A DNA stretch of 64,000 nt, taken from positions 1,715 to 65,714 of the forward strand of contig JAUWPM010000001.1 of NCBI GenBank assembly GCA_030611585.1. Direction: 5' to 3'. A program made the translations under genes and the position numbers. The notes beneath the pieces are model-generated. The model did not search any database. It had not been told where the DNA came from and was given only the letters and a program-made list of their open reading frames with translations. Within the stretch, counting starts at the first letter, position 1, and the number at the start of each line of letters is the position of its first letter. This document shows, piece after piece, positions 1-64,000 of the stretch. Source of the DNA: Methanosarcinales archaeon (GTDB taxonomy: Archaea; Halobacteriota; Syntropharchaeia; Alkanophagales; Methanospirareceae).

Positions 1-70
1 ATTTGGAAATGGACTGAAAATGTGTCAATGCTAAAATCTTCCATCTTCTTATCCTCGCTTCTTTTTGCGT

Positions 71-967
71 TCACTTCACGATCTTGGTGATATCTATCTC
101 GATAATATCCTCGGCACCCATGCTCTTCAACAGAGGTATTAAAATATTCACTTCGTGCTTGCTCACCACCGTTTCCACTGCGTAGTACCTCTTACGCTGC
201 TGGTTATTATCCGAATCGTACAGTTGGGATATGGTGGGTCTTTTCATTGCCGGGAGCGCCGATATCACATCCTTCAACAGATCCTCCACAACGTTCATGC
301 TGAGCAACACCTTACCCCGCGCTTCAAGCACGCCGGAGAGCAACGTCCTTATCTCTTCCATCTCCCGCCGCTTCTCCGCGTCACGCCACGAATCCTTATT
401 CGCAACCAACTTCGTAGACGATTCCAGTAGGGTCTCGATTATCCGCCAGTTGTTCTTACGCAGGGTCTCTCCAGTCTCCGTAAGCTCGACAATCCCGTCC
501 ATCATGTCCTTCGCCTCGGTAGCGCCGTAAGAAAAGAATATCTGTACGGGAATGCCAAGGTTCTCAAAGAACGATTTTGTAAGGTTGGGATATTCAGTGC
601 TAATTTTACTGTGCGGCTTCATGTCTTTTGCTCTTTTTATCTCCGTTCGATCAGCCTGCACTGCCAGAACGATTTTTACAGTGCTATCTTTCTCCGCGGC
701 TTTGCTGTACCTCATGTCCGCTACTTCCACGACGTCCGCACCCCGTTCCTCTATCCAATCCTTACCGGTTATGCCTAAGTCAAAATACCCCTTCTCAACG
801 TATTCCGGTATCTCCTGCGGTCGCAGTATCTTCACCTTCTCTATTCTTGGGTCTGCGATCGTCGGGCTGTACTCCCGACTCGTTACTTTTACTTCCAGGT
901 CTGCCTGCTTGAACAATAGCAGCGTCTGGATTTCTAAACTACCTTTTGGTATCGCTATGCTTATCAT
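71..967 (-). CDS. hisG: ATP phosphoribosyltransferase (long-form HisG)
   Basis: Full-length 298 aa HisG-like protein. N-terminus IAIPKGSLEIQTLLLF and C-terminal regulatory domain are characteristic of long-form HisG. Confidence 0.8.
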   Translation of the reverse strand: MISIAIPKGSLEIQTLLLFKQADLEVKVTSREYSPTIADPRIEKVKILRPQEIPEYVEKGYFDLGITGKDWIEERGADVVEVADMRYSKAAEKDSTVKIVLAVQADRTEIKRAKDMKPHSKISTEYPNLTKSFFENLGIPVQIFFSYGATEAKDMMDGIVELTETGETLRKNNWRIIETLLESSTKLVANKDSWRDAEKRREMEEIRTLLSGVLEARGKVLLSMNVVEDLLKDVISALPAMKRPTISQLYDSDNNQQRKRYYAVETVVSKHEVNILIPLLKSMGAEDIIEIDITKIVK

Positions 968-1047
968 CTTTCCGAGTTATCCTTTTTTCTCTCTTTATCT
1001 GTCTTCTAATAATTATTGTATTGTACTAATACTTCCGTACGTAAAAA

Positions 1048-2241
1048 ATGAACGAGGAGACGAAACGATTTGTAACGAGCAAATTTAAGGAATATTATAA
1101 TCGGGCAATGATAGAACCCCCGCCGGATTTCTGGATGCGAGAGTGGGGCTTTGTTCTCTTTGACAAATATTTCCCCATGAAACTCGTGATGCGGAGGCAC
1201 ACATCGTTTACCACGAAGGATGAGATGGTGAATTACCTTCGTGAAAATGCCCCTGCCCATGCGTATTACTCCACGGCTCTTTACAAATATCCCGCAGCCG
1301 ATATGGCGAAGAAGGGCTGGCTCGGCGCGGACTTGATCTTTGACCTCGATGCAGACCATATCGTAAGTGAAGCGGAACTCCCGCAGTATTCCTATGAGGA
1401 CTTGTTGAAACTCGTGAAAAAAGAGACGCTGAAGCTGATTGATTTCTTAACCGACGATTTCGGATTTGCTGAAAAGGATATGGAACTGGCGTTTTCGGGA
1501 TCGCGGGGTTATCACATCCATATTAATACCGAAGCGGTACGAGGGCTTGGAAGCAGAGAGAGAAGGGAAATAGTGGATTACGTCATGGCGACCGGGCTTG
1601 ATCTGGATAGCTTTTTAGTCCATGATTTGAAGGAGAAGGAACACGGCGGCGAAAAGCCGGGGAAAGGTGATTTGAGATTGATAACGGAGGGCTGGGGCAA
1701 ACGGGTTCGTAACGGATTAATTGAGTTCCTTCACGAAATAGCGGACATGGAAGAAAAGCAGGCTATCAAAAGGATAAGAGCTGCTGGAGAGATGGACAGG
1801 AAGAAGGCACGGGAGATATTAAGAATTGCAAAGGATGAGACCGTGATGAGAAGAATAGAGCAGGGTCAAATCCCTCAGTTCGCTAAACCTATCTGGACGG
1901 GAATATCAAAAACGGTAACAAAAATTGTCCGCGTGGAATCCGCAGATAGAGTAGATGAACCGGTTACTGCTGACATAAAACGGCTTATTCGGCTGCCAGG
2001 CTCACTACACGGCAAATCGAGTTTGAAGGTAAAACCGTTAACAATTAAAACCTTTAAGGAGTTCGACCCTTTAGCGGATGCCGTGGTATTCGGCGATTCG
2101 CCAGTCGAAATACGCGTCGTTCGCGATTCGGCGATAAAATTGAAAGGCGAACGATATAAGGTGGAAGAAGGCGAAATTACTCCGGTACCGGAGCACGTGG
2201 CACTTTATTTTATCTGTCGGGGTGTTGCGGAACTCAAGTGA
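1048..2241 (+). CDS. priS: DNA primase small (catalytic) subunit PriS
   Basis: Contains the LIFDLDADH motif typical of archaeo-eukaryotic primase catalytic subunits. 397 aa; divergent from hisG. Confidence 0.88.
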   Translation: MNEETKRFVTSKFKEYYNRAMIEPPPDFWMREWGFVLFDKYFPMKLVMRRHTSFTTKDEMVNYLRENAPAHAYYSTALYKYPAADMAKKGWLGADLIFDLDADHIVSEAELPQYSYEDLLKLVKKETLKLIDFLTDDFGFAEKDMELAFSGSRGYHIHINTEAVRGLGSRERREIVDYVMATGLDLDSFLVHDLKEKEHGGEKPGKGDLRLITEGWGKRVRNGLIEFLHEIADMEEKQAIKRIRAAGEMDRKKAREILRIAKDETVMRRIEQGQIPQFAKPIWTGISKTVTKIVRVESADRVDEPVTADIKRLIRLPGSLHGKSSLKVKPLTIKTFKEFDPLADAVVFGDSPVEIRVVRDSAIKLKGERYKVEEGEITPVPEHVALYFICRGVAELK

Positions 2242-2357
2242 AAAACCGAAAACGGTTCAATATATGCGGACGTTCGTTCACTTATGATTTTCTACCGAAG
2301 TTATATATAAGTTAGTTATATAGTAAAGGATGCGTATTTCATATTAACTTTAGAGAA

Positions 2358-3725
2358 ATGGCGAAGCCCAGAAAAGGAATTACATTAATGGATTTCCTGC
2401 ATTCGCGAGCGGACGTAGATGAAGAGAACCGCGGTGTTGACGTTGAAAGCAAAAGCGAAAGCAGAATAGAAGTAGAAAGAATCGAAGAGAAAGAAACACC
2501 ACGCATATACAGCGTCCAGGAGGTCACGAGATACATAAGGCGGAGATTAGACAGGGATGAAGTGCTGAGAGACGTTTATATCAAGGGTGAGCTTTCTAAT
2601 CGCAGCCAGCCGACTTCCGGTCATTTGTACTTCACGCTCAAGGATGAATTTTCGGAGTTGCCGTGCGTAATGTTCAGGGAACAGAACCGGGGCTTGAAGT
2701 TCGTTCCTGAAGACGGGATGAGCGTGATAGTCCGGGGACATATAAGTGTGTACGAGAAGCGGGGGAAGTATCAGTTATACGTGGATGAGATACAGGAGGA
2801 GGGCATAGGCGCGCTCTATCGTGCATTTGAGCAGTTAAAGAAGAAGTTGAAGGAGGAGGGGTTGTTTGACGCGGCGTATAAGAAACCGATACCCTGTTTT
2901 CCACGTCGAATTGGTATTATCACTTCGCCCACCGGCGCGGCTATCCGGGACATATTGAAGATCACGAAGAAACGGTTCCCGCACGTCCATATTCTACTCG
3001 CTCCCGTTGCAGTGCAGGGTGAAGGAGCTTCATCGCAAATTGTAAACGCCATTCGGATTATGAACCGGTACAGCGCAGAACGGGAGAAGATAGACGTGCT
3101 TATCGTGGGTAGAGGCGGGGGTTCGATAGAAGAACTGTGGGCGTTCAACGAAGAGTGCGTTGCGCGTGAGATTTTCTCATCGGCAATCCCGGTGATCTCG
3201 GCGGTGGGGCACGAAACGGACTTCACAATTGCGGATTTTGTGGCTGATAAGCGCGCAGCGACACCATCGGAAGCAGCAGAGTTTGTCGTGCCGGACAAAC
3301 GAGAGATAGAGAAGAACCTGAGTTCTTTGGAGTTGAGGATGCGGCAGAACGTTTTTAAAGCGATTGAGTACTACCGGAAGCAGTTAGCGAGTATAGAAAA
3401 GAGCGTTTTATTTCGAAAGCCTACCGAGCGGATAAACCAATACCGGCAGACGGTAGACGAACTCAAGCGGAATATGGTTGCGGAGATTACGCATCTCGTG
3501 ACGTTGCAGCGTAAGAATGTGCAAGCCCTTACGGGCAAACTGGACGCTTTAAGTCCTTTAGCAATCCTTGAGCGTGGATATAGTATCTGCTCGAAACTGC
3601 CGGAAGGGAAGATCGTACGGAGTGTGAGGGAGATTTCGGTTGGCGATGCGCTTAAGGTGCTATTCACGGATGGAGAGGCGATTTCAGAAGTGAAGGAGAA
3701 AAAAGGTGCGAAGAAACAGCAATAA
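2358..3725 (+). CDS. xseA: exodeoxyribonuclease VII large subunit
   Basis: N-terminal OB fold (GHLYFTLKDEFSELPCVMFR...YQLYVDEI) followed by the XseA catalytic domain (GIITSPTGAAIRDIL, VLIVGRGGGSIEELWAFNEE). Confidence 0.85.
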   Translation: MAKPRKGITLMDFLHSRADVDEENRGVDVESKSESRIEVERIEEKETPRIYSVQEVTRYIRRRLDRDEVLRDVYIKGELSNRSQPTSGHLYFTLKDEFSELPCVMFREQNRGLKFVPEDGMSVIVRGHISVYEKRGKYQLYVDEIQEEGIGALYRAFEQLKKKLKEEGLFDAAYKKPIPCFPRRIGIITSPTGAAIRDILKITKKRFPHVHILLAPVAVQGEGASSQIVNAIRIMNRYSAEREKIDVLIVGRGGGSIEELWAFNEECVAREIFSSAIPVISAVGHETDFTIADFVADKRAATPSEAAEFVVPDKREIEKNLSSLELRMRQNVFKAIEYYRKQLASIEKSVLFRKPTERINQYRQTVDELKRNMVAEITHLVTLQRKNVQALTGKLDALSPLAILERGYSICSKLPEGKIVRSVREISVGDALKVLFTDGEAISEVKEKKGAKKQQ

Positions 3726-3747
3726 ATTATGTGGTTGGGTATTTACG

Positions 3748-3870
3748 GCTCTTTAAGACACAGATTAACACTGATTTACATGGATTTATTTAGGGTGAAG
3801 AACAAAGTTGATTTTTATCATTGTCAGATTAGATTAACCGCAGAGTTCACAGAGAACGCAGAGCAGAGAG
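3748..3870. repeat. MITE-like dispersed repeat (family A, variant right end)
   Basis: Starts ctctttaagacacagattaacactgattta...; shares its left end and core with copies at 8801, 14646, 12821 and 25862. The right end (ttaaccgcagagttcacagagaacgcagag) recurs inverted at 10265-10300. Confidence 0.7.
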
Positions 3871-3882
3871 TAAGGTTTTGAT

Positions 3883-4164
3883 TTATTCAAACGTGAAGAG
3901 CTCTTCTTCGGAAAAACTCATGAATTTGTCTCTAACTCCCCTTTCCCACGTTTCAAATATTCTCCGCTCTTCCTCTGTCGCTTCACGCGGAATTCCGAAC
4001 TCCACTATTCCCCTCTGCTCGAAGAAACCATCGGGAAATATCGTTGGTCTCGTCTGAACACGAATTGCTGCCCCTGTGGATTTCCGGGTAAATGTGAATA
4101 CGTAATTCTCTTCAACCGTTATTTCTTGCAGGTTTCCCTTTTCCTCTGTTATTATAGGTTCCAT
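3883..4164 (-). CDS. hypothetical small protein (93 aa) sharing a C-terminal motif with the downstream secreted protein
   Basis: ORF only. FGIPREATEEERRIFETWERGVRDKF parallels FGIPENATDEEKALFKSEWEETRDTF in ORF 4269-5144. Confidence 0.35.
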   Translation of the reverse strand: MEPIITEEKGNLQEITVEENYVFTFTRKSTGAAIRVQTRPTIFPDGFFEQRGIVEFGIPREATEEERRIFETWERGVRDKFMSFSEEELFTFE

Positions 4165-4268
4165 TTTACTTCACGCATTCCGAAACTACATCAAAATCAA
4201 TAAAAAAACAATTGAGGATACAGGACTGCAAGACCTATCCCTAAACTTGCATCCTGTATCCTGTATCT

Positions 4269-5144
4269 TTAACGTGCTTTCCCCCTGAGAGACAGCCCCA
4301 GCAGTAACCCAAGCCCGATCACCAGTATCGAGAAGAATATCGCTCCGCCAACCGGAAATGGTTCTTTAGGCTCTTCCACACCCTCGAAAAGCTCCCAGTC
4401 CGGTGAGGTCAAAAACGTATCCCTCGTTTCTTCCCACTCTGACTTGAACAGCGCTTTTTCTTCATCCGTTGCGTTCTCAGGAATACCGAACTTCACCTTC
4501 TTCCTCAGCTCAAAGTAGTCATCCGGGAACACACCCTCTTTCACTACGACCTCAAAACATTCGCCCGTTGATATTCGACAGACATCAAACCTGAAATTAT
4601 CAGGAGTATTGCTCTTTGATACCTTCTTCAAGTTCTTATTGCTCATGTTCACTACTTCGGTTCCATCGGGTAGAATTATCTTGTATTCCCCTTTCGTATT
4701 CGTTTCTAATCCCGGTCCGGTTCCCGTCACGTATTGGAAACAATCTCGGGAGCCTGGCGTCGGTAGCCTGCTGATTATTCGGATGTCCTCTCTTGTAGGG
4801 AAGAGGGTGGTGGCACTCGTGGATGCGTCTACATCCTCTCCCGAAGCTATCTCCGCACCCCATATCTCCGAGAGTCCCAGTTGCGTCGCTCGGAATGCGC
4901 AACAGGTGCATACGCACATCTGACCATGATAATTCCCCACGTCCTCTATCGTTATCTCTACTTCCGTTCCGCCGTCGTCTATTACAATGGGCTCCAACTC
5001 GAACTCCGGTGGCGCTTCAGCTCCCGGCATGTGCGCATCAACGGAAATAACCGCCGTGGATAGTGCCATCAAAACCAATGCTACAATTGCCACTGCTTTT
5101 AATGGCGATTTTCCACTTTGCACTTTGCTCTTTTCATTTCTCAT
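4269..5144 (-). CDS. secreted, C-terminally membrane-anchored Cys-rich hypothetical protein
   Basis: N-terminal signal peptide (LKAVAIVALVLMALSTAVISVDA) and C-terminal TM helix followed by a basic tail. Cys cluster CVCTCCAF; no CxxCH. Confidence 0.45.
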   Translation of the reverse strand: MRNEKSKVQSGKSPLKAVAIVALVLMALSTAVISVDAHMPGAEAPPEFELEPIVIDDGGTEVEITIEDVGNYHGQMCVCTCCAFRATQLGLSEIWGAEIASGEDVDASTSATTLFPTREDIRIISRLPTPGSRDCFQYVTGTGPGLETNTKGEYKIILPDGTEVVNMSNKNLKKVSKSNTPDNFRFDVCRISTGECFEVVVKEGVFPDDYFELRKKVKFGIPENATDEEKALFKSEWEETRDTFLTSPDWELFEGVEEPKEPFPVGGAIFFSILVIGLGLLLGLSLRGKAR

Positions 5145-5584
5145 TTTACCGTTTCTCCCTCCTTCAAGATATAATACACGATCACCAGTGAGAACGGCAG
5201 CAAGAACATCTCAGGGCAATATGGCGGGGCATAACTTGCTAAAAAGCCTTCTAAGCTGTTAAACCATGTCTCTTCTCCCGGAATAGAACCTGCTATTCTC
5301 GCCCAGATCGCTATTCCGGCAACTATCCATATCATTATGCTTGCCATTACCGCTTTTGCTAACTGATGGACCTCTGCAAAGTTCTTCACGCTACTTAGAT
5401 AAAAAAAACCAACAGAAAGGAGGATTATCGCCCTCCACGGCAAGAATATGCCTGACATCTCCATGATTCCCCAGCTCGCTTCTCCCGGCACAGTTGCTAT
5501 CAGCTCCGCAACTCCAAACGCCAATGCTACGGCGCCTAAAACCGCAAAATATATCTGCCCGAATTTCTCTTCCGTTTCGTTCAT
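5141..5584 (-). CDS. hypothetical integral membrane protein
   Basis: Four predicted TM helices. Start codon overlaps the stop of the upstream ORF (coupled). Confidence 0.4.
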   Translation of the reverse strand: MNETEEKFGQIYFAVLGAVALAFGVAELIATVPGEASWGIMEMSGIFLPWRAIILLSVGFFYLSSVKNFAEVHQLAKAVMASIMIWIVAGIAIWARIAGSIPGEETWFNSLEGFLASYAPPYCPEMFLLPFSLVIVYYILKEGETVK

Positions 5585-5588
5585 TTGT

Positions 5589-6884
5589 TTATGCCACCCC
5601 CAGCATGATTCCTACTAAATGTATCAAGCCACCGTAAACAAAGACCATCGCTATAAGCGAAGCTAAGCTTCCGAGAAGCTCTTTCCAGTTCTCTTCCTTT
5701 ATCATCAATGCGAACGTCGCTAAGCACGGGAAGTAGATACAAAGCAGAATCACGGATGTGAACACCTGAAAAGGAGTCATTATCCCTTGTTCCATAAGAC
5801 CGCCGAGCATTCCCACCGCCAGGTCCTTCCTCAGAAAACCTGCTATTAACGGCGCTACTGTTTCTGATGGCACTCCAAACCATACCATTAGCAACGGACC
5901 AAATACAGCCGCCAGCCAATCCATCGCTCCCGTCAGGTACATAAGACCAACAATTAGACACCCCAATAGGACGAAAGGAACCGCAACGAGGAGAAAACCT
6001 GATGTCCTTATCCACAACTTACTCATAATGTTTTTCAACGTTGGCATTTGATACGGCGGCACGTCCATTATAATCTCTGGCGACTTCCCCGGCACGATTT
6101 TGTTAAGGATGAATCCAAAGCCCAGATAACCTATGGCTAAAGTCAAGAAAATCCAGCCCATCATCTCCGGAACTAAATCTTGCATAATTCCTATTTGCGC
6201 GCCACATGGAACGAATATCGCTAACAGTGTCATCATCATGAACCTTTGTTTCCTCGTTTCCAGTGGTCGCGTAGCCGTTACTCCCGGGACATTACAGCCT
6301 AAGGAAAGGAAAGTAGGCACAATCGCATAGCCGTGCAAGCCTATTTTGTGCAATACCGTATCAACGAGAACAGCCAGTCTTGGCAAATAACCTATGTCCT
6401 CCAGAATTGCAAATATCAGATAAAACGCCAGTATTGCCCACAGGACTACGCCAAAAACAATGAACAGCCCGCTGGTAAGCATACCAAAAGCCTCAAAGCA
6501 ATTGTCCGAGGCTACAAGCACCCCTTCTTCAAGATGTCCCGCATCTACCATGAGTGCATAGAACGGGTTTCCTAACCCACCGGGAAAAACCGACTGTAAC
6601 CACGGCAGCCAGTGCTCATCAAAAAGCCTGACCATGAAGCCGTCTGTAAATAGCGTCCCTGCAAATTCACAGAAAAAAGCCCAGAAGCCGTATATAACCG
6701 CAATTGCTACTGGTATCCCCGTCAGCGGTTTAACGGTGAGTTCCGCAATTGCATCCTTCAATGTATGTTTGCGCGCACCAAACTCCACCGTTTGTTTCGA
6801 TATCTTCTCTATCAAATCCCATCTCTCATCCACTGACAGCGGCACTTTCACCACCTCCTTCTTTACCTGCGCTCGCAGCCGCAC
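5589..6884 (-). CDS. feoB: ferrous iron transporter FeoB, linker and membrane (gate) domain; separated from the G-domain ORF by a frame change
   Basis: Helical linker (ERWDLIEKISKQTVEF...) followed by the multi-TM nucleoside-recognition/gate domains of FeoB. GTG start. Overlaps the upstream G-domain ORF by 58 nt in a different frame. Confidence 0.8.
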   Translation of the reverse strand: MRLRAQVKKEVVKVPLSVDERWDLIEKISKQTVEFGARKHTLKDAIAELTVKPLTGIPVAIAVIYGFWAFFCEFAGTLFTDGFMVRLFDEHWLPWLQSVFPGGLGNPFYALMVDAGHLEEGVLVASDNCFEAFGMLTSGLFIVFGVVLWAILAFYLIFAILEDIGYLPRLAVLVDTVLHKIGLHGYAIVPTFLSLGCNVPGVTATRPLETRKQRFMMMTLLAIFVPCGAQIGIMQDLVPEMMGWIFLTLAIGYLGFGFILNKIVPGKSPEIIMDVPPYQMPTLKNIMSKLWIRTSGFLLVAVPFVLLGCLIVGLMYLTGAMDWLAAVFGPLLMVWFGVPSETVAPLIAGFLRKDLAVGMLGGLMEQGIMTPFQVFTSVILLCIYFPCLATFALMIKEENWKELLGSLASLIAMVFVYGGLIHLVGIMLGVA

Positions 6885-7407
6885 TTACAGCACTTGCACT
6901 TTCTATAACCCCTTCTATTTTCACAGGTGCCGTTTCTTTGATCTTTGAAACGAGCTCCTTGAATCCTTCACCACTTATCGCCGTCGTTGGCACTACGGGC
7001 ACGCCGAGAATTAGCTCCAATTTCTCCACGTCTATCCCTATATTCTTGTCCTCCGCGACGTCCCACATGTTCAACGCCACTACAACCGGGTAGCCCTTCT
7101 CAATGATCTCCAGAGCTAAGTAAAGACCACGTTCTACTTTCGAAGCATCAAGCACGCATACGACTACGGAATCCCTGTTCTCTTCAAGCATCTTCACCGC
7201 TACTTCCTCTGCCAGGTCCTTCGGATCCAGTGAAAACGTTCCTGGCACGTCTATTAGCTCGACTTCCTCTCCTTCTAAACGCATCCAGCCTTTCATGAAA
7301 TCCACTGTCGTTCCCGGATAATTCGACTCGAACACTTTGGCTCCCGTGAGCCGGTTGAAGAAAACGCTTTTCCCCACGTTCGGATGCCCCATTAGCAATA
7401 CTTTCAT
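6826..7407 (-). CDS. feoB: FeoB N-terminal GTPase domain
   Basis: G1 motif GHPNVGKS, G2 PGTT and G3 DVPG. The C-terminal tail SAVSAAASAGKEGGG looks like out-of-frame read-through. Confidence 0.85.
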   Translation of the reverse strand: MKVLLMGHPNVGKSVFFNRLTGAKVFESNYPGTTVDFMKGWMRLEGEEVELIDVPGTFSLDPKDLAEEVAVKMLEENRDSVVVCVLDASKVERGLYLALEIIEKGYPVVVALNMWDVAEDKNIGIDVEKLELILGVPVVPTTAISGEGFKELVSKIKETAPVKIEGVIESASAVSAAASAGKEGGGESAAVSG

Positions 7408-7411
7408 CTCG

Positions 7412-7645
7412 CTATCCCACCTCCACGACTATCTTTTCCGCTATGCCCAATCCCAAAGAAGTAACTGACATGTCCACCTCTACCACTACGGGCCCCTTTA
7501 TGGGCTGCTTCGTTGCCATTCGCACCCTTTTACCTTCTCTGATGCCCATACCCGCTATTTGTGCCCTCAAATCCGTTGCTATCTCCTTCACCGTTCCCTC
7601 TTCATCAAAATCCATCTCACTCAACTTCTTTTCCATTACTTTCAC
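7412..7645 (-). CDS. feoA: FeoA-domain protein
   Basis: 77 aa SH3-like FeoA (KRVRMATKQPIKGPVVVEVDMSVTSLGLGIAEKIVV), immediately upstream of feoB. Confidence 0.7.
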   Translation of the reverse strand: MKVMEKKLSEMDFDEEGTVKEIATDLRAQIAGMGIREGKRVRMATKQPIKGPVVVEVDMSVTSLGLGIAEKIVVEVG

Positions 7646-7917
7646 ATCCTCCTCACGATAACTTTTTGTGCCATTCCACGACCGATAGAGACCGTGTTTC
7701 TATCAACCTCAACGGTAACGGGTCCGTAACAGGAGATCACGCGAACCACGCTGCCTTCGAATAAACCCCTAAGAAACAACTTCTGGCGAATTCCGTGTCC
7801 CCCTTCGACAGCCATTACTCTGCCCTGCTCGCCTGGTTTCAACTGGCTTAACGGTATCGGCATCGTGCCACCGTAATTCTCCTCTGCCATCTCCTCACTC
7901 ACGCAGTCATTGCCCAT
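7642..7917 (-). CDS. feoA: FeoA-domain protein
   Basis: LSQLKPGEQGRVMAVEGG...GPVTVEVDRNTVSIGRGMAQKVIV is the classic FeoA pattern. Its stop is coupled with the next gene's start. Confidence 0.7.
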   Translation of the reverse strand: MGNDCVSEEMAEENYGGTMPIPLSQLKPGEQGRVMAVEGGHGIRQKLFLRGLFEGSVVRVISCYGPVTVEVDRNTVSIGRGMAQKVIVRRM

Positions 7918-7934
7918 TTTAGTCTCTTTCTGTT

Positions 7935-8642
7935 CTATTCCACCCAGACCTTCTCTGCGAGACCGCGTCCGATAGTTACCAACTGCTCACCGATTTTCGC
8001 AAGCACGTAGTTGCCTCTTTTCGGACTTGGTGCTGGCGTCTCCTTCCGGACCAAGGTTATCTCTTTGCCTTCCACTACGCCCATCTGTTCAAATTTGTCT
8101 TTAAGAGAGGTGCCACCGATTATCTTGCTTATCTTCGACTTCTCACCTTCCTTCAGATAGTTTACCTGAATGGATTGCTCTTCGCGTTCTACCAGCAACT
8201 TTGATGCCTGTCCTTCGCCCATTCGTATCTCTGTGTCGTCTATTTTGAACACTAAAGTGTCGTCGGGAAGGTGGCGTAAGAACTCAACTTCGCTTCCTTT
8301 CTCCACGCCAAGTTCCGCGAAATTATCTTCAAACGTCTTTCCGCCTTCTATTGTCTTTACCGTTCCTTTCTCACCGCTCTCAAACCGTAAAAGAGGAAGC
8401 GTCTTACCTTCTCTCTCTACGTACACCTTATCTGCCCATCCGCGAGCTACGACTGCTTCTCTTCCTGCGGCTTTCAGTGAAATAGGTCCTGCGTGCACGT
8501 GCACAGGCTCAGTAGCCACTATCGTAAGTTCTGTTCCTTCTGAAATGCCCAATTCCTCCAAGCTCCCTCTTACCTCGGAACCACCATCTATTTTCTTTAC
8601 GGTTCCCGTTATTTCGGAGTCAACTTCGCTTAACAATTTCAT
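7935..8642 (-). CDS. triple-FeoA-domain protein
   Basis: Three tandem FeoA-like modules, each about 75 aa (GTVKKIDGG...; GTVKTIEGG...; ISKIIGGTSL...), each ending with an ...IGRG/MGEG-type motif. Confidence 0.65.
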   Translation of the reverse strand: MKLLSEVDSEITGTVKKIDGGSEVRGSLEELGISEGTELTIVATEPVHVHAGPISLKAAGREAVVARGWADKVYVEREGKTLPLLRFESGEKGTVKTIEGGKTFEDNFAELGVEKGSEVEFLRHLPDDTLVFKIDDTEIRMGEGQASKLLVEREEQSIQVNYLKEGEKSKISKIIGGTSLKDKFEQMGVVEGKEITLVRKETPAPSPKRGNYVLAKIGEQLVTIGRGLAEKVWVE

Positions 8643-8800
8643 TTCTTCTTTCCTCTATATCCCCTATAATGTTAGGGAATGAAAAAACCTGCCCTAAAAA
8701 AGTTCTGTTTTGCTAAAAGAACCTAAATAAGTTAGGTTCTGAACGAAAATCCGAATAAAGTTGGGATTTTGATTGTCTATAAAGTATAACTGCCATAATT

Positions 8801-8945
8801 CTCTTTAAGACGCAGATTTACACTGATTTACGCGGATTTATTTAGGGTGAAGAACAAAGTTGATTTTTATCATTAAGCCCTTTCAGGGCTTGCGGGACGT
8901 GGGCAGAGCCCACGAGCGTTAATCTGTGTCCACAATTTATTTTTT
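8801..8945. repeat. MITE-like dispersed repeat (family A with GC hairpin)
   Basis: ctctttaagacgcagatttacactgatttacgcggatttatttagggtgaagaacaaagttgatttttatcattaagccctttcagggcttgcgggacgtgggcagagcccacgagcgttaatctgtgtc; near-identical to 14646-14796. Confidence 0.8.
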
Positions 8946-9073
8946 CTTGATAAAAACCCTAATTAAGTTCGGGTTCTCCTATGCGCCCTAATCTTGTTAG
9001 GGATCCTTATTTATGCACCTAACAGCCATACACATCTTTAAACAAAAGTTTAGAAAGAAAAGGGGAGATAAAA

Positions 9074-9520
9074 ATGGCGAAGAAGGTAATTTTGGTATTT
9101 GGTTCAACTACTGACAACACGGAAATGTTGTCTGAGCACGTGGCGGAAGGACTTGAGCGAGGAATGGCGTCGGTCACGGTGAAGAACGTGACAGAAGCGA
9201 GCGTTGACGAACTCGCGGATTATGACGCGATCGTATTCGGATGCTCCACATGGGGTGAAGGCGATTTGCAGGATGATTTCGTGGATTTCGACGAAGCTAT
9301 GGACGGCATAGCTCTGGAAGGGAAAAAGGCGGCGGTTTTTGGTCCTGGTGATAGCGAGGAGTACCCGGATTCGTTCTGCACCGCAGTGGACATCCTGGAG
9401 AAAACGCTGAAGAAATGCGGTGCCGAGATTGTTGCCGAAGGCTTCAAAGTTAGCGGCGAGGTTGAACCTGCATTTGGAGACGCCGAAGAGTGGGGATTTA
9501 AGGTTGCAAAAGCGCTTTAG
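9074..9520 (+). CDS. fldA: short-chain flavodoxin
   Basis: 148 aa with the FMN-binding loop GSTTDNTE, CSTWGEGDLQDDF and FGPGDSEEY. Uses TAG as its stop codon. Confidence 0.85.
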   Translation: MAKKVILVFGSTTDNTEMLSEHVAEGLERGMASVTVKNVTEASVDELADYDAIVFGCSTWGEGDLQDDFVDFDEAMDGIALEGKKAAVFGPGDSEEYPDSFCTAVDILEKTLKKCGAEIVAEGFKVSGEVEPAFGDAEEWGFKVAKAL

Positions 9521-9599
9521 CTTTACTTTTGCTTCTGCTTCTGTTCCCTCTTTATTTTTTCCCGCTGCGAGGCGAACCAGAGCAGGATAGAGAGAAGAC

Positions 9600-9989
9600 A
9601 TGAAAGTATTTATTCACCACATTCAGGAGTACAAGAAAGGCTTGAGAACCCTCGTCCTTCATACGACGAAAGCGTCGAACAGAGATGCAATTGAAAAGAG
9701 GTTGGAAAGGGAAAGGATAGATTATTACATTCAAGAGGTCAACGGAACGAAGATAAACGTCTTCTTCGGCAACCCTGCCTGCATCGAAGTGATCAAACAG
9801 ATGAACTTTGAATCGCTGTCGAACTTAACGGATGAGGAGGATTTTATTCTCGGTACGATGCTGGGCTACGATAGGGTAAAGCAGTGCGAGCGGTATCTTA
9901 AACGGAAACGCAATGGCAATACCGTAGAAAAGGTAGGTAGTAAATCCGTCTATCAGTCCCGTACCGAGGCGATTAGTGTTATTATATAG
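9600..9989 (+). CDS. hypothetical protein (129 aa)
   Basis: ORF with a good RBS context; no recognisable family. Confidence 0.4.
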   Translation: MKVFIHHIQEYKKGLRTLVLHTTKASNRDAIEKRLERERIDYYIQEVNGTKINVFFGNPACIEVIKQMNFESLSNLTDEEDFILGTMLGYDRVKQCERYLKRKRNGNTVEKVGSKSVYQSRTEAISVII

Positions 9990-10019
9990 TCAATCACATC
10001 CATTCCACCCGAGAATATA

Positions 10020-10305
10020 GATGATCATTTTATCTGCGTTAATCAGTGTCTATAAAATTTAACTTTCCGACACAGATTTACACTGATTTTTGGCACAACG
10101 AATTCGGGTTAATTTGTGATGACTGACTATATCCTAACTTGACTTTGTCACATTTCAAATTTACCTTGCCGTGGAGAACGCTGAATTAGAGGTTTAGTTT
10201 ATTAGCGGTTCCGCTCGTTAGCTAAACCTCCAAACCTCCAAACCGCTAACCCTCTATCCTCTGCGTTCTCTGTGAACTCTGCGGTTAATCTGACAATGTC
10301 AACCC
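10020..10305. repeat. composite or nested MITE-like repeats
   Basis: Contains gacacagatttacactgattt (family A left end) and gaattagaggtttagtttattagcggttccgctcgttagctaaacctccaaacc (also at 31560-31680). Also contains the inverted copy of the 3835-3870 end, ctctgcgttctctgtgaactctgcggttaatctgacaatg. Confidence 0.7.
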
Positions 10306-11027
10306 AAAAGGCCAATTAATAAAACACAGACCAATCCTAAAATAAGACCTGTAATACCCACTTTTAAATTCTGTCTTATCTGCGCTGCTGGAATCAGTTC
10401 TTCTATTGAGATGTAAGTCATAAACCCTGCTGCAAGTGCAAGTGACGCACCTAACAACTCTAAAGACGTTCCTTTTAAAAAATAGTAGCCGAAAATAAAG
10501 CCGAGCAATTCAAACAGTATTGTCACCGTTACTATAACAAAGGACATCATTCTCTTTTTCGTTAACCCGTATAAAGGAACGATCGTTGCGATATTCTCCG
10601 GCACGTCCTGTGCTGCAATCCCCAATGCTATCACCATTCCCAATGCGGGTGTTAATGCAAATCCAACTCCAATTGCCAATCCTTCCGGTATGTTATGCAA
10701 TGCCATGCCGATAACGAGCATGGTAACGCTTCTTTCGATCGAAGGCTTTTCTTTCTTGAGTAATTCCGGATTTACGTGTGGCAGGGTTCTATCAATAATC
10801 CGGAACGTGACTATCCCAGTGAGAAAAGCAATAATCACTAAGTAAACGGGTGTGATTTCTAAACTTTCGGGTATCAATTGAAAGAACGATATACCCAGCA
10901 TCATCGAAGCGGCAAATGCTAAGGAACCATATAAAAAGGTCTCTTTTGGTTGCTTTATCAGTCCAATTAAACAACCTAAAGTTTGCCCAACAAAGATTAG
11001 GGATATGATTAATAATAGACTATTCAT
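10299..11027 (-). CDS. zupT: ZIP-family divalent metal transporter
   Basis: Multi-TM protein with the ZIP signature HNIPEGLAIGVGF and a His-rich metal-binding region. Confidence 0.8.
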   Translation of the reverse strand: MNSLLLIISLIFVGQTLGCLIGLIKQPKETFLYGSLAFAASMMLGISFFQLIPESLEITPVYLVIIAFLTGIVTFRIIDRTLPHVNPELLKKEKPSIERSVTMLVIGMALHNIPEGLAIGVGFALTPALGMVIALGIAAQDVPENIATIVPLYGLTKKRMMSFVIVTVTILFELLGFIFGYYFLKGTSLELLGASLALAAGFMTYISIEELIPAAQIRQNLKVGITGLILGLVCVLLIGLLG

Positions 11028-11045
11028 TTTTATTGTATATATACT

Positions 11046-11222
11046 ATAACCCCCTTCTCTTTAAGACACTGATTTACACACAACTTTTTTACCTTCGGTA
11101 AAAACATTGACTAAAATATTCCCGATGTTTTTCTTTTAGCACAGGTTTTCTTTTTGACATTGCCGAAGGCAATGGAACGGCTTAGCCGTTCAAAAAAAGA
11201 AAAAGTGTTGTGTCAACAATTT
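11046..11222. repeat. MITE-like dispersed repeat (family B)
   Basis: ctctttaagacactgatttacacacaacttttttaccttcggtaaaaacattgactaaaatattcc...gtgttgtgtcaacaatttgtgttttc; about 95% identical to 22168-22345. Confidence 0.85.
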
Positions 11223-11860
11223 GTGTTTTCTTGTTTCCCCTCAAACGATTTCCGCTCACACAAAAGTATCTTAACAAAATCTACCAGCCCATAAGTTTCT
11301 TTAAGAATACGAAAACAGTGCTCTTGCAGTAAATCCTCAAGATTCCGTTTCGCAAAATCTCTGTAATACTTGCTCTCGTAAAGTGATGTGAATGACACGT
11401 GCAGCCGTCTATGCAATTTGGTCTTTGGAATGTGATAGTCAACAACGATTATTTTCCTGCTAACTCTTCTCATTTCGTCCAGCACACGATGTCTTACCTC
11501 ATAGGGCATATCACGTAGTGCAAAAGAGATACATGCGTAATCGAAATAATCGTTTTCAAATGGCATTTTCGTAGCATCTGCTACCACAAACCGCACATTT
11601 TCATATTTGTTCTTCTTCTCTGCTATTCTCAACATCTCTCTCGATAGGTCAAGCCCAACGACTTCATAACCTCTTTTCGCAAACGCAAAAGCCTGTGTCC
11701 CGGTTCCAGAGCAGACGTCCAGAATTTTTATTTTGGCTTTTGAGTCAATCATGTCTGCAACCTTGTTCCATATACCGGTTAAAGGCAAAGCAATAAAGTT
11801 ATAGACCGATGCCCATTTTCCAAAGAATCCTCGTATGTATCGGTAGTAATTCTCGTCCAT
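11213..11860 (-). CDS. class I SAM-dependent methyltransferase
   Basis: Motif I ILDVCSGTGTQAFAFAKRGYEVVGLDLS and post-I acidic residue. 215 aa. Confidence 0.75.
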   Translation of the reverse strand: MDENYYRYIRGFFGKWASVYNFIALPLTGIWNKVADMIDSKAKIKILDVCSGTGTQAFAFAKRGYEVVGLDLSREMLRIAEKKNKYENVRFVVADATKMPFENDYFDYACISFALRDMPYEVRHRVLDEMRRVSRKIIVVDYHIPKTKLHRRLHVSFTSLYESKYYRDFAKRNLEDLLQEHCFRILKETYGLVDFVKILLCERKSFEGKQENTNC

Positions 11861-11880
11861 TTTACTTTACTGCTTTAATT

Positions 11881-12792
11881 TCAATCTCTCTTTAAAAACC
11901 TGAATACTTCACCCCTTTGCTCAATCAGCGTGAACAAATTTTCCCGTGCAAAGACATTCATAAATTCTTTCGGGTCGAGATGTTCAGCGGTAGCAAAGAG
12001 AATTCCACCCGATTTCAATACCCGGTGCAACTCCTCCAACAATTTCTCCCGGTCACTTATCATCTAGAGCACGTTGTATAATAAAACAACATCTACGCTC
12101 TCGTCTGGCAATCCGGTATCTCTGTCAGAGAGAATCGTTTTGATGTTCGAAAATCTTTTCTTTTTAATCTCTTTCTCAACTGCCCTTATAGCCAGAGGAT
12201 GAATATCCAGAGCATAAACGACGCCATCATCTCCAACCATTTTCGCCGCCGGGATACTGAAGCTTCCTATTCCGCAACTGTAATCCAGAACAGTTTGTCC
12301 TTTCTTGAGCCCCAGCTCACGTAAGGTTCTTTCGGGCTTTTTAGATATGCTGCGTAGGGTTAATATCGTCTTCATTATCGCAAACCCGACACCAGGCATC
12401 ATCAGCTTATCCGTTCCGCGTTTGAATATCAAGCCCCGGAACATCAAAATAGCCACGATGAATTGAGCAGCAGCAATGCCATCAAATACCATAAATATTG
12501 CCATTTTGTCCGTCAGAAACACTGTTAGCCCTAAATGATAAATCATAATGATGGGCGTAAGTGGAATGATAATTAGAGGTATCAGAGCAGCCAGCCAGTG
12601 CCACAACGGCTTATCCGCTCCACTATACTCTTTGAGTGCGAGAATTCCGATGCTGATTGTTAAAGCACCTGCAATTAATCCATATATCACTCCACGCAGG
12701 TAAACAAGACCGTTGATATAGCAAATTACTTTGAATATGGGGTAGAACAAACCCAGTGAGATATAGAAGGCATACTTTTTAATTATTCTCAT
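11881..12792 (-). pseudogene. membrane-anchored class I SAM-dependent methyltransferase interrupted by an in-frame TAG (12064-12066)
   Basis: ORFs 12064-12792 and 11881-12063 are contiguous and in the same frame. The protein reads ...VDVVLLYNVL*MISDREKLLEELHRVLKSGGILF, so the stop falls inside the conserved motif II-III region of a Methyltransf_11-like fold. The N-terminal half has four TM helices. Confidence 0.6.
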
Positions 12793-12820
12793 TTTGTTTT
12801 ATTTTCGTATATAAAGTATA

Positions 12821-12985
12821 ACTGCATTCTCTTTAAGACACAGATTTACACCGATTTCTTCTTCTGTTGGACTAAGCTATTTTTGACGGCATTGATCTTT
12901 TCACCGTATTTTTTGGTAAAACTTTTTGCTTGCAAAAAGGTTTGTGTTAATCTGCGTCAACAATTTAAGTTTTCTTGATATGCGC
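12821..12985. repeat. MITE-like dispersed repeat (family C, same termini)
   Basis: ctctttaagacacagatttacaccgattt...gtgttaatctgcgtcaacaatttaagttttc; the terminal inverted repeat aagacacagatt / gttaatctgcgtc is retained. Confidence 0.7.
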
Positions 12986-13837
12986 TTGAGAATATTTCGG
13001 AGGAGTGCTCCACCACATCATCACTGCGGAATGCTTCTCTTTACGCAGACCCTTCTCCAAGACGTATTGCTCGATGATTCCCTTCACGTGCGCATCAACC
13101 TCCACGTACTTACCGATAAAACTCGCTATGTACCTTACTTCCTGCTCGAAGTTCCGCTCTACGCTGTAATTCGGCATTCGCACATTCACCGACCTTCCCC
13201 ATTGACGCAGGATTAAGTAAACGAAGTAATCGGCATCGGGGTCAAATTGACCAGTATAATCCTCCCCGGTTATTTTTGTCCACATTTCCGTTACTATATT
13301 ATCTCTTCCCGCAGGTTGTATCACCGCGCAATATCTCCGTGAAGCTTTTTCCATCTTCTTCAAATGCTTCTCAAGGTCTTTTACTTGCCACAAGAAATGA
13401 GAACACACGGCTAAATCGAATCTGTCTTTGATTTCAGGATCGCTAACGTCCAACCAGTTTTTAGTCATTATTTCAACGTTCTCAACCTGGCTTTCCTTCA
13501 GGTTCCTCCTCAGATATTCCACTGCCAGTTCGGAAGATTCAACACACACTATCCTCTTCACCTTCTCGGCTAACGGTACGGTCAGCGTTCCCGGACCCGC
13601 GCCTATTTCCAGAACTTCAAAGTTCTTATTTAGTATCTCGCTCAACGCCTCTACTGCTGTCCTGCCATATTCGTAATCGTTGTATTTCGCCACCTCGGAA
13701 TAGTCCGCAGCGAATTTAGCTCGGAATTCCTGGTCGTAGCCTATTTTCAAGGGCTTCATTCTCTGCTTCTGCATCTCTTCCCAGACTTCTCGCCAATTCA
13801 ATTCTTTCATCCTACTATTAAATTTTCTATCGGACAT
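12965..13837 (-). CDS. class I SAM-dependent methyltransferase
   Basis: Motif I VLEIGAGPGTLTVPLAEKVKRIVCVESS. 290 aa. Confidence 0.7.
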   Translation of the reverse strand: MSDRKFNSRMKELNWREVWEEMQKQRMKPLKIGYDQEFRAKFAADYSEVAKYNDYEYGRTAVEALSEILNKNFEVLEIGAGPGTLTVPLAEKVKRIVCVESSELAVEYLRRNLKESQVENVEIMTKNWLDVSDPEIKDRFDLAVCSHFLWQVKDLEKHLKKMEKASRRYCAVIQPAGRDNIVTEMWTKITGEDYTGQFDPDADYFVYLILRQWGRSVNVRMPNYSVERNFEQEVRYIASFIGKYVEVDAHVKGIIEQYVLEKGLRKEKHSAVMMWWSTPPKYSQAHIKKT

Positions 13838-13845
13838 ACAAAACT

Positions 13846-14643
13846 TTATACCCTCCTCCCGCTTAAATACCCGATTCCCCAGATATTAGCGAGCCTGCCG
13901 AGATTGACACCCGCTTCCTTAAAACCCACAAACTTCGCGTTTTCAATACCCATCTGCTGCACCTTTTCGAGTAGTTCGGGCATGTTCTTCACTTTATATG
14001 CTTTCAAGAAAGAACCGCTAAAAGGGTCGCATATCACGAACACGCCATCAGGTGCGAGTACCCGAATAACTTCTTTGAGGAGGACTATTCGGTCAGGCAC
14101 TTTAATCTCGTGAAAGGCAAATGAACTTACTACTAATTGAAATTCTCCATCCTCGAACGGCAGGTCAAGCGCACTATCAGTTTGGAATGTGCATCTGTTA
14201 CTCACACCTTCTAATCTAGCATTTCTCTCCGCACCTGCTTTCGTCATCCCAAATAGTTTCCAGCCTTTCGTCCACGTATCCACGCCAATTACCTGCGATT
14301 CTGGAAACCGCTTAGCTATTTCGATTGCCACCCGACCAAGTCCTGTTCCAATATCCAGCACTTTACCATTGCCAGCCCAGACGTTTCTTAACAGGTCCAA
14401 GAAATTATCCTTTACGAGTTCTATCTTCTCAGGATCATTCACCCAGCCCATCGAAAGATGCCAGAACGCACCTGAGGAGAGTAAGATCACTCCTAAAACC
14501 CCGCATAAAATAGAACTCCCGGTGGTTGTGAAAACAATTGCAATTGCAAGTGCTATGCTTACAATTCCACCCGCGATTAAAGCCATGATGAAGTATTTCA
14601 TCAGACGGTATCCATAATATGGCTCTACAAGTTTTTCTTTCAT
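13846..14643 (-). CDS. membrane-anchored class I SAM-dependent methyltransferase
   Basis: Two N-terminal TM helices, then VLDIGTGLGRVAIEIAKRF...VGVDTW and VLAPDGVFVICD. Confidence 0.7.
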   Translation of the reverse strand: MKEKLVEPYYGYRLMKYFIMALIAGGIVSIALAIAIVFTTTGSSILCGVLGVILLSSGAFWHLSMGWVNDPEKIELVKDNFLDLLRNVWAGNGKVLDIGTGLGRVAIEIAKRFPESQVIGVDTWTKGWKLFGMTKAGAERNARLEGVSNRCTFQTDSALDLPFEDGEFQLVVSSFAFHEIKVPDRIVLLKEVIRVLAPDGVFVICDPFSGSFLKAYKVKNMPELLEKVQQMGIENAKFVGFKEAGVNLGRLANIWGIGYLSGRRV

Positions 14644-14645
14644 GT

Positions 14646-14796
14646 TTCTCTTTAAGACACGGATTTACACTGATTTACGCGGATTTATTTAGGGTGAAGA
14701 ACAAAGTTGATTTTCATCATTAAGCCCTTTCAGGGCTTGTGGGACGTGGGCGGAGCCCACGAGCGTTAATCTGCGTCAACAATTTAGGTTTTCTTT
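14646..14796. repeat. MITE-like dispersed repeat (family A with GC hairpin)
   Basis: Near-identical to 8801-8945, including the gggacgtgggcggagcccacgagcg hairpin and the ttaatctgcgtcaacaatttaggttttc right end. Confidence 0.8.
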
Positions 14797-14817
14797 TTCC
14801 TCTTTTCTTTTTGCTTT

Positions 14818-15498
14818 TCAATAGACAAACGGTATCACCTTTTTAGTAGTCCTCTCACAATATTCCTCCCATTCCTTACTGAATTCTTGGTGCAGCATCT
14901 TTTCTTCTTTTGTGATACGAATCAACATTAAGAAGCTCATTATAGCTGCCAATACTAAAGCAGGAATGGAAACAAAAACCAAAGCAAGCCCAAACACCCA
15001 GAAAATAATCCCGCTGTATCTCGGATGTCTCATATAGCTGTAGGGACCGTCAGTAACCAATTTATGCTCTTCTTGAATTGTAACATACGCACTGAATTGT
15101 TCGCCTAAGTGTAGCGGACCCCAGACCATAAAAAGATACCCAATAAGAAAGACAATCAGCCCGGAATAACGCAGGACGTCTCCGCCACCCATCACAAAGA
15201 GATTATGGCTTTCTGAGTAAGGGGCAACGAACACTATCAGGAATCCAATCAAGCTTGGAAGCATCACACCAGTCAATTTTTCCTTTGGGTCCACCTTTTC
15301 GCCCTTCTTATTGAATTCTACTCCAAACCTGTTTTTGAATAGCATGGTCAACGTGTTCACGGTAATCGTAACGGCAAACAGTATTGTCCTTGCAGGATGT
15401 GAGAAGAAGCCGTGAATATCGTTAATTCCCCAGCCAAATAGAATTAATAGTGCATAAACCACACCAAAGATGATTGCAGGCATTATTTTCTTAAACAT
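14818..15498 (-). CDS. isoprenylcysteine carboxyl / phospholipid methyltransferase (ICMT/PEMT) family membrane methyltransferase
   Basis: Multi-TM protein with the C-terminal motif MRHPRYSGIIFWVFGLAL...EE typical of ICMT-family enzymes. Confidence 0.7.
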   Translation of the reverse strand: MFKKIMPAIIFGVVYALLILFGWGINDIHGFFSHPARTILFAVTITVNTLTMLFKNRFGVEFNKKGEKVDPKEKLTGVMLPSLIGFLIVFVAPYSESHNLFVMGGGDVLRYSGLIVFLIGYLFMVWGPLHLGEQFSAYVTIQEEHKLVTDGPYSYMRHPRYSGIIFWVFGLALVFVSIPALVLAAIMSFLMLIRITKEEKMLHQEFSKEWEEYCERTTKKVIPFVY

Positions 15499-16195
15499 TT
15501 CTGTTTCCCCCTTTCAACTTCCTTGCCGCAAGAATAAGGCATCTATATTGTCTCGCCTCCTCTGCTGGTCTTACAGTAAAGTCACCAAAACCGGATGATT
15601 CCAGAGCACTCTTTAGTTCATCCTCTGAGAGATGGTGTGTCGGATAGCCCATTAACCTTGTCATCAGCTCTACCATTGTACCGGACACAGGTCCGCATTC
15701 ATCTTCATCCATTGAGAGGTGGTTAGAGACAAAAACTCCGCCGGGAACCATTGCTTTGTTGATTCTCTTGAGGATGTCTTTTAAATGCCCTTTCCATCCG
15801 TATATAACGTGAGATGCAAAAACCAAGTCGTAGCCCTCACCAATCGAAACATCTGTTTTAATGTCAGCACCGATTGTATCTATTCGTTCTGCATAGCCCA
15901 TTTCCGAAATGAGTTCTTTTGCCAATTCAGCAACTTTTGGCAGGTCAAGGATTGTCCCCCTCAATTGTGGATTTTTGTCAAGCAGTGCCATTGTATAAAA
16001 GCCATGACTGCCGCCCAGATCGCACATATTTTTCACATTTGGAAATTCGGGTAATGTTGTAATAAACTCAGTTACATCCTGAATTGAGCCGCCCATTGTT
16101 CCCTGTCCCCCGACTTTCATAGCCTCAATATTAGCCCACATCTCGGTATCAAACTTGGGTGGTCCGTTTTTTAATATCTCTGGCATCTTGCTCAT
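15491..16195 (-). CDS. O-methyltransferase (Methyltransf_2) catalytic domain; N-terminal dimerisation domain lies in the adjacent ORF
   Basis: MCDLGGSHGFYTMALLDKNPQLRGTILDLPKV and VPGGVFVSNH. The preceding ORF 16207-16539 carries the OMT dimerisation/winged-helix domain. The two are separated by 11 nt and a frame change. Confidence 0.65.
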   Translation of the reverse strand: MSKMPEILKNGPPKFDTEMWANIEAMKVGGQGTMGGSIQDVTEFITTLPEFPNVKNMCDLGGSHGFYTMALLDKNPQLRGTILDLPKVAELAKELISEMGYAERIDTIGADIKTDVSIGEGYDLVFASHVIYGWKGHLKDILKRINKAMVPGGVFVSNHLSMDEDECGPVSGTMVELMTRLMGYPTHHLSEDELKSALESSGFGDFTVRPAEEARQYRCLILAARKLKGGNRNV

Positions 16196-16206
16196 GACCT
16201 GACCAA

Positions 16207-16539
16207 TTAATGGGAGAACATGGCAATCGTTGCTCCTTGATACGCAGGAGAGGACTTCACCAAGAAATCTGCAGATAACGGTGTCAATGAATAATCGGCT
16301 CCGTTTTTCTCCAGTAGCTTCAGTGTCACGAGGATATTGGCAAAAGCCTCGGTGAGGTTCTCAATCGTGCCAAGTCTGACTGAAAGAGTGGGGGCATCCA
16401 TTGGCTCTTCGGCAAGCGCATCGAATAGTCCAAGCTCCATTGCTGTGCTTATTACGTTAGGTGCATATCCTTGGTAAAGAATCTCATCCAGAGGTCTAAA
16501 GCTTGCTTTGAGCTGTGGGATGTTCATTTTTCTGCCCAC
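16207..16539 (-). CDS. O-methyltransferase N-terminal dimerisation domain (split from 15491-16195)
   Basis: AMELGLFDALAEEPMDAPTLSVRLG...LLEKNGADYSLTP is typical of the OMT dimerisation domain. Confidence 0.55.
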   Translation of the reverse strand: MGRKMNIPQLKASFRPLDEILYQGYAPNVISTAMELGLFDALAEEPMDAPTLSVRLGTIENLTEAFANILVTLKLLEKNGADYSLTPLSADFLVKSSPAYQGATIAMFSH

Positions 16540-17180
16540 CTTTTAGCAACGGCATACAATAATGCCATTCTATCTTCCGGATGTTTTATCCTTTCCTTTT
16601 TTACAACAGTAAAACCGGATTTAGTTATAAAATCCGCAAATTCATCCAAATTTAACTTATGAAAAACTGGAAGTTGCCCAATTAGTGTAGAAATTGTTAA
16701 TGCAATTTTAAATTTGAAAGATTCTCCAACTCCAACGATTATAGCAATAAACAGACCTCCCGGTTTTAATACTCGTTTTATCTCGGATAAAACATTTTCC
16801 GGATATTTCATATTATGGAGAGCGTTGTTACAAATAACTGTATCAAATATGTCGTTATCAAAAGGAAGTTTATAAGCGTCTTCTACTGAGAATTCTACAT
16901 TCTTAATTTCCTTTTCCATCATCTTTTTCTCAGCCTCTTCTATCATCGGCTGCGATATATCCACGGCGTAAACCTGAGCAGCTTGCTCAGCTACCTTTAG
17001 TGCAACCAAACCTGAGCCAGTGGCAACATCCAGAACGATGTCTCCACTATTAACATCCTCAGATATTTTATCCAGTAGAGACGGGTAGATTTTCCAGTAC
17101 TTCTCTATAAAAGGCTCATATCTGGGCGTAAGTTTATCCCAGTATTTTCTCTCTTTCTCAATTCTTATATTATCTTGCAT
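16524..17180 (-). CDS. class I SAM-dependent methyltransferase (UbiE/COQ5-like)
   Basis: VLDVATGSGLVALKVAEQAAQVYAVDIS and LKPGGLFIAII. The start is placed at the internal Met (MQDNIRIEK) to avoid overlap with the upstream gene; the ORF extends to 17234. Confidence 0.7.
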   Translation of the reverse strand: MQDNIRIEKERKYWDKLTPRYEPFIEKYWKIYPSLLDKISEDVNSGDIVLDVATGSGLVALKVAEQAAQVYAVDISQPMIEEAEKKMMEKEIKNVEFSVEDAYKLPFDNDIFDTVICNNALHNMKYPENVLSEIKRVLKPGGLFIAIIVGVGESFKFKIALTISTLIGQLPVFHKLNLDEFADFITKSGFTVVKKERIKHPEDRMALLYAVAKRWAEK

Positions 17181-17194
17181 TGTTTTTTCCAGCT

Positions 17195-18217
17195 CTATTC
17201 TTTCCTCCCGATGTCGAGGTCTGCCGCACCCCACGGTAAATTCAGCGTGCGACTACGTACGGACTTGAATCCAACCCGAAGCATGGAATCGGCGATTTCA
17301 CCCTGGTCGAAACACATGTCCTGACCCATCAGCGCGAAGGACATCATGGACAACACGACGAAGCCAGTCTTCGTCCGCTCGTGTGTCAGACCCTCGCAGA
17401 AGCTGATGAACACGCCCCCGGGATTTAGCGCATCGTAAATCTTCTTTATAAGCGAGTCAAGGTCGTGCCTGGCAAAGTTAAGCGCGTTGCTCGTCCAGAT
17501 CAGGTCGTATCCCTCTCCAATTGAATCACAGTTATAATCCCCTGCCAGCACGTCCATCCGCTCTTCCATCTCATATTCCTTGATGAAGGTCTTAGCCACT
17601 TTGATTATTGCCGGGCGGTCGAAGATGATACCTTTCATGCTCGGATGCGATGTCACGATGGAAATTCCGACAAGCCCCGGACCGCCTCCCAGGTCCAGCA
17701 TCTTCTTGAATGACGGGAACTCTGGCAGTTCCGAGACGAGTTCAACCGCCTGCTGCGCCACGCCAGCCCGCTCGTAGTTTGCCATGGAGACTGTAAACTG
17801 TGCCCACATTTCCTCGGAGCCCATATCCATTTCCGGTGAGGGCGGAGGAGGTCCTTCTTTGACAAGCTTGGGCAAGTAGTTGAGGGCAGGGTCCCACATC
17901 TGCGACTGGAAGGCGAACATCTGTCCCAGAAATGTTGGACTGCCTTCCACCAGAAAAGCTTGTGCAACGGCGGTGTTCTGATACAAACCATTCTGTTTCG
18001 CTATCAAATCGCTCGCTGCCAGACCGTCTAAGAACAGCCTTGTGTTCACAGGATGGGCATCAATACCTTTCGCCACTGCTTCTGCTGACTTAGGTTCGCT
18101 CAACTGATTGAACACCTTCAGTTCAATGCCCGTCAACATCAGCTTCGATTTAATCGGAGCAACGAGCATCCTATACAGCCCCTCAAAACCGACATTTACT
18201 TCTGGTAGCTTTTTCAT
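17195..18217 (-). CDS. O-methyltransferase (dimerisation domain plus Methyltransf_2)
   Basis: 340 aa with MLDLGGGPGLVGISIVTSHPSMKGIIFDRPAI and ALNPGGVFISF. Confidence 0.75.
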   Translation of the reverse strand: MKKLPEVNVGFEGLYRMLVAPIKSKLMLTGIELKVFNQLSEPKSAEAVAKGIDAHPVNTRLFLDGLAASDLIAKQNGLYQNTAVAQAFLVEGSPTFLGQMFAFQSQMWDPALNYLPKLVKEGPPPPSPEMDMGSEEMWAQFTVSMANYERAGVAQQAVELVSELPEFPSFKKMLDLGGGPGLVGISIVTSHPSMKGIIFDRPAIIKVAKTFIKEYEMEERMDVLAGDYNCDSIGEGYDLIWTSNALNFARHDLDSLIKKIYDALNPGGVFISFCEGLTHERTKTGFVVLSMMSFALMGQDMCFDQGEIADSMLRVGFKSVRSRTLNLPWGAADLDIGRKE

Positions 18218-18247
18218 TGATGTTTTTTCCTTTTGCCTATGATAAAT

Positions 18248-19492
18248 TCACCCGGGAACGCCCTCAGCGACACTTCGATTATTCTCGGCGAACTTTACCA
18301 ATTCGTTTCTGAGCGCGCTCAAACCAGAACTGCGAAGGAAACAGCAGGGCTTGTCCCGCAACTTGCACACCTTTTTAACCAATTGGCAAGCGTTGTGACT
18401 GTTTATATCCACGGGGCAGAATACCACGTCGTTTCCGTCAATGAGACTTGCTATCGCGCTTTTGCCGCGCTCGCAATGCCCGCAGTGGTAACAGAATTGG
18501 CAGCCAAATGATTCCGCCAGATCCTTGTAAGACGACTCAAGCGACTCCACACCGCCAACGTACGCTACCCGCATACCTTCGAGCTGAGATTCTTCCTGAT
18601 GATCCCCGTTATCGAAACTGTCACGGTTACGGCTACAAGCAGAAGCTGCGAACTTGTCCTCCACGCTGGACGTGGACAGTTTGACTAATTCAGTATTCTC
18701 TTTATTCAGTCTTTTCAGTTCTTCTCGCAAAAACGCAAGTTCCTTTTTCCTGCCTTCAATATCTTCGTAAGCCGCTTCTCCACCGGTTCCCTCTATCATT
18801 CTCTTCAATCGCTCATTCAACCGTCTCTGCTCTTCCAATTCGCGAGCAAACCTACTTTTAGCCTCTTTTATCGTTTCACGCTCGGAAATCAAATCGTCCC
18901 TCTTCTGTTCCAACCTCACACATCTGCGTTGAAGCTTTTCATTCGATTCTAAAGCTTCTCTTAACTCGTCCATCACCGCTTCCACGTTTCCGTCGGGCGA
19001 TTTACGGGAAAGTGCATCGTAAACTCGCAACGCCTGATGCTCCTTCATGTGTACGGCAGCGAATATCCTCGTCTCGATCTCTTTATCGTAACTCCCATTA
19101 CGTGCTGCGAACCAGATAAGAGCAGCGATCGGGACGTCTCTCAGGGTGGTTTCTGCCCCGTCGTTGCCTTCGATGAACGCACCTATTTTCTGTGGGTCTA
19201 AAATTCCCGCTCTTTTCTTATACGTTGCAAATTGACTATCCAGCAGCTTTTCCACGCGCTTGGCGTATTGATTCTGCGTCCTGCACAGCTCAGCAAGCTG
19301 CTGGTGCATTTCAAACGCTGCTAAGAGCTGATTCCCATGGCTGAGCTTTAAATCCTTAAAAATCCTACTCAGAGCCTTTTCGTCGAAACTCAATCCCAGG
19401 AGTCTACAAATGGTGAAAGGCTGAAACTCCCAGATCCTTCTCTTACCATTTCCGCGTCCATTCCCATTTTTCCTTCCTTTTTCTTCTGCCAT
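18248..19492 (-). CDS. coiled-coil protein with C-terminal Cys-rich DUF2325-like domain
   Basis: Central heptad-rich region (LQRRCVRLEQKRDDLISERETIKEAK...) and C-terminal VAYVGG...CQFCYHCGHC...VVFCPVDINSHNACQLVKKVCK. Confidence 0.45.
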   Translation of the reverse strand: MAEEKGRKNGNGRGNGKRRIWEFQPFTICRLLGLSFDEKALSRIFKDLKLSHGNQLLAAFEMHQQLAELCRTQNQYAKRVEKLLDSQFATYKKRAGILDPQKIGAFIEGNDGAETTLRDVPIAALIWFAARNGSYDKEIETRIFAAVHMKEHQALRVYDALSRKSPDGNVEAVMDELREALESNEKLQRRCVRLEQKRDDLISERETIKEAKSRFARELEEQRRLNERLKRMIEGTGGEAAYEDIEGRKKELAFLREELKRLNKENTELVKLSTSSVEDKFAASACSRNRDSFDNGDHQEESQLEGMRVAYVGGVESLESSYKDLAESFGCQFCYHCGHCERGKSAIASLIDGNDVVFCPVDINSHNACQLVKKVCKLRDKPCCFLRSSGLSALRNELVKFAENNRSVAEGVPG

Positions 19493-19825
19493 TCTTTATC
19501 ACTCTACCTCCGTTTGTGTTACGTACGGTACGGCTACGAAGCCCGATAAAGCGAATACCCGTCAATAAACCACGAGCCAAACTCTCGTTTTATCGCTTCA
19601 AACCGTTCGTCTATTCCTGCTTCTTCCATTTCAGACTTAGACAAGGACACATTCTGAAGTAGCCGCATCAGCTCCTTCGTCAATCGCGTTAGTTCTATCT
19701 CGTCCATCCATAATCCCCCATCTTGTTTAGGCTGCCCTAACTATTCGTAATATTGTTGTTAGGCACATAAATAAGCCGCCCTAAAAAGGTTCGATTTTGC
19801 TAAAAGAACCTAAACAAGTTCGGGT

Positions 19826-20302
19826 TTAGCGGAAAATCCTATGCTCTTTTGCTTCTCGCTTCTTCGCTTCACAGGGATGCACCCCCGTCTCACAGAATAT
19901 CTCAAAGTGTTCCAGCCACTGCGGGTAATCCGGCGCGGACTGGACGAACTGCACTAAGCTTTTCAACTGCCCTATCGTCTCCGGCTCCACTTCGTGCTCG
20001 ATGATGCACGCGTCTTTATTCGCTATCTTCTTCGGCACATTTATTATCTCCAAAAACGTTCTTATCGTCTCGTGGCGGTCTTTAACGACACGTGCTACAT
20101 CTCGCCCTTTTGGGGTTAATTTCACTCCCTCGTATTTCCGGTATTCGACAAGACCCATGTCGTTCAGTCTCTTCAACATCTCCACAACGCTGGGAGGTTT
20201 TATACCCAAAGCCAATGCAATATCCTTCGTCCTCGTGTGCCCCCTCCGTTCCGCGATGTTCAGAATCGCCTCGAGATAGTCCTCCACTTTTCTGCTTAGC
20301 AT
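19826..20302 (-). CDS. DtxR/MntR-family metal-dependent transcriptional repressor
   Basis: N-terminal wHTH (VEDYLEAILNIAERRGHTRTKDIALALGIKPPSVVEMLKRL) and dimerisation/metal-binding domain (HETIRTFL...EHEVEPE). Confidence 0.8.
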   Translation of the reverse strand: MLSRKVEDYLEAILNIAERRGHTRTKDIALALGIKPPSVVEMLKRLNDMGLVEYRKYEGVKLTPKGRDVARVVKDRHETIRTFLEIINVPKKIANKDACIIEHEVEPETIGQLKSLVQFVQSAPDYPQWLEHFEIFCETGVHPCEAKKREAKEHRIFR

Positions 20303-20432
20303 ACTACAACATTATTAGGGAGCCCTATATTTAAATGATTTCGTATTTTAATTTCGCTATCCTCTACTTTACTATACTTATACTGCCGTACCAATGTTAG
20401 CCATATAGTTTGGAATAGTTGAGGAGGTATTT

Positions 20433-21527
20433 ATGCAGATGAATGAGAAGACGATATGTTTCGACCTCGAAGGGCCGTTATCGCCGCAAGATAACGCTTA
20501 CGAAGTGATGAAGCTCATGGGAGAAGAAGGCGCAGCTATTTTCGAGGTTATCAGCCGGTATGATGACCTTATCTCGCTTGAGGGACGAGAAGGCTACGAG
20601 CCTGGAGATACGCTTGCCTTAATCGTGCCCTTCTTTCTGTTGCATGATATAACCGAAGACGATATAAGGGCGGTTTCAGCGCGTGCAAAGATAGTAGAAG
20701 GTGCCGAATACCTGTTTAAGAAGTTACAGGCTGAAAATTGGGATATTTATATTATATCCACGAGTTACGAGCAGCACGCTCACAATATTGGTCGCCGACT
20801 GGGCGTCCCGGAGGATCATATCAGGTGCACAAAGCTGGATTTGACCAAAAGGAAGCAGAGGTTACAAGAATCTGTCTTTCCCGTATTAGAAAACGCGCAA
20901 GAGGAGATACTCATGCTTTATTCAGACCTTGATAGTGACAGCACGGATCGCATAGTGAATCGTCTGGATGAACTCTTTTTCCAGCAGCTTCCTGAGTTGG
21001 GCGTTGACGTCTTTTCGACACGGGTGATTGGTGGTGAAAGAAAAGCAGAAGCAATACGAGAGATCGCACACGAAAAGGGGATTGCGTTACGAGACGTCAT
21101 TGCGGTTGGCGACAGCATTACGGATTATAAGATGCTGAACGAGGTCGCAACGCACGATGGCGTAGCGGTCGTTTTTAATGGTAACGAGTATGCAGTTCCG
21201 TACGCCAACGTAGGGCTGGCATCGGGGGATATTCGGTTTCTTTATTTAGTATGCGAAGCGTTTGAGCGAGGCGGGAAAGATGCGGCAATGGACCGGGTGA
21301 CGAAATGGGAGAATAACCGGGGGGAGTTTGAAGAGAACCCCGTGAATATCCCTGATAGCGCTATTACGGCGGACATAAAGGATTTTGTAACGACCAAAAA
21401 GGGAGAGACGCCGTTTCCTTATTTCCATAATCTCGAACGCGCGGACGAAAGAACGAAAGAAGAGATAATAACAATACATAAGCAAGTCAGAATGTTGGTG
21501 CGAGAAGACGCGGGTAAGCTGGGATAA
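20433..21527 (+). CDS. HAD-superfamily-like hydrolase (hypothetical)
   Basis: ICFDLEGPL (motif I-like) and VIAVGDSITDYKML (motif IV-like). 364 aa. Confidence 0.4.
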   Translation: MQMNEKTICFDLEGPLSPQDNAYEVMKLMGEEGAAIFEVISRYDDLISLEGREGYEPGDTLALIVPFFLLHDITEDDIRAVSARAKIVEGAEYLFKKLQAENWDIYIISTSYEQHAHNIGRRLGVPEDHIRCTKLDLTKRKQRLQESVFPVLENAQEEILMLYSDLDSDSTDRIVNRLDELFFQQLPELGVDVFSTRVIGGERKAEAIREIAHEKGIALRDVIAVGDSITDYKMLNEVATHDGVAVVFNGNEYAVPYANVGLASGDIRFLYLVCEAFERGGKDAAMDRVTKWENNRGEFEENPVNIPDSAITADIKDFVTTKKGETPFPYFHNLERADERTKEEIITIHKQVRMLVREDAGKLG

Positions 21528-21661
21528 AATCGCATGGCTGCGTTCCAACGTAAAAAAGACAGCTAAAAGCCCTATTTTGTGTTTAGTGCTTAGAACTTGA
21601 CTTTTGATGCGCTATTTACACCACTAAGGGTATATAAAGTGGCAGGGATTATTATCGTATT

Positions 21662-22081
21662 ATGCAAGAAGAAGGAGAGACGGTAGAGATAGAAGGGAAG
21701 ACTGCCGAGGATTTGCTGCTTGTCGGGGAGGAATATCTTGCGGAAGGGAGATTTGAGGATGCAATAAATGTTTACAAAGAGATCGTAAAGAAAGAGCCGA
21801 GGCTACCTACAACGGCTAAGGCTTGTAATGATTGTGGCGTTGCGTACGCGAGCTTAGAGCAGTACGAGATGGCAATAGGGTTTTTTAATGCCGCACTGAA
21901 TCTCAAGCAGTATCTCATGGACGAGGGGATTTCGACTTATTACAATCTTGGGCAGGTTTACAAGATCGCGGGAGATGATGAGAAAGCAAAGGAGTGTTTC
22001 AAGCGTGGGGATACGTTAAAGCAGGAACATAAACGCCGTGATGAAGAGGCAAGACGCACATTCTCATCGTTTAGTGAGTGA
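21662..22081 (+). CDS. TPR-repeat protein
   Basis: About three TPR units (AINVYKEIV..., YEMAIGFFNAALNL..., YYNLGQVYKIAGDDEKAKECF). Confidence 0.6.
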   Translation: MQEEGETVEIEGKTAEDLLLVGEEYLAEGRFEDAINVYKEIVKKEPRLPTTAKACNDCGVAYASLEQYEMAIGFFNAALNLKQYLMDEGISTYYNLGQVYKIAGDDEKAKECFKRGDTLKQEHKRRDEEARRTFSSFSE

Positions 22082-22167
22082 CGCTTCAGCTCTGATCTGA
22101 CCGAACTAAAAATCACAATTTCGCAATTTTGATTTCTTGTTGTATATAAATATAACTGCCACAATTC

Positions 22168-22345
22168 TCTTTAAGACACAGATTAACACACAACTTTTTT
22201 ACCTTCGGTAAAAACCTTGACTAAAATATTCCTGATGTTTTTCTTTTAGCACAGGTTTTCTTTTTGACATTGCCGAAGGCAATGGAATGGCTTCGCCGTT
22301 CAAAAAAAGAAAAAGTGTTGTGTCAACGATTTAGGTTTTCTCGCT
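22168..22345. repeat. MITE-like dispersed repeat (family B)
   Basis: Near-identical (a few SNPs) to 11046-11222. Confidence 0.85.
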
Positions 22346-22398
22346 TACGCAATACGAAAACTTTTTTATTGACGTAGCGATATTAAAGAAGGATATAG

Positions 22399-23523
22399 GT
22401 GAAGAAAATGGAGAAAATAACCGTAAGTTTGATAAAAGCGGATGTAGGCGGATTTCCTGGGCATTCGACCGTTCACCCGGACTTGAAGGAGAAAGCGACG
22501 GAGTGGATGGAAAAGGCGAAAAAAGATGGGTTGCTCGTGGACTACCATGTTTTAAATGCGGGTGATGATTTAGAGCTGCTGATGAGCCATCGTAAAGGCG
22601 TTGATTCTGAGGAGATACACGGATTGGCGTGGGAAACGTTTGAAGCGGCAACCGAAGTGGCGAAAGAACTCAAGTTGCACGGTGCGGGTCAGGATTTGCT
22701 CGTGGATGCGTTCAGCGGGAACATAAGGGGTATGGGACCGGGAATAGCGGAGATGGAATTTACGGAACGCGGGTCAGAGCCGTTAGTGGCGTTTATGATG
22801 GATAAGACAGAGCCGGGCGCGTTTAATTTCCCGATATACAAGATATTTGCAGACCCGTTCAATACCGCGGGACTTGTCGTAGATCCGACGATGCACGACG
22901 GATACGTGTTTGAAGTTTGGGACATAAAAGAGAAGAAGAAAGTGTTTTTAAAGTGCCCGGAAGAGATGTACGCGCTGCTCGCTCTGATCGGGGCGAAGAG
23001 CAAGTACGTAATAAAGCGGGTGTTTCCGAAGGATACGAGTCCACTGCCGAAGGAGGAGCCGGTGGCAGTGATAAGTACGGAGAAGTTGTTCTTCACCGCG
23101 GGTAAGTACGTGGGCAAGGACGACCCCGTGGCTTTGGTGCGATCGCAATCGGGCTTGCCAGCGTTGGGCGAGGTTATAGAGCCTTTTGCGCTGCCTTATC
23201 TCGTCAGCGGCTGGATGCGCGGCTCGCATAACGGCCCGATAATGCCCGTTCCTTTTAGATATTCGCAATGCACACGGTTCGACGGCCCGCCGAGAGTGAT
23301 CGCGGCTGGATTCCAGATAAGTCATGGCAGATTGGTGGGGACTGCGGATTTGTTCGACGATCCCGCTTACGATCTTGCGAGGAAGAAGGCAGGGGAGATC
23401 GCGGATTACATGAGAGCGCACGGACCTTTCGAGCCGCATAGACTGCCCGTAGAGGAGATGGAATACACAACATTGCCGAATGTGTTAAAGAAGCTTGAAG
23501 GACGGTTTGAGAAGACCGAGTAG
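22399..23523 (+). CDS. fbp: fructose-1,6-bisphosphate aldolase/phosphatase (class V FBPase)
   Basis: Hallmark N-terminus ITVSLIKADVGGFPGHSTVHP. 374 aa. Confidence 0.9.
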   Translation: MKKMEKITVSLIKADVGGFPGHSTVHPDLKEKATEWMEKAKKDGLLVDYHVLNAGDDLELLMSHRKGVDSEEIHGLAWETFEAATEVAKELKLHGAGQDLLVDAFSGNIRGMGPGIAEMEFTERGSEPLVAFMMDKTEPGAFNFPIYKIFADPFNTAGLVVDPTMHDGYVFEVWDIKEKKKVFLKCPEEMYALLALIGAKSKYVIKRVFPKDTSPLPKEEPVAVISTEKLFFTAGKYVGKDDPVALVRSQSGLPALGEVIEPFALPYLVSGWMRGSHNGPIMPVPFRYSQCTRFDGPPRVIAAGFQISHGRLVGTADLFDDPAYDLARKKAGEIADYMRAHGPFEPHRLPVEEMEYTTLPNVLKKLEGRFEKTE

Positions 23524-23589
23524 AACCTTTCTAAAGAAAGGTTACGCAGTTGTTGAGGTGTACAAACAATCTAAATCACCGATTAAGGG

Positions 23590-24564
23590 ATGTTGGGTCA
23601 GATGATAAAACGTATTGGCGTGTTAACCAGTGGTGGCGATGCCCCGGGAATGAATGCGGCGATTCGCAGTGTGGTACGGTACGGAGTGCATCATAAATTA
23701 GAGGTAATCGGGATATTTCGCGGCTATGCGGGTTTGATAAACGGAGATTTGAAACCTTTAGACCACCGTTCGGTTTCCGGGATCATAAACAGAGGGGGGA
23801 CGATCTTAGAGACCGCCCGCTGCGATGAGTTTTTAACTGAATCGGGACAGCTTAAGGCGGTAGAGGTATTAAAGCGGAATAAAATTGACGCTTTAGTGGT
23901 CATCGGAGGCGATGGTACTTATCGTGGTGCGATTCAGCTCTGGGATAAGTGGCATATCCCCTGTGTCGGTGTACCAGCAACGATTGACAACGACCTTAAT
24001 GGCACTGACATTACCATTGGTGCGGATACTGCGATAAATACTGCCTTAGAGGCAATTGATAAGATTCGGGATACCGCTACGAGTATGAAGCGGATTTTTG
24101 TGGTTGAAGTAATGGGGCGGGATAGCGGATTTATTGCTGTTAACGTCGCTTTAGCTGGAGGGGCTGAGGAGGTGTTGATTCCGGAATCAAGCTACGATGT
24201 GGGAGAGATGTGTCAGGATATTGTCGAGGGAAATCGAAAAGGTAAGAATAGCTGGATTATTGTCGTTGCCGAGGGAGCTGCGAAGGCAGACAAGGTTGCG
24301 GAGAAGATTACCGAGATGACGGGGTTAGAGACAAGAGTAACTGTATTGGGACACATCCAGAGAGGAGGCGCTCCTACGGCTCGGGATCGTATATTGGCTA
24401 CCCGGTTGGGTGCAACGGCGGTAAATTTAATTTTGAATAATGAGTTTGGAAAGGCGGTGGGAGTGCAGGATGGCAGGATAAATGCAGTGGATTTACATCG
24501 CGCGGTCGAGGAAAAGGAGACGGTGGTAGATCCTTTTTATCGCCTGATAAGGATTTTAACTTGA
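23590..24564 (+). CDS. pfkA: ATP-dependent 6-phosphofructokinase
   Basis: IGVLTSGGDAPGMNAAIR, GGDGTYRGA and the MGRDSG/GHIQRGG motifs. Confidence 0.85.
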   Translation: MLGQMIKRIGVLTSGGDAPGMNAAIRSVVRYGVHHKLEVIGIFRGYAGLINGDLKPLDHRSVSGIINRGGTILETARCDEFLTESGQLKAVEVLKRNKIDALVVIGGDGTYRGAIQLWDKWHIPCVGVPATIDNDLNGTDITIGADTAINTALEAIDKIRDTATSMKRIFVVEVMGRDSGFIAVNVALAGGAEEVLIPESSYDVGEMCQDIVEGNRKGKNSWIIVVAEGAAKADKVAEKITEMTGLETRVTVLGHIQRGGAPTARDRILATRLGATAVNLILNNEFGKAVGVQDGRINAVDLHRAVEEKETVVDPFYRLIRILT

Positions 24565-24579
24565 ACTTAATCGGTTACA

Positions 24580-25845
24580 ATGAACGAAGAAGGAACTGAC
24601 GTTGACGAATTGGTATCGGAATTGGTATTAAACGATGCCTTAGCCTTAGAAGTGAAATCAGAGATATTCAATAAGATTTTACAACGGGCAGAAGAAAGAG
24701 GTATTTCTCTCGCTTCTATTCATCCTTTTTACCGTGCACGGGGCAGAGGCGAATTTGGCGGGTTCACGGTGCCCGCAATAAATTTGAGGACGCTTACGTA
24801 CGATTTAGCGAGAGTGATTTTTCGGGTTGCCAAACGGAACCACGCAGGGGCATTTATATTCGAGATTGCACGGAGTGAAATCGGCTATACCGCACAGCGT
24901 CCTATCGAATATGCCGGAGTTTGCTTAGCTGCGGCTATAAAGGAGGAGTGGCACGGTGCAGTATTTATTCAAGGGGATCACTTCCAGGTTAACGCGACGA
25001 AATATCTTCAGAACCCTCAGGAAGAGGTAGAGCTTTTAAACAGTCTTATTCGTGAGGCTTTGGCTGCCGGGTTTTATAATATTGACATTGATAGCTCAAC
25101 CTTAGTGGATTTGAGTAAGCGGGGAATTAAAGAGCAGCAAAGGCTAAATTTTAGCGTTTGTGCAGCATTTACCAGGTTCATCCGGGCGCATCAACCGAAA
25201 GGAGTAGAGGTTTCTATCGGTGGCGAAATAGGTGAAATAGGCAGGAAGAACAGTACAGCCGAAGAATTAGAGGCGTTTATGGTAGGCTACCAGGAAGAAT
25301 TGGGCTCGTCCTTAGAGGGAATAAGTAAAATAAGCGTGCAGACCGGGACTTCACACGGCGGGGTGGTCTTACCGGATGGCAGTATTGCCAGAGTAAAGCT
25401 GGACTTTGACACTTTGAAGACTCTTTCGCGGTTAGCCCGTGAGAAATTCGCGTTAGCAGGCGCGGTGCAGCACGGAGCTTCCACGTTGCCAGAAGCGGCA
25501 TTCCATAAGTTTCCGGAAGTGGAAACGGCAGAGATACACTTAGCTACTCAGTTCCAAAATATGGTTTACGAAAGCGAGTATTTCCCTGACGAGTTGAGGA
25601 AGAGGATGTATGCGTGGCTAAAAGAGAATCACCGCACTGAATGGGAAGAGGGAGAGACGGAAGAGCAGTTCATTTATAAGACACGCAAAAGAGCTTTAGG
25701 TCAGTTTAAAAATGAGATTATGGGGCTCAAGCCGGAGATAAGAGCGGCGATTGCGGCTGAGGTGGAGGGTAAAATTGCGTTTCTTTTTAGGGAGTTGAAT
25801 TTAGCAAATACGCTGCCTTTAATTGATCGGTACGTAAGCAGGTAA
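24580..25845 (+). CDS. class II aldolase-family protein (GatZ/KbaZ-like, about 420 aa)
   Basis: TIM-barrel class II aldolase-like signature (...VFIQGDHFQVN...; ISVQTGTSHGG). Its length fits the tagatose-bisphosphate aldolase accessory/kinase family. Confidence 0.5.
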   Translation: MNEEGTDVDELVSELVLNDALALEVKSEIFNKILQRAEERGISLASIHPFYRARGRGEFGGFTVPAINLRTLTYDLARVIFRVAKRNHAGAFIFEIARSEIGYTAQRPIEYAGVCLAAAIKEEWHGAVFIQGDHFQVNATKYLQNPQEEVELLNSLIREALAAGFYNIDIDSSTLVDLSKRGIKEQQRLNFSVCAAFTRFIRAHQPKGVEVSIGGEIGEIGRKNSTAEELEAFMVGYQEELGSSLEGISKISVQTGTSHGGVVLPDGSIARVKLDFDTLKTLSRLAREKFALAGAVQHGASTLPEAAFHKFPEVETAEIHLATQFQNMVYESEYFPDELRKRMYAWLKENHRTEWEEGETEEQFIYKTRKRALGQFKNEIMGLKPEIRAAIAAEVEGKIAFLFRELNLANTLPLIDRYVSR

Positions 25846-25861
25846 AGAACAAGAAAATAAA

Positions 25862-25965
25862 TTATTTATAGACACAGATTGACACAGATGATAAAAATCA
25901 ACACGGTTAAACTAAAATAAATCCGCGTAAATCAGTGTTAATCTGCGTCTTAAAGAGAAGGAAGT
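25862..25965. repeat. MITE-like dispersed repeat (family A, inverted orientation, short)
   Basis: ...gtgttaatctgcgtcttaaagag is the reverse complement of the ctctttaagacgcagattaacac terminus. Confidence 0.7.
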
Positions 25966-25988
25966 TATACTTCATATACAACGAGAAA

Positions 25989-26876
25989 ATGGAAATCGAG
26001 GACACCTACTGCGAGGCATTTGATGGTTTATTCACAAGGATATGTGTAACCGGGAGTGATGAGAAGAGATTGAAACAGGCGGCTTACAACGCTACGGCAC
26101 TGCCCTGCACGGTCTTTGGCGAATCCGAAGGGGGAATAGAGAAGTGGTTGAATGAGCACGAAACGCCAGACGGGAGGAAAGGGGCTGTAATTCAAATCTG
26201 GGTGAATTACGGTGAGGACGCTCCTGAAAAGCTGGAATACGAAGCATCGAAACGAATACGGCAGGGGATACTGGTTGTGCCCACGACTTCGGTCTTCAAC
26301 GCGATTGATTCGCCTGATGACAAGATTGACGTTGTGGACAGGATAGGGCATTGCGGCGATGGCTACGAGACAATTGAGCAGCGGTTCGGACGTGAAGTGG
26401 TCGTGGTGCCGATAATGATGGGCGAATTTCTCGTGGAACACTATTTGGGTTACCAGAAGGGCGTGATGGGTGGAAACGTCTGGTTCTTCTGCAAAAGTAT
26501 AGAAGCATCATTAGAAGCGGGAGAGATGGCGCTCGCAGCAATAAACAGCGTAGAAGGTGCGATTACTCCTTTTGATATTTGCTCTGCGGGCTCCAAGCCG
26601 GAAACGAACTATCCTGAGATCGGTCCTACGACGAACCACCCGTATTGCCCGACGTTAAGGCAGAAACTAAGTGGGTCGAATGTTCCAGACGGTGTACAGA
26701 GCATTCCGGAAATCGTTATTAATGGGGTGTCGCTCGACTCGGTAAAAGAGGCGATGAAAGCAGCGATAGAGAGTGTGCGTGGGGTTGATGGCGTGGTAAG
26801 AATCTCAGCAGGTAATTACGGCGGTAAATTGGGGAGCTATAAGATATTTTTGAAGGAGTTGTCACAGAAGAACTAA
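25989..26876 (+). CDS. ftr: formylmethanofuran--tetrahydromethanopterin N-formyltransferase
   Basis: MEIEDTYCEAFDGLFTRICVTG is the canonical Ftr N-terminus. 296 aa from the internal Met; the ORF extends upstream to 25935. Confidence 0.88.
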   Translation: MEIEDTYCEAFDGLFTRICVTGSDEKRLKQAAYNATALPCTVFGESEGGIEKWLNEHETPDGRKGAVIQIWVNYGEDAPEKLEYEASKRIRQGILVVPTTSVFNAIDSPDDKIDVVDRIGHCGDGYETIEQRFGREVVVVPIMMGEFLVEHYLGYQKGVMGGNVWFFCKSIEASLEAGEMALAAINSVEGAITPFDICSAGSKPETNYPEIGPTTNHPYCPTLRQKLSGSNVPDGVQSIPEIVINGVSLDSVKEAMKAAIESVRGVDGVVRISAGNYGGKLGSYKIFLKELSQKN

Positions 26877-27164
26877 ACGAGGTAAAATAAAAAAGTGCGG
26901 AGATTCGTTAAATGAATTGATGAAAGGCAAATGACAATGAAAAAGCCAAATACTACCAAATCCTAAAGGATATAAAGATACCAAAAGATATATCTGTATA
27001 CAACAAGAATAGACTATAATTGGCGAAAGAGATGAAAAAAGTACCCACAGAAGAGGAGATGCTTGAAGCGATAAAGAAAAACCCAAAAATCATGGAGATT
27101 TGGGGTGCGTTGAAAGACATCATTCCAGAGGCAGTGGTTGATGTGAAGGAGCGGAGAAAGCGAC

Positions 27165-27782
27165 ATGAAAGTCTTGGTCATAGCAGAGACTAATTGGATT
27201 GAGGATATTGCATTGGCGCAAGATCTAAGATCCGCATACTTACTCGAACTAAGGGATAAAGGGGAGATTGATATCGCAATTCCTGCCTATTCCTTGCATG
27301 AGGCAGATGGGTCGTTGGATAGAAAAATTACAAAGCGGATTGAAAAGATTGATAACTTCTTACATTTTCTTAGCAAGGTTGCACAAAGTAAACCTCATGA
27401 GAATCTTTGCAGCATCGTAAAGGACGGGTTAAAGGAGCTCAAATCTAAAAGTTTAGAGGAACGGGAGGCGATCAAGCGGGTTTTAAATAAAATCAAAATG
27501 AGCATTGATGTAATCCCTTACACGATGACCGTAGCTCTTAACGCTGATTTGAGGTCGGAATCATCCATAGCGCCATTTAAAGAGGCTGATTGCAGAATTT
27601 ATGAATCTGTTTTGGAATATATTCGAGATAAAGGGTACGACTACGATTTAAAGGTCTTTTATACTGCAGATAGAGAAGATTTTGACAATGAGATGATCTA
27701 TGCAGAATTGGAAGAAATAGATGTGAAATTGTATTTCGATGCAGGAGAGGTTGTTGAGCGTGTTTATGAAGTGGTGGGGTAG
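27165..27782 (+). CDS. hypothetical protein (possible PIN-like domain), preceded by a small overlapping ORF
   Basis: MKVLVIAETNWIEDIA at the N-terminus. A 55-codon ORF (about 27034-27200) overlaps its start. Confidence 0.3.
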   Translation: MKVLVIAETNWIEDIALAQDLRSAYLLELRDKGEIDIAIPAYSLHEADGSLDRKITKRIEKIDNFLHFLSKVAQSKPHENLCSIVKDGLKELKSKSLEEREAIKRVLNKIKMSIDVIPYTMTVALNADLRSESSIAPFKEADCRIYESVLEYIRDKGYDYDLKVFYTADREDFDNEMIYAELEEIDVKLYFDAGEVVERVYEVVG

Positions 27783-27927
27783 GAATGTTAGATAAGTCTA
27801 AATATAGTTTCTTATATCAAAAGTTCTTCATACTCTAAACTTTGCTTTTGCTTTAACATACGCATCACTTTTTTTCAATGCTGTTCTTAACATACAATAG
27901 TTGTTGATAAAAATAGCAAGGATAAAG

Positions 27928-29067
27928 ATGACGTGCTATAAGATTGCGGTTATTCGCGGCGATGGGATAGGGCCGGAGATAATGCAGGAAGGGTTGAAAG
28001 TGCTTGATGCCGTTTCGGAACGTGAGAGCTTTGAACTTGACTGGATTGAATATCCGCATGGTGCAGAGCATTACTTGCAGACCGGCGAGTTAATGGGTGA
28101 AGATACGTTAAAAGAATTGGACCGGTGCGCTGCGATCTATTTTGGGAGCATTGGCGATCCGAGGGTAGAACCAGGTGTTTTAGAGCAGGGGATCTTACTC
28201 GCGCTCAGGTTCTATTTTGATCAGTACGTGAATCTGCGACCCGTGAAGCTTCTGGAGGGTGTTCAGACGCCATTGGCGGGAAAGCGACCGGAGGACATTG
28301 ACATTAGCGTGGTGCGGGAGAACACCGAGGATTTCTACATTGGCATTGGTGGTCGTGCGAAAGGGAACGTAAAAAAGAGCGAGAAGTTGGAGATCGTACG
28401 GAACCTCTATCAGATCAAGTTCGATCTGGACGTTGAGACCGATGCGGACGAGCTTGCGTATCAAATTGGTGTCGTAACGAGAGAGGGCTGCGAGCGAGTG
28501 ATGAGGTTTGCATTTGAGCTTGCGCGTGCGAATGGAAAGACGAAAGTGACGAGCGTGGACAAGGCGAACGTGTTAACGCACAGCTACGGGTTCTGGCGTG
28601 AGGTGTTCAACGGCGTGGCAAAGGACTATCCTGAGATCGAGACGGAGTTTAATTTCGTGGATGCGATCTGCATGTGGTTCGTGAAGAATCCCGAATGGTA
28701 TCAGGTCGTCGTGGCGCCGAACATGTTTGGCGACATTATTACGGACCTCGGTGCGATGATCCAGGGTGGATTGGGTCTTGCACCGGGCGGGAACATCAAT
28801 CCCGAGGGCGTGTCCATGTTCGAGCCGATTCACGGCTCCGCACCGAAATACAAAGGCAAAGGTATTTCAAATCCGATTGCAACGATTTGGGCGGGTGCGA
28901 TGCTTCTGGAAAATATCGGTGAGAAGCAAGCGTCGGAAAGCGTTTTACGTGCGATTGAATCGGTTTTGAAGGCGGGCAAAGTGCGTACCTACGACCTTGG
29001 CGGTACTTCAAAGATGAGCGAGGTTGGCGATGCGATTGTGAATACAATAAATAGCGAGAGCATTTAG
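27928..29067 (+). CDS. isocitrate/isopropylmalate dehydrogenase-family NAD(P)-dependent decarboxylating dehydrogenase (LeuB/AksF-like)
   Basis: [15 protein letters not shown] and [26 protein letters not shown] motifs. Start placed at the internal ATG 27928. Confidence 0.85.
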
Positions 29068-29252
29068 GTAGTTTAATAAAGAGGTGAGTATGTCCTCCAG
29101 AAAGGATGATGCCATGACTAATTGACATGGGTGGGAGCGAGTAGGGGAGGGTTCGCCGATTTTTTTATTTTTTGCTACTTTCCACACATTCACCCGAATT
29201 GCAGTTCGTCTTTACAGCAAGTTATTTGAAGACTCTGCGTAGTTTTTAAAAT

Positions 29253-29654
29253 CTACTTCTGTTGTTCAAAAAGGAGTGTTTCGGCGATTGCTTCGAGTTT
29301 GCTGAGTTCTCGTTTCCGGAACCCGATGAACAGACCATTTAATTTACCGCCGACGCACGTTTTTGTCTTCTCGCCCTGTGGTAACACGGTATTGAGTAAG
29401 GGATAACTGACTTTCACCGTATCCCCTTTTTCCGTTCTTATTAGTATTCCGTCCTCAATGCCCACGATCCAGATGAAGGTTCTTACCTTAGGCGGGATCA
29501 GGTCGAAAAGAGAAGGATGCTCGATGTCGAGATGCGTTACGGTCGCCCTTGCGTAACCTTTGAGATGGACGTACATGTGTGCATTATCTAATTCCTCTTC
29601 GTTCAGGTACACGTGTGCGTCCAGAGAGAGTTTGCCTTCTGCGGGGCCGGTCAT
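29253..29654 (-). CDS. hypothetical protein (133 aa)
   Basis: ORF only. Confidence 0.35.
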   Translation of the reverse strand: MTGPAEGKLSLDAHVYLNEEELDNAHMYVHLKGYARATVTHLDIEHPSLFDLIPPKVRTFIWIVGIEDGILIRTEKGDTVKVSYPLLNTVLPQGEKTKTCVGGKLNGLFIGFRKRELSKLEAIAETLLFEQQK

Positions 29655-29727
29655 GGTCGGTAAAATATATGGGATTTGTAGGATTTATGAGTTGCGCATG
29701 AAGAGGAGAACGTCCGGATTATATATT

Positions 29728-31266
29728 CTATTCTGTGTTCTTTTTCTCAGATCGCAGTTCTTTGAGTTTCTGTTCGTATAATTGCTTAAATCTTTGGAAG
29801 GACTCGCGGTCTTGTTCCACTATGTTTGATTCGTACCCTCGAATTGCAGTTTTGACGAACTCTTCGTTTAAAAGAGTTAATTCTGCAAGACTGACGGCCG
29901 CAATCTCAGTCACACGTTCAAAACCTTTTTTAGTGGCGGACATTCTAACTGCTACAAGAGCCAGTGCTGCTTGCTGTGTTGCATCTTTAAGATTATTTTT
30001 CGCTGCGGCTATTCCAACAGTTTTAAGATGCATTACCACACTAAATATTGCCTCTTTTAACTCTTTTTCCACCGCAATTTCTCCAATAGCGTGAAGAGAC
30101 TCTACTGCCCACTTTGTCGCGTTCACAAAACCTTTTTCTGCAGTTTTACTTCCGATTTCTCCAAGACTACTTACTGCCGTGGTAGTTAGATTTTTAATTC
30201 TTTTTACTGCAGCAGTTCTTCCAACTTCTCCAAGACTACTTACTGCTGCTGTTGCCGCTCTTTCAAGCTCTTTTTCCGCAGCAATTCTTCCAATGCCTCC
30301 AAGATTCAATGCTACCATAAGTGTTGTATATTCAAGCTCTTTTTCCGCAGCAATTCTTCCGATTAAATTAAGAAAACTTAATGCTCTGGTTGTCGCATCT
30401 TCAAATCTATTTTCTGCTGTTGATCTTCCGAATTTTCCTAAATTATTCACAACTTCTAAAGCGGCTTCTTCATCCTCCTTACTTATAGCTAATTTGCTAA
30501 CTCGTTCTAAATGCGTACAAAAACGCTCGGAAATCTCTTTTTCTCCATCAGAATCAATAATTTCGATTACCCGCTCAGTCACCGCTTTCAACCCAACCCG
30601 CATCGTTGCAATGTCATATCTCATGATAGAACCGTGCACTATATCCATAATGGGCTGAATGGGGTCTTCTTTCGGTTTCAAAATGGCATCTTTGGTAATA
30701 TCGGCTGTCAATCGGTTTATGATATTGACGGGATTCAAAAGATCTATAATACTGAGTATATACCGAAATAGCATCAAAAAAGAAAAAATACCGAGAAAAT
30801 ATGCACAGATAATGTGGATTTCAATTGGATAATTAAAAAGGGAGATTTCTCTTAGATCACCATCCCTTATTGTTTTCAAAATCAAAAGCCCATAAAATAT
30901 GGAGTGCCCATACAAAGCCAAAAGTAGCCACACATCAGGATTATTTCTGAAAATGCGAATTACTCGCGGTGAATACGCAGAAGCGGAAAGTTGAACGGCA
31001 ATCAAGGTCAGCGATACGACGATAGCAACGATTGCCGCCTGACTTTGAACCAGTGCACTGAGCATGTATCTGGCACTATTGGCATCAGTATGAAAAAGAT
31101 TGAAATAAGCAAATAGAACAGTACCAACAAAACTAAATAATATTGCAAGAACGTTGTACTCAAAAATACGTTTAGTCCAGAGTTTTCCGTAACTTACCCA
31201 CTGATCACGCGCTTTGTTCTTGATGCTTTTCAAAAACCCCTTTAAATCCTTTTTCTCATCATCCAT
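29728..31266 (-). CDS. membrane-anchored HEAT/PBS-lyase-like repeat protein
   Basis: N-terminal four to five TM helices, then at least eight tandem 19-20 aa repeats (...LGEIGSKTAEKGFVNATKWAVESL...). The corresponding DNA (about 29990-30480) is a tandem array of near-identical 57-60 bp units. Confidence 0.6.
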   Translation of the reverse strand: MDDEKKDLKGFLKSIKNKARDQWVSYGKLWTKRIFEYNVLAILFSFVGTVLFAYFNLFHTDANSARYMLSALVQSQAAIVAIVVSLTLIAVQLSASAYSPRVIRIFRNNPDVWLLLALYGHSIFYGLLILKTIRDGDLREISLFNYPIEIHIICAYFLGIFSFLMLFRYILSIIDLLNPVNIINRLTADITKDAILKPKEDPIQPIMDIVHGSIMRYDIATMRVGLKAVTERVIEIIDSDGEKEISERFCTHLERVSKLAISKEDEEAALEVVNNLGKFGRSTAENRFEDATTRALSFLNLIGRIAAEKELEYTTLMVALNLGGIGRIAAEKELERAATAAVSSLGEVGRTAAVKRIKNLTTTAVSSLGEIGSKTAEKGFVNATKWAVESLHAIGEIAVEKELKEAIFSVVMHLKTVGIAAAKNNLKDATQQAALALVAVRMSATKKGFERVTEIAAVSLAELTLLNEEFVKTAIRGYESNIVEQDRESFQRFKQLYEQKLKELRSEKKNTE

Positions 31267-31559
31267 GTGAACAACATAATATAAGGTATTACTTAAGTCT
31301 TACCATGATTTGATGCATTCTGAGAATGCTAAATCCGAACCACACCAAACATTCGATTAGTGTACACGAGTGCAAACGCCAGCACGGTAAAGATTAGCGT
31401 GCCAATTATTAACGTTTTGTTTGTCCCGATTCGCGAGCTCAGCCATACAATCGCTAACGCATACGGTATCTAGAGGGGTATGGAGAGCAGACAGGACTTC
31501 GCCGTTAATGCTACTGCGGCATCGCCCGCGGATTACCAGAGTTTTACCGCAGAGTACGC

Positions 31560-31680
31560 GGAATTAGAGGTTTAGTTTATTAGCGGTTCCGCTCGTTAGC
31601 TAAACCTCCAAACCGCTAACCCTCTAACCCGCTATCCCTCTATCCTCTGTGGTCTCTTTGGTCTCTGCGCTCTCGGCGGT
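31560..31680. repeat. dispersed repeat shared with 10170-10270
   Basis: gaattagaggtttagtttattagcggttccgctcgttagctaaacctccaaaccgctaaccctcta... Confidence 0.7.
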
Positions 31681-31714
31681 AATAAATAAATCACTATATT
31701 TTTATACCGTGCCG

Positions 31715-32098
31715 TCAAGCCACAATCAACTTGACGTAATCCATTTTCCCGGTGATCTGGAACAATCTAACCAACTCCTTTATCCGCGCAGCGTCACCCT
31801 CCAAGATGAACACTTCAAGGCATTTATCTTCCCGCAAGTGGTTATGAATCTGAGTGCTTATGATGTCCTCGAATTCGTGTTTTATCTCTGTCACCACATC
31901 CTCCGCTTTCTGCGCATGAATGAGCAAGAGCACGAAATTCAACCTGCCCTCCAGCTTCTCCTTCTCTTTGCTATCCGCAATGAGCATTCTCGCCCCCGCT
32001 CTTATCACTTCTGACCGCCCGGAGAACCCCAGCTCTTTCTGTAGCTTATCTATCCCCGCTAATAGCCCATCATTTAATGATATGCTGATGATTGTCAT
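31715..32098 (-). CDS. nikR: NikR-family nickel-responsive regulator (RHH plus ACT-like metal-binding domain)
   Basis: N-terminal ribbon-helix-helix ([37 protein letters not shown]). The C-terminal domain has the H...H...C metal-ligand spacing (IHAQ...HNH...C). Confidence 0.65.
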
Positions 32099-32212
32099 TT
32101 CCCTTCTCCCAAATAGGTTTTAGTAACCGGTTTAAAAATACCTCCACAAAGGATAATAACAAATCATTTAAATGTTAATAATCATTAGAATTAAATTATA
32201 GTAAAATTAACA

Positions 32213-32821
32213 ATGCATAAAACACCGAAGCCCATTAGCCAGGAGTTACTGAGGCATGCGCCTTTTACTGCCGTCGGCGCCATTACCGGAATTGTTGTCG
32301 TATTTCTGGCAGTTCAATTCCCTCAAAGTACTTCCGAACGGATTTTCTATACCCTTCATCCGATTCATGTCTTGTTGAGCGCACTCGTAACTGCGGGCAT
32401 GTACCGGCTGCACAAAGGCAAAGGCGTGTCGGTAATTCTAATTGGTTATATCGGCTCTATTGGCATAGCGACGATAAGCGATTCACTCGTGCCCTATGCA
32501 GGAGAAATCTTGCTCAATCTACCCAATCCCGGACTTCATATCGGCTTTATCGAGAAGTGGTGGCTTGTAAACCCTCTTGCATTTCTCGGCATTGCAATTG
32601 CTTACTGGAGACCCACAACTAAGTTCCCGCACGCAGGACACGTATTGCTGAGCACCTGGGCATCGGCATTTCACGTAATCATGGCATTGGGCGTGACGGT
32701 AAGTTGGATCTCCCTCCTCATTATAGGGTTGTTTCTGTTCCTCGCCGTTTGGTTCCCGTGCTGCTTAAGCGACATAATCTTCCCACTTTTATTCGTGAGA
32801 GGGGACGATACCAAACGTTAA
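32213..32821 (+). CDS. hypothetical His-rich integral membrane protein, divergent from nikR
   Basis: Five to six TM helices; several His residues in loops. Confidence 0.4.
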   Translation: MHKTPKPISQELLRHAPFTAVGAITGIVVVFLAVQFPQSTSERIFYTLHPIHVLLSALVTAGMYRLHKGKGVSVILIGYIGSIGIATISDSLVPYAGEILLNLPNPGLHIGFIEKWWLVNPLAFLGIAIAYWRPTTKFPHAGHVLLSTWASAFHVIMALGVTVSWISLLIIGLFLFLAVWFPCCLSDIIFPLLFVRGDDTKR

Positions 32822-33162
32822 ATCCACGGCTGCCTCGGATAGCTTTTAATACACATAAAAACAATAGGAATACGAATGAATAGTGGAGAGCCACATTCTG
32901 CTATATGTGAGAAAGAAGTAAAAGGAGGTGAACCGGAAAAATGAAGATCGTAGCGATAATAGTGGTGGTGGTGATTGCGCTTTTCTTCTTACTGCCCATT
33001 CTTTATGGAAGTGCGCCCCTCCCGGAAGACATGTCCGCGGGTCAAATCGGGAATTTTATCGGTGGTTTCGCACGTTACTGGATAGACGCATTAACAAGCG
33101 CGTTTTCATCCCCGTAATTGATTTAATGCACGAGTGAATGAGCAGAAGCTCAAACAGTGGTT

Positions 33163-34689
33163 TTATAGCTTTTTTGCCGCCTCAAACCGTTCCCTCAAAA
33201 ATTCAGTCTCCAGAGAAGCGAGCAGCCAGCCTGCTCGTGGCCCTGACGGCTTACCCAATAACGCGATGTAAATCGCCTTGAAAACCTCCTTTGGTTCCGT
33301 ATTGGTCGCGGAGGCAACTTCGTATATCTTATTATGCCAGTCCTCAGCACTCAGAATCCTACCTCCCCGTAGTTCATGCGCCATGAGCGTCAACGCAGCT
33401 TTTTGCGACTCGGACAACGTTTTTAGTTCCTCTGCCGGTGCCGCTGCTTGCACTTCGAACTTTACGTTCGGAGGTGCATAGTTCCGTAGCCAATTTTCCG
33501 CATACTCTGCTTTCTTCCGTATCTCTTTCAGTTCTTCTTCGTTCTCTTCATGAAGCTCGTAGCCACTTCTTTTAATGGCATCAAGGAGTTTCGAAGAATC
33601 GCCTCGGGCAATTTGCACGAGAGTAACGAGATGCCGGAATGAGAGTTCACCAGCGATGCCGCTTCCGATACTCCCGATCTCACGCTCGTACTCGTCTACC
33701 AGGTTGAGTAACGGTAACGAAGGATTGAACGCAATATGCTTCCCTGGCCGCGTTCGCGAGATGACATGCTTCAAAATTACCGGTGGCACGGCTTCTAATA
33801 TCTCATGTACCGGGATGTTGGTCCCCCGGGAGGACGACATGGCGGTAACTTTCGCCTTCGTTCCTTCTTGCTGTTGCAGCTTCAGGAGGATATGTTCAAA
33901 GGGTATGGGATACGGCGCCGGGTAATTGTATATCTCTAAGGATATGCGCGTGCCCGTGTCAAACGATCCACCGGGTGCGGCATGGTCTTTGCCAAACGGC
34001 TCGATGGTAACGCCGAGGATCTTCCATCGCGCTGCCCAATCCACTCGCCATGCTAATTTACCACCGCCCGTAAACGAAGCCACACCCTTGTTTCCACATT
34101 CACACTCGTAATACGCTTCCTCCTTATCCAAATCGTAGCCCTTTACCACCGCAGCGGTTATTCTGCCGCACGCATCACAAAGCGGGTTAAAAGGTGACCA
34201 TTCCTCTGGCAGTTTTCTACCCGAAACGTCCTTTATTATCCTTGACAGTTCGTCCCTCCTCAATAGTGATTCCTTTATCGTGTCCACGTACAGCCCGGAC
34301 TTGTACAGCTCGTCGGCTCGTAAAACCTCTATTTGTATGCCTAAATCGTCCAGAGAATCGAGAAAGGGCAGTAGAAAATGGTCGGCATAGGAAGGCAAGC
34401 GTCCTTCGGGGTCTGGTATCTCTGATAGCGGCTTACCCACGTGCGCTTCGTATTCCGGAGGCAGGAACGGGTATCTCCGTCTGAGCGGGTCAAACGTGTC
34501 TGCAATGTAAATTAGTCGTGCGTCCACGCCCATATCTCTGAGCGCATTGTACACTGCGTCACCGGTGATTATCTCTCGCAGGTTACCCACGTGAATATCT
34601 CCCGAGGGCGTAATGCCGGTAGCAACAACGTGCTTCTTCTCTTCCCTTTTCGATACGATGTCCTGTGCGATTACTAAAGACCAGTGCAT
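33163..34689 (-). CDS. lysK: class I lysyl-tRNA synthetase
   Basis: HVGN (HIGH-like) at the N-terminus and KVTAMSSSRG (KMSKS-like). 508 aa. Confidence 0.85.
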   Translation of the reverse strand: MHWSLVIAQDIVSKREEKKHVVATGITPSGDIHVGNLREIITGDAVYNALRDMGVDARLIYIADTFDPLRRRYPFLPPEYEAHVGKPLSEIPDPEGRLPSYADHFLLPFLDSLDDLGIQIEVLRADELYKSGLYVDTIKESLLRRDELSRIIKDVSGRKLPEEWSPFNPLCDACGRITAAVVKGYDLDKEEAYYECECGNKGVASFTGGGKLAWRVDWAARWKILGVTIEPFGKDHAAPGGSFDTGTRISLEIYNYPAPYPIPFEHILLKLQQQEGTKAKVTAMSSSRGTNIPVHEILEAVPPVILKHVISRTRPGKHIAFNPSLPLLNLVDEYEREIGSIGSGIAGELSFRHLVTLVQIARGDSSKLLDAIKRSGYELHEENEEELKEIRKKAEYAENWLRNYAPPNVKFEVQAAAPAEELKTLSESQKAALTLMAHELRGGRILSAEDWHNKIYEVASATNTEPKEVFKAIYIALLGKPSGPRAGWLLASLETEFLRERFEAAKKL

Positions 34690-34999
34690 TGTATTATTAT
34701 TGTAGTACTAAGGTAGTGGCGAGACGTTTAAAAGATACGCGATTGGTCTTTCTCGTATCCGAAGAAAGAGACATTTTCCGTCAACGCGTTTCTTCTTAAA
34801 GAAAAGGGTTATGAATGAGCATAGCAGCGATCCAGAGTTCCCAAGTGCTCGCGCAACTCAGTACAGTAAGGAACGCTGACGGGCTTATCTGCCGGGTTCG
34901 GAATGAGACCGGGAGTTTCCCCGCCGCTATGGCCGCTATGCCCATTTAGAGTATGATATTTTTTCTACTTAAAAAGGTTGTTGCGAAACCAGCAGGAAA

Positions 35000-35055
35000 A
35001 AAAAAACGAAAACCTTTTTATATCGAACAGTTTTATATTGCATATCGAAGGTGAA
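35000..35055 (+). promoter_or_regulatory. archaeal BRE/TATA promoter with conserved downstream operator (first of six or more copies)
   Basis: aaaaaacgaaaaCCTTTTTATATCGAACAGttttatattgCATATCGAAGGtg lies directly upstream of ATG 35061. The same architecture occurs at 38421, 39745, 40441, 48225 and 54285. Confidence 0.6.
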
Positions 35056-35060
35056 CAAAA

Positions 35061-35903
35061 ATGGAAAGAAAGAAAATTTTAGGTATAATAGCAATAGTGG
35101 CAATCGCAACGGCAGTGATGTTCGCGGGTTGTATCAACGAAGAAACGCCTGTGTCCACTCCTACGCAGACGGCAACGGTAAGTCCGACCACACCAACGGG
35201 AACTTCTTCACTCATGGTCTATAGCGGCGCGGGCATGAGAAAGCCGATGGATGAGATCGGAACTTTGTTTGAGCAGAAGTACGGCGTTCCCGTGAACTAC
35301 AACTATGCCGGTTCCAATACGCTCTTGAGCCAGATAGAACTGACGAAAAAAGGCGACGTCTACATGCCGGGAGCAACGATGTACATCGAGACAGCGAAAG
35401 AGAAGGGGTTTGTTGATTACGAGCAGAATGTCGCATACCATATACCGGTGATCGCAGTCCCGGAGGGTAATCCGGCGAATATAACCTGTTTGGATGACCT
35501 TACAAAGCCTGGGGTAAAAGTCGTTCTGGGAGATCCGAAAGCAGCTGCATGTGGCAAGATCGCAAAGAAAATACTGGAGAAGAACGGGATTACGGATGCC
35601 GTGGATGCGAATACCATTGCGCGTGCTGCGACAGTAAATGAGCTGGTGGTCTATACGTGCATGGGCACCGCGGACGCATCAATAATATGGCAAGCATCTC
35701 TGATTGGGACTGGGAACGAGACGGATATTATAGAGATACCCAGGGAGCAGAATCTCATAAAAGTGATTCCAATAGGCACGCTAACGTTCTCTGAGAACAA
35801 AGATTATGCAAAGAAATTCGTTGATTTCGTTACCTCTGATGAAGGAAAAGCAATTTACGAGAAACATGGATTTACGGCATATCCAAACGAAAAGTATGAA
35901 TAG
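35061..35903 (+). CDS. modA: molybdate/tungstate ABC transporter substrate-binding protein (ModA-type) with lipobox-like N-terminus
   Basis: Signal peptide ending in FAGC, a Thr/Pro linker, then a ModA-like PBP fold (VYSGAGMRKPMDEIGTLFEQKYG...AACGKIAKKI). Confidence 0.75.
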   Translation: MERKKILGIIAIVAIATAVMFAGCINEETPVSTPTQTATVSPTTPTGTSSLMVYSGAGMRKPMDEIGTLFEQKYGVPVNYNYAGSNTLLSQIELTKKGDVYMPGATMYIETAKEKGFVDYEQNVAYHIPVIAVPEGNPANITCLDDLTKPGVKVVLGDPKAAACGKIAKKILEKNGITDAVDANTIARAATVNELVVYTCMGTADASIIWQASLIGTGNETDIIEIPREQNLIKVIPIGTLTFSENKDYAKKFVDFVTSDEGKAIYEKHGFTAYPNEKYE

Positions 35904-35951
35904 TCTGGTTCACAAGAACAGTACAGTAAGAGAGTAAGGGTAAGGGCGGCG

Positions 35952-36461
35952 ATGGGGGAAGACATAGAGGGAAAGGAGGCTCGGAAGACGTACCAACCAA
36001 TCGGAATAATACACTCAGGATTCCGGGATAAAAAAGACACGCCCATTCAGGGCATTTTCGCAAAGGGCGCAAAGGGTAAGGTGGAAGTGTTCCCTGAATA
36101 CGCTAACGGGCTCAAAGACATCGAGGGTTTCTCGCACCTTATCCTTATTTACCATTTCCATCGCTCTGACGGCTATTCGTTGATTTCAAAGCCGCTTTTA
36201 GAGGACGAACCGCATGGAATCTTCTCAATAAGGCATTTCAAAAGGCCCAACCCCATCGGATTGTCCGTAGTCAAGCTGGAGAGCGTAAAGGGGAATGTTT
36301 TGGAGATCAGCGACGTTGACGTCCTGGACGGTACGCCGCTGCTCGATATAAAACCCTTCGTGCCGCGGTTTGACAACAGACCGGATGCAAAAAGTGGGTG
36401 GCTCAGTAACCCCCATTTAGATCTGGTTAAGGGTGAATCGGGCAAACATAGAAGCGAATAG
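35952..36461 (+). CDS. TsaA/TrmO-family (YaeB-like) SAM-dependent methyltransferase
   Basis: IGIIHSGFRDKKDTPIQG...GLKDIEGFSHLILIYHFH...NPIGLSVVKL...DGTPLLDIKPF is the UPF0066 signature. Confidence 0.75.
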   Translation: MGEDIEGKEARKTYQPIGIIHSGFRDKKDTPIQGIFAKGAKGKVEVFPEYANGLKDIEGFSHLILIYHFHRSDGYSLISKPLLEDEPHGIFSIRHFKRPNPIGLSVVKLESVKGNVLEISDVDVLDGTPLLDIKPFVPRFDNRPDAKSGWLSNPHLDLVKGESGKHRSE

Positions 36462-36479
36462 GAACGAAGGGTCAGCACA

Positions 36480-37280
36480 ATGTTAAAGGAATTGAAAGCG
36501 TCAAAGATCAAGATTGTTACGATACTATCCTGTTTACTGCTCGCCTTTTTTATTTTAGTCCTGATTATTTGCGTGGTTACGCACACCACGCTGCCGGCAC
36601 TGATGACCAGCCTTGCTTCCAAGGAGATACAATTCGCAATAAAATTGAGTTTGACAACCGCTGCCATCTCCACCATTCTATGTATTGCCATCTCAATACC
36701 TGCGGCATACGCGCTTGCTCGATACGAGTTCTTTGGTAAGAGTTTGATTAATACCCTGATGGACATTCCGCTGGCTTTACCGCCGTTGGTCGCTGGCGTG
36801 GGTTTGTTAATACTATTTGGCACGACCTCGTTTGGTAAAGCGCTTGCCGAAACGGGGCTTGTTTTCGTGTTCACACCATTGGGGATAATAATTGCGCAGT
36901 TCTTTGTTAACGTGCCGTTCATGTTCCGGATACTGCGAGGCACTTTTCAGGGCATAAATCCGAGATACGAGCACGTAGCAGAGACGCTTGGGTGCACAGA
37001 GGCACAGGCATTTCGGCGTGTTACACTGCCGATGTCGAAGAATGGTCTCTTAGCGGGCTCTGTTATCACGTGGTCAAAAGGGATAGGCGAGTTTGGAGCC
37101 GCACTGATGGTCGCAGGAGCGACGAGAATGAAGACCGAGACGTTGCCCATTTCATTATACTTGAACATGTCCTGCGGTGAACTCAATTTAGCCATCGCAT
37201 CAGCAACCATTCTGATTGTCATATCACTTGTATCTCTGTTCGTTTTTGAAAGGTACGGGGGTTTTGCCCGTGTATTCTGA
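36480..37280 (+). CDS. modB: molybdate/tungstate ABC transporter permease
   Basis: ABC-2 permease with the EAA-like loop (RVTLPMSKNGLLAGSVITWSKGIGEFGAALMVAG). Six TM helices. Confidence 0.85.
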   Translation: MLKELKASKIKIVTILSCLLLAFFILVLIICVVTHTTLPALMTSLASKEIQFAIKLSLTTAAISTILCIAISIPAAYALARYEFFGKSLINTLMDIPLALPPLVAGVGLLILFGTTSFGKALAETGLVFVFTPLGIIIAQFFVNVPFMFRILRGTFQGINPRYEHVAETLGCTEAQAFRRVTLPMSKNGLLAGSVITWSKGIGEFGAALMVAGATRMKTETLPISLYLNMSCGELNLAIASATILIVISLVSLFVFERYGGFARVF

Positions 37281-37302
37281 GGACAAAGGAGCGGCAAAGA
37301 AA

Positions 37303-38376
37303 ATGATACGGTTAGAGAACATATCAAAGGATCTGGGCGAGTTCTTCTTACGAGACGTAACGCTCGAGATAAACGAAGGCGAGTATTTCGTCATCCTGGG
37401 TCCTACAGGTGCAGGAAAGACAATCCTGCTGGAGACGATAGCGGGTATTTACCACCCGGATAGTGGCAGGATTCTTCTTAACGATAGCGACGTTACTGAG
37501 GTCCCACCACGGGAGCGGAACATTGGCATGGTCTATCAGGATTATATCCTGTTCCCGTTTCTGACGGTAGAGGAAAACATCGGCTTTGGACTGAAGTCGC
37601 GAAAGATAGGAAAAAGCGAGATCAAACGTAAGGTGGATGAACTTGAGAACTTATTGGATATTTCTCATCTGTCGCATCGTTACCCCGTTACGCTCAGTGG
37701 CGGCGAGCAGCAGAAGGTCGCCATTGCACGCGCAATCGCCATTGAACCCCCGATATTGCTTCTGGACGAGCCGTTATCCGCTTTGGACTCCAGAACGCGG
37801 GATTATCTGAGAGGAGAGCTGAAGCGAGTGAAAGACGAATTCGGGATTACCATGGTTCACGTAACGCACGACCAGACGGAGGCGATGGTGCTCGCTGATA
37901 GAATAGCGGTGATGATGCAAGGGCGAATACTGCAGGTAGGTACACCTTACGAGATTTTTAATAAGCCACTAAACAATGATTTAGCCGATTTCGTCGGTGT
38001 TGAGAACATACTGAGCGGTGTCGTGCGCACTAATGAGGATGGCGTTGCGGAGATAGAAGTTGATACTGGAGGGACTATATTCGCCGTTTCTGAGTACCAT
38101 GCAGGGGATGCCGTAAAAGTATTCTTAAGACCCGAGGAGATAATCTTGTCCGGACATGAGGGGGATAGCACAGCCAGAAACGTTGTGAAAGGAAGAATAA
38201 ACGAGCTGCATGACGTGGGCCCTTTAACACGTGTGCAAATGGATACCGGGCGTAGCGAGCTTAGCGAGCTTGTAGTGCTTATTACAAAGCGATCACGTGA
38301 AAGCCTTGGATTGCAGATAGGGGATGAAGTCTACGCAACTTTCAAAGCGACTTCGGCGCACGTAGTGCGAGGATGA
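37303..38376 (+). CDS. modC: molybdate/tungstate ABC transporter ATP-binding protein with C-terminal Mop/TOBE domain
   Basis: Walker A GPTGAGKT, signature LSGGEQQKVAIARA and Walker B LLLDEPLSALD. The C-terminal TOBE domain is ARNVVKGRINE...LGLQIGDEVYATFKATSAHV. Confidence 0.85.
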   Translation: MIRLENISKDLGEFFLRDVTLEINEGEYFVILGPTGAGKTILLETIAGIYHPDSGRILLNDSDVTEVPPRERNIGMVYQDYILFPFLTVEENIGFGLKSRKIGKSEIKRKVDELENLLDISHLSHRYPVTLSGGEQQKVAIARAIAIEPPILLLDEPLSALDSRTRDYLRGELKRVKDEFGITMVHVTHDQTEAMVLADRIAVMMQGRILQVGTPYEIFNKPLNNDLADFVGVENILSGVVRTNEDGVAEIEVDTGGTIFAVSEYHAGDAVKVFLRPEEIILSGHEGDSTARNVVKGRINELHDVGPLTRVQMDTGRSELSELVVLITKRSRESLGLQIGDEVYATFKATSAHVVRG

Positions 38377-38420
38377 GAAGCGGCATGCTTCTATAAAGGT
38401 TCGTTGAGAAACCAACAGTA

Positions 38421-38472
38421 AAAAACCGCAAACCTTTTTATATCGAATGGTCATATATCGCATATCGAAGGT
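38421..38472 (+). promoter_or_regulatory. promoter plus operator copy
   Basis: aaaaaccgcaaaCCTTTTTATATCGAATGGtcatatATCGCATATCGAAGGtggataaaATG. Confidence 0.6.
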
Positions 38473-38478
38473 GGATAA

Positions 38479-39666
<1,188 letters not shown>

Positions 39667-39744
39667 AACTGAATCTTTAGGGGGGAAATAGTTCTCCCTC
39701 TTATTTATTTTTTTTGATTTTTACCAGAATAACAGACCGTTTTG

Positions 39745-39905
39745 AGAAAAAACCGAAAAGCTTTTATAGCGAGTGATATAAATGTGCATATCGCGTAAGC
39801 CATTATTTCGCCTCTGGTTCTGGTTTTGGTCATTACATACGGATATGGAACAGAAGCGGTAGCGTGGGGCGGATGTCGCCCCGCCCCTCGCATTGTTTTT
39901 GGCCG
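39745..39905 (+). promoter_or_regulatory. promoter plus operator followed by a conserved approximately 100-nt region ending in a GC hairpin and T-tract (possible sRNA or leader)
   Basis: accgaaaaGCTTTTATAgcgagtgatataaatgtgCATATCGcg ... gtggggcggatgtcgccccgcccctcgcattgttttt. A paralogous copy lies at 54285-54432 with a compensatory hairpin (ggggcgctgcaccgcccc). Confidence 0.45.
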
Positions 39906-39965
39906 CCCGCTATAACCAACAACAGTTGCAAAACACCGTGGGGCATGCATAGATAGGTGAGCGAA

Positions 39966-40127
39966 ATGGACGAAATAACAAGACTGATAAAGGATCTGAG
40001 AAGACTACTTCAGAATATCCCCGAAGAAGATCGCTATAAAATTCTGGAAGGGGTGGATGTTAATGAGATAAAAGAAGAGTTGGGCTCGTGGTTTATCGCG
40101 GACTATCCATTTTACAAGGGTTCATAG
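39966..40127 (+). CDS. possible small protein (53 aa)
   Basis: ATG preceded by aggtga; MDEITRLIKDLRRLLQNIPEEDRYKILEGVDVNEIKEELGSWFIADYPFYKGS. Not in the supplied ORF track (under 60 aa). Confidence 0.25.
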   Translation: MDEITRLIKDLRRLLQNIPEEDRYKILEGVDVNEIKEELGSWFIADYPFYKGS

Positions 40128-40175
40128 CGGAGAGGCACGATTCGTTCAAAAAAAAGAGAAAGGTCGGTGGTTTTT

Positions 40176-40385
40176 TCAGTCTTTTGAGACCATTACTTCC
40201 GACGCTTTTATCACCGCTTCTACTTTATCGCCCGCTTTGAGACCAAGATCTTCCGCCGCCTCTTTTGTGATCATCGAGGTGATGATTGCGGGCTTGGTGA
40301 TCTCGATTTTTACCGTAGAAGCAACCTCGCCTTTCTCTATTGCCTTTACAACACCTTCAATCCTATTCCTTGCGCTTAATGGCAT
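40176..40385 (-). CDS. mop: Mop/TOBE-domain molybdate- or tungstate-binding protein (molbindin)
   Basis: 69 aa: SARNRIEGVVKAIEKGEVASTVKIEI...DLGLKAGDKVEAVIKASEVMV. This matches the C-terminal TOBE domains of the two ModC/WtpC proteins. Confidence 0.8.
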   Translation of the reverse strand: MPLSARNRIEGVVKAIEKGEVASTVKIEITKPAIITSMITKEAAEDLGLKAGDKVEAVIKASEVMVSKD

Positions 40386-40440
40386 TTTTTTCTATCACCA
40401 ATTGATGATTCGTTTCGTATGTTAAAATGCTTTCGGTAGA

Positions 40441-40495
40441 AAAAAAAAACCGAAAAGCTTTTTATGTCGAATGGTGCAATATTGCATATCAATAG
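40441..40495 (+). promoter_or_regulatory. promoter plus operator copy
   Basis: aaaaaccgaaaaGCTTTTTATGTCGAATGGtgcaatattgCATATCAATAGtg. Confidence 0.6.
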
Positions 40496-40536
40496 TGAAA
40501 ATAAGAATGTAAAAAAATGGGGGAAAATGAGAAAAG

Positions 40537-41778
40537 ATGAAAATTAGAGATTGTATGCTGTGGATGATGGTATGCATTAGCATAGGATTGTTGTTTTTAG
40601 CGCCTCCAGCACTGGTAGCAACGACAGGAGGGGCAGTCGCGATACATGAGAACGATGGCGTTACAGTTTTGAACGCGATGACGGCGGATGGCTTCTTCGA
40701 TGGCTCCGTCACACTTACGGACGGGAATTTCACTTTAACCGCATACAATTCCGGGGTAGATTACGAAGTCAGACAACTTACGCCCCTGGGCGCACTCGAC
40801 GCGGCGGCGACTGCAGGTGCATTTGACTACAACTTCACTGATAAGAAGTTTGATTCGCAGGGTATCCTGATGGTTGACGACATCGGAGAGTACCACTACA
40901 ACAAGATCAACAGTTCGGTAAAGTGGGCGTGGAGCTGCTCAGTAAATGGCAATGTCCTGGACGACTGGAGCAATCCCGGAACCGAAGGCTTGAACGTCTA
41001 CGAGCTGCATGACAATGACGTGGTGTACTACTACTACGGGAACGTCAAGCTGCCTGGTTACGGGCCTGAAGACGCCATAGCGGCAGTCAATATTACCGTG
41101 AATCCCACGCCGGGTGACTGGAATCTCAAGCTCGTTGGCGTAGTCAATGAAACCGTCACAAAGGCGGAGTTTGAGAACGGAGTTGCCTGTGGGCATTATG
41201 CTAACTGGACAAACTCCGAGACCGGTGAGTTCTGGGAAGGTATGCCGCTCTGGTACCTCGTAGGGCGGGTTGACGATGAGATACAGCACGGCTCAGGTGC
41301 ATTCAACGACTCGCTCGCTGCGGAGGGGTACTCGGTAAAAGTAATAGCCGGCGACGGATGGAGCACCAGCCTTGCCAGCGCGGACATCGCACGGAACGAT
41401 GGTTACATCGTTGCAAATAAGCTCAACGGCTCAGCACTTCCGAATCAGACGCCGTCCGGGAAGCCCTGCTGGCCTCTTCACCTCAAAGGCGCTAACGTGA
41501 CTGGCGGACAGCAGGTCGGGAACATCGTTGAGATTGACCTTGTCGGTCTACCCGAACCGCCTGAGGGCTGGGAACTCAAGCTGCTCGGCGACGTTGGCGA
41601 TACGATCACGCAAGCCGAGTTCGAGGATGCTGTTTCATGCCATGGCGTGACGTACACCGACGGTAGCGATATTTGGAGTGGAGTTCCGCTCTGGTATCTC
41701 TGCGGTGCGGTGGACAACCTCGAGACTGGCAGTCACTGGACATTTAACGATACCTCGCAGCCGCAGACTACACGGTAA
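40537..41778 (+). CDS. secreted multi-SUOX-fold surface protein, N-terminal part (signal peptide, beta-rich domain, two SUOX-like modules); continues into 41850-42341 after a frameshift
   Basis: Sec-type signal peptide. Modules match the YedY/sulfite-oxidase Moco-domain pattern: WNLKLVGVVNETVTKAEFE..VACGHY......WEGMPLWYLVGRV.......GYSVKVIAGDGWSTSL........DGYIVANKLNGSALP....WPLHLKGANV. Frame 1 ends ...TFNDTSQPQTTR*, and frame 0 from 41748 reads LAAADYTVKVIAADGYN..., which is the expected continuation. Confidence 0.7.
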   Translation: MKIRDCMLWMMVCISIGLLFLAPPALVATTGGAVAIHENDGVTVLNAMTADGFFDGSVTLTDGNFTLTAYNSGVDYEVRQLTPLGALDAAATAGAFDYNFTDKKFDSQGILMVDDIGEYHYNKINSSVKWAWSCSVNGNVLDDWSNPGTEGLNVYELHDNDVVYYYYGNVKLPGYGPEDAIAAVNITVNPTPGDWNLKLVGVVNETVTKAEFENGVACGHYANWTNSETGEFWEGMPLWYLVGRVDDEIQHGSGAFNDSLAAEGYSVKVIAGDGWSTSLASADIARNDGYIVANKLNGSALPNQTPSGKPCWPLHLKGANVTGGQQVGNIVEIDLVGLPEPPEGWELKLLGDVGDTITQAEFEDAVSCHGVTYTDGSDIWSGVPLWYLCGAVDNLETGSHWTFNDTSQPQTTR

Positions 41779-41849
41779 AAGTAATCGCAGCCGATGGCTA
41801 TAACAGATCATTTGTCAGCAGCGAGATTGCTCGTAACAACGGTTATATC

Positions 41850-42341
41850 GTGGCAAACACGCTGAACGGAGAGCCGCTTGACTATCTATGCCCGCTAAAG
41901 CTTGTGGGTAGCGCCATTACATCTGGTAAGGATAAGGTTGGTAACATCTCTGAGATTGATCTCGTTGAGCTTATCACTCCGCCACCTGATTCCGGCAGCT
42001 ATAACCTGAATTTAACCGGCAAGATAACTGACGTGTTATCTCAAACCGAATTCGAGGCTGGAGTTGCCTGCCATGACGTGACCTGGACAGATGACGACGG
42101 GAATGTGTGGCAAGGTGTTCCGCTCTGGCTCTTCTGCGGCTGGGTGGACGACCGAATCCCACACGGACCCGACGGATTCAACGACAATCAAGCTGCTGCG
42201 GGATACAAGATCATCGTAAAAGCCGGCGACGGCTATGCCAAGGAATTCGCAAGCGCAGACGTCGCTCGGACTAACGACTACATTATCGCCAACACGGTGA
42301 ACGGCACGCCGCTCTCAAAGGATGGTTCGCACCCGCCCTAG
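41850..42341 (+). CDS. SUOX-fold module fragment of the same surface protein; ends at in-frame TAG 42339-42341
   Basis: ...VACHDVTWTDDDGNVWQGVPLWLFCGWVDD...GYKIIVKAGDGYAKEFASADVARTNDYIIANTVNGTPL. The TAG replaces the Trp of the conserved (S/C)WPL(H/R)L motif seen in the sister modules. Confidence 0.65.
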   Translation: MANTLNGEPLDYLCPLKLVGSAITSGKDKVGNISEIDLVELITPPPDSGSYNLNLTGKITDVLSQTEFEAGVACHDVTWTDDDGNVWQGVPLWLFCGWVDDRIPHGPDGFNDNQAAAGYKIIVKAGDGYAKEFASADVARTNDYIIANTVNGTPLSKDGSHPP

Positions 42342-42377
42342 CCACTTAGAATTGTTGGACCGGGCGCGCAGGGTGGC

Positions 42378-43823
42378 ATGAGTGTTGGCAACATCGTGGA
42401 GATCGAATTGACCGAGTTTGGTACGTCAACAGAGGTGCCCTCCGTACACGTCGTCAAGTACGATACGGATGGCACTACCATTCTGAACGAGACCAACGTC
42501 ACTTACCTGTGGATGAAGGCAAACCTCCTGGTCATCGGAGACGGCACAACGCACTACAAGTTCGAGGCTTGTGATTTCACCGAAGGCGATCACTGGGATC
42601 AGGCTGAGACCTACCCGGGTGGCTTCAAGATAGATCGGGTCGTGAAAGGGACCTCGGTGAAAGATCTCTGTGAACTCGTCGGAGGCATGGGCGCCGAGAC
42701 CGAGATCAAGCTGGTTGCCAGTGATGGGTACGAGACCTCGCTGGGCTACGCGAACATCTACACCGATGAACTTACGAGTACGCAGCGGGAACGTCAGGGT
42801 GATGCTTTCCTCGCCTGGTGGGCGGATGATCAAGGCTACGTGCCGGACTATTCCAACGGAATGCGGCTATTCTTTAGCGCAAGTGACGATGACTACGTCT
42901 TCGGCCTGTGGGACATGCACGAGTGCATGGACGAAGATTACTGGCACTATTACTGGAATGGGGGCGTACAGTATCCCTCGTGTGCGGGTCTTTCAGCTAA
43001 GTATATTGATACAATCAAGATATATTCTGCGCCCGAAGCAGACTGGAATCTCACGTTAGAAGGCGCTATCAACGATACCATCAGCAAGTCATACTTTGAG
43101 CAGGCTCTCGCCTGTACCATGGGCGGACACGCAGCGGAATATACAGACAGCAAAGGCAGGATGTGGGAAGGAATGCCGTTATGGCTGCTCTGTGGCTGGG
43201 TGGATGACGAGAACAAGCATTCCGCGGGCGCATACAATGACGCACTCGCCGCGGCAGGGTACAACATTACGATCAGCGCGAGCGATGGCTATAACGTGAC
43301 AATTGACAGTAGAGATACGATCCGAAACAGCAACTACATCGTTGCGAACACGCTGAACGGCACGCACATACCTTCAGACAGTTCAAGCTGGCCACTCAGA
43401 CTCGTCGGAGCTAACGTATCCGGCAGCATGACCGTCAAAGGGATAGCAAAGATTGAACTGGATACTATTCCTACTCCTGCACCAACGCCAACACCAAGAC
43501 CACACGGCGGTGGAGGAGGAGCATCTAAAGATTCCGACGGCGATGGGTACTCAGATATACAAGAACTGCTTGCGGGAACCAACCCGAACGACCAGAATGA
43601 CTATCCAAACAAACCTGTAGCAACGCCAACACCGACTCTAACGTCAGCACCAACCGCAACACCAACACCAGTACCAACGGTACCACCAACAGTAGCACCA
43701 ACAGCAACACCAGTACCAGCAACACCCACACCAACACCGGAAGAACCGGGCTTCGAAGTAGGATTTGCCATTGCCAGCTTATTAGCGATCGCATATCTGG
43801 TGCTAAGAAAGAGGAGGAAGTAG
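42378..43823 (+). CDS. C-terminal part of the same surface protein: SUOX-like modules, Pro/Thr linker, DxDGDGxxD calcium-binding-like motif, PGF-CTERM
   Basis: No signal peptide of its own; same frame as 41850-42341. Contains VHVVKYDTDGTTILNETNVTYLWMKANL...VKDLCELVGGMGAETEIKLVASDGY... and a second module ...LACTMGGHAAEYTDSKGRMWEGMPLWLLCGWVDD.... Ends [25 protein letters not shown]. Confidence 0.7.
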   Translation: MSVGNIVEIELTEFGTSTEVPSVHVVKYDTDGTTILNETNVTYLWMKANLLVIGDGTTHYKFEACDFTEGDHWDQAETYPGGFKIDRVVKGTSVKDLCELVGGMGAETEIKLVASDGYETSLGYANIYTDELTSTQRERQGDAFLAWWADDQGYVPDYSNGMRLFFSASDDDYVFGLWDMHECMDEDYWHYYWNGGVQYPSCAGLSAKYIDTIKIYSAPEADWNLTLEGAINDTISKSYFEQALACTMGGHAAEYTDSKGRMWEGMPLWLLCGWVDDENKHSAGAYNDALAAAGYNITISASDGYNVTIDSRDTIRNSNYIVANTLNGTHIPSDSSSWPLRLVGANVSGSMTVKGIAKIELDTIPTPAPTPTPRPHGGGGGASKDSDGDGYSDIQELLAGTNPNDQNDYPNKPVATPTPTLTSAPTATPTPVPTVPPTVAPTATPVPATPTPTPEEPGFEVGFAIASLLAIAYLVLRKRRK

Positions 43824-43905
43824 AAGCAGAAAGGAACGAACCATAAAACAAGAAACTCGTTTTTATTTCACCTGAAAAATCCGCATAAGCACGGAGGAAG
43901 GCACT

Positions 43906-44898
43906 ATGAATCGTGTGAAGAAGGATAAGCATCAAGAATGGAGAGGTATGCTGCTCATCGGTACCCTTCTCGTGCTTCTCCTCCTCGCTGTACCACCAAC
44001 AACGGCAGCGACAACAGAGGTACATCTAATAAAGTACGCCGTGGATGAATCAATACTGAACGAGACCACGGTGAACTACACGTGGATGGAAGCGAATCTG
44101 CCGGTTTATGGCGATGGCGTAACGCATTACTACCACCAGGGACCTACCTTTAATGAGTGCGATCCGTGGGATCCTGCTGAGGATACAAACGTGGAAAATA
44201 GAGATTACGGTGCTGTGCGAGGGACGGATGTTAAGGATCTGAGCGATCTGGTGGGAGGGATGTCCCTTGGCGATGAGATAAAAATTAAGGCATCTGACGG
44301 CTTCTACAAGAGGTTCAACTACACAAATATCTATGCGCCACAACCAAGGCAGGGGCCGTTGGTTCTGACATGGTGGCATGCGGGAGATGGATACGTGCCC
44401 GACTATTATACTGGAATGCGTCTCATCTTCTTTGCCGACACCAGCACGAATCCATGGGGTTACCATGTATTTGGCAACTGGGACATGCACGAATGTCTCG
44501 CTCCAAAGTACTGGCATAACTATAGTGGAATATGGCCTTCTTCGAGTGGACTGTCTGTGTACCACGTTGATGAACTGGCGATATACAGCACGCTTGATCA
44601 CGCGGAGCTACGTTCAATTAAGGTTTCACCTACCGAAGTAACGCTGAACAGCAGAGATACGCAGCAGTTCACGGCAACCGCATACGACCAATATGGCAAT
44701 GAAATGCCAAACATTGACTTTACATGGGATAGCAGCAATGAAACCGTTGGAACTGTTGACGATACAGGATTGTTCGAGGCAAAAGCAGCAGGAACTACAA
44801 CGGTTACGGCGGCAAACGGAACCGTGAATGGAACGGCAATGGTAACGGTAATTCCCATCCCGATTACACTGGACCCTACATCACGGGCACTACAATAA
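43906..44898 (+). CDS. secreted SUOX-fold plus Big_2 domain protein, frameshifted into the downstream PAP-like ORF
   Basis: Signal peptide, then VHLIKYAVDESILNETTVNYTWMEANLPVYGDGVTHYYHQGP...VKDLSDLVGGMSLGDEIKIKASDGF...GMRLIFFAD (SUOX-like variant). A Big_2 Ig-like domain follows (VTLNSRDTQQFTATAYDQYGNEMP...GTTTVTAANGTVNGTAMVTV). Frame 0 is open from 44760 and reads ...PYITGTTINSTTINWKTENATTGTVKYATEG..., which is an FN3-like purple acid phosphatase N-domain. Confidence 0.65.
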   Translation: MNRVKKDKHQEWRGMLLIGTLLVLLLLAVPPTTAATTEVHLIKYAVDESILNETTVNYTWMEANLPVYGDGVTHYYHQGPTFNECDPWDPAEDTNVENRDYGAVRGTDVKDLSDLVGGMSLGDEIKIKASDGFYKRFNYTNIYAPQPRQGPLVLTWWHAGDGYVPDYYTGMRLIFFADTSTNPWGYHVFGNWDMHECLAPKYWHNYSGIWPSSSGLSVYHVDELAIYSTLDHAELRSIKVSPTEVTLNSRDTQQFTATAYDQYGNEMPNIDFTWDSSNETVGTVDDTGLFEAKAAGTTTVTAANGTVNGTAMVTVIPIPITLDPTSRALQ

Positions 44899-44945
44899 AC
44901 TCGACGACAATCAACTGGAAGACGGAAAATGCAACTACGGGGACG

Positions 44946-46343
44946 GTGAAGTATGCAACAGAAGGGTATTACACAGAACACGGCGACTACGACCATGCCG
45001 TTGAAGATGAGGAAGAGACGCAACTTCACCACCTCATTATTACGAATCTGATGCCGAATACGATATATCATTATCAACTAATAATCGGGAATGAATCCAC
45101 TGGCGACCATTTCTTCAGAACATTTCCGGTTACCAGTTCGTTCACCTTTATTGTGTACGGGGATACGAGAGAGCAAACACCGTTATTCACACAATTGGAG
45201 CGACACAAGCTCGTTGCAGACCGTATCGCAGAAGAGGAAAACATTTCATTCGTAATACACACCGGAGATTTTGTCTGCAATGGAAACGACCTTGACGAAT
45301 GGAACAGATTCTTCGATGCCGGCAGAGCGATGCTCGTAAATACAACTATTTATCCTGTGCTCGGAAATCATGAGGATAATCACACGAACTACTACGATAT
45401 GTTTGGCGTTCCAGAGTGGTATTCGTTCGACTGTGGAAACGCGCACTTTACCGTGCTGGATAGCAACTGGGTACCGCTACAGCAGACGGCATGGTTGCGG
45501 AACGACCTTAATACGAGTGCCGCATGGAAATTCGTGTCGTTCCACCATCCGATCTACAGCTCAGATGAACGACATTGGGGCGGCTGGAAGAATGACGTGT
45601 GGGAGAATATTTTCATAAACAACAGTGTAAATGCGGTGTTCAACGGTCACGTGCACGTTTACGAGCGCTACGAGGAGAATGGCATTCAGTACGTGGTTGT
45701 AGGTTGCGGTGGCGCGCCGTTGTATTCTCTTGCATCTGAGAAGATAGCCGGTTACCAGAACAGCTTTGAACACGCACTCGGATACGCTAAGATTACGATA
45801 GACTCAGATAAAGGAGAAGCGACAACGGAAGTAATAAAAGTCGCGGACGTCTCAGAAGATAACAAGAATGTTACATATATCTACCCACAGAACACGATAT
45901 TTGAGACCGTCGTCCTCTATTTAACCCAGCCTCCGCAAATATTCGATACCGGAGTCCCGGATAATCCCTATCCCTCTATTTCCGGCACACATAAAGGAAT
46001 GATCAAAACGGGTCGGGACATTAACGTGAGCACGATGTATACTTACCCATGCCCGGGAACAGGAGGGCATACAGAATACGTAAAGATCGAGAATGATTCC
46101 TGGAACATAACGGCGAATTGGACGGGGTACCAGGGCGACTGGCAGAACATTACCTTTGACGACTCGTTCACGCTAAAGGCCGGTGAAACGTACAGTTATA
46201 CAATAATAACCGGCTCGTATCCGCAGATAATACACAAGCATAAATTCAATGCAACAGGAGGAACAATAAACTGCACTGAATTCATAGACGCCAACGGAAA
46301 ACACTATCAGAATTGGGTACCCGCTATCAGACTATCCCGTTAG
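44946..46343 (+). CDS. purple-acid-phosphatase-like metallophosphoesterase domain (continuation of 43906-44898)
   Basis: GDTREQ, GDFVCNG, GNHE, VSFHHPIYS and GHVHVYER metallophosphatase motifs. GTG start assigned by the ORF finder; the upstream frame is open. Confidence 0.7.
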   Translation: MKYATEGYYTEHGDYDHAVEDEEETQLHHLIITNLMPNTIYHYQLIIGNESTGDHFFRTFPVTSSFTFIVYGDTREQTPLFTQLERHKLVADRIAEEENISFVIHTGDFVCNGNDLDEWNRFFDAGRAMLVNTTIYPVLGNHEDNHTNYYDMFGVPEWYSFDCGNAHFTVLDSNWVPLQQTAWLRNDLNTSAAWKFVSFHHPIYSSDERHWGGWKNDVWENIFINNSVNAVFNGHVHVYERYEENGIQYVVVGCGGAPLYSLASEKIAGYQNSFEHALGYAKITIDSDKGEATTEVIKVADVSEDNKNVTYIYPQNTIFETVVLYLTQPPQIFDTGVPDNPYPSISGTHKGMIKTGRDINVSTMYTYPCPGTGGHTEYVKIENDSWNITANWTGYQGDWQNITFDDSFTLKAGETYSYTIITGSYPQIIHKHKFNATGGTINCTEFIDANGKHYQNWVPAIRLSR

Positions 46344-46419
46344 AACTGTTATCTATGGTGGGTTAGGAGGGAGGATAAGACGAACCTTCAAGATTCTTCC
46401 ACAACCCCTACGGTGGAAC

Positions 46420-47841
46420 TCATTCTTTTCGCATATCTCTAAGGTCGTAGCAGAGGTATCCTTCTTCTACCAAATCCTCTTTCCCTTCTAATCTCTTCCC
46501 AATCAACCCGAAATGCTCCATCCGGGATTCATTGTTCCAATTAACCGATTCTGATTTATCTTTCAACTCTGCAAGAATCCTCCGCGCTTCCTCTAATTTC
46601 AAATCACTCCATTTCACCTCAAAGAAAGCTATCTCTTTTGTCTCTTCATTTAATGCCACCAGATCAATCTCCTTCTCTCTGTGCCACCATCTTCCTATCT
46701 TATGAAATCGGAATGGCTTTCTCTCTACCAGGAATTCCATTGCTATCTTTTCAAATGTAAATCCCAAATAGGAATTGAAGTCTCGCTTGAAATCTGACCA
46801 CGCACCTTCTATCTCCCACGTCTCGATCTCAGAGAAGTATCGTGAAACAAATCTGAACCAGAACTCGAAGAAATTATCCTTCATTCTATAAACCCCCCGT
46901 GTCCTTCTCTTATCCAGCACGGAATGCTCCCGCTTCACCAATCCCATATCCCCCAGAATTGATAGATATGCAGCGACATTCTTCGCCTCTAAGAAGGAAT
47001 AATTTGCTATCTCAACGACCTTCGTATATCCCATAGAAATTGCCTCAAGAATCTGGAAATATGTCTCTGGCTCTCTTAATTCCTCCTCAAGTATTAATTT
47101 GGGCTCGCGAAACAAAAAGCTTTCCGGATTAAAGACATTCTCCTTTATTTCCTTCTCCACGTTAATTCCGGAGAAGAATTCTAAATATTTCGGAATACCG
47201 TCACAAACGGCAAAAATCTTGATTAAATCTTCTATCTTCGTCTTTGGAAACCACTCACGCAAATCCCGGAATCTCAAAGGTTGAATAAATATCTGTCCGG
47301 TGCTTCTACCGTACAATGGCGATTTATAGCCCAAAACTCGCTTTTTCATCATGCTAACCGCAGACCCGGAGAGAATGAGCTTTACCTCTTTCTCTGGTAG
47401 AATTTTATCTGCAATCGTCTGAAATTCCGCAATAATATCACTCTTCTTAATTAAGTATGAGAATTCGTCTATGACAACAGTCAGCCCTTTCCTGTCCTCT
47501 TTGACTATAAAATCGAAACATTCAGAGAAGCTATTAAAATTCGGCTTTGGTATCCCAAAGTACTCCCCTATTGCTTTATTAAATTTTGATAGGTTATACT
47601 GCCATTTTCTCTCCTCACAGAGCAGGAATATATTCGCCTTGTCCTTTACAAATTCCTTTAGTAATCTGCTCTTCCCGGTCCTTCTCCTGCCGGAAACGAT
47701 GATAAACTCAAACCCCTTCTCTTTGTATTTCTTATCTAAAAATTCAAGCTCCTTTCTCCTGTCAATAAACTCTTTTCGGTACATGATTATATAATTTCGT
47801 TTCGAATATTTAAATGTAGTCTTTCCGGTAATAAAAAGCAA
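46420..47841 (-). CDS. archaeal ATPase (Arch_ATPase/AAA) with C-terminal DUF234 domain
   Basis: Walker A GRRRTGKSRLL and Walker B VVIDEFSY. C-terminal DUF234-type domain (about 110 aa). Flanked on the right by MITE-like fragments (47935-48135). Confidence 0.8.
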   Translation of the reverse strand: MLFITGKTTFKYSKRNYIIMYRKEFIDRRKELEFLDKKYKEKGFEFIIVSGRRRTGKSRLLKEFVKDKANIFLLCEERKWQYNLSKFNKAIGEYFGIPKPNFNSFSECFDFIVKEDRKGLTVVIDEFSYLIKKSDIIAEFQTIADKILPEKEVKLILSGSAVSMMKKRVLGYKSPLYGRSTGQIFIQPLRFRDLREWFPKTKIEDLIKIFAVCDGIPKYLEFFSGINVEKEIKENVFNPESFLFREPKLILEEELREPETYFQILEAISMGYTKVVEIANYSFLEAKNVAAYLSILGDMGLVKREHSVLDKRRTRGVYRMKDNFFEFWFRFVSRYFSEIETWEIEGAWSDFKRDFNSYLGFTFEKIAMEFLVERKPFRFHKIGRWWHREKEIDLVALNEETKEIAFFEVKWSDLKLEEARRILAELKDKSESVNWNNESRMEHFGLIGKRLEGKEDLVEEGYLCYDLRDMRKE

Positions 47842-47934
47842 TTAATAAACCACGAGATTAACACAAGAAATGTTGGCTAATAAGGGATAAAATTGCAGAT
47901 AGAACACAGAAAACTGGTTCCTATTATTGTTCTC

Positions 47935-48135
47935 TCGTGAAATAAGCCCGTACATGGTTTTCGGGGACGTGGGCAGTGCCCACGATGCGGGGGCACGGGC
48001 GGAGCCACACATAAAAAAGTCTCTCTAGTGAAACTTCCTTTTTCAAAGAGACATATTCTTTCTTAGCACAGGTTCTTTCTACGAGAAAGAAAGTGTTGTG
48101 CAATCTGGTGGTTACAACTTTAACTTTAAACCACG
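47935..48135. repeat. MITE-like repeat fragments (family A hairpin and family B-like core)
   Basis: ggggacgtgggcagtgcccacgatgcgggggcacgggcggagcc ... ttctttcttagcacaggttctttctacgagaaagaaagtgttgtgcaatctgg resembles 8900-8930 and 11120-11210. Confidence 0.6.
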
Positions 48136-48170
48136 AGATTCCACGAGAGGGACACAGAAGAATAAAAAAA

Positions 48171-48198
48171 ATCTGTGAGAATCTGTGAGAATCTGTGG
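48171..48198. repeat. short tandem repeat, 3 x aatctgtgag-like (10 bp)
   Basis: atctgtgaga atctgtgaga atctgtgg, immediately upstream of promoter copy e. Confidence 0.6.
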
Positions 48199-48224
48199 TT
48201 ACAAAATTTTTATCAGCATGAATA

Positions 48225-48272
48225 AACCGAAAACCTTTTATGTCGAACGGTCTATTTTTACATATCAATGCG
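48225..48272 (+). promoter_or_regulatory. promoter plus operator copy heading the SUOX-wtpABC operon
   Basis: aaaccgaaaaCCTTTTATGTCGAACGGtctatttttaCATATCAATGcgg. Confidence 0.6.
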
Positions 48273-49845
48273 GCGTGGTACGGAAAAGATGAAACAAATG
48301 AAACAATATGTGCCACTAGCATTATTGTGTGCCGGTGTTGCGCTGCTGCTCTTAACGCTTCCAGCGCAGGCAGCAGGTACGACAGAAGTGCACGTGGTGA
48401 AATACGCCTCTGATGGCACGACCGTTCTGAACGAGACGACGGTAAACTACATGAGGATGAAGGCGAATCTACCAGTCTACGGGGATGGGACTACGCATTA
48501 CTACCATCAGGGACCGATCTTCGAAGATGCATGGAATGAAGTACACCCCAACGAGACGTGGGATCTTGAAGAGGACAAGTGGAACCCGGAAGAGGACGTC
48601 AATGTACTTGGGGAAGACCTGGGCGCCGTGAAAGGAACGGACGTTAAGGATCTGTGTGATTTGGTCGGAGGAATGTCAGAAGGCGATGAGGTAAAGATTA
48701 AAGCCGTTGACAACTTCTACAAGAGTTTCCCGTACTCGAACGTCTACGAACCCGATCCGCGACAGGGTCCGATGGTCGTGACCTGGTACACCGAAGACGC
48801 CACGGAGAGCGGGCCGATTAGCGGGTACGTGCCGGAGGACTACTATAACGGCATGCGACTCGTATTCCTTGCTGATGCTTCCACCAACCCGTGGGGCAAG
48901 CACGTATTTGGCATCAGCGACATGCGCGCATGCCTCCCTGAGGATTACTGGCATTACTATCAGTACCCGGATTACCCTTCTACGGGCGGATACACTATAA
49001 AGTACATAGATAGAATCCTGATCTACAGCAGTATCGAGCCACCGGAATTGACGTCAATCGCGGTTTCTCCATCCAGCGTGGAGCTGGAAGAAGATGCGAC
49101 AAAACAGTTCAATGCAACCGCATACGACCAGAATGGCGATGAAATGCCAGATATAATCTTTACGTGGACGAGCAGTGATGAAACAGTTGGAACAATTGAC
49201 GAAAATGGATTATTTACCGCATTAGATGCCGGGGAGACCACAATAACAGCAGCGAACGAAACAGTAGAGGGAACGGCAACTGTAACGGTACACGAGGAAG
49301 ACAGCGATGACAATGAAGATGGGGAAGATAGTGGTGCTGGTGACGGAACTTCTCAGTCCAGCCCAGTCCTAACCGTAATTAACGTCTCACCGCCATCAGT
49401 AACGCTGAACGCCAGTAACACGCAGCAGTTCAATGCAACCGCTTACGACCAAACGCAGAACCCGATAGTGGGTGTCGTTTTCAATTGGACGATCGGCAAT
49501 GAAACCGTTGGAACGATCAATAACGCTGGATTCTTCACCGCTATTGCAGCAGGAACGACAACGATAAGAGCTGCGAATGGAACCGTGAACGGAACGGCAA
49601 ATGTAACGGTGCTTGCTCCGACAACAACACCTTCACCAACTGAAACGCTAACGGTAAACGCAACGCCTTTTCCATCTCCTACCGCTCATTCAATTCCGAC
49701 ACACTCGCCATCTGCAACAGTAACAGCAACACCTACGCCCACAGTAACGTCTACGCCAACGCCATCAGTACCAGGATTTGAAGCTTTATTCGCACTCGTA
49801 GGATTGTTGACGGTAGCTTACGTGATTAATAGGAGAAAAAAATAA
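48268..49845 (+). CDS. secreted surface protein: SUOX-fold module, two Big_2 domains, Thr/Pro linker and PGF-CTERM (intact)
   Basis: Signal peptide. VHVVKYASDGTTVLNETTVNYMRMKANLPVYGDGTTHYYHQGP...VKDLCDLVGGMSEGDEVKIKAVDNFY...GMRLVFLAD...KYIDRILIYS. Two Big_2 domains (VSPSSVELEEDATKQFNATAYDQNGDEMP...; VSPPSVTLNASNTQQFNATAYDQTQNPIV...). Ends PGFEALFALVGLLTVAYVINRRKK. Confidence 0.75.
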   Translation: MRRGTEKMKQMKQYVPLALLCAGVALLLLTLPAQAAGTTEVHVVKYASDGTTVLNETTVNYMRMKANLPVYGDGTTHYYHQGPIFEDAWNEVHPNETWDLEEDKWNPEEDVNVLGEDLGAVKGTDVKDLCDLVGGMSEGDEVKIKAVDNFYKSFPYSNVYEPDPRQGPMVVTWYTEDATESGPISGYVPEDYYNGMRLVFLADASTNPWGKHVFGISDMRACLPEDYWHYYQYPDYPSTGGYTIKYIDRILIYSSIEPPELTSIAVSPSSVELEEDATKQFNATAYDQNGDEMPDIIFTWTSSDETVGTIDENGLFTALDAGETTITAANETVEGTATVTVHEEDSDDNEDGEDSGAGDGTSQSSPVLTVINVSPPSVTLNASNTQQFNATAYDQTQNPIVGVVFNWTIGNETVGTINNAGFFTAIAAGTTTIRAANGTVNGTANVTVLAPTTTPSPTETLTVNATPFPSPTAHSIPTHSPSATVTATPTPTVTSTPTPSVPGFEALFALVGLLTVAYVINRRKK

Positions 49846-49846
49846 A

Positions 49847-50671
49847 ATGAACAGAAAAATAGTGTTTGGGATTTCACTGCTTCTGCTCTTAGTATTCGCA
49901 ACGGGTTTTGCTCATGCGGATCCAACGACGGAAGTGCACGTGATAAAGTATGCTGAGAATGAAACAATACTGAACGAAACAACCGTAACGTACCAGTGGC
50001 TGGAGGCGAATCTGCCGGTTCAGGGAGATGGAATAACGCATTATTACCATCAGGGACCGGTATTCGAGGGCGATAAATGGGATCCGAACGAGACGGCGAA
50101 CTATAAGGATAGAGGCGCCGTGAAAGGAACGGATATAAAGGATTTGTGCGATCTCGTGGGAGGGATGTCGCCGGGTGACGAAGTGATGATCCACGCGCCG
50201 GACGGCTACCACGTGGAGTTCGGCTACGCAAACGTCTACGAACCACAGCTTAGACAGGGACCGATGGTTCTGTGCTGGCATTGCAGCGAGGATATAAAAG
50301 AAATCGGCGAGCGACAGGGCGAGGGGTATCCACCAGACTATTACACGGGGATGCGGCTCGTCTTCTTCGCTGACGATTCTACCAATTTAGAGGGTAAACA
50401 CGTCTTCGGCAACTGGGACATGCACGAATGCTTACCCGAGCAGTGCTATCACTTCTATGAGCTCTATCCCTCCACAAACGGGTTTTCAGTGAAGTGGGTG
50501 GATGAGCTAAGGATTTACAGTGGTGGATACACCGGCGAGCACGGCGATCCAGCGAAAGCTATGCCTACGCCCACGCCTGCGTCACGCTCAATACCGGGAT
50601 TTGAGCTCGTATTCGCAATTGCGGGATTGCTGTTAGTTGCTTGTCATACTTTAGAGAGGAAAAGAAGATGA
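49847..50671 (+). CDS. secreted SUOX-fold protein with PGF-CTERM (intact)
   Basis: VHVIKYAENETILNETTVTYQWLEANLPVQGDGITHYYHQGP...IKDLCDLVGGMSPGDEVMIHAPDGY...GMRLVFFAD...KWVDELRIYSG; ends PGFELVFAIAGLLLVACHTLERKRR. The ATG lies 1 nt after the upstream TAA. Confidence 0.75.
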   Translation: MNRKIVFGISLLLLLVFATGFAHADPTTEVHVIKYAENETILNETTVTYQWLEANLPVQGDGITHYYHQGPVFEGDKWDPNETANYKDRGAVKGTDIKDLCDLVGGMSPGDEVMIHAPDGYHVEFGYANVYEPQLRQGPMVLCWHCSEDIKEIGERQGEGYPPDYYTGMRLVFFADDSTNLEGKHVFGNWDMHECLPEQCYHFYELYPSTNGFSVKWVDELRIYSGGYTGEHGDPAKAMPTPTPASRSIPGFELVFAIAGLLLVACHTLERKRR

Positions 50672-51267
50672 AAAAAAGCAAAGTCCTTGGACTTTTACTT
50701 GTTGTTGCGGTGGTCTGTATCGGTGGTATTGCAGCGGTTGCGTATCTGAATCCTTTTGGCACGCCGGAGGAGACCGTTGACTGGAACGTGACGTTGATAG
50801 GGTGCGGAGGCGAGGAGAAAGTGCTAACGTTCGACGAGATAAAAGCGATGCCTTCTTACAAGGGCTACGGCGGGTTCTTCACTACGGTTGGCATAGTAAA
50901 CGGGCCGTATAAATGCAAAGGCGTGCCCTTGAAGGACCTCTGCGCGCTCGTTGGCGGACTCGATGCGTCAAACACTGTCTGGGTATCGGCACCCGATGGG
51001 TATTTAATGACCTTCAGCTACGATCAGGTCAACGGTGATTTCCGCACTTACGATCCTGCAACGTTTAAGGAAGTGCCACACGAGGATTTAACGCTGATCT
51101 TGATGTACGAGCAGGATGACGCACCGCTGTCCGATTACGATGGCAGACCGCTCAGACTCGCGATCGTATCATCGTCGTCGTCAAGCGATGAGTTCATAAC
51201 GGAAGGGCATAGCTGGGTGAAATGGGTGAATAAAATAGAGGTTCGAACACCCGCTGCGAGTGCGTAG
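50668..51267 (+). CDS. small membrane-anchored SUOX-fold (Oxidored_molyb-like) protein
   Basis: N-terminal TM or signal anchor. WNVTLIGCGGEEKVLTFDEIKAMP...CKGVPLKDLCALVGGLDASNTVWVSAPDGY...LTLILMYEQDDAPLSDYDGRPLRLAIVSS...SWVKWVNKIEV aligns along its whole length with the YedY/SUOX Moco domain. Its ATG overlaps the upstream TGA (ATGA). Confidence 0.75.
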   Translation: MKKSKVLGLLLVVAVVCIGGIAAVAYLNPFGTPEETVDWNVTLIGCGGEEKVLTFDEIKAMPSYKGYGGFFTTVGIVNGPYKCKGVPLKDLCALVGGLDASNTVWVSAPDGYLMTFSYDQVNGDFRTYDPATFKEVPHEDLTLILMYEQDDAPLSDYDGRPLRLAIVSSSSSSDEFITEGHSWVKWVNKIEVRTPAASA

Positions 51268-51281
51268 CAGGATGGAGAAAG

Positions 51282-52331
51282 ATGAACGCTAAGCACATTG
51301 TCGTACTAACACTAATCGCTGCGGTGGTTCTGAGTGCCGCGTGCATCTCCCAGGATCAAGGGAAGAGCAAATTGAAGGTCATTTATGCCGGGAGTCTGAT
51401 CCTCCCGTTTGGCGAGCTGGAGCAGGCGTTTGAGAGCGAGCATCCAGACGTGGACGTGCTGGTAGAGGGGCACGGAAGTATCCAGGCGATTCGGCATATA
51501 ACCGACGTGCATGAGGAGTACGACGTGATCGCCGTGGCAGACGATTCCTTAGTACCTGCAATGATGTACCCCGAGTATGCGGACTGGTGTGTGCGGTTCG
51601 CAACGAACCAGATGGTCATCATGTACACCAACAGGAGCAACTACGCGGCTGAGATAAACGACTCGAACTGGTATGAAATCCTCGCACGCCCAGATGTGAT
51701 GTTCGGCTTCTCGAATCCCATGTTCGATGCCTGCGGATACAGAACGCTGATGGTGATCCCGCTCGCGGAATCGTACTACGGCAATCAAACGATCTTTGAC
51801 GTACTGATCGCACGCAATTTCGACCCGCCATTGCCGCTGATTAAGGATAACGGCACGTACACAGTGGTGGTGCCCGAAGTATTCGAGCCGCAGGGAGATA
51901 AAATCGCCGTACGGGGCGGAAGCGTGCAATTAATAGCTCTGCTCGATTACGGCGGTATTGACTACGCCTTCGGATACAAGAGCGTGGCACAGCAGCACGG
52001 ACTGCGGTATTTGGAGCTGCCTGCCGAGATAGATTTGAGTTCGCCGGAGTACTGTGAGACGTACGATAAAGCTAAAGTTACGCTTGGATTTCAACGCTTT
52101 ACGTCCGTGGGTGTTGAGCGTATCGGCCGACCGATCTTCTACGGGATAACCGTCCCTAAGAACGCACCGGATCCTGAGCTGGGACTGGAATTCGTGAACT
52201 TCGTGCTGAGTGAGGAGGGGCAGAGGATTCTCCAGGACAATAATCAGCCTACTATCCCGCCCGAAGTGGACAATTTGGATAAAATACCCGTGGAGCTCAG
52301 ACCCGTGGTTATAAAAGAGATAAAAGAATAG
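51282..52331 (+). CDS. wtpA: WtpA-type tungstate/molybdate ABC transporter substrate-binding protein (lipobox-type N-terminus)
   Basis: Signal peptide with Cys (VLSAACIS). KLKVIYAGSLILPFGELEQAFESEHPDVDV... is paralogous to 38551-39666 ([15 protein letters not shown] motif shared). Confidence 0.85.
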   Translation: MNAKHIVVLTLIAAVVLSAACISQDQGKSKLKVIYAGSLILPFGELEQAFESEHPDVDVLVEGHGSIQAIRHITDVHEEYDVIAVADDSLVPAMMYPEYADWCVRFATNQMVIMYTNRSNYAAEINDSNWYEILARPDVMFGFSNPMFDACGYRTLMVIPLAESYYGNQTIFDVLIARNFDPPLPLIKDNGTYTVVVPEVFEPQGDKIAVRGGSVQLIALLDYGGIDYAFGYKSVAQQHGLRYLELPAEIDLSSPEYCETYDKAKVTLGFQRFTSVGVERIGRPIFYGITVPKNAPDPELGLEFVNFVLSEEGQRILQDNNQPTIPPEVDNLDKIPVELRPVVIKEIKE

Positions 52332-52347
52332 TGAGGAGGGAGGACGG

Positions 52348-53163
52348 ATGAACTCACTTTCAGGATGGCCCGGGACGGAGAAACTAAAGCGGGAGAAGGT
52401 CTACATCCTTTTCCTCTTCTTAGGGCTCGTTCTTGTTGCTTTTGTCTTTATTACAATTGGAAACTTGTATTACAAGCAAGCAGAAGACTTCTCCGGGTTA
52501 ATTGATGCTGCGACTGACCTCGTAGTTCTAAAAGCAATAGCGATAAGCATAACTATGGCACTGGCTTCCACCTTAATCGCGTTCTTATTTGGCGTCCCCT
52601 TAGCGTATTTCCTCGCGAGGAAGGAGTTCATGGGTAAGAGCGTAATAGAAGGTATTGTGGACATTCCCTTGATGATTCCACATGTGGTTGCTGGAATTGC
52701 ATTGTACGGGGTGTTCATGCGGTATGGATTGATCGGTGCGCCGCTTAGAAAATTGGGAATCGTAATTACGGATGCGTATCCCGGAATCGTGGTTGCGATG
52801 CTCTTCATGAGTCTCCCGTATTTGGTAGATACTGCGCGAGAAGGATTTAAAGAGGTTGATCCACGGTTAGAAAACGTTGCTCGCTCATTGGGCGCATCTC
52901 ATTGGAGAACGTTCCGAGAGATAACGTTCCCGCTTGCTTTCCCGTCCATATTGAGCGGCGCGATTCTGAGCTGGGGGCGAGCGATAAGCGAGTTCTCTGC
53001 GGTTCTAATCATCGCATATCACCCGATCTCCGCACCAATTTTAATCTACGAGAAGTTTACTTCGTTTGGACTTCGGGCATCACGACCAATCTCGGTTCTG
53101 CTGATCTCGATCTGTCTGGTTATTTTTATAATGCTGAGGTGGCTTCAGAGGAGAAGGGGATGA
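52348..53163 (+). CDS. wtpB: tungstate/molybdate ABC transporter permease
   Basis: Paralogue of 36480-37280 (LPLAFPSILSGAILSWGRAISEFSAVLIIA). Confidence 0.85.
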   Translation: MNSLSGWPGTEKLKREKVYILFLFLGLVLVAFVFITIGNLYYKQAEDFSGLIDAATDLVVLKAIAISITMALASTLIAFLFGVPLAYFLARKEFMGKSVIEGIVDIPLMIPHVVAGIALYGVFMRYGLIGAPLRKLGIVITDAYPGIVVAMLFMSLPYLVDTAREGFKEVDPRLENVARSLGASHWRTFREITFPLAFPSILSGAILSWGRAISEFSAVLIIAYHPISAPILIYEKFTSFGLRASRPISVLLISICLVIFIMLRWLQRRRG

Positions 53164-54249
53164 ATGATAGAAGTACGAGCTTTATACAAGGACTGGAAAG
53201 AGTTCGCTCTTAAAGACATAAACCTGGAAATTAAAAAAGGCGAGTATTTCGTCATTCTGGGTCCCACAGGTGCGGGAAAGACGTTACTGCTGGAGACGAT
53301 TGCGGGTTTTTATATCCCGGATAGCGGAGAAGTCAGGATTGACGGTCGTGACGTGACGATTATTCCACCCGAGAGGCGGAGGATCGGCTTTATTTATCAG
53401 GATTATTCACTCTTCCCACATTTGAACGTTGAGCAGAACATAGAATTCGGGTTGAAGTCGAGGAAAAAGTCTGCATCGCAGGATACGAACAGGAAGAGAG
53501 TGAAGGAAATAATGGACTGGCTGAGTATATCGCACCTTGCGCATCGCTACCCCGCTACGTTAAGTGGTGGAGAACAGCAGAAGGTTGCAATTGGCAGAGC
53601 GATTGCCATTGAACCTTCAATATTGCTTCTGGACGAGCCGCTATCTGCTTTAGACCGCAGAACGCAAGATCATCTGAGAGAGGAACTGAAGCGTGTGAAA
53701 GAAGAGTTTGGGATTACCATGGTTCACGTAACGCACGACCAGACGGAAGCGTTGGTGCTCGCGGATAGAATAGCGGTGATGATGCAAGGGCGAATAATGC
53801 AGGTGGGTACGCCTCAAGAGATTTTTAATAAGCCACTGAACGAGGAGTTAGCAGATTTTGTTGGCATCGAGAATGTATTACGTGGTGTAGTGCGAATTAA
53901 TGAGAATGGCATTGCGGAGATAGAAGTTGATATGGGGGTTACCATATTCGCCGTTTCGGAGTATCGTGATGGAGCGGTGAAAGTATTCATAAGGCCGGAA
54001 GACATAATTTTGTCAAAAAGCATAGGGGATAGCAGTGCGAGAAACGTTATGAACGTAAGAATAAAGGAGTTGCACGATATGGGCCCTTTAACTCGTGTAA
54101 AACTGGATGGCGAGCGTAGCAAGCATAGCAAGCGTATCGAGCTTGTAGCGCTTATTACGAAACAATCGCGTGAAGAGCTCGGGCTAAAAGAAGGGGACGC
54201 AGTCTACGCAACTTTTAAAGCGACTTCGGTGCACGTAGTGCGAGGATAG
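53164..54249 (+). CDS. wtpC: tungstate/molybdate ABC transporter ATPase with C-terminal Mop/TOBE domain
   Basis: Walker A GPTGAGKT and signature LSGGEQQKVAIGRA. C-terminal TOBE domain ends ...LGLKEGDAVYATFKATSVHVVRG. About 75% identical to the product of 37303-38376. Confidence 0.88.
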   Translation: MIEVRALYKDWKEFALKDINLEIKKGEYFVILGPTGAGKTLLLETIAGFYIPDSGEVRIDGRDVTIIPPERRRIGFIYQDYSLFPHLNVEQNIEFGLKSRKKSASQDTNRKRVKEIMDWLSISHLAHRYPATLSGGEQQKVAIGRAIAIEPSILLLDEPLSALDRRTQDHLREELKRVKEEFGITMVHVTHDQTEALVLADRIAVMMQGRIMQVGTPQEIFNKPLNEELADFVGIENVLRGVVRINENGIAEIEVDMGVTIFAVSEYRDGAVKVFIRPEDIILSKSIGDSSARNVMNVRIKELHDMGPLTRVKLDGERSKHSKRIELVALITKQSREELGLKEGDAVYATFKATSVHVVRG

Positions 54250-54284
54250 TGGACTGATATTAATATGGCGGTGCGAATTTCGAG

Positions 54285-54432
54285 AAAAACAGAAAAGCTT
54301 TTATGCCGAGCGGTGTATAACTACATATCGTGCACGCCATTATTTCGCCTCTGTTTTTACTCCAAAATACAGAAGCATTAGCACGAACGACCATGCGTGG
54401 GGCGCTGCACCGCCCCGCGCTGGTTCTTTGAG
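54285..54432 (+). promoter_or_regulatory. second copy of promoter/operator plus conserved hairpin region
   Basis: acagaaaaGCTTTTATGccgagcggtgtataactaCATATCGtgcacgccattatttcgcctctg...gcgtggggcgctgcaccgccccgcgctggttcttt is paralogous to 39745-39905. Confidence 0.45.
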
Positions 54433-54548
54433 ACCATTACTTCCGACGCTTTTATCATCGCTTCTACTTTATCACCCTCTTTTAGATAAAAATCTTCCGC
54501 CGCCTCTTTTGTGATCATCGAGGTTATGTTATGATTGCGTGCTTGGTG
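54428..54548 (-). pseudogene. truncated mop (molbindin) remnant
   Basis: The reverse strand reads ...ITKEAAEDFYLKEGDKVEAMIKASEVMVSK*, matching the C-terminal half of Mop 40176-40385. The N-terminal half and the start codon are lost. Confidence 0.6.
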
Positions 54549-54667
54549 AATAGACACGTTAGGATTCCTTCGCTTACAGTGATCGGTATAGTGTCATCTC
54601 AATCTGTACCGACTTTCGTGATGAAGCCCTAACCGAAAAGTTTATATAACCCCTTCTTCCTTAGTAG

Positions 54668-55804
54668 ATGATTACAACCATGTGGGAAAATAGCGAAAAA
54701 GAAAAGGTGGATAAGATGGGGAATATGTTAGGATACTCTCGAGAAGTACTAACGGGACCAACAGAAGAGGAGGATTTGTTCGGAGTGCCGCAGCTCGCGA
54801 TCGTTGGCGTCGGTGGGGCAGGTAACAACTCCATGAATAGATTGGAGTACATGGGCGGGTTAAATGGCGTGAGTAGAATTGCGGTAAACACGGACAAGCT
54901 GCACTTAGATTCGATAAAATGTGAACAGAAGGTGCTGATAGGAAGGTCGCTTACCAAGGGATTAGGAGCAGGAGGCTCTCCGGACATAGGGCGAAAAGCC
55001 GCGGAATTGGACAGGGATGAGCTTCGGAGATTTTTAAGCAAAAAAAACTTCGTGTTCCTCACTACCGGAATGGGCGGTGGCACGGGCACGGGAGCAACAC
55101 CTGTTGTAGCGGACATAGCGAAGGAAGAAGGTGCAATCGTAGTAGCGATGGTCTCGTATCCTTTTGAAGTGGAGCGGATAAGAAGGAAAAGAGCTGCGGA
55201 AGGGATCGAAAGATTGAGAGAGTCTACGGACACGGTTATAGTGTTGGAGAACGACAAGCTGATAAAGTATGCGGGCAATCTTCCGGTGAATGACGCTTTC
55301 AGGACGATGGATATGTTGATCGCAGAGACGATACAGGGCATAACCGAGACGATAACACAACCCTCTTTGGTCAATCTCGACTTCGCGGACCTCAAAGCAG
55401 TGATGGAGGCAGGCGGTGTTGCCGTGATGCTTGTCGGTGAGACGACGAAGTCGGAGAACAAACCTGAAGCTGTTGTGGAAGATGCACTCAGTCATCCGCT
55501 GTTGGAGGCAGATTATAGAGGTGCAAAAGGCGCTCTTATACACGTGACTGGCGGCTCGGACCTCACGATGAAGGAGACAACCGATATCGTAGAGTTACTT
55601 ACCTACGAGTTAGATCCCGACGCGAACGTGATATGGGGAGCGAGGATAAACGATGATTACAATGGAAAGGCGAAGGTAACGGCAATAATGACCGGTGTGG
55701 AGCCGAGCTGGACGTTCGGTGGGATCTACGAAGAACGGAAAGGGAGCATTGCTCAGGGTAATGGTGGAGGACTCAGCGATATAATACCAATTATCCGACG
55801 CTAA
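54668..55804 (+). CDS. ftsZ: FtsZ/tubulin-family cell division GTPase
   Basis: AIVGVGGAGNN, GGGTGTGATPVVA tubulin signature and NLDFADLKAVM (T7 loop). The likely true start is Met 54716 (MGNMLGYS). Confidence 0.85.
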   Translation: MITTMWENSEKEKVDKMGNMLGYSREVLTGPTEEEDLFGVPQLAIVGVGGAGNNSMNRLEYMGGLNGVSRIAVNTDKLHLDSIKCEQKVLIGRSLTKGLGAGGSPDIGRKAAELDRDELRRFLSKKNFVFLTTGMGGGTGTGATPVVADIAKEEGAIVVAMVSYPFEVERIRRKRAAEGIERLRESTDTVIVLENDKLIKYAGNLPVNDAFRTMDMLIAETIQGITETITQPSLVNLDFADLKAVMEAGGVAVMLVGETTKSENKPEAVVEDALSHPLLEADYRGAKGALIHVTGGSDLTMKETTDIVELLTYELDPDANVIWGARINDDYNGKAKVTAIMTGVEPSWTFGGIYEERKGSIAQGNGGGLSDIIPIIRR

Positions 55805-55858
55805 CCTAACTATAACTAACCAGCGGAAATATATCGTAATAGAATAAAGGATATTAAT

Positions 55859-56141
55859 AGGGAGAGAGGAAGGGCAGCTGCCGGTCTTCTTTTTTTTAAG
55901 AGGGCTGAGGAAAGTCCCCCCACCATAAATAAGGATAAAACACGAACGCCGGGAGGGCGTAAGGCGAGAGTCTTGGCTCTGGTATAGAAACGATACCGTG
56001 CCATACTAAGTAACGTGATGATTCCGTGAGGATGAATTCGTATGGTTGCGGATGGAACGACCAACCTCGTGGGTGCAAGCCTGAGGAAGGCGCGAAGATA
56101 AATGCTGCTGAAACAGAAGGGGGCTTACTCTCCTCACTCCC
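55859..56141 (+). ncRNA. rnpB: RNase P RNA (archaeal type A-like)
   Basis: Universal P4 strands are present: GAGGAAAGTCC (55908-55918) and ACAGAAgggGGCTTA (56113-56127). The 5' GGGAGAGAGG can pair with the 3' CCTCACTCCC as P1. Overlapping ORFs on the minus strand are not credible. Confidence 0.7.
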
Positions 56142-56274
56142 TGTCAAACTCTCTTTAGAATGGCTTTGACATTTCCCAAAGGGAAATGCATTCCAAAGGA
56201 ATGAACGTTCCATTGCGAAGCAATGTGAGAAGGGAGTTTGATCAAAGGCAAGCTATTAAACGGCATTTTTGCTA

Positions 56275-57432
56275 CTATCTAAACACAGTTTTTGGAATGG
56301 AAATATCCTTAGAAAATCCTATTGCATAATTATCAGACATGCCTGAGATATAGTCAGCCAAAATCTGTGTTTTATCGGCATCGGATTTCTCATAGAATTT
56401 TTTATATGCTCTTAAATAGTCTCCAAATTCTTTATAGGATTTAATAAAGTGGCCCTTATAAAATTCAAAGTCATATCTATGTTCATCAAACAACTCAGAT
56501 AGTGAACTGTAAATATTCTGAAGAATGACTCCAACATAGTGTCTGTAATTTTCTATTTTTTCAGCCTTATAGATGCCTCTCTCGGAGAAATCATTAATTT
56601 TACATATAATTTCAAAACCATCATTAGACATGCCTACTTTTTCTTTACTATTGGTGGTGTCGATTATGTCATATATTATCCTCTTTAAAAGAGCCCGATT
56701 GAACTGGTATTTTGCGTCTGAAGATTCAATATCTAAATATTCTAATATATCCTTCGGGATTTTTTCAGTTTTTTCACCATTAATGATTTCTAATTCAATA
56801 GCATCTTCCATATCTCTGCCCAAAGACGATATTTTATCGGCAACTCTGACAATACACCCCTCATATGAAGAGGGATATTTATCCAATTTTCCAATATCTT
56901 CTAACTTTTTCACTTCCCAGTCAGGCTCAATAAACTGTTCTAATTTTTCTCCACAATGGCTAACTATTCCATCTCTTACTCCAAACGTTAATTTTAACCC
57001 CTTGCCCTTTTCGGCGATATAATCTACAAATCTAAGACTATTGATTTCATGATGAAAGCTATTTTCCCCCTTTGTTTCTTTTTCAACGATTTTATTTAAG
57101 ACTTCTTCTCCTGCGTGTCCAAATGGTGCATGCCCAATATCATGTCCCAATGCAATTGCTTGAGCCATTTCCACATTTAATTTCCACCCTTTATTGATTA
57201 ATCCTTTAGAAATAGTTGTAGAATTTGTAAATACATGAAGAACATGTTCAATTCTAGTACAAATATGGTCGTTATCTGGTGCAAAAAAGACTTGTGTCTT
57301 TCTTTTTAGTCTCCTGAATGGTAATGAATGCACTATTGCTGTTTGATCGCGAAAAAATACACCACGGATGTCTTCTTTTTTTGGTTTAAATCGCCGCTCA
57401 TAAACTTCATCAGATAGTTCGTTCTTCATCAT
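56275..57432 (-). CDS. HD-domain dNTP triphosphohydrolase (dGTPase-like)
   Basis: HD motif region HVLHVFTNS...ALGHDIGHAPFGHAGE. 385 aa. Confidence 0.75.
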   Translation of the reverse strand: MMKNELSDEVYERRFKPKKEDIRGVFFRDQTAIVHSLPFRRLKRKTQVFFAPDNDHICTRIEHVLHVFTNSTTISKGLINKGWKLNVEMAQAIALGHDIGHAPFGHAGEEVLNKIVEKETKGENSFHHEINSLRFVDYIAEKGKGLKLTFGVRDGIVSHCGEKLEQFIEPDWEVKKLEDIGKLDKYPSSYEGCIVRVADKISSLGRDMEDAIELEIINGEKTEKIPKDILEYLDIESSDAKYQFNRALLKRIIYDIIDTTNSKEKVGMSNDGFEIICKINDFSERGIYKAEKIENYRHYVGVILQNIYSSLSELFDEHRYDFEFYKGHFIKSYKEFGDYLRAYKKFYEKSDADKTQILADYISGMSDNYAIGFSKDISIPKTVFR

Positions 57433-57640
57433 CTTAAACCCCTCTTCTTGTGGCTTTTCAATGTTTTGTTACGAGTCCCATTAGGAAAGTCACATACCCG
57501 TACTTAAGATAATGGGGCATGCAACCATAAAAAGTTTTGTATAAAGCGTCATGTACCCTGTTTTAAGCGTCTTTTCCCTTCCTTCATCTGCTACAACGAA
57601 CAATTTTATCATAGCAAACTTTCAGCAAGGATAAAAGAGG

Positions 57641-58594
57641 TCATTCATCCCTATACCCAACTTCTGTCGTCATCAAATCACTCGCCACTTCTGTGTTCTC
57701 GAACACCCGCCGTGCTTCGTCCCTCAACTTACGTGCACCGTCTAAATCTGAATATCGTGCGCTGAGATGCGTTAGGATGAGTCTTCTCACCGCTGCTTCC
57801 TTCGCCACTTCCGCAGCCTCCAAAGCGGTTGAATGCATGTAACTAATTGCGTATTCCTTCGTCTCCTCTGATAGAGTACCCTCGTGTATCAACAAATCCG
57901 CGTTCTTACTCGCTTCGATCACGCTCTCACACGGTCTCGTATCGCCGGTATAAACGATTTTCCTGCCCGGTCTCGGCGGTCCTAATACTTGTTCAGGCTT
58001 TACCTCTCTTCCTTCAACGAGAATAGAATGTCCCGATTGCAGTTTGGCGAATAACGGGCCGGGTTTTACGCCGAGCTCTATCGCGTGGTCTCTGTTGAAT
58101 CTCCCAGGTCGCATATCCTCTTCCAGCACGTAGCCGATACTCACCACGTTGTGCACCGTTTTTACCGTTCGTATCTCGTAGCCCGCTCTTCGTACAACGT
58201 CGCCGGGGCTCAGCTCTATCGCCTTCACGTCAAAGCTCCTACCGGCGTAGCCCAACGCGAGCAGATGGTAGAGGAATTTATCCACATGCCTCGGCCCGTA
58301 GATTTCCAAGGGCTCTTCTCTACCTTGCAGTGCCATCGTCTGTAACAGACCAGGAATGCCGAGGACATGGTCGGCGTGGAAATGCGTGATGAAAATAGCG
58401 GTTATCTTCATGCCGGTCTTTGCTCGCATCATCTGCTGCTGCGCGCCTTCGCCGCAATCAAACAGCATCAACTCGCCCTTCCTATTCACTGCTATTGCTG
58501 ATGGCGTCCTGTTCGGCGTGGGTGTCGAGCCTCCGGTTCCTAAAAATGTTATTCGTAGCATGAATCCTTTCTTTGTAATAGAAAGCTTTACCAA
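57641..58594 (-). CDS. rnz: ribonuclease Z (tRNA 3' endonuclease)
   Basis: ITFLGTGGSTP and metallo-beta-lactamase HFHADH motifs. The probable start is the internal Met at 58561. Confidence 0.85.
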   Translation of the reverse strand: MVKLSITKKGFMLRITFLGTGGSTPTPNRTPSAIAVNRKGELMLFDCGEGAQQQMMRAKTGMKITAIFITHFHADHVLGIPGLLQTMALQGREEPLEIYGPRHVDKFLYHLLALGYAGRSFDVKAIELSPGDVVRRAGYEIRTVKTVHNVVSIGYVLEEDMRPGRFNRDHAIELGVKPGPLFAKLQSGHSILVEGREVKPEQVLGPPRPGRKIVYTGDTRPCESVIEASKNADLLIHEGTLSEETKEYAISYMHSTALEAAEVAKEAAVRRLILTHLSARYSDLDGARKLRDEARRVFENTEVASDLMTTEVGYRDE

Positions 58595-58626
58595 AGAATT
58601 AATTTTAGAAAAAAGAAAAAGTGTTA

Positions 58627-59577
58627 CTACACGATTACTACACCGTATTCCGCTCCGGTCATCGTTATCTCTCTTTTCAGCACCTTAAAAAAGATCTTAA
58701 ATGATTTGATGGCAGAATCAGCCCATTCATCAAGTTTTCCCATAGATCTCTCCAATTCTTTCTCCGTTTCGTTCTGGCTAACGCATCCGAACTGCTTTAC
58801 TTGTTCCCAATTCTCCCGTAGATATTTGAACAGCGATGCCGATGCGAAATGCACGGGAACCAGCGGATGGTGTGCGGAAAGGTCAATAATCAATTGACTT
58901 TCCTGTTCCACTTCTCTATCAGAAATGCCAGACCACTGTATCGCTTTCCGCCGTGCGTCTTCGTGGATTACGCCCTTCATCTCTGAACTGAGGCTTTTGA
59001 CGTTATGCCCCGCTAATTCCGCGTAGATTTCACCCTGGGCGAGTTCGTGTTCGAGCATATATCTCAGCATGTTTTTGGTTGCGGATTTGAGATACTCTTC
59101 GTTCATTGCGATGACTGAAAACCACAAGCCATGAAGTGAGAAGCGGCGATACATTGCAGCGCCGTAATCTAAAGAATCCTCAGTAGGCGCTAATATCGAA
59201 GGTGCGAAGATGAACGCTTTTGTTTTTAACAAGATGATGTTCTCGAGTCGGTCGCTGCCAACGAGTTGTTTGATTCTTTCTTCCTCATCGTCTTCCAGAG
59301 GAACGTGCATAGCGGCCGGATGATTGAGGTATTGTTCGTAACTTTTGATAATCTGATTTATTCTATACGGGTCGAGCTTCTTTAGCGTTGCCGATATTTC
59401 CTCTGCTTTGGTCTGCAACCACTTAATATACGCTTCGTCGTCTCTCCTTCGTAGTTCCTCGTCTCCTCCATCAGTCGAAATCATTTTTCTATATTGATTA
59501 CTTAGAAAGGATGCTTTCTTTATAAAACGAGTTTTTACAGACCTTCTCGTCCAACGATTTTTTCTGACTAACGTCAA
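58627..59577 (-). CDS. hypothetical protein (316 aa)
   Basis: ORF only; the true start may lie at an internal Met. Confidence 0.35.
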   Translation of the reverse strand: MTLVRKNRWTRRSVKTRFIKKASFLSNQYRKMISTDGGDEELRRRDDEAYIKWLQTKAEEISATLKKLDPYRINQIIKSYEQYLNHPAAMHVPLEDDEEERIKQLVGSDRLENIILLKTKAFIFAPSILAPTEDSLDYGAAMYRRFSLHGLWFSVIAMNEEYLKSATKNMLRYMLEHELAQGEIYAELAGHNVKSLSSEMKGVIHEDARRKAIQWSGISDREVEQESQLIIDLSAHHPLVPVHFASASLFKYLRENWEQVKQFGCVSQNETEKELERSMGKLDEWADSAIKSFKIFFKVLKREITMTGAEYGVVIV

Positions 59578-59625
59578 TTATAGTTATAGTTAACAAGCTC
59601 AATTATTAGTGGGGATTCAAATCAA

Positions 59626-60540
59626 ATGGAGCTGAAACTGAGTTCGCCGCAGGACTGCATTGGGGACTTCACGTACAACTTCATCTGGCAGCACAAAGGA
59701 GCAAAGCTCAATCCCCCCGGGACGATTCCGTCGCAGCTCGGCGCGAGTTATTCGTATGAAAATATAGTGGAGGCACTGAAAAGTGGTGAAGACGTGCACA
59801 TCAAGGGCGACGTGGGCAAGAGGGTTGGTTCGAGTTTGGGTGTTGACCTCGTTTATTCCGGTGGTAACGGTAAGGAACTGCCTGGAATGGGATCCATAAT
59901 TGTGGATGGAAATGCAGGTTCTTATCTCGGAATGAGCATGCTTTCAGGCGCTATTTACGTTATGGGTGACGTTAAAGAACCGCTTGGTAATATAGTGCAA
60001 GTACAATCCGATTTGGAGGGTTATAAGAAATTTGTTTCGATAACATGGCTCTTGCATCACCCGGAAGAGCGGGCAATAACCGCTATTCTTGAGCCTAACG
60101 AGTTCAAAGAGGGGGAGTTGCTTCTTACCGACGGAATTTTGAGGAGCACGCTTGCGGCACGATGTATGAACGAGGCGACGGTGCACGTAAATGGAGACGT
60201 TGGGATAAGCGTTGGGATATTGATGCGCAATGGGTTGGTCGTAATAGACGGGAATGCCGGTGTGAACGCTGCTGCATTGCTTAATGGCGGTACCGTTGTC
60301 GTATTGGGCGATGTTGCGGAATTTGTAGGCGTGGAAATGAGAAAAGGGGTTGTGCTCGTGAAGGGTAACGCAAAAGGTTTTGTCGGTGCTAAAATGACCG
60401 GCGGGCGGATAATTTGCAGGAGGACGAAGCCCATTCCGCCTGTTACGGAGAAAAAACTTGAAACGGGCGATTTAGCGTTGCTTTCGAAGTTCGGCGTTTC
60501 TGGACTGCTTACGCTGAATTATGGGCGATATGAGGTGTGA
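59626..60540 (+). CDS. GXGXG-motif protein (FwdC/FmdC, glutamate synthase C-domain-like)
   Basis: Repeated G-x-x-G beta-helix motifs (IKGDVGKRVGSSLG, VDGNAGSYLGMSMLSGAIYVMGDV, VNGDVGISVGILMRNGLVVIDGNAGVNAAALLNGGTVVVLGDVAEFVGVEMRKGVVLVKGNAKGFVGAKMTGGRII). Confidence 0.7.
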   Translation: MELKLSSPQDCIGDFTYNFIWQHKGAKLNPPGTIPSQLGASYSYENIVEALKSGEDVHIKGDVGKRVGSSLGVDLVYSGGNGKELPGMGSIIVDGNAGSYLGMSMLSGAIYVMGDVKEPLGNIVQVQSDLEGYKKFVSITWLLHHPEERAITAILEPNEFKEGELLLTDGILRSTLAARCMNEATVHVNGDVGISVGILMRNGLVVIDGNAGVNAAALLNGGTVVVLGDVAEFVGVEMRKGVVLVKGNAKGFVGAKMTGGRIICRRTKPIPPVTEKKLETGDLALLSKFGVSGLLTLNYGRYEV

Positions 60541-60657
60541 CGAAGAATATTTCTTCCCGTAACCGCTTTTAAAGAAAAGGGCAAATTTATGCTGATAACA
60601 GCGCGGGATGCAACAAAAACAGAGAAAGGGTTATATAGAAAGAAAGTAAAGTAATAA

Positions 60658-60876
60658 ATGATGAAGAAAGCGAGAATAAAATCATCGGACGATTTTGAGA
60701 AGTTACCGGAGGGTGAGTGGGTAGAGGTTCAGGGAGGGGATCTGGAGGTTGAATTAGTTGAAGAAGTGAACACGAAACTGCTGATAACTGACGATGAAGT
60801 TAAAATCCCCGTTAATGAAGCAGTTTATGGTAAAATAAAAGATAAAAAGATTTTAATTATGCCAGAAACAAACTGA
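60658..60876 (+). CDS. hypothetical small protein (72 aa)
   Basis: ORF only. Confidence 0.3.
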   Translation: MMKKARIKSSDDFEKLPEGEWVEVQGGDLEVELVEEVNTKLLITDDEVKIPVNEAVYGKIKDKKILIMPETN

Positions 60877-60969
60877 TAATTGTTAGGCTGCGGGGCATCG
60901 AGGATATTATAACATCTTTTTAAAGGAACGCAACAAATGCTTTTTAGGTTCTATGCAACATATCTTGTC

Positions 60970-61434
60970 ATGACAAAACCCAAAAAGATTTTCTTCTCGT
61001 GCTCGATGCGGGGTGGATTCAGCAGACTCACGCAAGAAGAATTAAGAAAGATTCCTGACATAATAGAAGAGCTGGGGCTGATGGTGATAAGCAGGCATCA
61101 AACCAGCGAGAACTTTGAGGAAATCGAGTCGCGACTTACCGAGCAGGAGATTCACGATCGCGATTACCGATGGCTGACGGAGGCGGACGTCGTCATAGCG
61201 GAAATAACCAATCCGAGCCTCGGTGTCGGTGCAGAAATTGCCGATGCGGTTAATCTGGGCATTCCTGTGTTGTGCGTCTATAAACAGGAGTACGAGCACC
61301 AGATTTCGGCATACGCACGTGGTAAAGCGGGCGTGACATGCAGGGCGTATTCGGATTATGAAGAGCTGAAAGATGTAATCCGGGAGTTTACTTTTAGAGA
61401 CCGTCGAAGGGATTGCAAAGGGGGCGTAAATTAA
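60970..61434 (+). CDS. nucleoside 2-deoxyribosyltransferase-like (DNPH1/Rcl-family) protein
   Basis: ADVVIAEITNPSLGVGAEIADAVNLGIPVL matches the family's core motif. Confidence 0.55.
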   Translation: MTKPKKIFFSCSMRGGFSRLTQEELRKIPDIIEELGLMVISRHQTSENFEEIESRLTEQEIHDRDYRWLTEADVVIAEITNPSLGVGAEIADAVNLGIPVLCVYKQEYEHQISAYARGKAGVTCRAYSDYEELKDVIREFTFRDRRRDCKGGVN

Positions 61435-62214
61435 ATGTTAAAAGAGGTTAAATGCTTAAAAATACACGAAGGGGCGTCCGTTGAGACGAAGCATGAGGTC
61501 GTAAAAGAAGAGCCTCTATCCCTCTCCATCAATGGTCGGCACTTTGTAACCGCGATGATCAGCCCGAAAATGAAGAAGGAGTTTGTCATAGGGCATCTAT
61601 TCACAGAGGGTATTATAAGTGGGATTGAAGAACTGGAATCCTTGCAGCTCGTTGAGAATATCGCACGTGTACTAATAACAAACCCTCTAAAAGTAGTAGC
61701 GGCAAGAAAAACCATTGTGAGCGGCTGTGGCGGTGAGTCTTCGTTCTTAGACGAATCAAAATTACCAACGATAAAATCTAACTTGACAATTGATGCCTGC
61801 GATCTAATTGCGGGAGTGAGATCCATTCTGGGTTCACCGATGCACAGGATCACTGGCGGTGTGCATCTGGTAGGATTGTTTGGAAAACGAGATCACAAAT
61901 CAATTCGGATTTGCATATCTGAGGACATAGGGCGGCATAACGCACTTGATAAAGTAATCGGCTACGGCTTAATCAATAACACAGATTTTGAACAGACCTT
62001 TATAGCGTGCACCGGTCGAATATCATCGGAGATGGCGTTGAAGTGTTCAATGGCGAATATTCCTGTCATCGCATCGAGAGGTGCAACAACGAGTCTGGCG
62101 ATTGAACTCGCGGAGAAGACCGGATTGTGTATTATCGGGTTCGTGCGGGGTGAAAGGATGAATGTTTATACAAATAGATACCGAACTACTTTCTCAAAAC
62201 CAGAATACCCATAA
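61435..62214 (+). CDS. fdhD: FdhD-family sulfurtransferase (Moco sulfuration / formate dehydrogenase accessory)
   Basis: VSGCGGESSF with the catalytic Cys loop, GGVHLVGLF and IGRHNALDKVIG. 259 aa. Confidence 0.8.
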   Translation: MLKEVKCLKIHEGASVETKHEVVKEEPLSLSINGRHFVTAMISPKMKKEFVIGHLFTEGIISGIEELESLQLVENIARVLITNPLKVVAARKTIVSGCGGESSFLDESKLPTIKSNLTIDACDLIAGVRSILGSPMHRITGGVHLVGLFGKRDHKSIRICISEDIGRHNALDKVIGYGLINNTDFEQTFIACTGRISSEMALKCSMANIPVIASRGATTSLAIELAEKTGLCIIGFVRGERMNVYTNRYRTTFSKPEYP

Positions 62215-62239
62215 CCAGCCCGTACTTGTTTAGCTAACC

Positions 62240-62420
62240 ACAAGATTACACATCACGGGCTCCGCCCGTGCCCCCGAAAACCCTGGAAGGGTTTATTCCA
62301 CGAGAGAATAACAATCGTAACCAAGTTTTAGCGCTTTATTGGTTACTTTATCCTTTATTAATCCAAATTTCTTGTGTTAATTATGGGGCTCTGCCCCATG
62401 TCCCCGCAAGCCCAGAAGGG
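62240..62420. repeat. MITE-like repeat fragments (GC hairpin type)
   Basis: cacgggctccgcccgtgcccccg and ggggctctgccccatgtccccgcaagcccagaaggggc resemble the 8900-8930, 14750-14780 and 47950-48000 hairpins. Confidence 0.5.
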
Positions 62421-62512
62421 GCTTATGTGAAATCTCGTGGTTTTTTACATCAGCTATACAAATACATACCAACGATTTTACATGATTCAATATCTTCTTC
62501 GCGGTTCCTGCT

Positions 62513-63751
62513 TCAAGACTTGGTCCGAGGAACACGACCACTTTTTCCCCTCGCATTCTTGCACCTCTCCCCTATCCGTTCATCATCTACCGCATACATC
62601 TCCAATCCAGGCACGATTACTCTCACCGCAGGCACTCGCAGCTCCTCTCTCGTTAAGTCCACTACTATCACGCGTTCTAATCCGACCTCCTTTAGACGCT
62701 CCACCATGTATTTTATATCATCGAGGAAATCATCGCTGTCCAGAGATTTCACAGTCCCAAAATCCTCCTCCTCTGTAATGTCGAACCAATGTTTGTTCCT
62801 CTTCCGTATCCATTCATACCCCATTATCCTTCTCATATCCGCAATATTGGTATCCTCCCTCGCACCGTGTATTTGCGTGAGTCTGCTCTGGGCAACCTCT
62901 GTCAACGCTCTCTTGACTGCAACCTCTGCGTTCGTATGCGTTCCCATACCGATGGTGAGCAGTGCTGGGTCCCTCAACGTAACGTCATCGGAGACAGCCG
63001 CAAAAGTCGGTATACCTATGTCACTTGTTATATCCCGTACAAGCACGGAAACGTCAGCAACAATGAATTTATCCACAAGATCGCGAATTTCGCCTCCATC
63101 TATTTTCACGCTAAGGCCGGTATTCCGTGTGATTTCCACCAGCGACCATGCATCTCTTTCTATCACTTCAGCAAGACCGTGAAAAATTGCCTCCTCCAGC
63201 TCGTTACCCACTGCCAATCCGTTCGTATTCGTCCTGAACAGCCTGACCCTATCATATCTTGAAGGCAGGGGATGAAAAACCGCACTCGCAGGCACGTATA
63301 TCTCCTCCTCCTCGTGTATCAAATCATACCCCTTCACCCAGGGGATGCGAACTTCCTCAATATCCCTTACGTAATCCGGGAAAATCAATTCTTTCGGGTT
63401 TAAAACATTCTCCTTTTCGCTAAACCTCGAATAACTTTCTATTAAAAGCTTTCTGTTTCCAACCTCCGCGGAATATCGCTCTATCGCTTCCATCATTGCT
63501 GAGACTCTCGCTTCCTCTTCCGTCGTCCCCTTACCATTATACACCGAAATCGCTCCCTCTTCCGCAGTTGGTCTTATGCTCGAAAATACCGGTATCCCTA
63601 TCCTGTCAAGTCCGGTTATGTCCGCAACCCTTGTAACACCCGCGGCGGGCATCTTTGACGCTATTCGGGCTAAAGTCTCCTCTGGAGAAACTGCACGGTG
63701 CGTACTTTCCTTATAACCCTTGATACACGGCTTGAGTTTCATTTTTATCAT
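62513..63751 (-). CDS. ycaO: YcaO-domain protein (ATP-dependent backbone-amide activation; McrA thioamidation-type)
   Basis: YcaO motifs ...RTNTNGLAVGNELEEAIFHGLAEVIERDAW..., and ATP/Mg-binding Glu residues. Confidence 0.8.
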   Translation of the reverse strand: MIKMKLKPCIKGYKESTHRAVSPEETLARIASKMPAAGVTRVADITGLDRIGIPVFSSIRPTAEEGAISVYNGKGTTEEEARVSAMMEAIERYSAEVGNRKLLIESYSRFSEKENVLNPKELIFPDYVRDIEEVRIPWVKGYDLIHEEEEIYVPASAVFHPLPSRYDRVRLFRTNTNGLAVGNELEEAIFHGLAEVIERDAWSLVEITRNTGLSVKIDGGEIRDLVDKFIVADVSVLVRDITSDIGIPTFAAVSDDVTLRDPALLTIGMGTHTNAEVAVKRALTEVAQSRLTQIHGAREDTNIADMRRIMGYEWIRKRNKHWFDITEEEDFGTVKSLDSDDFLDDIKYMVERLKEVGLERVIVVDLTREELRVPAVRVIVPGLEMYAVDDERIGERCKNARGKSGRVPRTKS

Positions 63752-63916
63752 TAAAGAAGTCTAAGATAAAAAAACCACGAGAGTTCAAAATAAATAACCT
63801 TTTTCTAACCAGAGAGGAAACCCCGGTCGAGGATGAGAACTTTTCCTCCAAGGAAGATAACTAATAAACGCCTTTTTGTGTTATCCTTCCGTTAAATGTC
63901 ACGTAAAGTCAATCAG

Positions 63917-63989
63917 GGCCGGGGCCGGGATTCGAACCCGGGTCTAGGGATCCACAGTCCCCAGGGATAGCCTCTACCACACCCCGGCC
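63917..63989 (-). tRNA. tRNA-His (GUG) with genomically encoded G-1; no encoded CCA
   Basis: Reverse complement reads G-GCCGGGG-TG-TGGTAGAGGCTATCC-C-TGGGGA-CTGTGGA-TCCCT-AGA-CCCGGG-TTCGAAT-CCCGG-CCCCGGC-C. It has a 7-bp acceptor stem, a TTCGAAT T-loop and anticodon GTG. An extra 5' G pairs with the discriminator C. Confidence 0.8.
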
Positions 63990-64000
63990 ATTGGAACCAG

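Follow-up and report, generated by a model that had tools for sequence, protein, structure and literature searches.

What is the short repeat that occupies gap after gap between the genes of this archaeal DNA, and does it move? In the window, by which we mean the whole stretch of 64,000 nucleotides that was analysed, a Nezha-type cyanobacterial MITE was considered and dropped; Rfam finds an archaeal RNase P RNA, and the Ftr homologs point to ANME-1. The ANME-1 archaea are uncultured, are central to marine methane oxidation and carry mobile DNA that is poorly described. We consider the repeats to be a family of DNA elements that are mobile but non-autonomous and belong to ANME-1 (Methanophagales) archaea, a reading to which we give a probability of roughly 60%.

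The 13-bp inverted-repeat core GACRCAGATTAAC matches the window 11 times with at most one mismatch, against 0.11 matches expected, and this number was reached by none of 100 shuffled sequences. Eight copies lie between 3.7 and 26 kb, with a density of about one per 8 kb. About 55 copies were gathered from ANME MAGs and metagenomes; many of them come from fragmented MAGs, in which assemblies break at repeats, and this biases both the copy numbers and the apparent lack of long elements. The elements are 130-200 bp long (one has 330 bp), multi-copy and devoid of a conserved ORF, and none of the 50 window proteins scanned contains a transposase or integrase Pfam domain. That they are non-coding, multi-copy and, as an earlier note on this DNA had proposed, non-autonomous is supported. 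The same note had described one family. Its copies at 3749, 8801, 10020-10092, 11046, 12821, 14646, 22168 and 25862 (inverted) were recovered, the sequences given there for the left end (ctctttAAGACrCAGATTwACAC) and the right end (GTTAATCTGyGTCaacaatttaggttttc) hold, and the copies do adjoin gene starts or stops. Three further loci listed as members (31560, 47935 and 62240) match neither the left-end nor the right-end profile; they represent family C (ACCGCAGAG..CAGAGAACGCAGAG), a GC double hairpin and family G (with CCACAAGATTA(A)CAC ends). The core family is real, but three or four distinct repeat families had been lumped into one. An internal GC hairpin, thought to be present in many copies, was detected in just two of the eight window copies (8875-8917 and 14722-14764), and it is a separate nested mini-element of ~43 nt that is found elsewhere too.

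Read from left to right, the element comprises a T-run flank, the P module, the left arm, a variable interior, the inverted right arm and a tail. The P module (32 nt) forms the left end and contains TATA-like boxes (TTGTATATAAAGTATAACTGCCTTCTCTTTAA); on this side the element is bounded by TTGTATATAAAGTATAAC...CTCTTTAAGAC. The left arm is built of three phased 10-nt units CNGATTWACR, the outermost sequences being GACRC...GYGTC, and at the right end a 19-nt T-rich tail (AACAATTTAGGTTTTCTYG) follows the arm GTC and ends in CTYG. Comparison of empty and filled sites, together with flank profiles, showed that the inserted segment ends with /TTGTATATAAAG... and ...TTTTCTYG/ (where the slash marks the boundary between element and flank), with the arms 32 nt and 19 nt inside; past ...TTTTCTYG conservation ends abruptly, and no consensus emerges from the right flanks. 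The inverted repeats of ~13 bp that had been described correspond to the best-pairing outer part of arms that typically measure ~30 nt, with two or three 10-nt units. They are not terminal: the actual ends, P module and T-rich tail, are unlike each other, and the repeats are subterminal. These ends are common to ~55 copies and enclose at least six unrelated, interchangeable interiors of 20-250 nt. The P module was joined to a left arm in 53 of its 56 occurrences, has no other site in the window and is more strongly conserved than the arms; a purely selfish model leaves the function of so conserved a module unexplained. Hairpin units may also stand in tandem, with tail-to-P joins in L016 and compact spacers in L045, L008, L025 and at 10020-10092 of the window (L numbers denote loci used for comparison).

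The copy reported as 8801-8945 is a true member with wider limits, 8773-8949 on the plus strand. Its P module (8773-8800), a 28-nt TATA-like module (TTGTATATAAAGTATAACTGCC..TT) ahead of CTCTTT, is followed by CTCTTTAA (8801-8808), a left arm of three 10-nt units (8809-8843), an interior with the nested GC double-hairpin mini-element (8875-8917), the terminal right-arm unit (8918-8930) and a tail (8931-8949) that extends to ...TTTTCTTG. It is 94% identical to 14646-14795, and its RNA fold has a predicted energy of -44.4 kcal/mol (z = -4.5). Full copies with a type-3 interior (several small hairpins) lie on the plus strand at 11033-11233 and 22140-22343. In the former, 5 nt separate the P end from the ATG of ZIP (10299-11027, minus strand), and the tail provides the last six codons and the stop (QENTNC-stop) of the methyltransferase gene 11213-11860. 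The latter, which shares 95% identity with 11055-11231, carries a P variant extended by a 4-nt insert, recurs in strain L022 and is among the few sense-oriented copies; it follows a TPR gene, and the FBPase gene near it has its own BRE/TATA at ~22352-22372. A type-2 interior was found in the full copy 12805-12977 (plus strand), whose P end stops 12 nt short of the ATG of gene 12064-12792 (minus strand) and whose tail overlaps the stop codon of methyltransferase 12965-13837. The full copy 25850-25981, with a type-4 interior and on the minus strand, is located between the aldolase stop (25845) and the ftr start (25989), where it parts the ancestral Shine-Dalgarno sequence from the ftr ATG.

Other copies are incomplete. 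At 3749-3822 (plus strand), CTCTTTAA, the left arm and a type-1 interior are present without P module or right arm, and from 3823 on a fragment of family C (GTCAGATTAGATTAACCGCAGAGTTCACAGAGAACGCAGAG) is fused to the copy. The copy 14648-14796 (plus strand), with the nested GC double hairpin at 14722-14764, has no P module either, and 4 nt separate it from the ATG of methyltransferase 13846-14643; a deletion at TTAAAG microhomology probably removed the P module together with ~10 N-terminal codons. The unit at 10020-10092 (plus strand) is inside-out, with a right-arm fragment (..ATCTGCGTTAATCAGTGTC), an 18-nt compact spacer (TATAAAATTTAACTTTCC) and a left arm (GACACAGATTTACACTGATTT). It is not a whole element but a junction of the type seen between tandem hairpin units; a 92% identical counterpart exists in a different context in L025/L026, and analogous junctions were found in L008 and L045.

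That the elements are truly mobile is shown by three orthologous sites, which lack a copy in related ANME-1 strains and hold one here or elsewhere, the presence/absence boundaries being precise at ftr, ZIP and icd. The aldolase/ftr site is filled in the window, empty in L022/L024 (a strain 97-98% identical) and in L025/L026, and occupied by a different subtype in L045. At methyltransferase/ZIP, L031 has no copy, the window has one and L060 has one of type 2, and the site upstream of icd is empty in L025 and L027 and filled in L045. At both ftr and ZIP, different subtypes occupy the identical nucleotide position, and the closest strain is empty at ftr; instead of repeated insertion, gene conversion between copies could have produced the different interiors at one site. 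All three insertions fall 5-10 nt ahead of the ATG, between the Shine-Dalgarno sequence and the start, and leave the gene intact. A search for transcript-like contigs at ftr returned just short DNA contigs, broken or chimeric inside the element.

Small size, non-coding and multi-copy character, inverted repeats, conserved ends with variable interiors and insertion polymorphism are all features of a classical MITE, a deletion derivative of a DDE-type IS that has ~13-bp terminal repeats and is inserted by a staggered cut, in random orientation and with a target-site duplication. The junctions argue otherwise, on a test that the note itself had proposed. Their sequences are GGTAGA/CGAGAAAATG, GGGGAAA/GGATAAAAATG and GAGGTAAAC/GTGAAATG, and in none of the three (ftr, ZIP, icd) is the flank duplicated, with an ambiguity of 1-3 nt A/T in the A-rich junctions. 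An alternative reading of the ftr site, in which the conserved tail end is counted as target, gives an imperfect duplication of 9-10 bp (ACAAGAAAAT and ACGAGAAAAT). Moreover, the inverted repeats lie well inside the true ends, which are not inverted copies of each other, the orientation is biased (15:4), a T-run is present on one flank only, and neither the window nor ~390 kb of related DNA nor the collection scans yielded a partner IS. The interpretation of the repeats as MITEs thus holds as far as non-autonomous mobility is concerned, whereas the classical MITE model appears improbable.

The flanks reveal what is targeted. In the left flanks of 50 copies, each of the positions -7 to -2 is a T in 31-46 copies and position -1 is an A in 26, so that insertion takes place directly 3' of a T-run, which on the gene strand is an A-rich stretch 0-18 nt upstream of the start codon; the T-run is confined to the left flank. 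At ftr the target TTTTCTCG equals a common tail ending. Copies between co-directional genes are mostly antisense (15, as against 4 in sense). In the antisense copies the P end adjoins the downstream ATG and the tail often gives the upstream gene its final codons and stop. The distance from P end to ATG is -1 to +18 nt in ~24 of 50 copies, the ATG overlaps the terminal CAA (CAATG) in six, and in five cases the tail overlaps the stop codon of the upstream gene by 21 nt. We infer that the orientation bias combines an asymmetric target with selection, the latter because the T-runs that terminate archaeal transcription are mostly on the element's own strand: runs of at least five T number 39 on the plus strand of the elements and 13 on the minus strand. 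Selection could also be responsible for the whole of the bias.

Start codons near the boundaries and stop codons inside the element, with one strand folding better than the other, could also be expected if the hairpins were attC-like sites folded from a single strand and the intervening genes (methyltransferases, ZIP, flavodoxin, toxin-antitoxin and GxxExxY genes) were cassettes shuffled by an integrase. GATTAAC/GTTAATC is one mismatch away from the attC core RYYYAAC/GTTRRRY, interiors vary, five consecutive gaps at 8.7-14.8 kb hold units, a GxxExxY gene stands between hairpin units in L045, and strains differ in gene content beside the elements, as with the extra methyltransferase 12965-13837. 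However, the units inserted at ftr, ZIP and icd are gene-free, and the elements are not gathered in one array but dispersed among core housekeeping genes (ftr, asd, icd, purE, proC). The crossover lies 19-32 nt outside the hairpin and not in the R' core, and no integrase is encoded nearby among the 50 window proteins scanned. An integron-like system is therefore very unlikely.

Why mobile elements should be retained at gene starts is a separate matter. Judged by its letters, the element could plausibly act as promoter or terminator. The logic of such signals is different in archaea, and the note had not recognised the genome as archaeal. One tentative explanation, which we rate as having a minor chance of being right, is that the element is a portable expression cassette, kept since its P end would give transcription and translation start signals to the gene behind it. 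The TATA-like boxes would act with an initiator at the terminal CAA, and a gene cut from its Shine-Dalgarno sequence would then be expressed from a leaderless or short-leader transcript. All three resolved insertions, with their position between Shine-Dalgarno sequence and ATG of intact ftr, icd and ZIP, agree with this, as do the six CAATG copies and a P module that is better conserved than the arms and always coupled to them. Furthermore, CTTAAAGA, at a distance of ~24 nt from the boundary, is similar to the box CTTTTTAAG of the native 5S promoter, and TTTATATA at -11 to -4 is like a promoter-proximal AT element. On the other hand, the boxes do not have the flanking CGAAAA-type BRE of the native window promoters in either direction, and start codons lie at 4-20 nt from copies without a P module, too. 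Within operons, read-through from the gene upstream would suffice instead. With the perfect TATA TTTATATA the start would fall ~20 nt past the boundary, inside most adjacent ORFs; as an outward promoter of the adjacent gene this box was rejected, since the ATG lies 0-18 nt from the boundary and the start is expected at about +20. The P module was likewise rejected as a general promoter of the genome, its motif having been found solely beside element arms.

The P module could instead face inward. Under this explanation it would be the archaeal promoter of a small RNA gene family, whose transcripts start at the left-arm GAC, form a long hairpin and end at the T-run of the tail, and the copies would be RNA genes, not primarily mobile DNA. 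TATATAAA ends 22-23 nt upstream of GAC (26-27 nt in the variant with the 4-nt insert), near the native TATA-to-5'-end distance of 27 nt in the RNase P RNA and 5S rRNA genes. The hairpins fold well (z-scores from -2.7 to -8), and the plus strand folds better than the minus strand in 33 of 39 copies. The outer 13 bp of the arms pair well, but further inward there are systematic T.T and A.C mismatches, and a search for RNA covariation in the arms gave none: R/Y positions vary independently between the two arms. Interiors are unrelated across subtypes, and in the commonest one a T5 run should stop transcription ahead of the right arm. There is no BRE, and Rfam 15 gave no match over any copy at gathering thresholds and none at E<=1 within 8700-15000. 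With insertion polymorphism and recurrent site occupation showing DNA mobility, we regard an RNA gene family of this kind as improbable.

We return to the mobile element. It is inserted whole and without target-site duplication, and from the anatomy of the three junctions the enzyme would be supplied in trans and would not make staggered cuts. This points to a recombinase specific for site and orientation, or to a single-strand mechanism; a DDE transposase is an unlikely agent. The enzyme could be a tyrosine or serine recombinase that acts on a circle in which tail and P module are joined (..GGTTTTCTTG/TTGTATATAAAG..), the T-run core of this junction being similar to the target, or it could be a DEDD enzyme of IS110/IS1111 type or a single-strand enzyme of the HUH class; the phased 10-bp units of the arms would be the likely binding sites. 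An autonomous partner, recognisable by the same ends, was sought without success in the window, in ~390 kb of ANME-1 loci and among the pattern matches from genomes (19), metagenomes (28) and viruses (19). The sole transposase seen, an rve-domain gene in L027 (7352-8587), has unrelated inverted repeats and was rejected as partner, and solitary arm matches in L019 and L033 were put down to chance.

The arm motif extends beyond ANME-1: it is present in 19 tailed-virus contigs, with roughly one expected on a rough estimate, and could mark virus-host or cross-domain exchange. The patterns specific for ANME (P, left end and tail) had no match in viral scans, and the phage and plasmid BLAST collections yielded no meaningful match; all that matched, in Bacteroides and Gemmatirosa records, was the simple CACAGAG repeat of the viral relatives.

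The family breaks metagenome assemblies, so that contigs end inside copies, and varies between strains that are 97% identical. Insertion between ribosome-binding site and start leaves the core metabolic genes ftr, icd and asd undestroyed, which raises the questions of how transcription and translation in ANME-1 start after such an event and which enzyme moves a 130-bp element without target-site duplication; that recombinase could become a genetic tool for ANME-1. If the promoter reading is true, each insertion between Shine-Dalgarno sequence and ATG turns the downstream gene, such as ftr of reverse methanogenesis, into a leaderless transcription unit. Even if the elements are selfish DNA that is no more than tolerated, a repeat family whose insertion signature is unusual has been usefully annotated.

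A literature search on ANME-1 MITEs, archaeal MITEs with a TATA box and the arm sequences returned nothing relevant. REPs are GC-rich palindromes of 20-40 bp with GTAG or CGTC tags (PMC3733652). A REP/BIME with a CGTC tag, suggested by arms that start with GACG, was ruled out on size, composition and structure: the element is 40% T and 33% G+C with arms of AT-rich 10-nt repeats and no GTAG tag, and no RAYT gene was seen in the loci.

Correia elements (CREE/NEMIS of Neisseria), ERIC, RUP and BOX are likewise non-coding, high-copy intergenic repeats of 100-200 bp that form a long hairpin if transcribed, and Correia-type repeats also lie inside operons near gene starts and stops, have promoter-like boxes in their ends and have no known resident transposase. 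In Correia elements, however, the inverted repeats (26 bp) are truly terminal and a TA target is duplicated, whereas the ANME-1 element, in an archaeal host, combines asymmetric outer ends and phased 10-bp arm units with a T-run target that is not duplicated. The SM1-SM4 elements of Sulfolobus and other archaeal MITEs are also small, non-autonomous residents of an archaeal chromosome that depend on an enzyme in trans. The terminal inverted repeats of these MITEs match known ISC elements, and target duplications are made; the ANME-1 element has neither ISC-matched terminal repeats nor a target duplication.

HUH transposons (IS200/IS605 with PATE and REP/BIME; IS91 and Helitron-like elements) share the lack of target-site duplication, tandem arrays and strand-biased folding. 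Further points of likeness are insertion 3' of a motif that resembles the element's own 3' end (flank ...TTTTCTCG/ compared with ...TTTTCTYG/), a hairpin ~19 nt from the 3' end and a variable 5' extent. The two ends of IS200/IS605 each form a separate small hairpin, whereas the ANME-1 element forms one hairpin between its ends; its target motif, a T-run, is loose, and no TnpA, RAYT or Rep gene was found in the loci.

IS900 inserts between the ribosome-binding site and the start codon, and IS1111 has subterminal inverted repeats. The traits of IS110/IS1111 elements are the lack of target-site duplication, insertion in one orientation at a preferred sequence, and subterminal repeats, all three of which are found here, and the three resolved ANME-1 insertions fall exactly in the interval used by IS900. 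Differences are the arms, much longer than the ~12-bp subterminal repeats of IS1111, and a lack of DEDD transposase, bridge/seek RNA and full-length element in the ANME-1 loci; to our knowledge, non-autonomous derivatives of IS110/IS1111 are not a described class. It is conceivable, although we would not bet on it, that the family represents an undescribed class of orientation-specific mini-elements without target-site duplication, with arms (phased GATTWAC units) shared with diverse tailed viruses and an acquired promoter/initiator module, which would act as mobile promoters driven by a recombinase.

Known miniature integrative elements (attP-like; CIME/IMEX), which rely on a site-specific recombinase of the host or of foreign origin, measure kilobases and use one or a few sites (tRNA genes, dif), whereas the ANME-1 element has ~130 bp, dozens of sites and no recombinase that we could find. 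In layout the two are close: the circle junction of tail and P module would lie between inverted repeats phased at 10 bp, like arm-type sites round a core, the T-rich core is common to the target, nothing is duplicated, a single orientation is used, and tandem integration beside a resident copy is seen in L016 and L045.

Loci of the main family, non-coding hairpin elements of 130-200 bp, were called in the window by BLAST, repeat finding and nhmmer profiles of both ends. Eight were obtained: 3749-3822 (left half only), 8773-8949, 10020-10092, 11033-11233, 12805-12977, 14648-14796, 22140-22343 and 25850-25981 (minus strand). The copy pairs 8801/14646 and 11055/22165 are 94-95% identical, and GACRCAGATTAAC occurs 11 times in the window at no more than one mismatch, against 0.11 expected occurrences. 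The repeat family described in the earlier note is therefore real for these eight loci, at 3.7-26 kb, but not for 31560, 47935 and 62240, which match neither end profile and belong to other repeat families.

We aligned about 55 copies on their conserved ends (19 loci from a scan of species-representative genomes, 28 from a scan of JGI metagenomes and the rest from orthologous contigs). On the element's own strand, a T-rich left flank (T at -7 to -2 in 31-46 of 50 copies, A at -1 in 26/50) leads to the boundary, followed by the 32-nt P module, TTG TATATAAAGTATAAC TGCC(+/-4 nt)TT CTCTTTAA, and a left arm of three 10-nt units, GAC-RCAGATTWAC-ACTGATTTAC-RCGGATTTAT. The interior, 20-250 nt long, falls into at least six unrelated types; the right arm has two or three units (...GTTAATCTGYG...) and terminates in GTC, and the tail, AACAATTTAGGTTTTCTYG, ends at a sharp boundary, beyond which the unrelated flank has no consensus. 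The left arm follows P in 53 of the 56 P occurrences in the 387 kb searched, and within the window no P was found away from element arms; this makes P a component of the element and rules it out as a general promoter. Hairpin folding z-scores range from -2.7 to -8. Clean pairing is limited to the outer 13 bp, with systematic T.T and A.C oppositions further inward, and no compensatory changes were found in the arms of the aligned copies. With this pattern, the arms resemble paired arrays of phased binding sites for a protein more than an RNA helix under selection. At L063 1-176 and the start of L064, short-read contigs from the source samples stop or turn chimeric exactly within element arms, and the family therefore fragments ANME-1 assemblies.

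Empty and filled states were compared at three orthologous sites. The aldolase|ftr site is empty in strains 97-98% (L022/L024) and ~88% (L025/L026) identical to the window, which read ...GAGGTAGA|CGAGAAAATG..., and the 132-nt element of the window is placed exactly at this junction. The methyltransferase|ZIP site is empty in L031 (...GGGGAAA|GGATAAAAATG...) and filled in the window (interior type 3) and L060 (type 2), with identical boundaries and different interiors. Upstream of icd, L027 and L025 are empty (GAGGTAAAC|GTGAAATG) and L045 is filled (GAGGTAAAA|element|TGGAAAATG). The target-site duplication (TSD) that the earlier note proposed looking for is not seen at any of the three sites. 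At each of them the insertion lies 5-10 nt 5' of the ATG, separating the Shine-Dalgarno sequence from the start codon, with the P end toward the downstream gene.

At the ftr site, the more distant L045 (~90% identical) carries an element of another subtype at the same nucleotide and the closest strain is empty; therefore, either this position was struck repeatedly or interiors were swapped between copies. Read on the same strand as the element, the ftr target is TTTTCTCG, a sequence identical to one of the common forms of the element 3' terminus. The L045 aldolase|ftr interval also contains another hairpin unit and, at 5195-5570, a small gene of the GxxExxY type. This gene lies between hairpin units, its ATG directly adjoining an inside-out arm junction, an arrangement suggesting that genes can travel between tandem units. 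Tandem units joined by compact tail/P spacers of 13-18 nt occur in L045, L008, L025 and the window (10020-10092), and in L016 a second P module immediately follows a tail.

The spacer between ftr and icd (window 26877-27900, L022 5895-6942) is also strain-variable: the window has a PIN-domain gene there, the 97%-identical strain has a PemK toxin and a gene of 72 aa, L045 has a hairpin element and no more, and L025 and L027 have nothing. The methyltransferase gene 12965-13837 and its adjoining element are extra in the window: in ANME-1 GoMg1 (L060) and L062 the orthologous neighbours have neither between them. At 11-18 kb, at least eight SAM-methyltransferase genes cluster beside feoAB, ZIP and DtxR-type metal genes.

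Rfam matches in the window comprise an archaeal RNase P RNA (55862-56139), a lone 5S rRNA (34819-34940, minus strand), one tRNA and a DUF3800-X RNA motif (RF02984, 55.6 bits) at 29082-29158, just 3' of icd. The closest homologs of ftr (formylmethanofuran-H4MPT formyltransferase, 25989-26876), 76-97% identical, come from records named ANME-1, Methanophagales, Methanophagaceae and Methanospirare, and exact-pattern matches to the element are cold-seep MAGs labelled ANME-1, Methanophagales or "Methanosarcinales archaeon". The RNase P RNA, the ftr homologs and the MAG labels together indicate an ANME-1 methanotrophic archaeon as the host. With an archaeal host, promoter and terminator logic is archaeal, that is, BRE/TATA boxes at promoters and termination by oligo-T. 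At both the 5S rRNA and the RNase P RNA genes, 27 nt separate the native TATA from the RNA 5' end. As the native promoter reference we used a conserved promoter-like block of the window, AAAAACCGAAAACCTTTTTATATCGAA...GCATATCGAAGGTGA (49-67 nt; 35001, 38421, 39747, 40445, 48221 and 54284), which comprises BRE, TATA, leader and Shine-Dalgarno sequence and sits 5' of solute-binding, surface-protein and ftsZ genes. Paralogous surface-protein genes with Big_2 and PGF-CTERM domains lie at 40.5-50.7 kb; in them, 12-nt CACCAAC-type repeats encode low-complexity linkers and the blocks at 44.0-44.9, 48.4-49.6 and 49.9-50.5 kb are 61-80% identical; a DUF2254 membrane-protein gene (29728-31266, minus strand) contains six tandem 69-nt repeats at 29986-30363.

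Since the insertions part intact essential genes from their Shine-Dalgarno sequences, some element-borne expression signal is plausible, and the P end might supply it to the adjacent gene, although we regard such a portable promoter as unlikely. In ~24 of 50 copies an ORF begins at -1 to +18 nt relative to the P boundary, six of these with CAATG, the ATG overlapping the terminal CAA, and the weaker CTTAAAGA box would put the transcription start at the boundary, which would match leaderless starts of this CAATG kind. However, the start from the perfect outward TTTATATA of P would fall ~20 nt past the boundary, inside most adjacent ORFs, and although the TTTAAG box of P is similar to the native 5S promoter box CTTTTTAAG, no P box is flanked by the CGAAAA-type BRE present at native promoters of the window. 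Less probable still is a small RNA transcribed inward from P into the hairpin. P does carry an inward TATATAAA, ending 22-23 nt before the left-arm GAC, and the + strand is the better folder in 33/39 copies, but this may just reflect G+T richness; moreover, the interiors are mutually unrelated, and the commonest contains a T5 run.

The 38 full, non-redundant copies include 15 in antisense and 4 in sense orientation between two co-directional genes. The element's strand carries 39 runs of at least five T and the opposite strand 13; a sense copy in an operon would therefore be expected to terminate archaeal transcription, and this suffices as a selective cause of part of the orientation bias. 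The single clear sense copy in the window (22140-22343) follows a gene end, and the FBPase gene that comes next is preceded by a BRE/TATA of its own. The last codons and stop codon of the upstream gene often come from the tail, as with QEN(T/L)NC* in the window methyltransferase 11213-11860 and purE of L054. The P-less copy at 14648 is probably explained by a deletion between a TTAAAG of the element and a TTAAAG of the gene, in which ~10 N-terminal codons were also lost.

The internal GC hairpin that the earlier note placed in many copies exists, but is nested in only two, at 8875-8917 and 14722-14764. This double-hairpin mini-element of ~43 nt (AAGCCCnnnnGGGCTT + CGTGGGCnnnGCCCACG) also stands alone at 47943-48005 and occurs at 62255-62290 and 62386-62425, both inside the 62230-62450 element. 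Because its copies differ by stem-preserving changes (GTGGGC/GCCCAC vs ACGGGC/GCCCGT), selection for hairpin formation is suggested. Two further repeat families were observed. Family C (window 3823-3870, 10160-10296 and 31544-31669; L022 10407-10532) ends like GTCAGATTAACCGCAGAGTTCACAGAGAACGCAGAG, has short interior repeats of the AAACCTCC/AACCGCTAACCC type and shares a ...CAGATTAAC motif with the main family. Family G (window 62230-62450; inside L018; ends of L002, L040 and L050; L060 5150-5260) has the layout AACCACAAGATTACACA ... CTTGTGTTAAT ... GTGRAATCTCGTGGTTTTTTAC; its window copy holds nested GC double hairpins, and the L060 copy is a hybrid with the P module and left arm of the main family.

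IMG/VR yielded no match to the ANME-specific patterns for P, left end and tail. The arm motif alone (GACRCNGATTWACRCNGATTWAC) was found in 19 viral contigs, whereas our own estimate of the collection size predicts roughly 1. These contigs have 41-62% G+C and carry terminase, portal and tape-measure genes of tailed viruses; the motif directly follows a T-run plus A, often beside CCACAGAGNACACAGAG repeats similar to family C. Families C and G of the window also terminate in ...AGATTA(A)C.... On both counts the arm belongs to a broader, undescribed small-repeat group, of which the ANME-1 family is a lineage-specific version that gained the P module and tail. The flank of a master copy may have been co-mobilised to give these ends, because CTCTTTAA|GAC resembles the remnant of a T-run+A target. 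The viral motif often lies ~10 nt 5' of a start codon, and in one contig (L069 2520-2611) the ORF that follows continues across the second arm. That the family is a TSD-less mobile promoter which viruses share seems improbable.

The absence of a TSD, the site and orientation features, the terminus-like target and the tandem junctions argue against staggered-cut DDE transposition. No enzyme or autonomous partner was found in the window or in ~390 kb of related ANME-1 loci. We favour a conservative site-specific or single-strand mechanism, which could involve recombination of a tail|P junction with a T-run target, or IS110/IS1111-like or HUH-type behaviour. The earlier note was right to call the elements mobile and non-autonomous, but they are not classical MITEs, failing on two defining features, terminal inverted repeats and a TSD. 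The best explanation, to which we give a probability of about 0.6, is a non-autonomous mobile hairpin family of ANME-1 with TSD-less, oriented insertion by an enzyme acting in trans. Tests for membership in REP/BIME and integron attC sites were negative, no Rfam family matches the element and no description was found in the searchable literature; we file the family as a small non-autonomous mobile repeat, apparently undescribed. In its effects it is like the Correia, ERIC and REP-type intergenic hairpin repeats, and its insertion signature is similar to those of IS110/IS900, IS1111, IS91 and IS200-type elements and of mini integrative elements.

Follow-up and report, generated by a model that had tools for sequence, protein, structure and literature searches.

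The operators of the archaeal regulators NrpR, MDR1, Phr and the TrmB family overlap the TATA box or the transcription start and are mostly inverted repeats, and archaeal factors act as repressors of transcription when they bind at the TATA box or downstream of it. In Escherichia coli the ModE-molybdate complex represses modABC, and in Desulfovibrio the tungstate-responsive TunR combines a XerC/D-like DNA-binding domain with a ModE-like effector domain. ANME-1 archaea oxidise methane via a W- or Mo-dependent formylmethanofuran dehydrogenase and are not available in pure culture, and to our knowledge their gene regulation is almost undescribed. In Methanosarcina acetivorans, ModE acts as a repressor, its experimentally defined site is the palindrome RTTATGT-N8-RCATAAY, and its regulon includes Mo/W transporters and fmd (PMC12327845). 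In Methanothermobacter, Tfx binds downstream of the fmdECB promoter, according to the summary of Hochheimer 1999 given in PMC3087415.

Here we analysed a 64-kb stretch of archaeal DNA (the window), in which six copies of one element probably make up a conserved promoter-operator cassette that defines a Mo/W homeostasis regulon of ANME-1-type archaea. Like the operators of NrpR, MDR1, Phr and the TrmB family, the regulon-specific part of this cassette, a 24-bp box, is located between TATA and start on an ordinary BRE/TATA. Its repeat is direct, in contrast to the mostly inverted ones of these operators, for which the cognate factors are known. With ModE operators it shares an AT-rich, TATA-like and CG-containing element at promoters of Mo/W transporters and enzymes, an expected repressor logic and one half, GCATATC, which resembles the ModE half-site. 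ModE operators are palindromic, in contrast to the direct repeat of the box, whose units lie 22 bp apart, and the box always stands in the same register to the TATA box, while the ModE sites of M. acetivorans lie 24-633 bp from the start codon (PMC12327845). The taxa also differ, the box being found in ANME-1 and Methanocellales and the ModE sites in Methanosarcina, and no modE was present in the window or the related loci. Tfx at fmdECB is the closest archaeal precedent for a Mo-responsive factor downstream of a promoter, as it belongs to a Mo/W-responsive archaeal system and is a DNA-binding protein that binds downstream of a Mo-enzyme operon promoter. Its role is tied to one operon, fmd, and to the induction of that operon by molybdate (PMC3087415), whereas the box heads a multi-operon uptake regulon. 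None of the boxes had a tfx-like gene beside it. Literature searches on TunR in archaea, on regulators of wtpA and on Mo-responsive archaeal small RNAs returned no earlier description of the element or of the RNA presented below.

Anatomy and specificity of the promoter cassette

The pattern TTTTAT-N2-CGA-N14-CATATC matched the window exactly six times, always on the plus strand and with the same spacing (invariant core starts at 35016, 38436, 39762, 40460, 48236 and 54299, copies a-f), against a chance expectation of 0.21; none of 100 shuffles reached six matches, and no further core match appeared in the 64 kb at up to two mismatches. A previous sequence-only reading of this DNA had listed six copies of a promoter/operator architecture, and all of them are present where it had placed them, forming one aligned block with an invariant core. 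The copies are cassettes of 48 bp, composed of an A-tract, a BRE (CCGAAAA), a TATA box (TTTTATA) and the 24-bp box. With the first T of TTTTAT as the reference for numbering, conservation extends from -16 to +31, and within this block the TATA box takes the form (C/T)TTTTATA. The box has the consensus CGArYGGTaTAwnwTTGCATATCG and fills the stretch between the TATA box, whose 3' edge it adjoins, and the predicted start inside CATATC. By the usual archaeal spacing (TATA centre at about +3), transcription would begin at around +26 to +31, inside CATATCG. The cassette thus has the parts expected of a core promoter, namely a purine-rich BRE, a TATA box and, 25-30 nt from the TATA start, the CATATC that contains the predicted start. 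A Shine-Dalgarno sequence (GGTGA, as in copies a and b) and an ATG follow 8-25 nt beyond CATATC; the leaders of the protein genes measure about 20-50 nt from the predicted start.

Two details of the sequence-only reading needed correction. The TCGAAyGGT it had described behind the TATA box is exact in copies b, d and e only, copies a, c and f having TCGAACAGT, GCGAGTGAT and CCGAGCGGT, respectively, so that CGARYRRT is the general form; and the spacer between GGT and CATATC, given as about 12 nt, measures 9 nt. The direct repeat that it had seen about 20 bp apart is real in copies a and b, with an exact ATATCGAA pair and a start-to-start distance of 22 bp, but is degenerate in copies c-f (ATGTCGAA...ATATCAAT and similar). 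Self-comparison of a frequency matrix built from 49 sites showed a direct-repeat peak at an offset of 22 (5.83; next best 2.94), and the inverted-repeat scores were weak, at most 2.93. One half-site, TT..ATAnCGA, overlaps the TATA box and the other, TTGCATATCG, extends over the predicted start, at a distance of 22 bp or two helical turns; the repeat unit can also be written as ATAnCGA / ATATCG. In the Methanocellales the box unit occurs two to three times in tandem, with spacings of 27 and 22, behind a single upstream TATA box, which indicates that the box is a module separable from the core promoter.

A weight matrix of 49 columns was trained on 43 sites from other genomes only and used to score about 128,000 window positions. 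The six window sites obtained 52.6-63.3 bits, the next best position reached -19.8 and the best of 10 shuffles -20.7. All on the plus strand, they are cassette a (35000..35048, 63.3 bits, predicted start near 35042), b (38420..38468, 53.4 bits, near 38462), c (39746..39794, 58.4 bits, near 39788), d (40444..40492, 58.9 bits, near 40486), e (48220..48268, 53.3 bits, near 48262) and f (54283..54331, 52.6 bits, near 54325). In cassette a, the A-tract/BRE occupies 35000-35014, the TATA box 35015-35022, the box 35024-35047 and CATATC 35041-35046. Scored by the same foreign-trained matrix, the operator half alone gave 22.5-31.0 for the six sites and no more than 6.1 elsewhere. The BRE/TATA half, which is a near-perfect version of the organism's ordinary core promoter, was also unusually well conserved in the matrix, and this likeness could stem in part from selection for promoter strength or from duplication of the whole cassette. 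CGAAAA..TTTATA lacking the box occurs at other promoters of the window (FBPase, 22354; ftsZ, 54633; and 57540 on the minus strand). That the box is missing from other window promoters bears out the view of the motif as a cis element of a regulon, not a generic promoter. Its placement from the TATA box to the predicted start, where it has no counterpart at unrelated promoters, is the typical position of an archaeal repressor site, and agrees with the repressor-type site proposed from the sequence.

Two conserved blocks had been noted upstream of copies a and b. They are real (34972-34995 and 38395-38418, two matches against 0.00 expected) but lie outside the common cassette and are better read as BRE-proximal parts of divergent promoters than as part of the operator. 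The block of copy a (34968..34995, minus strand) comprises the TATA box, TTTTTAAG running from 34975 to 34968, and the BRE-proximal region of the divergent 5S rRNA promoter; this TATA box lies about 30 nt before the 5' end (34940) of the 5S rRNA gene (34819-34940, minus strand, 96 bits). The block forms a mirror-image inverted repeat with cassette a, and the same back-to-back arrangement of 5S rRNA and box was seen in the related loci L013, L035, L052, L055 and L057. The block of copy b (38395..38418, minus strand) is a paralogous divergent promoter-like module with TTTATAG and no 5S gene, which is kept upstream of wtpA orthologues in L008, L020, L035 and L040. A divergent CGAAAAG..CTTAAAGAG promoter accompanies many of the foreign sites.

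The window has archaeal content (RNase P RNA, 5S rRNA, Ftr) and is 90% identical over 5.7 kb to the MAG contig L035 and 85% identical to the Methanophagales contig L020, which assigns it to an ANME-1-type organism. Behind cassette a lie modA, a trmO-like gene, modB and modC (35061-38376, plus strand; ModA above the TIGR01256 cut-off). Cassette b heads a wtpA gene with a PGF-CTERM anchor (38480-39666, plus strand; above the cut-off of the WtpA model NF003196), which carries a 1-nt deletion near 38574, a frameshift with respect to L001 and L035. The operon behind cassette d has five genes for secreted or anchored proteins (40537-46343, plus strand), among them an Oxidored_molyb-like/PGF-CTERM protein, a Big_2 protein and a metallophosphoesterase. 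Cassette e is followed by genes for a Big_2/PGF-CTERM, a PGF-CTERM and an Oxidored_molyb-like protein and then by wtpA, a permease gene and an ATPase-TOBE gene (about 48289-54249, plus strand). The mop gene, encoding a 69-aa TOBE/Mop molybdate-binding protein (40176..40385, minus strand; PF03459 1e-17, TIGR00638 above cut-off), has its own BRE/TATA (40421-40437) and diverges back-to-back from cassette d, the two promoters being mirror images.

Box sites in other genomes

An exact-pattern scan of 185,579 species genomes with the stricter pattern TTTTATNNCGARYRRT-N9-CATATC returned 44 loci, 31 of them archaeal-type (34 sites) and 13 bacterial. The bacterial matches come without the BRE and the conserved flanks, and they fit chance, since a rough estimate (a pattern of about 36 bits over 1.2e12 positions) predicts around 17 matches. 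The archaeal sites belong to Methanophagales/ANME-1, to three Methanocellales MAGs and to MAGs labelled Methanosarcinales, Methanomicrobiales, Halobacteria and Methanobacteriota. Two further bins, labelled Desulfobacteria and Nitrosotalea, seem to be mis-binned, the WtpA or TupA-like proteins that they encode being of the ANME type. Among positions left free by the pattern, the archaeal sites conserve the A-tract/BRE, an A at +6, aTAt at +16-19, TTG at +22-24 and a G at +31, and conservation collapses outside -16..+31.

Allowing up to one mismatch, we collected 51 non-window sites at archaeal loci and read the gene context up to 8-12 kb around each. Genes for binding proteins stand behind 30 of them (WtpA 17, ModA 8, TupA-like 5), the small RNA described below behind eight, and homologues of the surface-protein operons of cassettes d and e behind four. 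Single sites precede a FwdF-like polyferredoxin (below the family cut-off) and a MoSto-like protein of the AA-kinase family (molybdenum-storage type). The remaining seven were left unclassified, being located at contig ends or in front of genes for a partial secreted protein or for a truncated ferredoxin, the latter with a 243-aa protein and MobB behind it. The box sites are therefore located, like ModE operators, at genes for Mo/W transport and Mo/W enzymes. A motif occurring equally often at unrelated loci would, as the sequence-only reading had put it, indicate a generic promoter consensus; the exact sites of the relatives were found only at Mo/W-related loci. As none of the 51 non-window sites adjoins a gene clearly unrelated to Mo/W, this comparison favours a regulon-specific element, with the qualification that the logo is partly biased, the sites having been gathered with a window-derived pattern that weaker variants at unrelated genes would escape. 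With the box matrix, any genome of ANME-1 or the Methanocellales could be scanned for the complete set of its Mo/W regulon members.

These results bear on two other explanations of the shared block. It could be a generic strong core promoter, with an optimal BRE/TATA, a proximal element and an initiator but no dedicated regulator, as the fit of the BRE/TATA half to the consensus at ftsZ and FBPase and the location of CATATC at the expected initiator position would allow. However, the part from +8 to +31 is missing at the 5S rRNA, RNase P RNA, ftsZ, FBPase and LysRS promoters of the 64 kb, no exact site adjoins a clearly unrelated gene in the whole genomes of relatives, and the Methanocellales repeat the box without a second TATA box; the generic-promoter explanation is largely refuted already and we consider it very improbable. 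Alternatively, the copies could resemble one another through recent copying and not through function, the cassette being a dispersed repeat or a mobile promoter. Copies a and b have about 80 nt in common, including the divergent promoter block, and the f locus, with its small RNA and mop remnant, resembles a partial duplicate of the c locus. Nevertheless, the similarity among the six copies stops sharply at -16 and +31, the block is kept across orders with randomised flanks while the encoded proteins are 70-85% identical between loci, and each copy stands at a fixed distance from the SD/ATG or from the 5' end of the RNA. Recent copying is thus already unlikely as an explanation, and in our estimate barely credible.

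The candidate small RNA of copies c and f

Cassettes c and f have no protein gene directly behind them, and instead drive a candidate small RNA, which had escaped the sequence-only reading. Copy c (39788..39899, plus strand; nhmmer E=4e-21) begins with the 5' segment GCCAUUAUUUCGCCUC and ends with a GC-rich 3' hairpin and a U-run, and copy f extends over 54325..54427 (plus strand; E=1e-31, folding z = -4.6). An N-terminally truncated mop remnant (54378-54557, minus strand) overlaps the 3' end of copy f in antisense. In both copies the order of elements is GCCAUUAUUUCGCCUCUG, an internal hairpin, a GC-rich hairpin (GCGUGGGGCG...CGCCCCGCGC) and a U-run, over a length of about 105-112 nt, and neither contains an ORF. 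The family therefore shows what is expected of a trans-acting small RNA: its own promoter, no ORF, a 3' hairpin with U-run and conservation elsewhere. The 3' hairpin was missed by a simple terminator scan, as its U-run starts 4 nt downstream of the stem.

A metagenome search with a pattern drawn from the RNA only (CCATTATTTYRCC-N35-60-GCGYGGGGCG) recovered six true homologues, together with five unrelated bacterial matches. The box precedes five of the six, and the sixth (L053) lies directly after a wtpA stop codon. A profile search of the window and related loci gave 12 full-length matches, corresponding to about ten distinct sequences, and degenerate, promoter-less relics of the RNA were found behind wtpA in L020, L008 and L040. 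A 56-aa ORF without a family match (39957..40127, plus strand) lies behind copy c and recurs 3' of the small RNA in L035, L041, L047 and L053, hence in five loci with the window; it may be read through from the small-RNA promoter of cassette c.

When the folding energies were compared with those of shuffled sequences, three members proved far more stable (z values of -4.2 to -4.9), but not copy c (-1.7) or L019 (-1.3). The five f-type sequences have a consistent fold with only one compensatory pair, so that support for the structure from covariation is modest. Global alignment of 10 small RNAs yielded no consensus fold, the middles of the c-type and f-type being misaligned, and no Rfam family, the Moco riboswitch included, matched copies c or f at the gathering score or at E up to 1. 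We consider the family a candidate new one.

The invariant 5' segment is unpaired and is the complement of GGAGG-YR-AAAUAAUGGC, that is, of a Shine-Dalgarno sequence plus start codon, which suggests that the small RNA may repress translation of an mRNA in trans. No convincing target was detected among the translation-start regions of the window and related loci; when duplexes were sought in the window, and in each locus for the RNA encoded there, the best matches were the genes' own antisense strands or coding regions, and no target was consistent. The bacterial RyhB and PrrF are metal-sparing small RNAs, and the present RNA resembles them in having the putatively metal-regulated type of promoter of the uptake genes and an unpaired anti-RBS segment. 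They differ in that RyhB and PrrF are bacterial and related to Fe, whereas this RNA is archaeal, related to Mo/W and without an Rfam family. If its proposed role is true, it would be, as far as our literature searches go, the first candidate for a Mo/W-responsive small RNA in archaea.

Candidate regulators and proposed control

A ModE-like regulator, proposed earlier for these sites, was not supported: the box is a 22-bp direct repeat and not the ModE palindrome, and the window and related loci contain no ModE-like HTH gene. Specifically, neither the 64-kb window nor any of about 50 related loci showed a gene of the HTH-TOBE (ModE) type, and tblastn of E. coli ModE against the window and these loci gave similarity only at the level of the TOBE domain. 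The ModE palindrome was not enriched in the window, where 27 matches at up to three mismatches compare with 26.7 expected and none was better than two mismatches. Several DNA-binding candidates were set aside. The nickel ligands HxH...C are retained in NikR (31715-32098, minus strand) and the DtxR-type protein (19826-20302) is of the Fe/Mn type, neither being a plausible Mo/W sensor; a winged-helix ORF was confined to L045. Of the unannotated window ORFs, the one at 32213 encodes a membrane protein, that at 41850 a secreted-type protein and that at 29253 is uncharacterised, none of them being DNA-binding-like, and the apparently conserved "unknown" ORF clusters of the related loci are shadow ORFs antisense to real genes. 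It is possible that the regulator is a DNA-binding partner of the adjacent Mop protein, and the 24-bp box itself is usable as bait for it.

The box might still be a divergent ModE site served by a ModE homologue encoded elsewhere, with GCATATC as a half-site related to RCATAAY. The two agree at 6/7 positions, the M. acetivorans ModE regulon likewise has Mo/W transporters and fmd (PMC12327845), and a divergent mop gene (TOBE) adjoins cassette d and the boxes in L039 and L045. Nevertheless, the partner half-site is missing, with GAATGGT fitting RTTATGT at only 3/7 positions, the symmetry of the matrix is direct and not inverted, and neither the palindrome counts in the window nor the TOBE-level tblastn result speaks for ModE, so we regard a divergent ModE site as unlikely. 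Archaeal control of Mo/W genes would accordingly not be uniformly based on the ModE palindrome. Another explanation is positive control or a dedicated initiation factor: the cassette would then form a promoter class recognised by an activator or by an alternative TFB/TBP paralogue, and the box would not be a repressor site. The conservation of the whole cassette, core promoter included, as one unit is in line with this, and so is the fact that TFB contacts DNA near the transcription start. On the other side, the BRE and TATA box follow the ordinary consensus and are not distinct, the specific part is located beyond the TATA box, in a region that archaeal activators are not known to bind, and the tandem boxes of the Methanocellales extend well downstream of the start position. 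Positive control hence appears quite improbable.

Returning to a repressor acting on the box, and as to protein binding, direction of control, effector and small-RNA function, we infer the following. When Mo/W is replete, a sensing DNA-binding protein other than canonical ModE would occupy the box and exclude TBP/TFB or RNA polymerase. When Mo/W is scarce, the protein would leave the box and the strong promoter would fire, switching on one ModA-type and two WtpA-type ABC importers as well as the two surface-protein operons and the two small-RNA copies, and the unpaired 5' segment of the RNA (anti-SD plus anti-AUG) would then repress translation of a target mRNA. Repression under replete conditions is suggested because the box is at a repressor position on an optimal promoter and heads high-affinity uptake systems. 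Putative MoSto-like storage and MobB cofactor genes belong to the same regulon as the uptake genes, which does not fit neatly with a pure starvation logic. By analogy with RyhB-like sparing, we propose only tentatively the fuller scheme in which a non-ModE regulator acts through the TATA-fused 22-bp repeat and the anti-SD/anti-AUG small RNA silences, when Mo/W is short, translation of a dispensable Mo/W-dependent function. Transcripts driven by the box are potential metatranscriptomic markers of Mo/W limitation in methane seeps. With regard to the effector, ANME largely use a tungsten Fwd enzyme (PMC9012536), and given this, and with three of the types of binding protein being WtpA or TupA-like, tungstate would be at least as likely as molybdate.

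Genes behind cassettes a and b

The modA-modB-modC operon behind cassette a, one of the six promoter copies that carry the 24-bp Mo/W box (the candidate Mo/W operator), includes a TrmO/TsaA-family gene (35952-36461, + strand; TIGR00104 above cut-off), whose place in the mod operon is kept in nine related loci. A tRNA-methyltransferase-like protein is found here in association with a molybdate transporter.

Behind cassette b, wtpA (38480-39666) carries a 1-nt deletion near position 38574, where the window reads GCGC-AGAGG and the related loci L001 and L035 read GCGCAAGAGG. The deletion cuts the signal peptide off from the remainder of the protein, and represents either a true frameshift or an assembly error. 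Upstream of the same cassette lies an orphan, divergent promoter-like module with the motif TTTATAG (38395-38418 and leftward, - strand), which is directed into the 3' end of modC and is kept in four related loci (L008, L020, L035 and L040). This module could be the promoter of an antisense RNA or a relic of the 5S promoter.

Candidate RNAs and surface-protein operons

Downstream of cassettes c and f we identified a paralogous pair of candidate structured RNAs of approximately 105 nt (39788-39899 and 54325-54427, both + strand), which share an invariant segment, GCCAUUAUUUCGCCUC, the complement of a Shine-Dalgarno sequence plus AUG. No family in Rfam corresponds to these RNAs, and their homologues comprise around 10 distinct sequences, found in ANME-type contigs. 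The 3' end of the f copy is overlapped in antisense by a convergent, N-terminally truncated remnant of the TOBE gene mop (54378-54557, - strand), with locus f appearing to be a partial copy of the segment formed by c, a small ORF and mop.

The putatively box-controlled operons of cassettes d and e (40537-46343 and 48289-51267) encode surface-anchored proteins with PGF-CTERM, Big_2 and TSP3 features, as well as a metallophosphoesterase. The domains of these proteins display a weak likeness to the molybdopterin-binding domain found in enzymes of the sulfite-oxidase type. Together the proteins could constitute an extracellular machinery for Mo/W capture. Immediately upstream of cassette e there is a perfect tandem of AATCTGTGAG in 2.8 copies (48170-48197, + strand), and a similar repeat precedes a d-type cassette in L035; the repeat before cassette e could be the site of a second factor or a duplication scar.

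Tandem boxes in Methanocellales and other features of the window

In the Methanocellales loci L034 (6315-6390), L038 and L046, a TupA-like or WtpA gene is separated from the TATA box by two to three tandem copies of the box unit, at spacings of 27 and 22 nt. These tandem boxes are a natural variant of use in testing cooperative binding.

The window harbors many further metal-homeostasis genes (4269-8642, 10299-11027, 19826-20302 and 31715-32098), encoding an FmdE-like protein, FeoA/FeoB, a ZIP transporter, a DtxR-type repressor and a NikR whose nickel ligands are intact; the Mo/W box is absent from all of these genes. A run of nine successive genes followed by one for a DUF2325 protein (11213-18217, - strand) comprises one unannotated ORF and eight members of SAM-dependent methyltransferase families, among which are two O-methyltransferases and one membrane enzyme of ICMT/PEMT-like type. 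The run looks like a cluster for small-molecule or lipid modification. Finally, the stretch at 29082-29158 (+ strand) matches the Rfam family DUF3800-X RNA at 55.6 bits, above the gathering score, here in an archaeal context.

Follow-up and report, generated by a model that had tools for sequence, protein, structure and literature searches.

SUOX-like modules without the molybdenum-ligand cysteine are encoded beside WtpABC and may be extracytoplasmic binding proteins for tungstate/molybdate uptake

The closest described counterpart of the proteins analyzed here is PruR, a Sec-secreted, non-enzymatic pterin-binding protein of solved structure (PDB 7KOS, 7KOM, 7KP2, and 7RKB), which consists of a minimal SUOX-like fold of ~130-160 amino acids and carries a P-W motif in place of the Mo-ligating Cys (PMC11194511). 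PruR systems have been described only in Proteobacteria, where the gene lies directly upstream of, and is coupled to, that of a partner with an extracytoplasmic domain, the DcpA or DTB sensor, in a two-gene operon. The same fold is that of the SUOX molybdoenzymes (sulfite oxidase, SorA/SorT, SoxC, YedY/MsrP, and assimilatory nitrate reductase; PF00174), which have an invariant Mo-ligating Cys at the end of a β-hairpin and receive their cofactor in the cytoplasm, either as cytoplasmic enzymes or ahead of export by a Tat leader. On the transport side, WtpA, ModA, and TupA are extracytoplasmic proteins with a class II SBP fold that serve W/Mo supply. In the literature searched, we found no description of accessory capture proteins for these transporters or of Wtp-linked SUOX-like proteins.

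Between positions 40537 and 51267 of the window (the whole stretch of 64,000 nucleotides that was analyzed, from an ANME-1/Methanophagales genome), there are nine SUOX-like modules, which belong to three subfamilies: T1 (four modules), T2 (four modules), and G (one module). A preliminary description of this DNA had recognized the SUOX fold of these modules, as borne out below, and had put their number at about 10. The relevant features are:

35061-39666, + strand: a further Mo/W uptake set preceding the module genes, with ModA, a TrmO-like ORF, a permease, WtpC, and, at 38551-39666, a WtpA with a PGF-CTERM anchor
40537-43823, + strand: large surface-protein gene (1096-aa conceptual product), assigned from ORFs, frames, and Pfam matches (TSP3_bac, PGF-CTERM, and a weak PF00174)
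41113-41550, + strand: module T1a, with VACGHY at 41182 (PF00174 E = 0.018, below threshold)
41563-41972, + strand: module T1b, with VSCHGV at 41632 and an internal frameshift
41994-42419, + strand: module T1c, with VACHDV at 42063 and an internal TAG
42438-43037, + strand: module T2a, a divergent copy (HYYHQG changed to HYKFEA)
43038-43469, + strand: module T1d, with LACTMG at 43107
43906-46343, + strand: T2-metallophosphoesterase gene, a single gene in relatives and here two ORFs (43906-44898 and 44946-46343), encoding T2b (44011-44595), Big_2 (44608-44850), a purple-acid-phosphatase N domain (44871-45128), the metallophosphoesterase core (45141-45725), and a C-terminal domain
48268-49845, + strand: protein E, with a Sec leader, T2c (48379-49035), two Big_2 domains, a Thr/Pro linker, and PGF-CTERM
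49847-50671, + strand: protein F, with a Sec leader, T2d (49925-50527), and a PGF-CTERM/TM tail
50668-51267, + strand: protein G, with an N-terminal membrane anchor or signal followed by a single SUOX-like domain (50776-51252)
51282-52331, + strand: WtpA (NCBIfam scores 384.7, cut-off 355, and 359.7, cut-off 242.75)
52348-53163, + strand: WtpB (NCBIfam score 309, slightly below the cut-off of 340)
53164-54249, + strand: WtpC (NCBIfam score 446.7, cut-off 440)

The large surface protein comprises, in order, a Sec leader, an N-terminal domain with no significant match in Pfam or NCBIfam, T1a, T1b, T1c, T2a, T1d, a TSP3 repeat, a Thr/Pro linker, and PGF-CTERM; intact orthologs of its gene have the architecture T2-NtA-T1x3-T2-T1 (e.g., L007 2808-6317). 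The T2-metallophosphoesterase product matches Big_2, Metallophos, and Pur_ac_phosph_N in Pfam, and its C-terminal domain gave nothing significant in Pfam or NCBIfam (DUF4430, E = 1.6).

Among the three subfamilies, only G clearly passes the Pfam threshold, scoring 37.1 bits against PF00174 (threshold 24) over model positions 8-162 of 169. The T1 modules are close to this threshold or short of it (T1d, 24.2 bits within its ORF and 21.8 by itself; T1a, 15.1), and T2 had no match in Pfam or NCBIfam searches. Used as a query, a single T1 module retrieved only 15 proteins, and the T1 family was built instead from six-frame ORFs of fetched loci, yielding 141 modules from 49 loci. The protein F family is highly conserved (572 clusters at 50% identity) and has no Pfam or NCBIfam model. 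In HHalign comparisons, the T1 profile matched the G family (98.7%, E = 1.7e-15), as did that of T2 (98.2%, E = 3e-14). The direct comparison of T1 with T2 was not significant (0.07% global, 10.8% local), and their kinship may be traced only through G as an intermediate.

Searched by sequence against the PDB, G alone gave zero matches, and the G family profile recovered just the C-terminal core of sulfite oxidases. By structure, G matched PruR best in Foldseek, and weak Foldseek matches also tie T2 to the fold (the AF2 model of F is poor, with a pLDDT of 66.5). The modules have the SUOX Moco-domain fold and keep the SUOX core motifs 'PLR' and 'SVKW/WVKW'. The fold search with G also returned 3hbg and 3hbq, crystallized Cys-to-Ser/Ala mutants of sulfite oxidase; such mutants speak for the possibility of an enzyme that keeps this fold around a non-Cys ligand, a reading considered below.

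None of the nine window modules has a Cys at the ligand position, in agreement with the earlier proposal that the Mo-coordinating Cys lacks a consistent counterpart. In G, the motif 'GFFTTVG' lies at 50872-50892, within 50668-51267 as first described, and sits at the position of Cys98 of plant sulfite oxidase, as judged from the profile alignment and the hairpin E73-80/E86-96; 95 of 111 G homologs have GFF[TS][TS][VT]G, without Cys. The equivalent site in T2 reads HYY[HFLM]QG, with Cys in only 3 of 138 motifs, and in T1 the ligand-equivalent residue is the T/D of 'WTD'. The T1 motifs VACGHY, VSCHGV, VACHDV, and LACTMG do exist as noted previously, but their Cys does not vary in position: it occupies one alignment column, which holds Cys in 74% of the 141 T1 modules. 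The counterpart of this column in G is 'PSY', and the ligand position follows ~8 residues later. On the basis of this register and the level of conservation, we rejected the T1 Cys as the Mo ligand. Thus, G, T1, and T2 all lack an invariant Cys at the end of the β-hairpin.

No strict Tat motif was found by motif scan in the window proteins, in 108 G-family homologs, or in 119 F-family homologs, and the n-regions of the leaders in both families are short. The window proteins contain 'RR' just once, as MRRG in 48268, 11 residues away from the hydrophobic core. The alignment with the SUOX family revealed no invariant Cys at the ligand position and the motif scan no twin-arginine signals, and the view that the leaders are of the Sec type holds. 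By this motif scan, the proteins have no Tat leader that would permit cofactor loading in the cytoplasm, and we know of no route for extracellular Moco insertion. Since the Mo-ligating Cys is missing and the leaders are Sec-type, the modules are unlikely to be Moco-loaded enzymes, as judged from their sequences and as suspected in the preliminary description. Compared with SUOX molybdoenzymes, they also lack a dimerization domain, a heme domain, and redox partner genes. PGF-CTERM signals (PF18204/TIGR04126) score above threshold in the large surface protein, E, F, and WtpA1.

PruR thus provides a precedent for a Moco-free SUOX fold, and like it the locus encodes small, Sec-exported proteins made up almost wholly of this fold, upstream of and coupled to a gene for an extracytoplasmic partner. 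The earlier suggestion of a new functional class for the fold is not sustained (PMC11194511); what appears to be new is its context beside WtpABC. Where PruR has its P-W motif, the residue is Thr in G, Thr/Asp in T1, and His/Tyr in T2, and no Trp was found at the Mo-ligand site in the family alignments of G, T1, or T2. Matched by motif and not by superposed coordinates, the pterin contacts of PruR (Asn/Asp-x-Tyr and Trp) may have counterparts in the invariant D119-G-Y121 and near-invariant W192/W195 of G, whose pocket positions are apparently kept, and in the invariant D119-G-Y121-H122 and K216-W217 of T2; by the same motif comparison, T1 has DGY and no Trp. Unlike PruR, the modules form tandem arrays and fusions (T1, T2, and phosphoesterase), their hosts are Archaea, Chloroflexota, and Bacillota, the partner is WtpA/WtpABC, and in bacteria Moco riboswitches control the clusters.

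The WtpABC tungstate/molybdate ABC importer (51282-54249) is packed tightly behind G, whose start codon shares ATGA at 50668-50671 of the window with the stop codon of F. The gene order T2 protein, G protein, WtpA hardly varies across ~80 genomes, which come from anaerobic Archaea, Chloroflexota, and Bacillota: WtpA lies directly 3' of G in 75 of 77 loci, and a T2 gene directly 5' of G in 73 of 74. Four-nucleotide gene overlaps are frequent, with F-G-like ones also in L007 and L085. WtpB and WtpC come next after WtpA in 33 of 54 loci and are absent downstream in the other 21. T1/T2 arrays and the T2-fused metallophosphoesterase are common upstream; fusions include T2-MPE, T2-T1, T2-G, and T1-G-T1, and module-bearing proteins also carry Big_2, TSP3, dockerin, and PEGA domains. 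Genes for electron-transfer partners, whether heme, cytochrome, or other, were not found in the clusters. The hosts comprise ANME-1/2, Methanocellales, Methanomicrobiales, Methanotrichaceae, Dehalococcoidia, Chloroflexia, Syntrophomonadaceae, Peptococcaceae, and Moorellaceae.

In eight bacterial loci, an RF01055 Moco riboswitch lies directly 5' of the first module gene (60-85 bits; gathering score 36), in tandem in four of them; the pair in L060 lacks P3 and is of the Tuco type (PMC2408646). The archaeal window gave no riboswitch against Rfam. Some enzymes that use Moco likewise have a Moco riboswitch ahead of their genes (PMC2408646), so such control alone does not prove a role in acquisition. 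A riboswitch-controlled W/Mo operon of S. wolfei has been reported to contain 'genes of unknown function', with nothing more specific (Regulski 2008). The conserved WtpABC operon, the metallophosphoesterase fusions, and these bacterial Moco/Tuco riboswitches had all escaped the preliminary description.

Taken together, we consider it probable that the modules are Moco-free SUOX-fold binding modules forming an extracytoplasmic front end of WtpABC tungstate/molybdate uptake. Sec would export them unfolded, and PGF-CTERM/archaeosortase tails or a membrane helix would hold them on the cell surface. T1/T2 arrays on large surface proteins may bind scarce extracellular W/Mo species at the vestigial cofactor pocket; the candidates are an oxyanion, a thioanion, or a metal in pterin-bound or organically bound form. 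In many genomes, the T2-fused metallophosphoesterase could process the captured species, and the membrane-proximal F (T2) and G would hand the metal to WtpA for import. We infer ligand binding, ligand identity, and this hand-off; the conserved module residues show no obvious likeness to known molybdate/tungstate sites. The modules would share with WtpA, ModA, and TupA an extracytoplasmic place in the same uptake operons and the same cellular need, in a β-rich domain unrelated to the SBP fold. Of the functions first put forward, binding domains for oxyanions or pterin-like ligands thus seem the best class of explanation, whereas alternative metal ligation in an enzyme does not hold up well.

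Such a relay would resemble the Isd system of Gram-positive bacteria, in which NEAT domains demonstrably pass heme to an ABC transporter. By functional analogy and not homology, both present repeated modules, ligand-binding in Isd and proposed to be so here, on sortase- or archaeosortase-anchored surface proteins encoded with an SBP (a lipoprotein) and an ABC permease, in hosts without an outer membrane; fold and ligand are entirely different.

A more specific version of the uptake reading, which we hold tentatively and regard as rather unlikely, is extracellular W/Mo salvage in sulfidic anoxic habitats, where the modules would take cofactor-bound metal from lysed neighbors, or thiometalates. 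Here, the pockets would accept molybdopterin, tungstopterin, or their dinucleotide forms, the metallophosphoesterase would strip the phosphate or nucleotide handle, and the freed tungstate or molybdate would pass through F and G to WtpA. If true, it would give Mo/W transporters their first described accessory capture machinery and prokaryotes a first known way to reuse external Moco-bound metal.

The likeness to PruR also raises the possibility that the modules are pterin sensors, binding free extracellular pterin and regulating WtpA/WtpABC activity without carrying metal. We find this improbable, as the defining P-W motif and the DcpA/DTB partner are missing, T1 lacks the Trp ('VGNIVEIEL'), PruR systems have been described in Proteobacteria only, and multi-copy arrays with phosphoesterase fusions fit capture and processing better than one-to-one signaling.

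There is likewise little chance that the modules are generic envelope, S-layer, or adhesin blocks without a specific small ligand, adjacent to wtp by co-regulation or chance hitch-hiking. PGF-CTERM tails and Big_2, TSP3, dockerin, and PEGA domains in the same proteins would suit such blocks, as would the disruption of upstream genes in a window that kept its transporter, but the F-G-WtpA order with overlapping stop and start codons extends over two domains of life, the bacterial loci are under riboswitch control, and T2 retains 57-89% identity across orders with ~48 invariant positions, well above what is expected of a structural spacer.

Finally, it is highly improbable that the modules are true extracellular molybdo- or tungsto-enzymes that use Thr/Ser, His, or Tyr as metal ligand and gain their cofactor after Sec export: the retained SUOX core and the occurrence of Moco riboswitches before Moco-using enzymes (PMC2408646) would fit, but a Cys-less SUOX enzyme is not known (PMC11194511), ~230 homologs have zero Tat motifs by motif scan, electron-transfer partners are missing from the clusters, and tandem arrays of 3-5 modules with Ig-like fusions typify binding proteins and not redox enzymes.

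Three upstream genes are disrupted in the window. The large surface-protein gene, which encodes T1a to T1d and T2a, is broken twice, by a frameshift at ~41754 and by a TGG to TAG change at 42339-42341, where TAG takes the place of Trp in the 'WPLRLVG' motif of T1c. Decoding of this TAG as pyrrolysine was judged unlikely, given the conserved Trp that it replaces and the frameshift in the same gene. A further frameshift at 44871-44892 splits the T2-metallophosphoesterase gene; its counterpart in L020, L013, L014, and L036 is a single ORF, which can be aligned with the two window frames in succession. As the T1-bearing and T2-metallophosphoesterase genes are disrupted, either at least part of the system is dispensable in this genome or the assembly contains errors.

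W/Mo enzymes, among them formylmethanofuran dehydrogenase and formate dehydrogenase, are needed by methanogens, methane-oxidizing ANME archaea, syntrophic Bacillota, and Dehalococcoidia, which live in habitats where sulfide strips dissolved molybdate and tungstate from the water. The way in which these anaerobes acquire W/Mo is an acknowledged open problem (PMC11484787), and conserved surface proteins linked to WtpABC, riboswitch-controlled in bacteria, are concrete, testable candidates for the missing step. With them, the recently recognized class of Moco-free SUOX-fold binding proteins represented by PruR would extend past Proteobacteria and past signaling. The database names 'molybdopterin-dependent oxidoreductase', 'DMSO/TMAO reductase YedYZ catalytic subunit', and 'argininosuccinate synthase' should be corrected for these proteins; left as they are, such names would inflate molybdoenzyme counts in environmental genomes. 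A cultured host of the cluster is Methanoculleus (L085).

The window has archaeal features (PGF-CTERM tails, an archaeal RNase P RNA and a class I LysRS), and the best protein matches come from ANME-1/Methanophagales MAGs, at 89-90% identity. The features relevant here, including the Rfam matches, are:

29082-29158: DUF3800-X sRNA (Rfam match)
34819-34940, - strand: 5S rRNA (Rfam match)
35061-39666, + strand: ModA, TrmO-like ORF, permease, WtpC and PGF-CTERM-anchored WtpA, in that order
40537-43823, + strand: large surface-protein gene
43906-44898, + strand: T2 + Big_2 ORF
44946-46343, + strand: metallophosphoesterase ORF, next after the T2 + Big_2 ORF
46420-47841, - strand: ATPase-like ORF, 473 aa, with a weak Sso10a-family winged-helix match
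48268-49845, + strand: protein E
49847-50671, + strand: protein F
50668-51267, + strand: protein G
51282-54249, + strand: second WtpA, then WtpB and WtpC
55862-56139: archaeal RNase P RNA (Rfam match)
63917-63988, - strand: tRNA (Rfam match)

The genes from E to WtpC are close-packed, with intergenic gaps of at most 16 nt, and the F stop codon overlaps the G start codon as ATGA. The TrmO/TsaA-like ORF (35952-36461; TIGR00104, E=1.6e-37), a tRNA methyltransferase homolog lying between ModA and the Mo/W permease, is odd company inside the upstream transporter operon.

Self-comparison and family profiles resolved nine modules of three kinds in the window. T1 modules (~140 aa, n=4) all lie within the large gene and carry the signature 'WNLxLxG ... 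WxGxPLW ... ADGY ... VANxLNG ... WPLRLVG ... VGNIVEIEL'. T2 modules (~200 aa, n=4) occur once in the large gene and once each at the N-termini of the 43906 ORF, E and F, with the signature 'TEVHVVKY ... GDGxTHYYHQGP ... VKGTDIKDLCxLVGG ... DGYH ... GMRLVFFAD ... SVKWV'; the G module (~155 aa) is present once. The evidence for a sulfite-oxidase (SUOX) fold differs in strength among the three. The only kind to clear Pfam PF00174 plainly is G, with 37.1 bits over positions 8-162 of the 169 in the model; T1 scores are borderline or under threshold, and T2 found no match in Pfam or NCBIfam. In HHalign, a profile of 123 T1 modules drawn from 49 loci matches the G family over the full length (98.7%, E 1.7e-15). 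For the F/T2 family the alignment to G covers the C-terminal two thirds (98.2%, E 3e-14), and the direct comparison of T1 with T2 gave no significant similarity. The F/T2 model is of low confidence (pLDDT 66.5); its top structural matches are nonetheless SUOX/PruR only. At 50% identity, the T2 family forms 572 clusters among 1.84 billion representatives; some members are giants, reaching 3139 aa and carrying as many as four T2 copies. NtA, the ~160-aa domain at the N-terminus of the large protein (40621-41112), recurs in many loci in front of T1 arrays, in places duplicated, and had no significant Pfam match (best, DUF4430, E=1.6).

The preliminary description held that the Mo-ligand Cys of SUOX enzymes has no consistent counterpart in these modules, and alignment to the SUOX site bears this out for all three kinds. 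The G profile segment 'ieWnltl...alpsye' aligns to residues 63-91 of plant sulfite oxidase, whose ligand we take to be Cys98; the equivalent position, seven residues past the segment, is the Thr of GGFF[T]TVG in G, at the tip of the hairpin E73-80/E86-96 in the predicted model. The Cys of SUOX enzymes sits at this hairpin tip (PMC11194511). The motif GFF[TS][TS][VT]G is found in 95/111 G homologs, and the position is never Cys. T2 has at the site a near-invariant HYYHQG (106/120 close homologs), which becomes HYY[HFLM]QG in divergent representatives (Cys in 3/138 motifs) and is followed by a long, highly conserved, family-specific loop, 'GPVFEGDKWDPNETxNFKDRG'. T1 places the T/D of 'WTD' there, so that Cys is absent from the ligand position in every module type. 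The motifs VACGHY, VSCHGV, VACHDV and LACTMG are real and all belong to T1 modules, but their Cys does not vary in position, as had been thought: the four share a single alignment column, which holds Cys in 74% of 141 T1 modules and pairs with 'PSY' of G, ~8 residues upstream of the ligand site.

All five polypeptides begin with a short, positively charged n-region followed by a hydrophobic core. At motif level, at which Tat export was assessed, the Sec-type leaders proposed earlier hold up: the strict S/T-R-R-x-F-L motif occurs in 0/108 G-family and 0/119 F-family homologs, and a loose RR motif beside the core in only 4/108 and 1/119. PGF-CTERM sorting signals end the large protein, E, F and the upstream WtpA. 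The two WtpA paralogs differ in anchoring, the upstream copy (38551-39666) having a C-terminal Thr/Pro linker before its PGF-CTERM and the downstream copy (51282-52331) a lipobox-like 'LSAAC' at its N-terminus.

With each species represented by one genome, G relatives turned up in 185 species, and 80 loci (L numbers) were fetched. The hosts are strict anaerobes. The archaeal hosts are ANME-1/2, Argoarchaeum, Methanocellales, Methanotrichaceae, Methanoregulaceae and other Methanomicrobiales; the bacterial hosts are Dehalococcoidia, Chloroflexia, Syntrophomonadaceae, Peptococcaceae and Moorellaceae. By tblastn with the window proteins against these loci, WtpA directly follows G, in the same orientation, in 75/77 and a T2 gene directly precedes G in 73/74, with WtpB and WtpC next in 33/54. 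Upstream sequence reached 6 kb or more in 45 loci; of these, 38 have T1-bearing ORFs and 24 the metallophosphoesterase. Three distant homologs, checked independently, have the same neighbourhood. The modules recombine freely in stop-to-stop ORFs (T2-NtA-NtA-T1x3-T2-T1, T2-T1, T2-G, T1-G-T1), and there are at least 10 fusions of T2/T1 to metallophosphoesterase. Methanoculleus sp. Wushi-C6, a cultured methanogen with the full cluster (L085; GCA_032842345.1, 599-11428), agrees with this arrangement and is a possible experimental system; its cluster comprises a 1180-aa module protein, a 361-aa protein, an 845-aa PEGA protein, the metallophosphoesterase, F, G and WtpA, with overlaps of 4 nt.

In eight bacterial loci (L028, L034, L039, L040, L052, L056, L060 and L062), an RF01055 molybdenum cofactor (Moco) riboswitch lies directly 5' of the cluster's first multi-module gene, with bit scores of 66-85 (gathering score, 36). 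Four of the eight, in Chloroflexota and Dehalococcoidia, have tandem riboswitches:

L028, 3972-4296: tandem Moco riboswitches
L034, 6319-6701: tandem Moco riboswitches
L039, 2954-3252: tandem Moco riboswitches
L060, 4798-5132: tandem Moco riboswitches

Stem P3 is missing from the L060 pair and present in the L034 pair; Regulski et al. proposed that the P3-less variant senses a tungsten cofactor, and mentioned a riboswitch-controlled S. wolfei operon in which genes for W/Mo transport occur along with 'genes of unknown function' (PMC2408646). Since RF01055 precedes the clusters, module-gene expression in bacteria would be tied to the intracellular level of the Mo/W cofactor.

Four features argue for binding modules: the missing Mo ligand, Sec-type export, anchoring at the cell surface and the tandem arrays. 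The modules are tied to W/Mo acquisition by the F-G-WtpA order (near-invariant, translationally coupled and shared by Archaea and Bacteria), by the riboswitches and fusions, and by the very high T2 conservation. For these reasons we propose that the modules probably form an extracytoplasmic capture and hand-off stage for the importer WtpABC; that they are purely structural envelope proteins seems unlikely. PruR, a Sec-secreted pterin-binding protein, is the nearest characterised relative in form, but its defining P-W motif is missing from T1, T2 and G, and its partner sensors DcpA/DTB are missing beside them, so the new families should not be filed as PruR; we likewise doubt that they are PruR-like pterin sensors regulating the transporter. 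The four features that favour binding modules speak against cofactor-loaded enzymes, and true enzymes with an unconventional metal ligation are very improbable.

For the capture stage, two kinds of ligand are candidates. Support for a pterin- or cofactor-type ligand comes from the ancestry of the pocket, the phosphoesterase fusion, the retained 'SVKW' core motif, and the apparent retention of the D/N-x-Y and Trp positions, which contact pterin in PruR (PMC11194511, PMC13259868). In favour of a (thio)oxyanion are the coupling to an oxyanion-binding solute-binding protein and the sulfidic habitat of every host, in which thiometalates predominate (PMC11484787).

The G family is named 'molybdopterin-dependent oxidoreductase' or 'DMSO/TMAO reductase YedYZ catalytic subunit' at NCBI (P0001-P0105), names that mislead because these proteins lack the Cys and the cofactor-loading route that define SUOX enzymes. 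Many T2/F-family proteins (among P0146-P0214) are named 'argininosuccinate synthase', which is certainly wrong. A literature search for accessory SUOX-like proteins of Mo/W transporters found no description; we rate Moco-free SUOX-fold binding proteins as known, and the functional context and lineages as new.

At this locus, E, F, G and WtpABC are intact. The large gene has a frameshift at ~41754, inside T1b, and a TGG->TAG change at 42339-42341 that removes the conserved Trp of 'WPLRLVG' in T1c; the T2-Big_2-phosphoesterase gene, a single ORF in L020, L013, L014 and L036, is broken in two by a frameshift at 44871-44892. These disruptions reflect either decay of the system's outer part into pseudogenes or errors in the assembly. 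The ATPase-like gene, in a stretch of lower GC (~41%) between the phosphoesterase gene and E, is absent from this site in the orthologous loci L007 and L085, and thus looks like an insertion.

In translation, the metallophosphoesterase keeps GDx, GDxx, GNHE, H and GHxH, which we take to be its metal-ligand motifs. Purple acid phosphatases have an Fe(III)-ligating Tyr within GDxxY; the phosphoesterase core here (45141-45725) has 'GDFVC', with Cys in place of the Tyr, and the metal centre may therefore differ from that of the classical enzymes.
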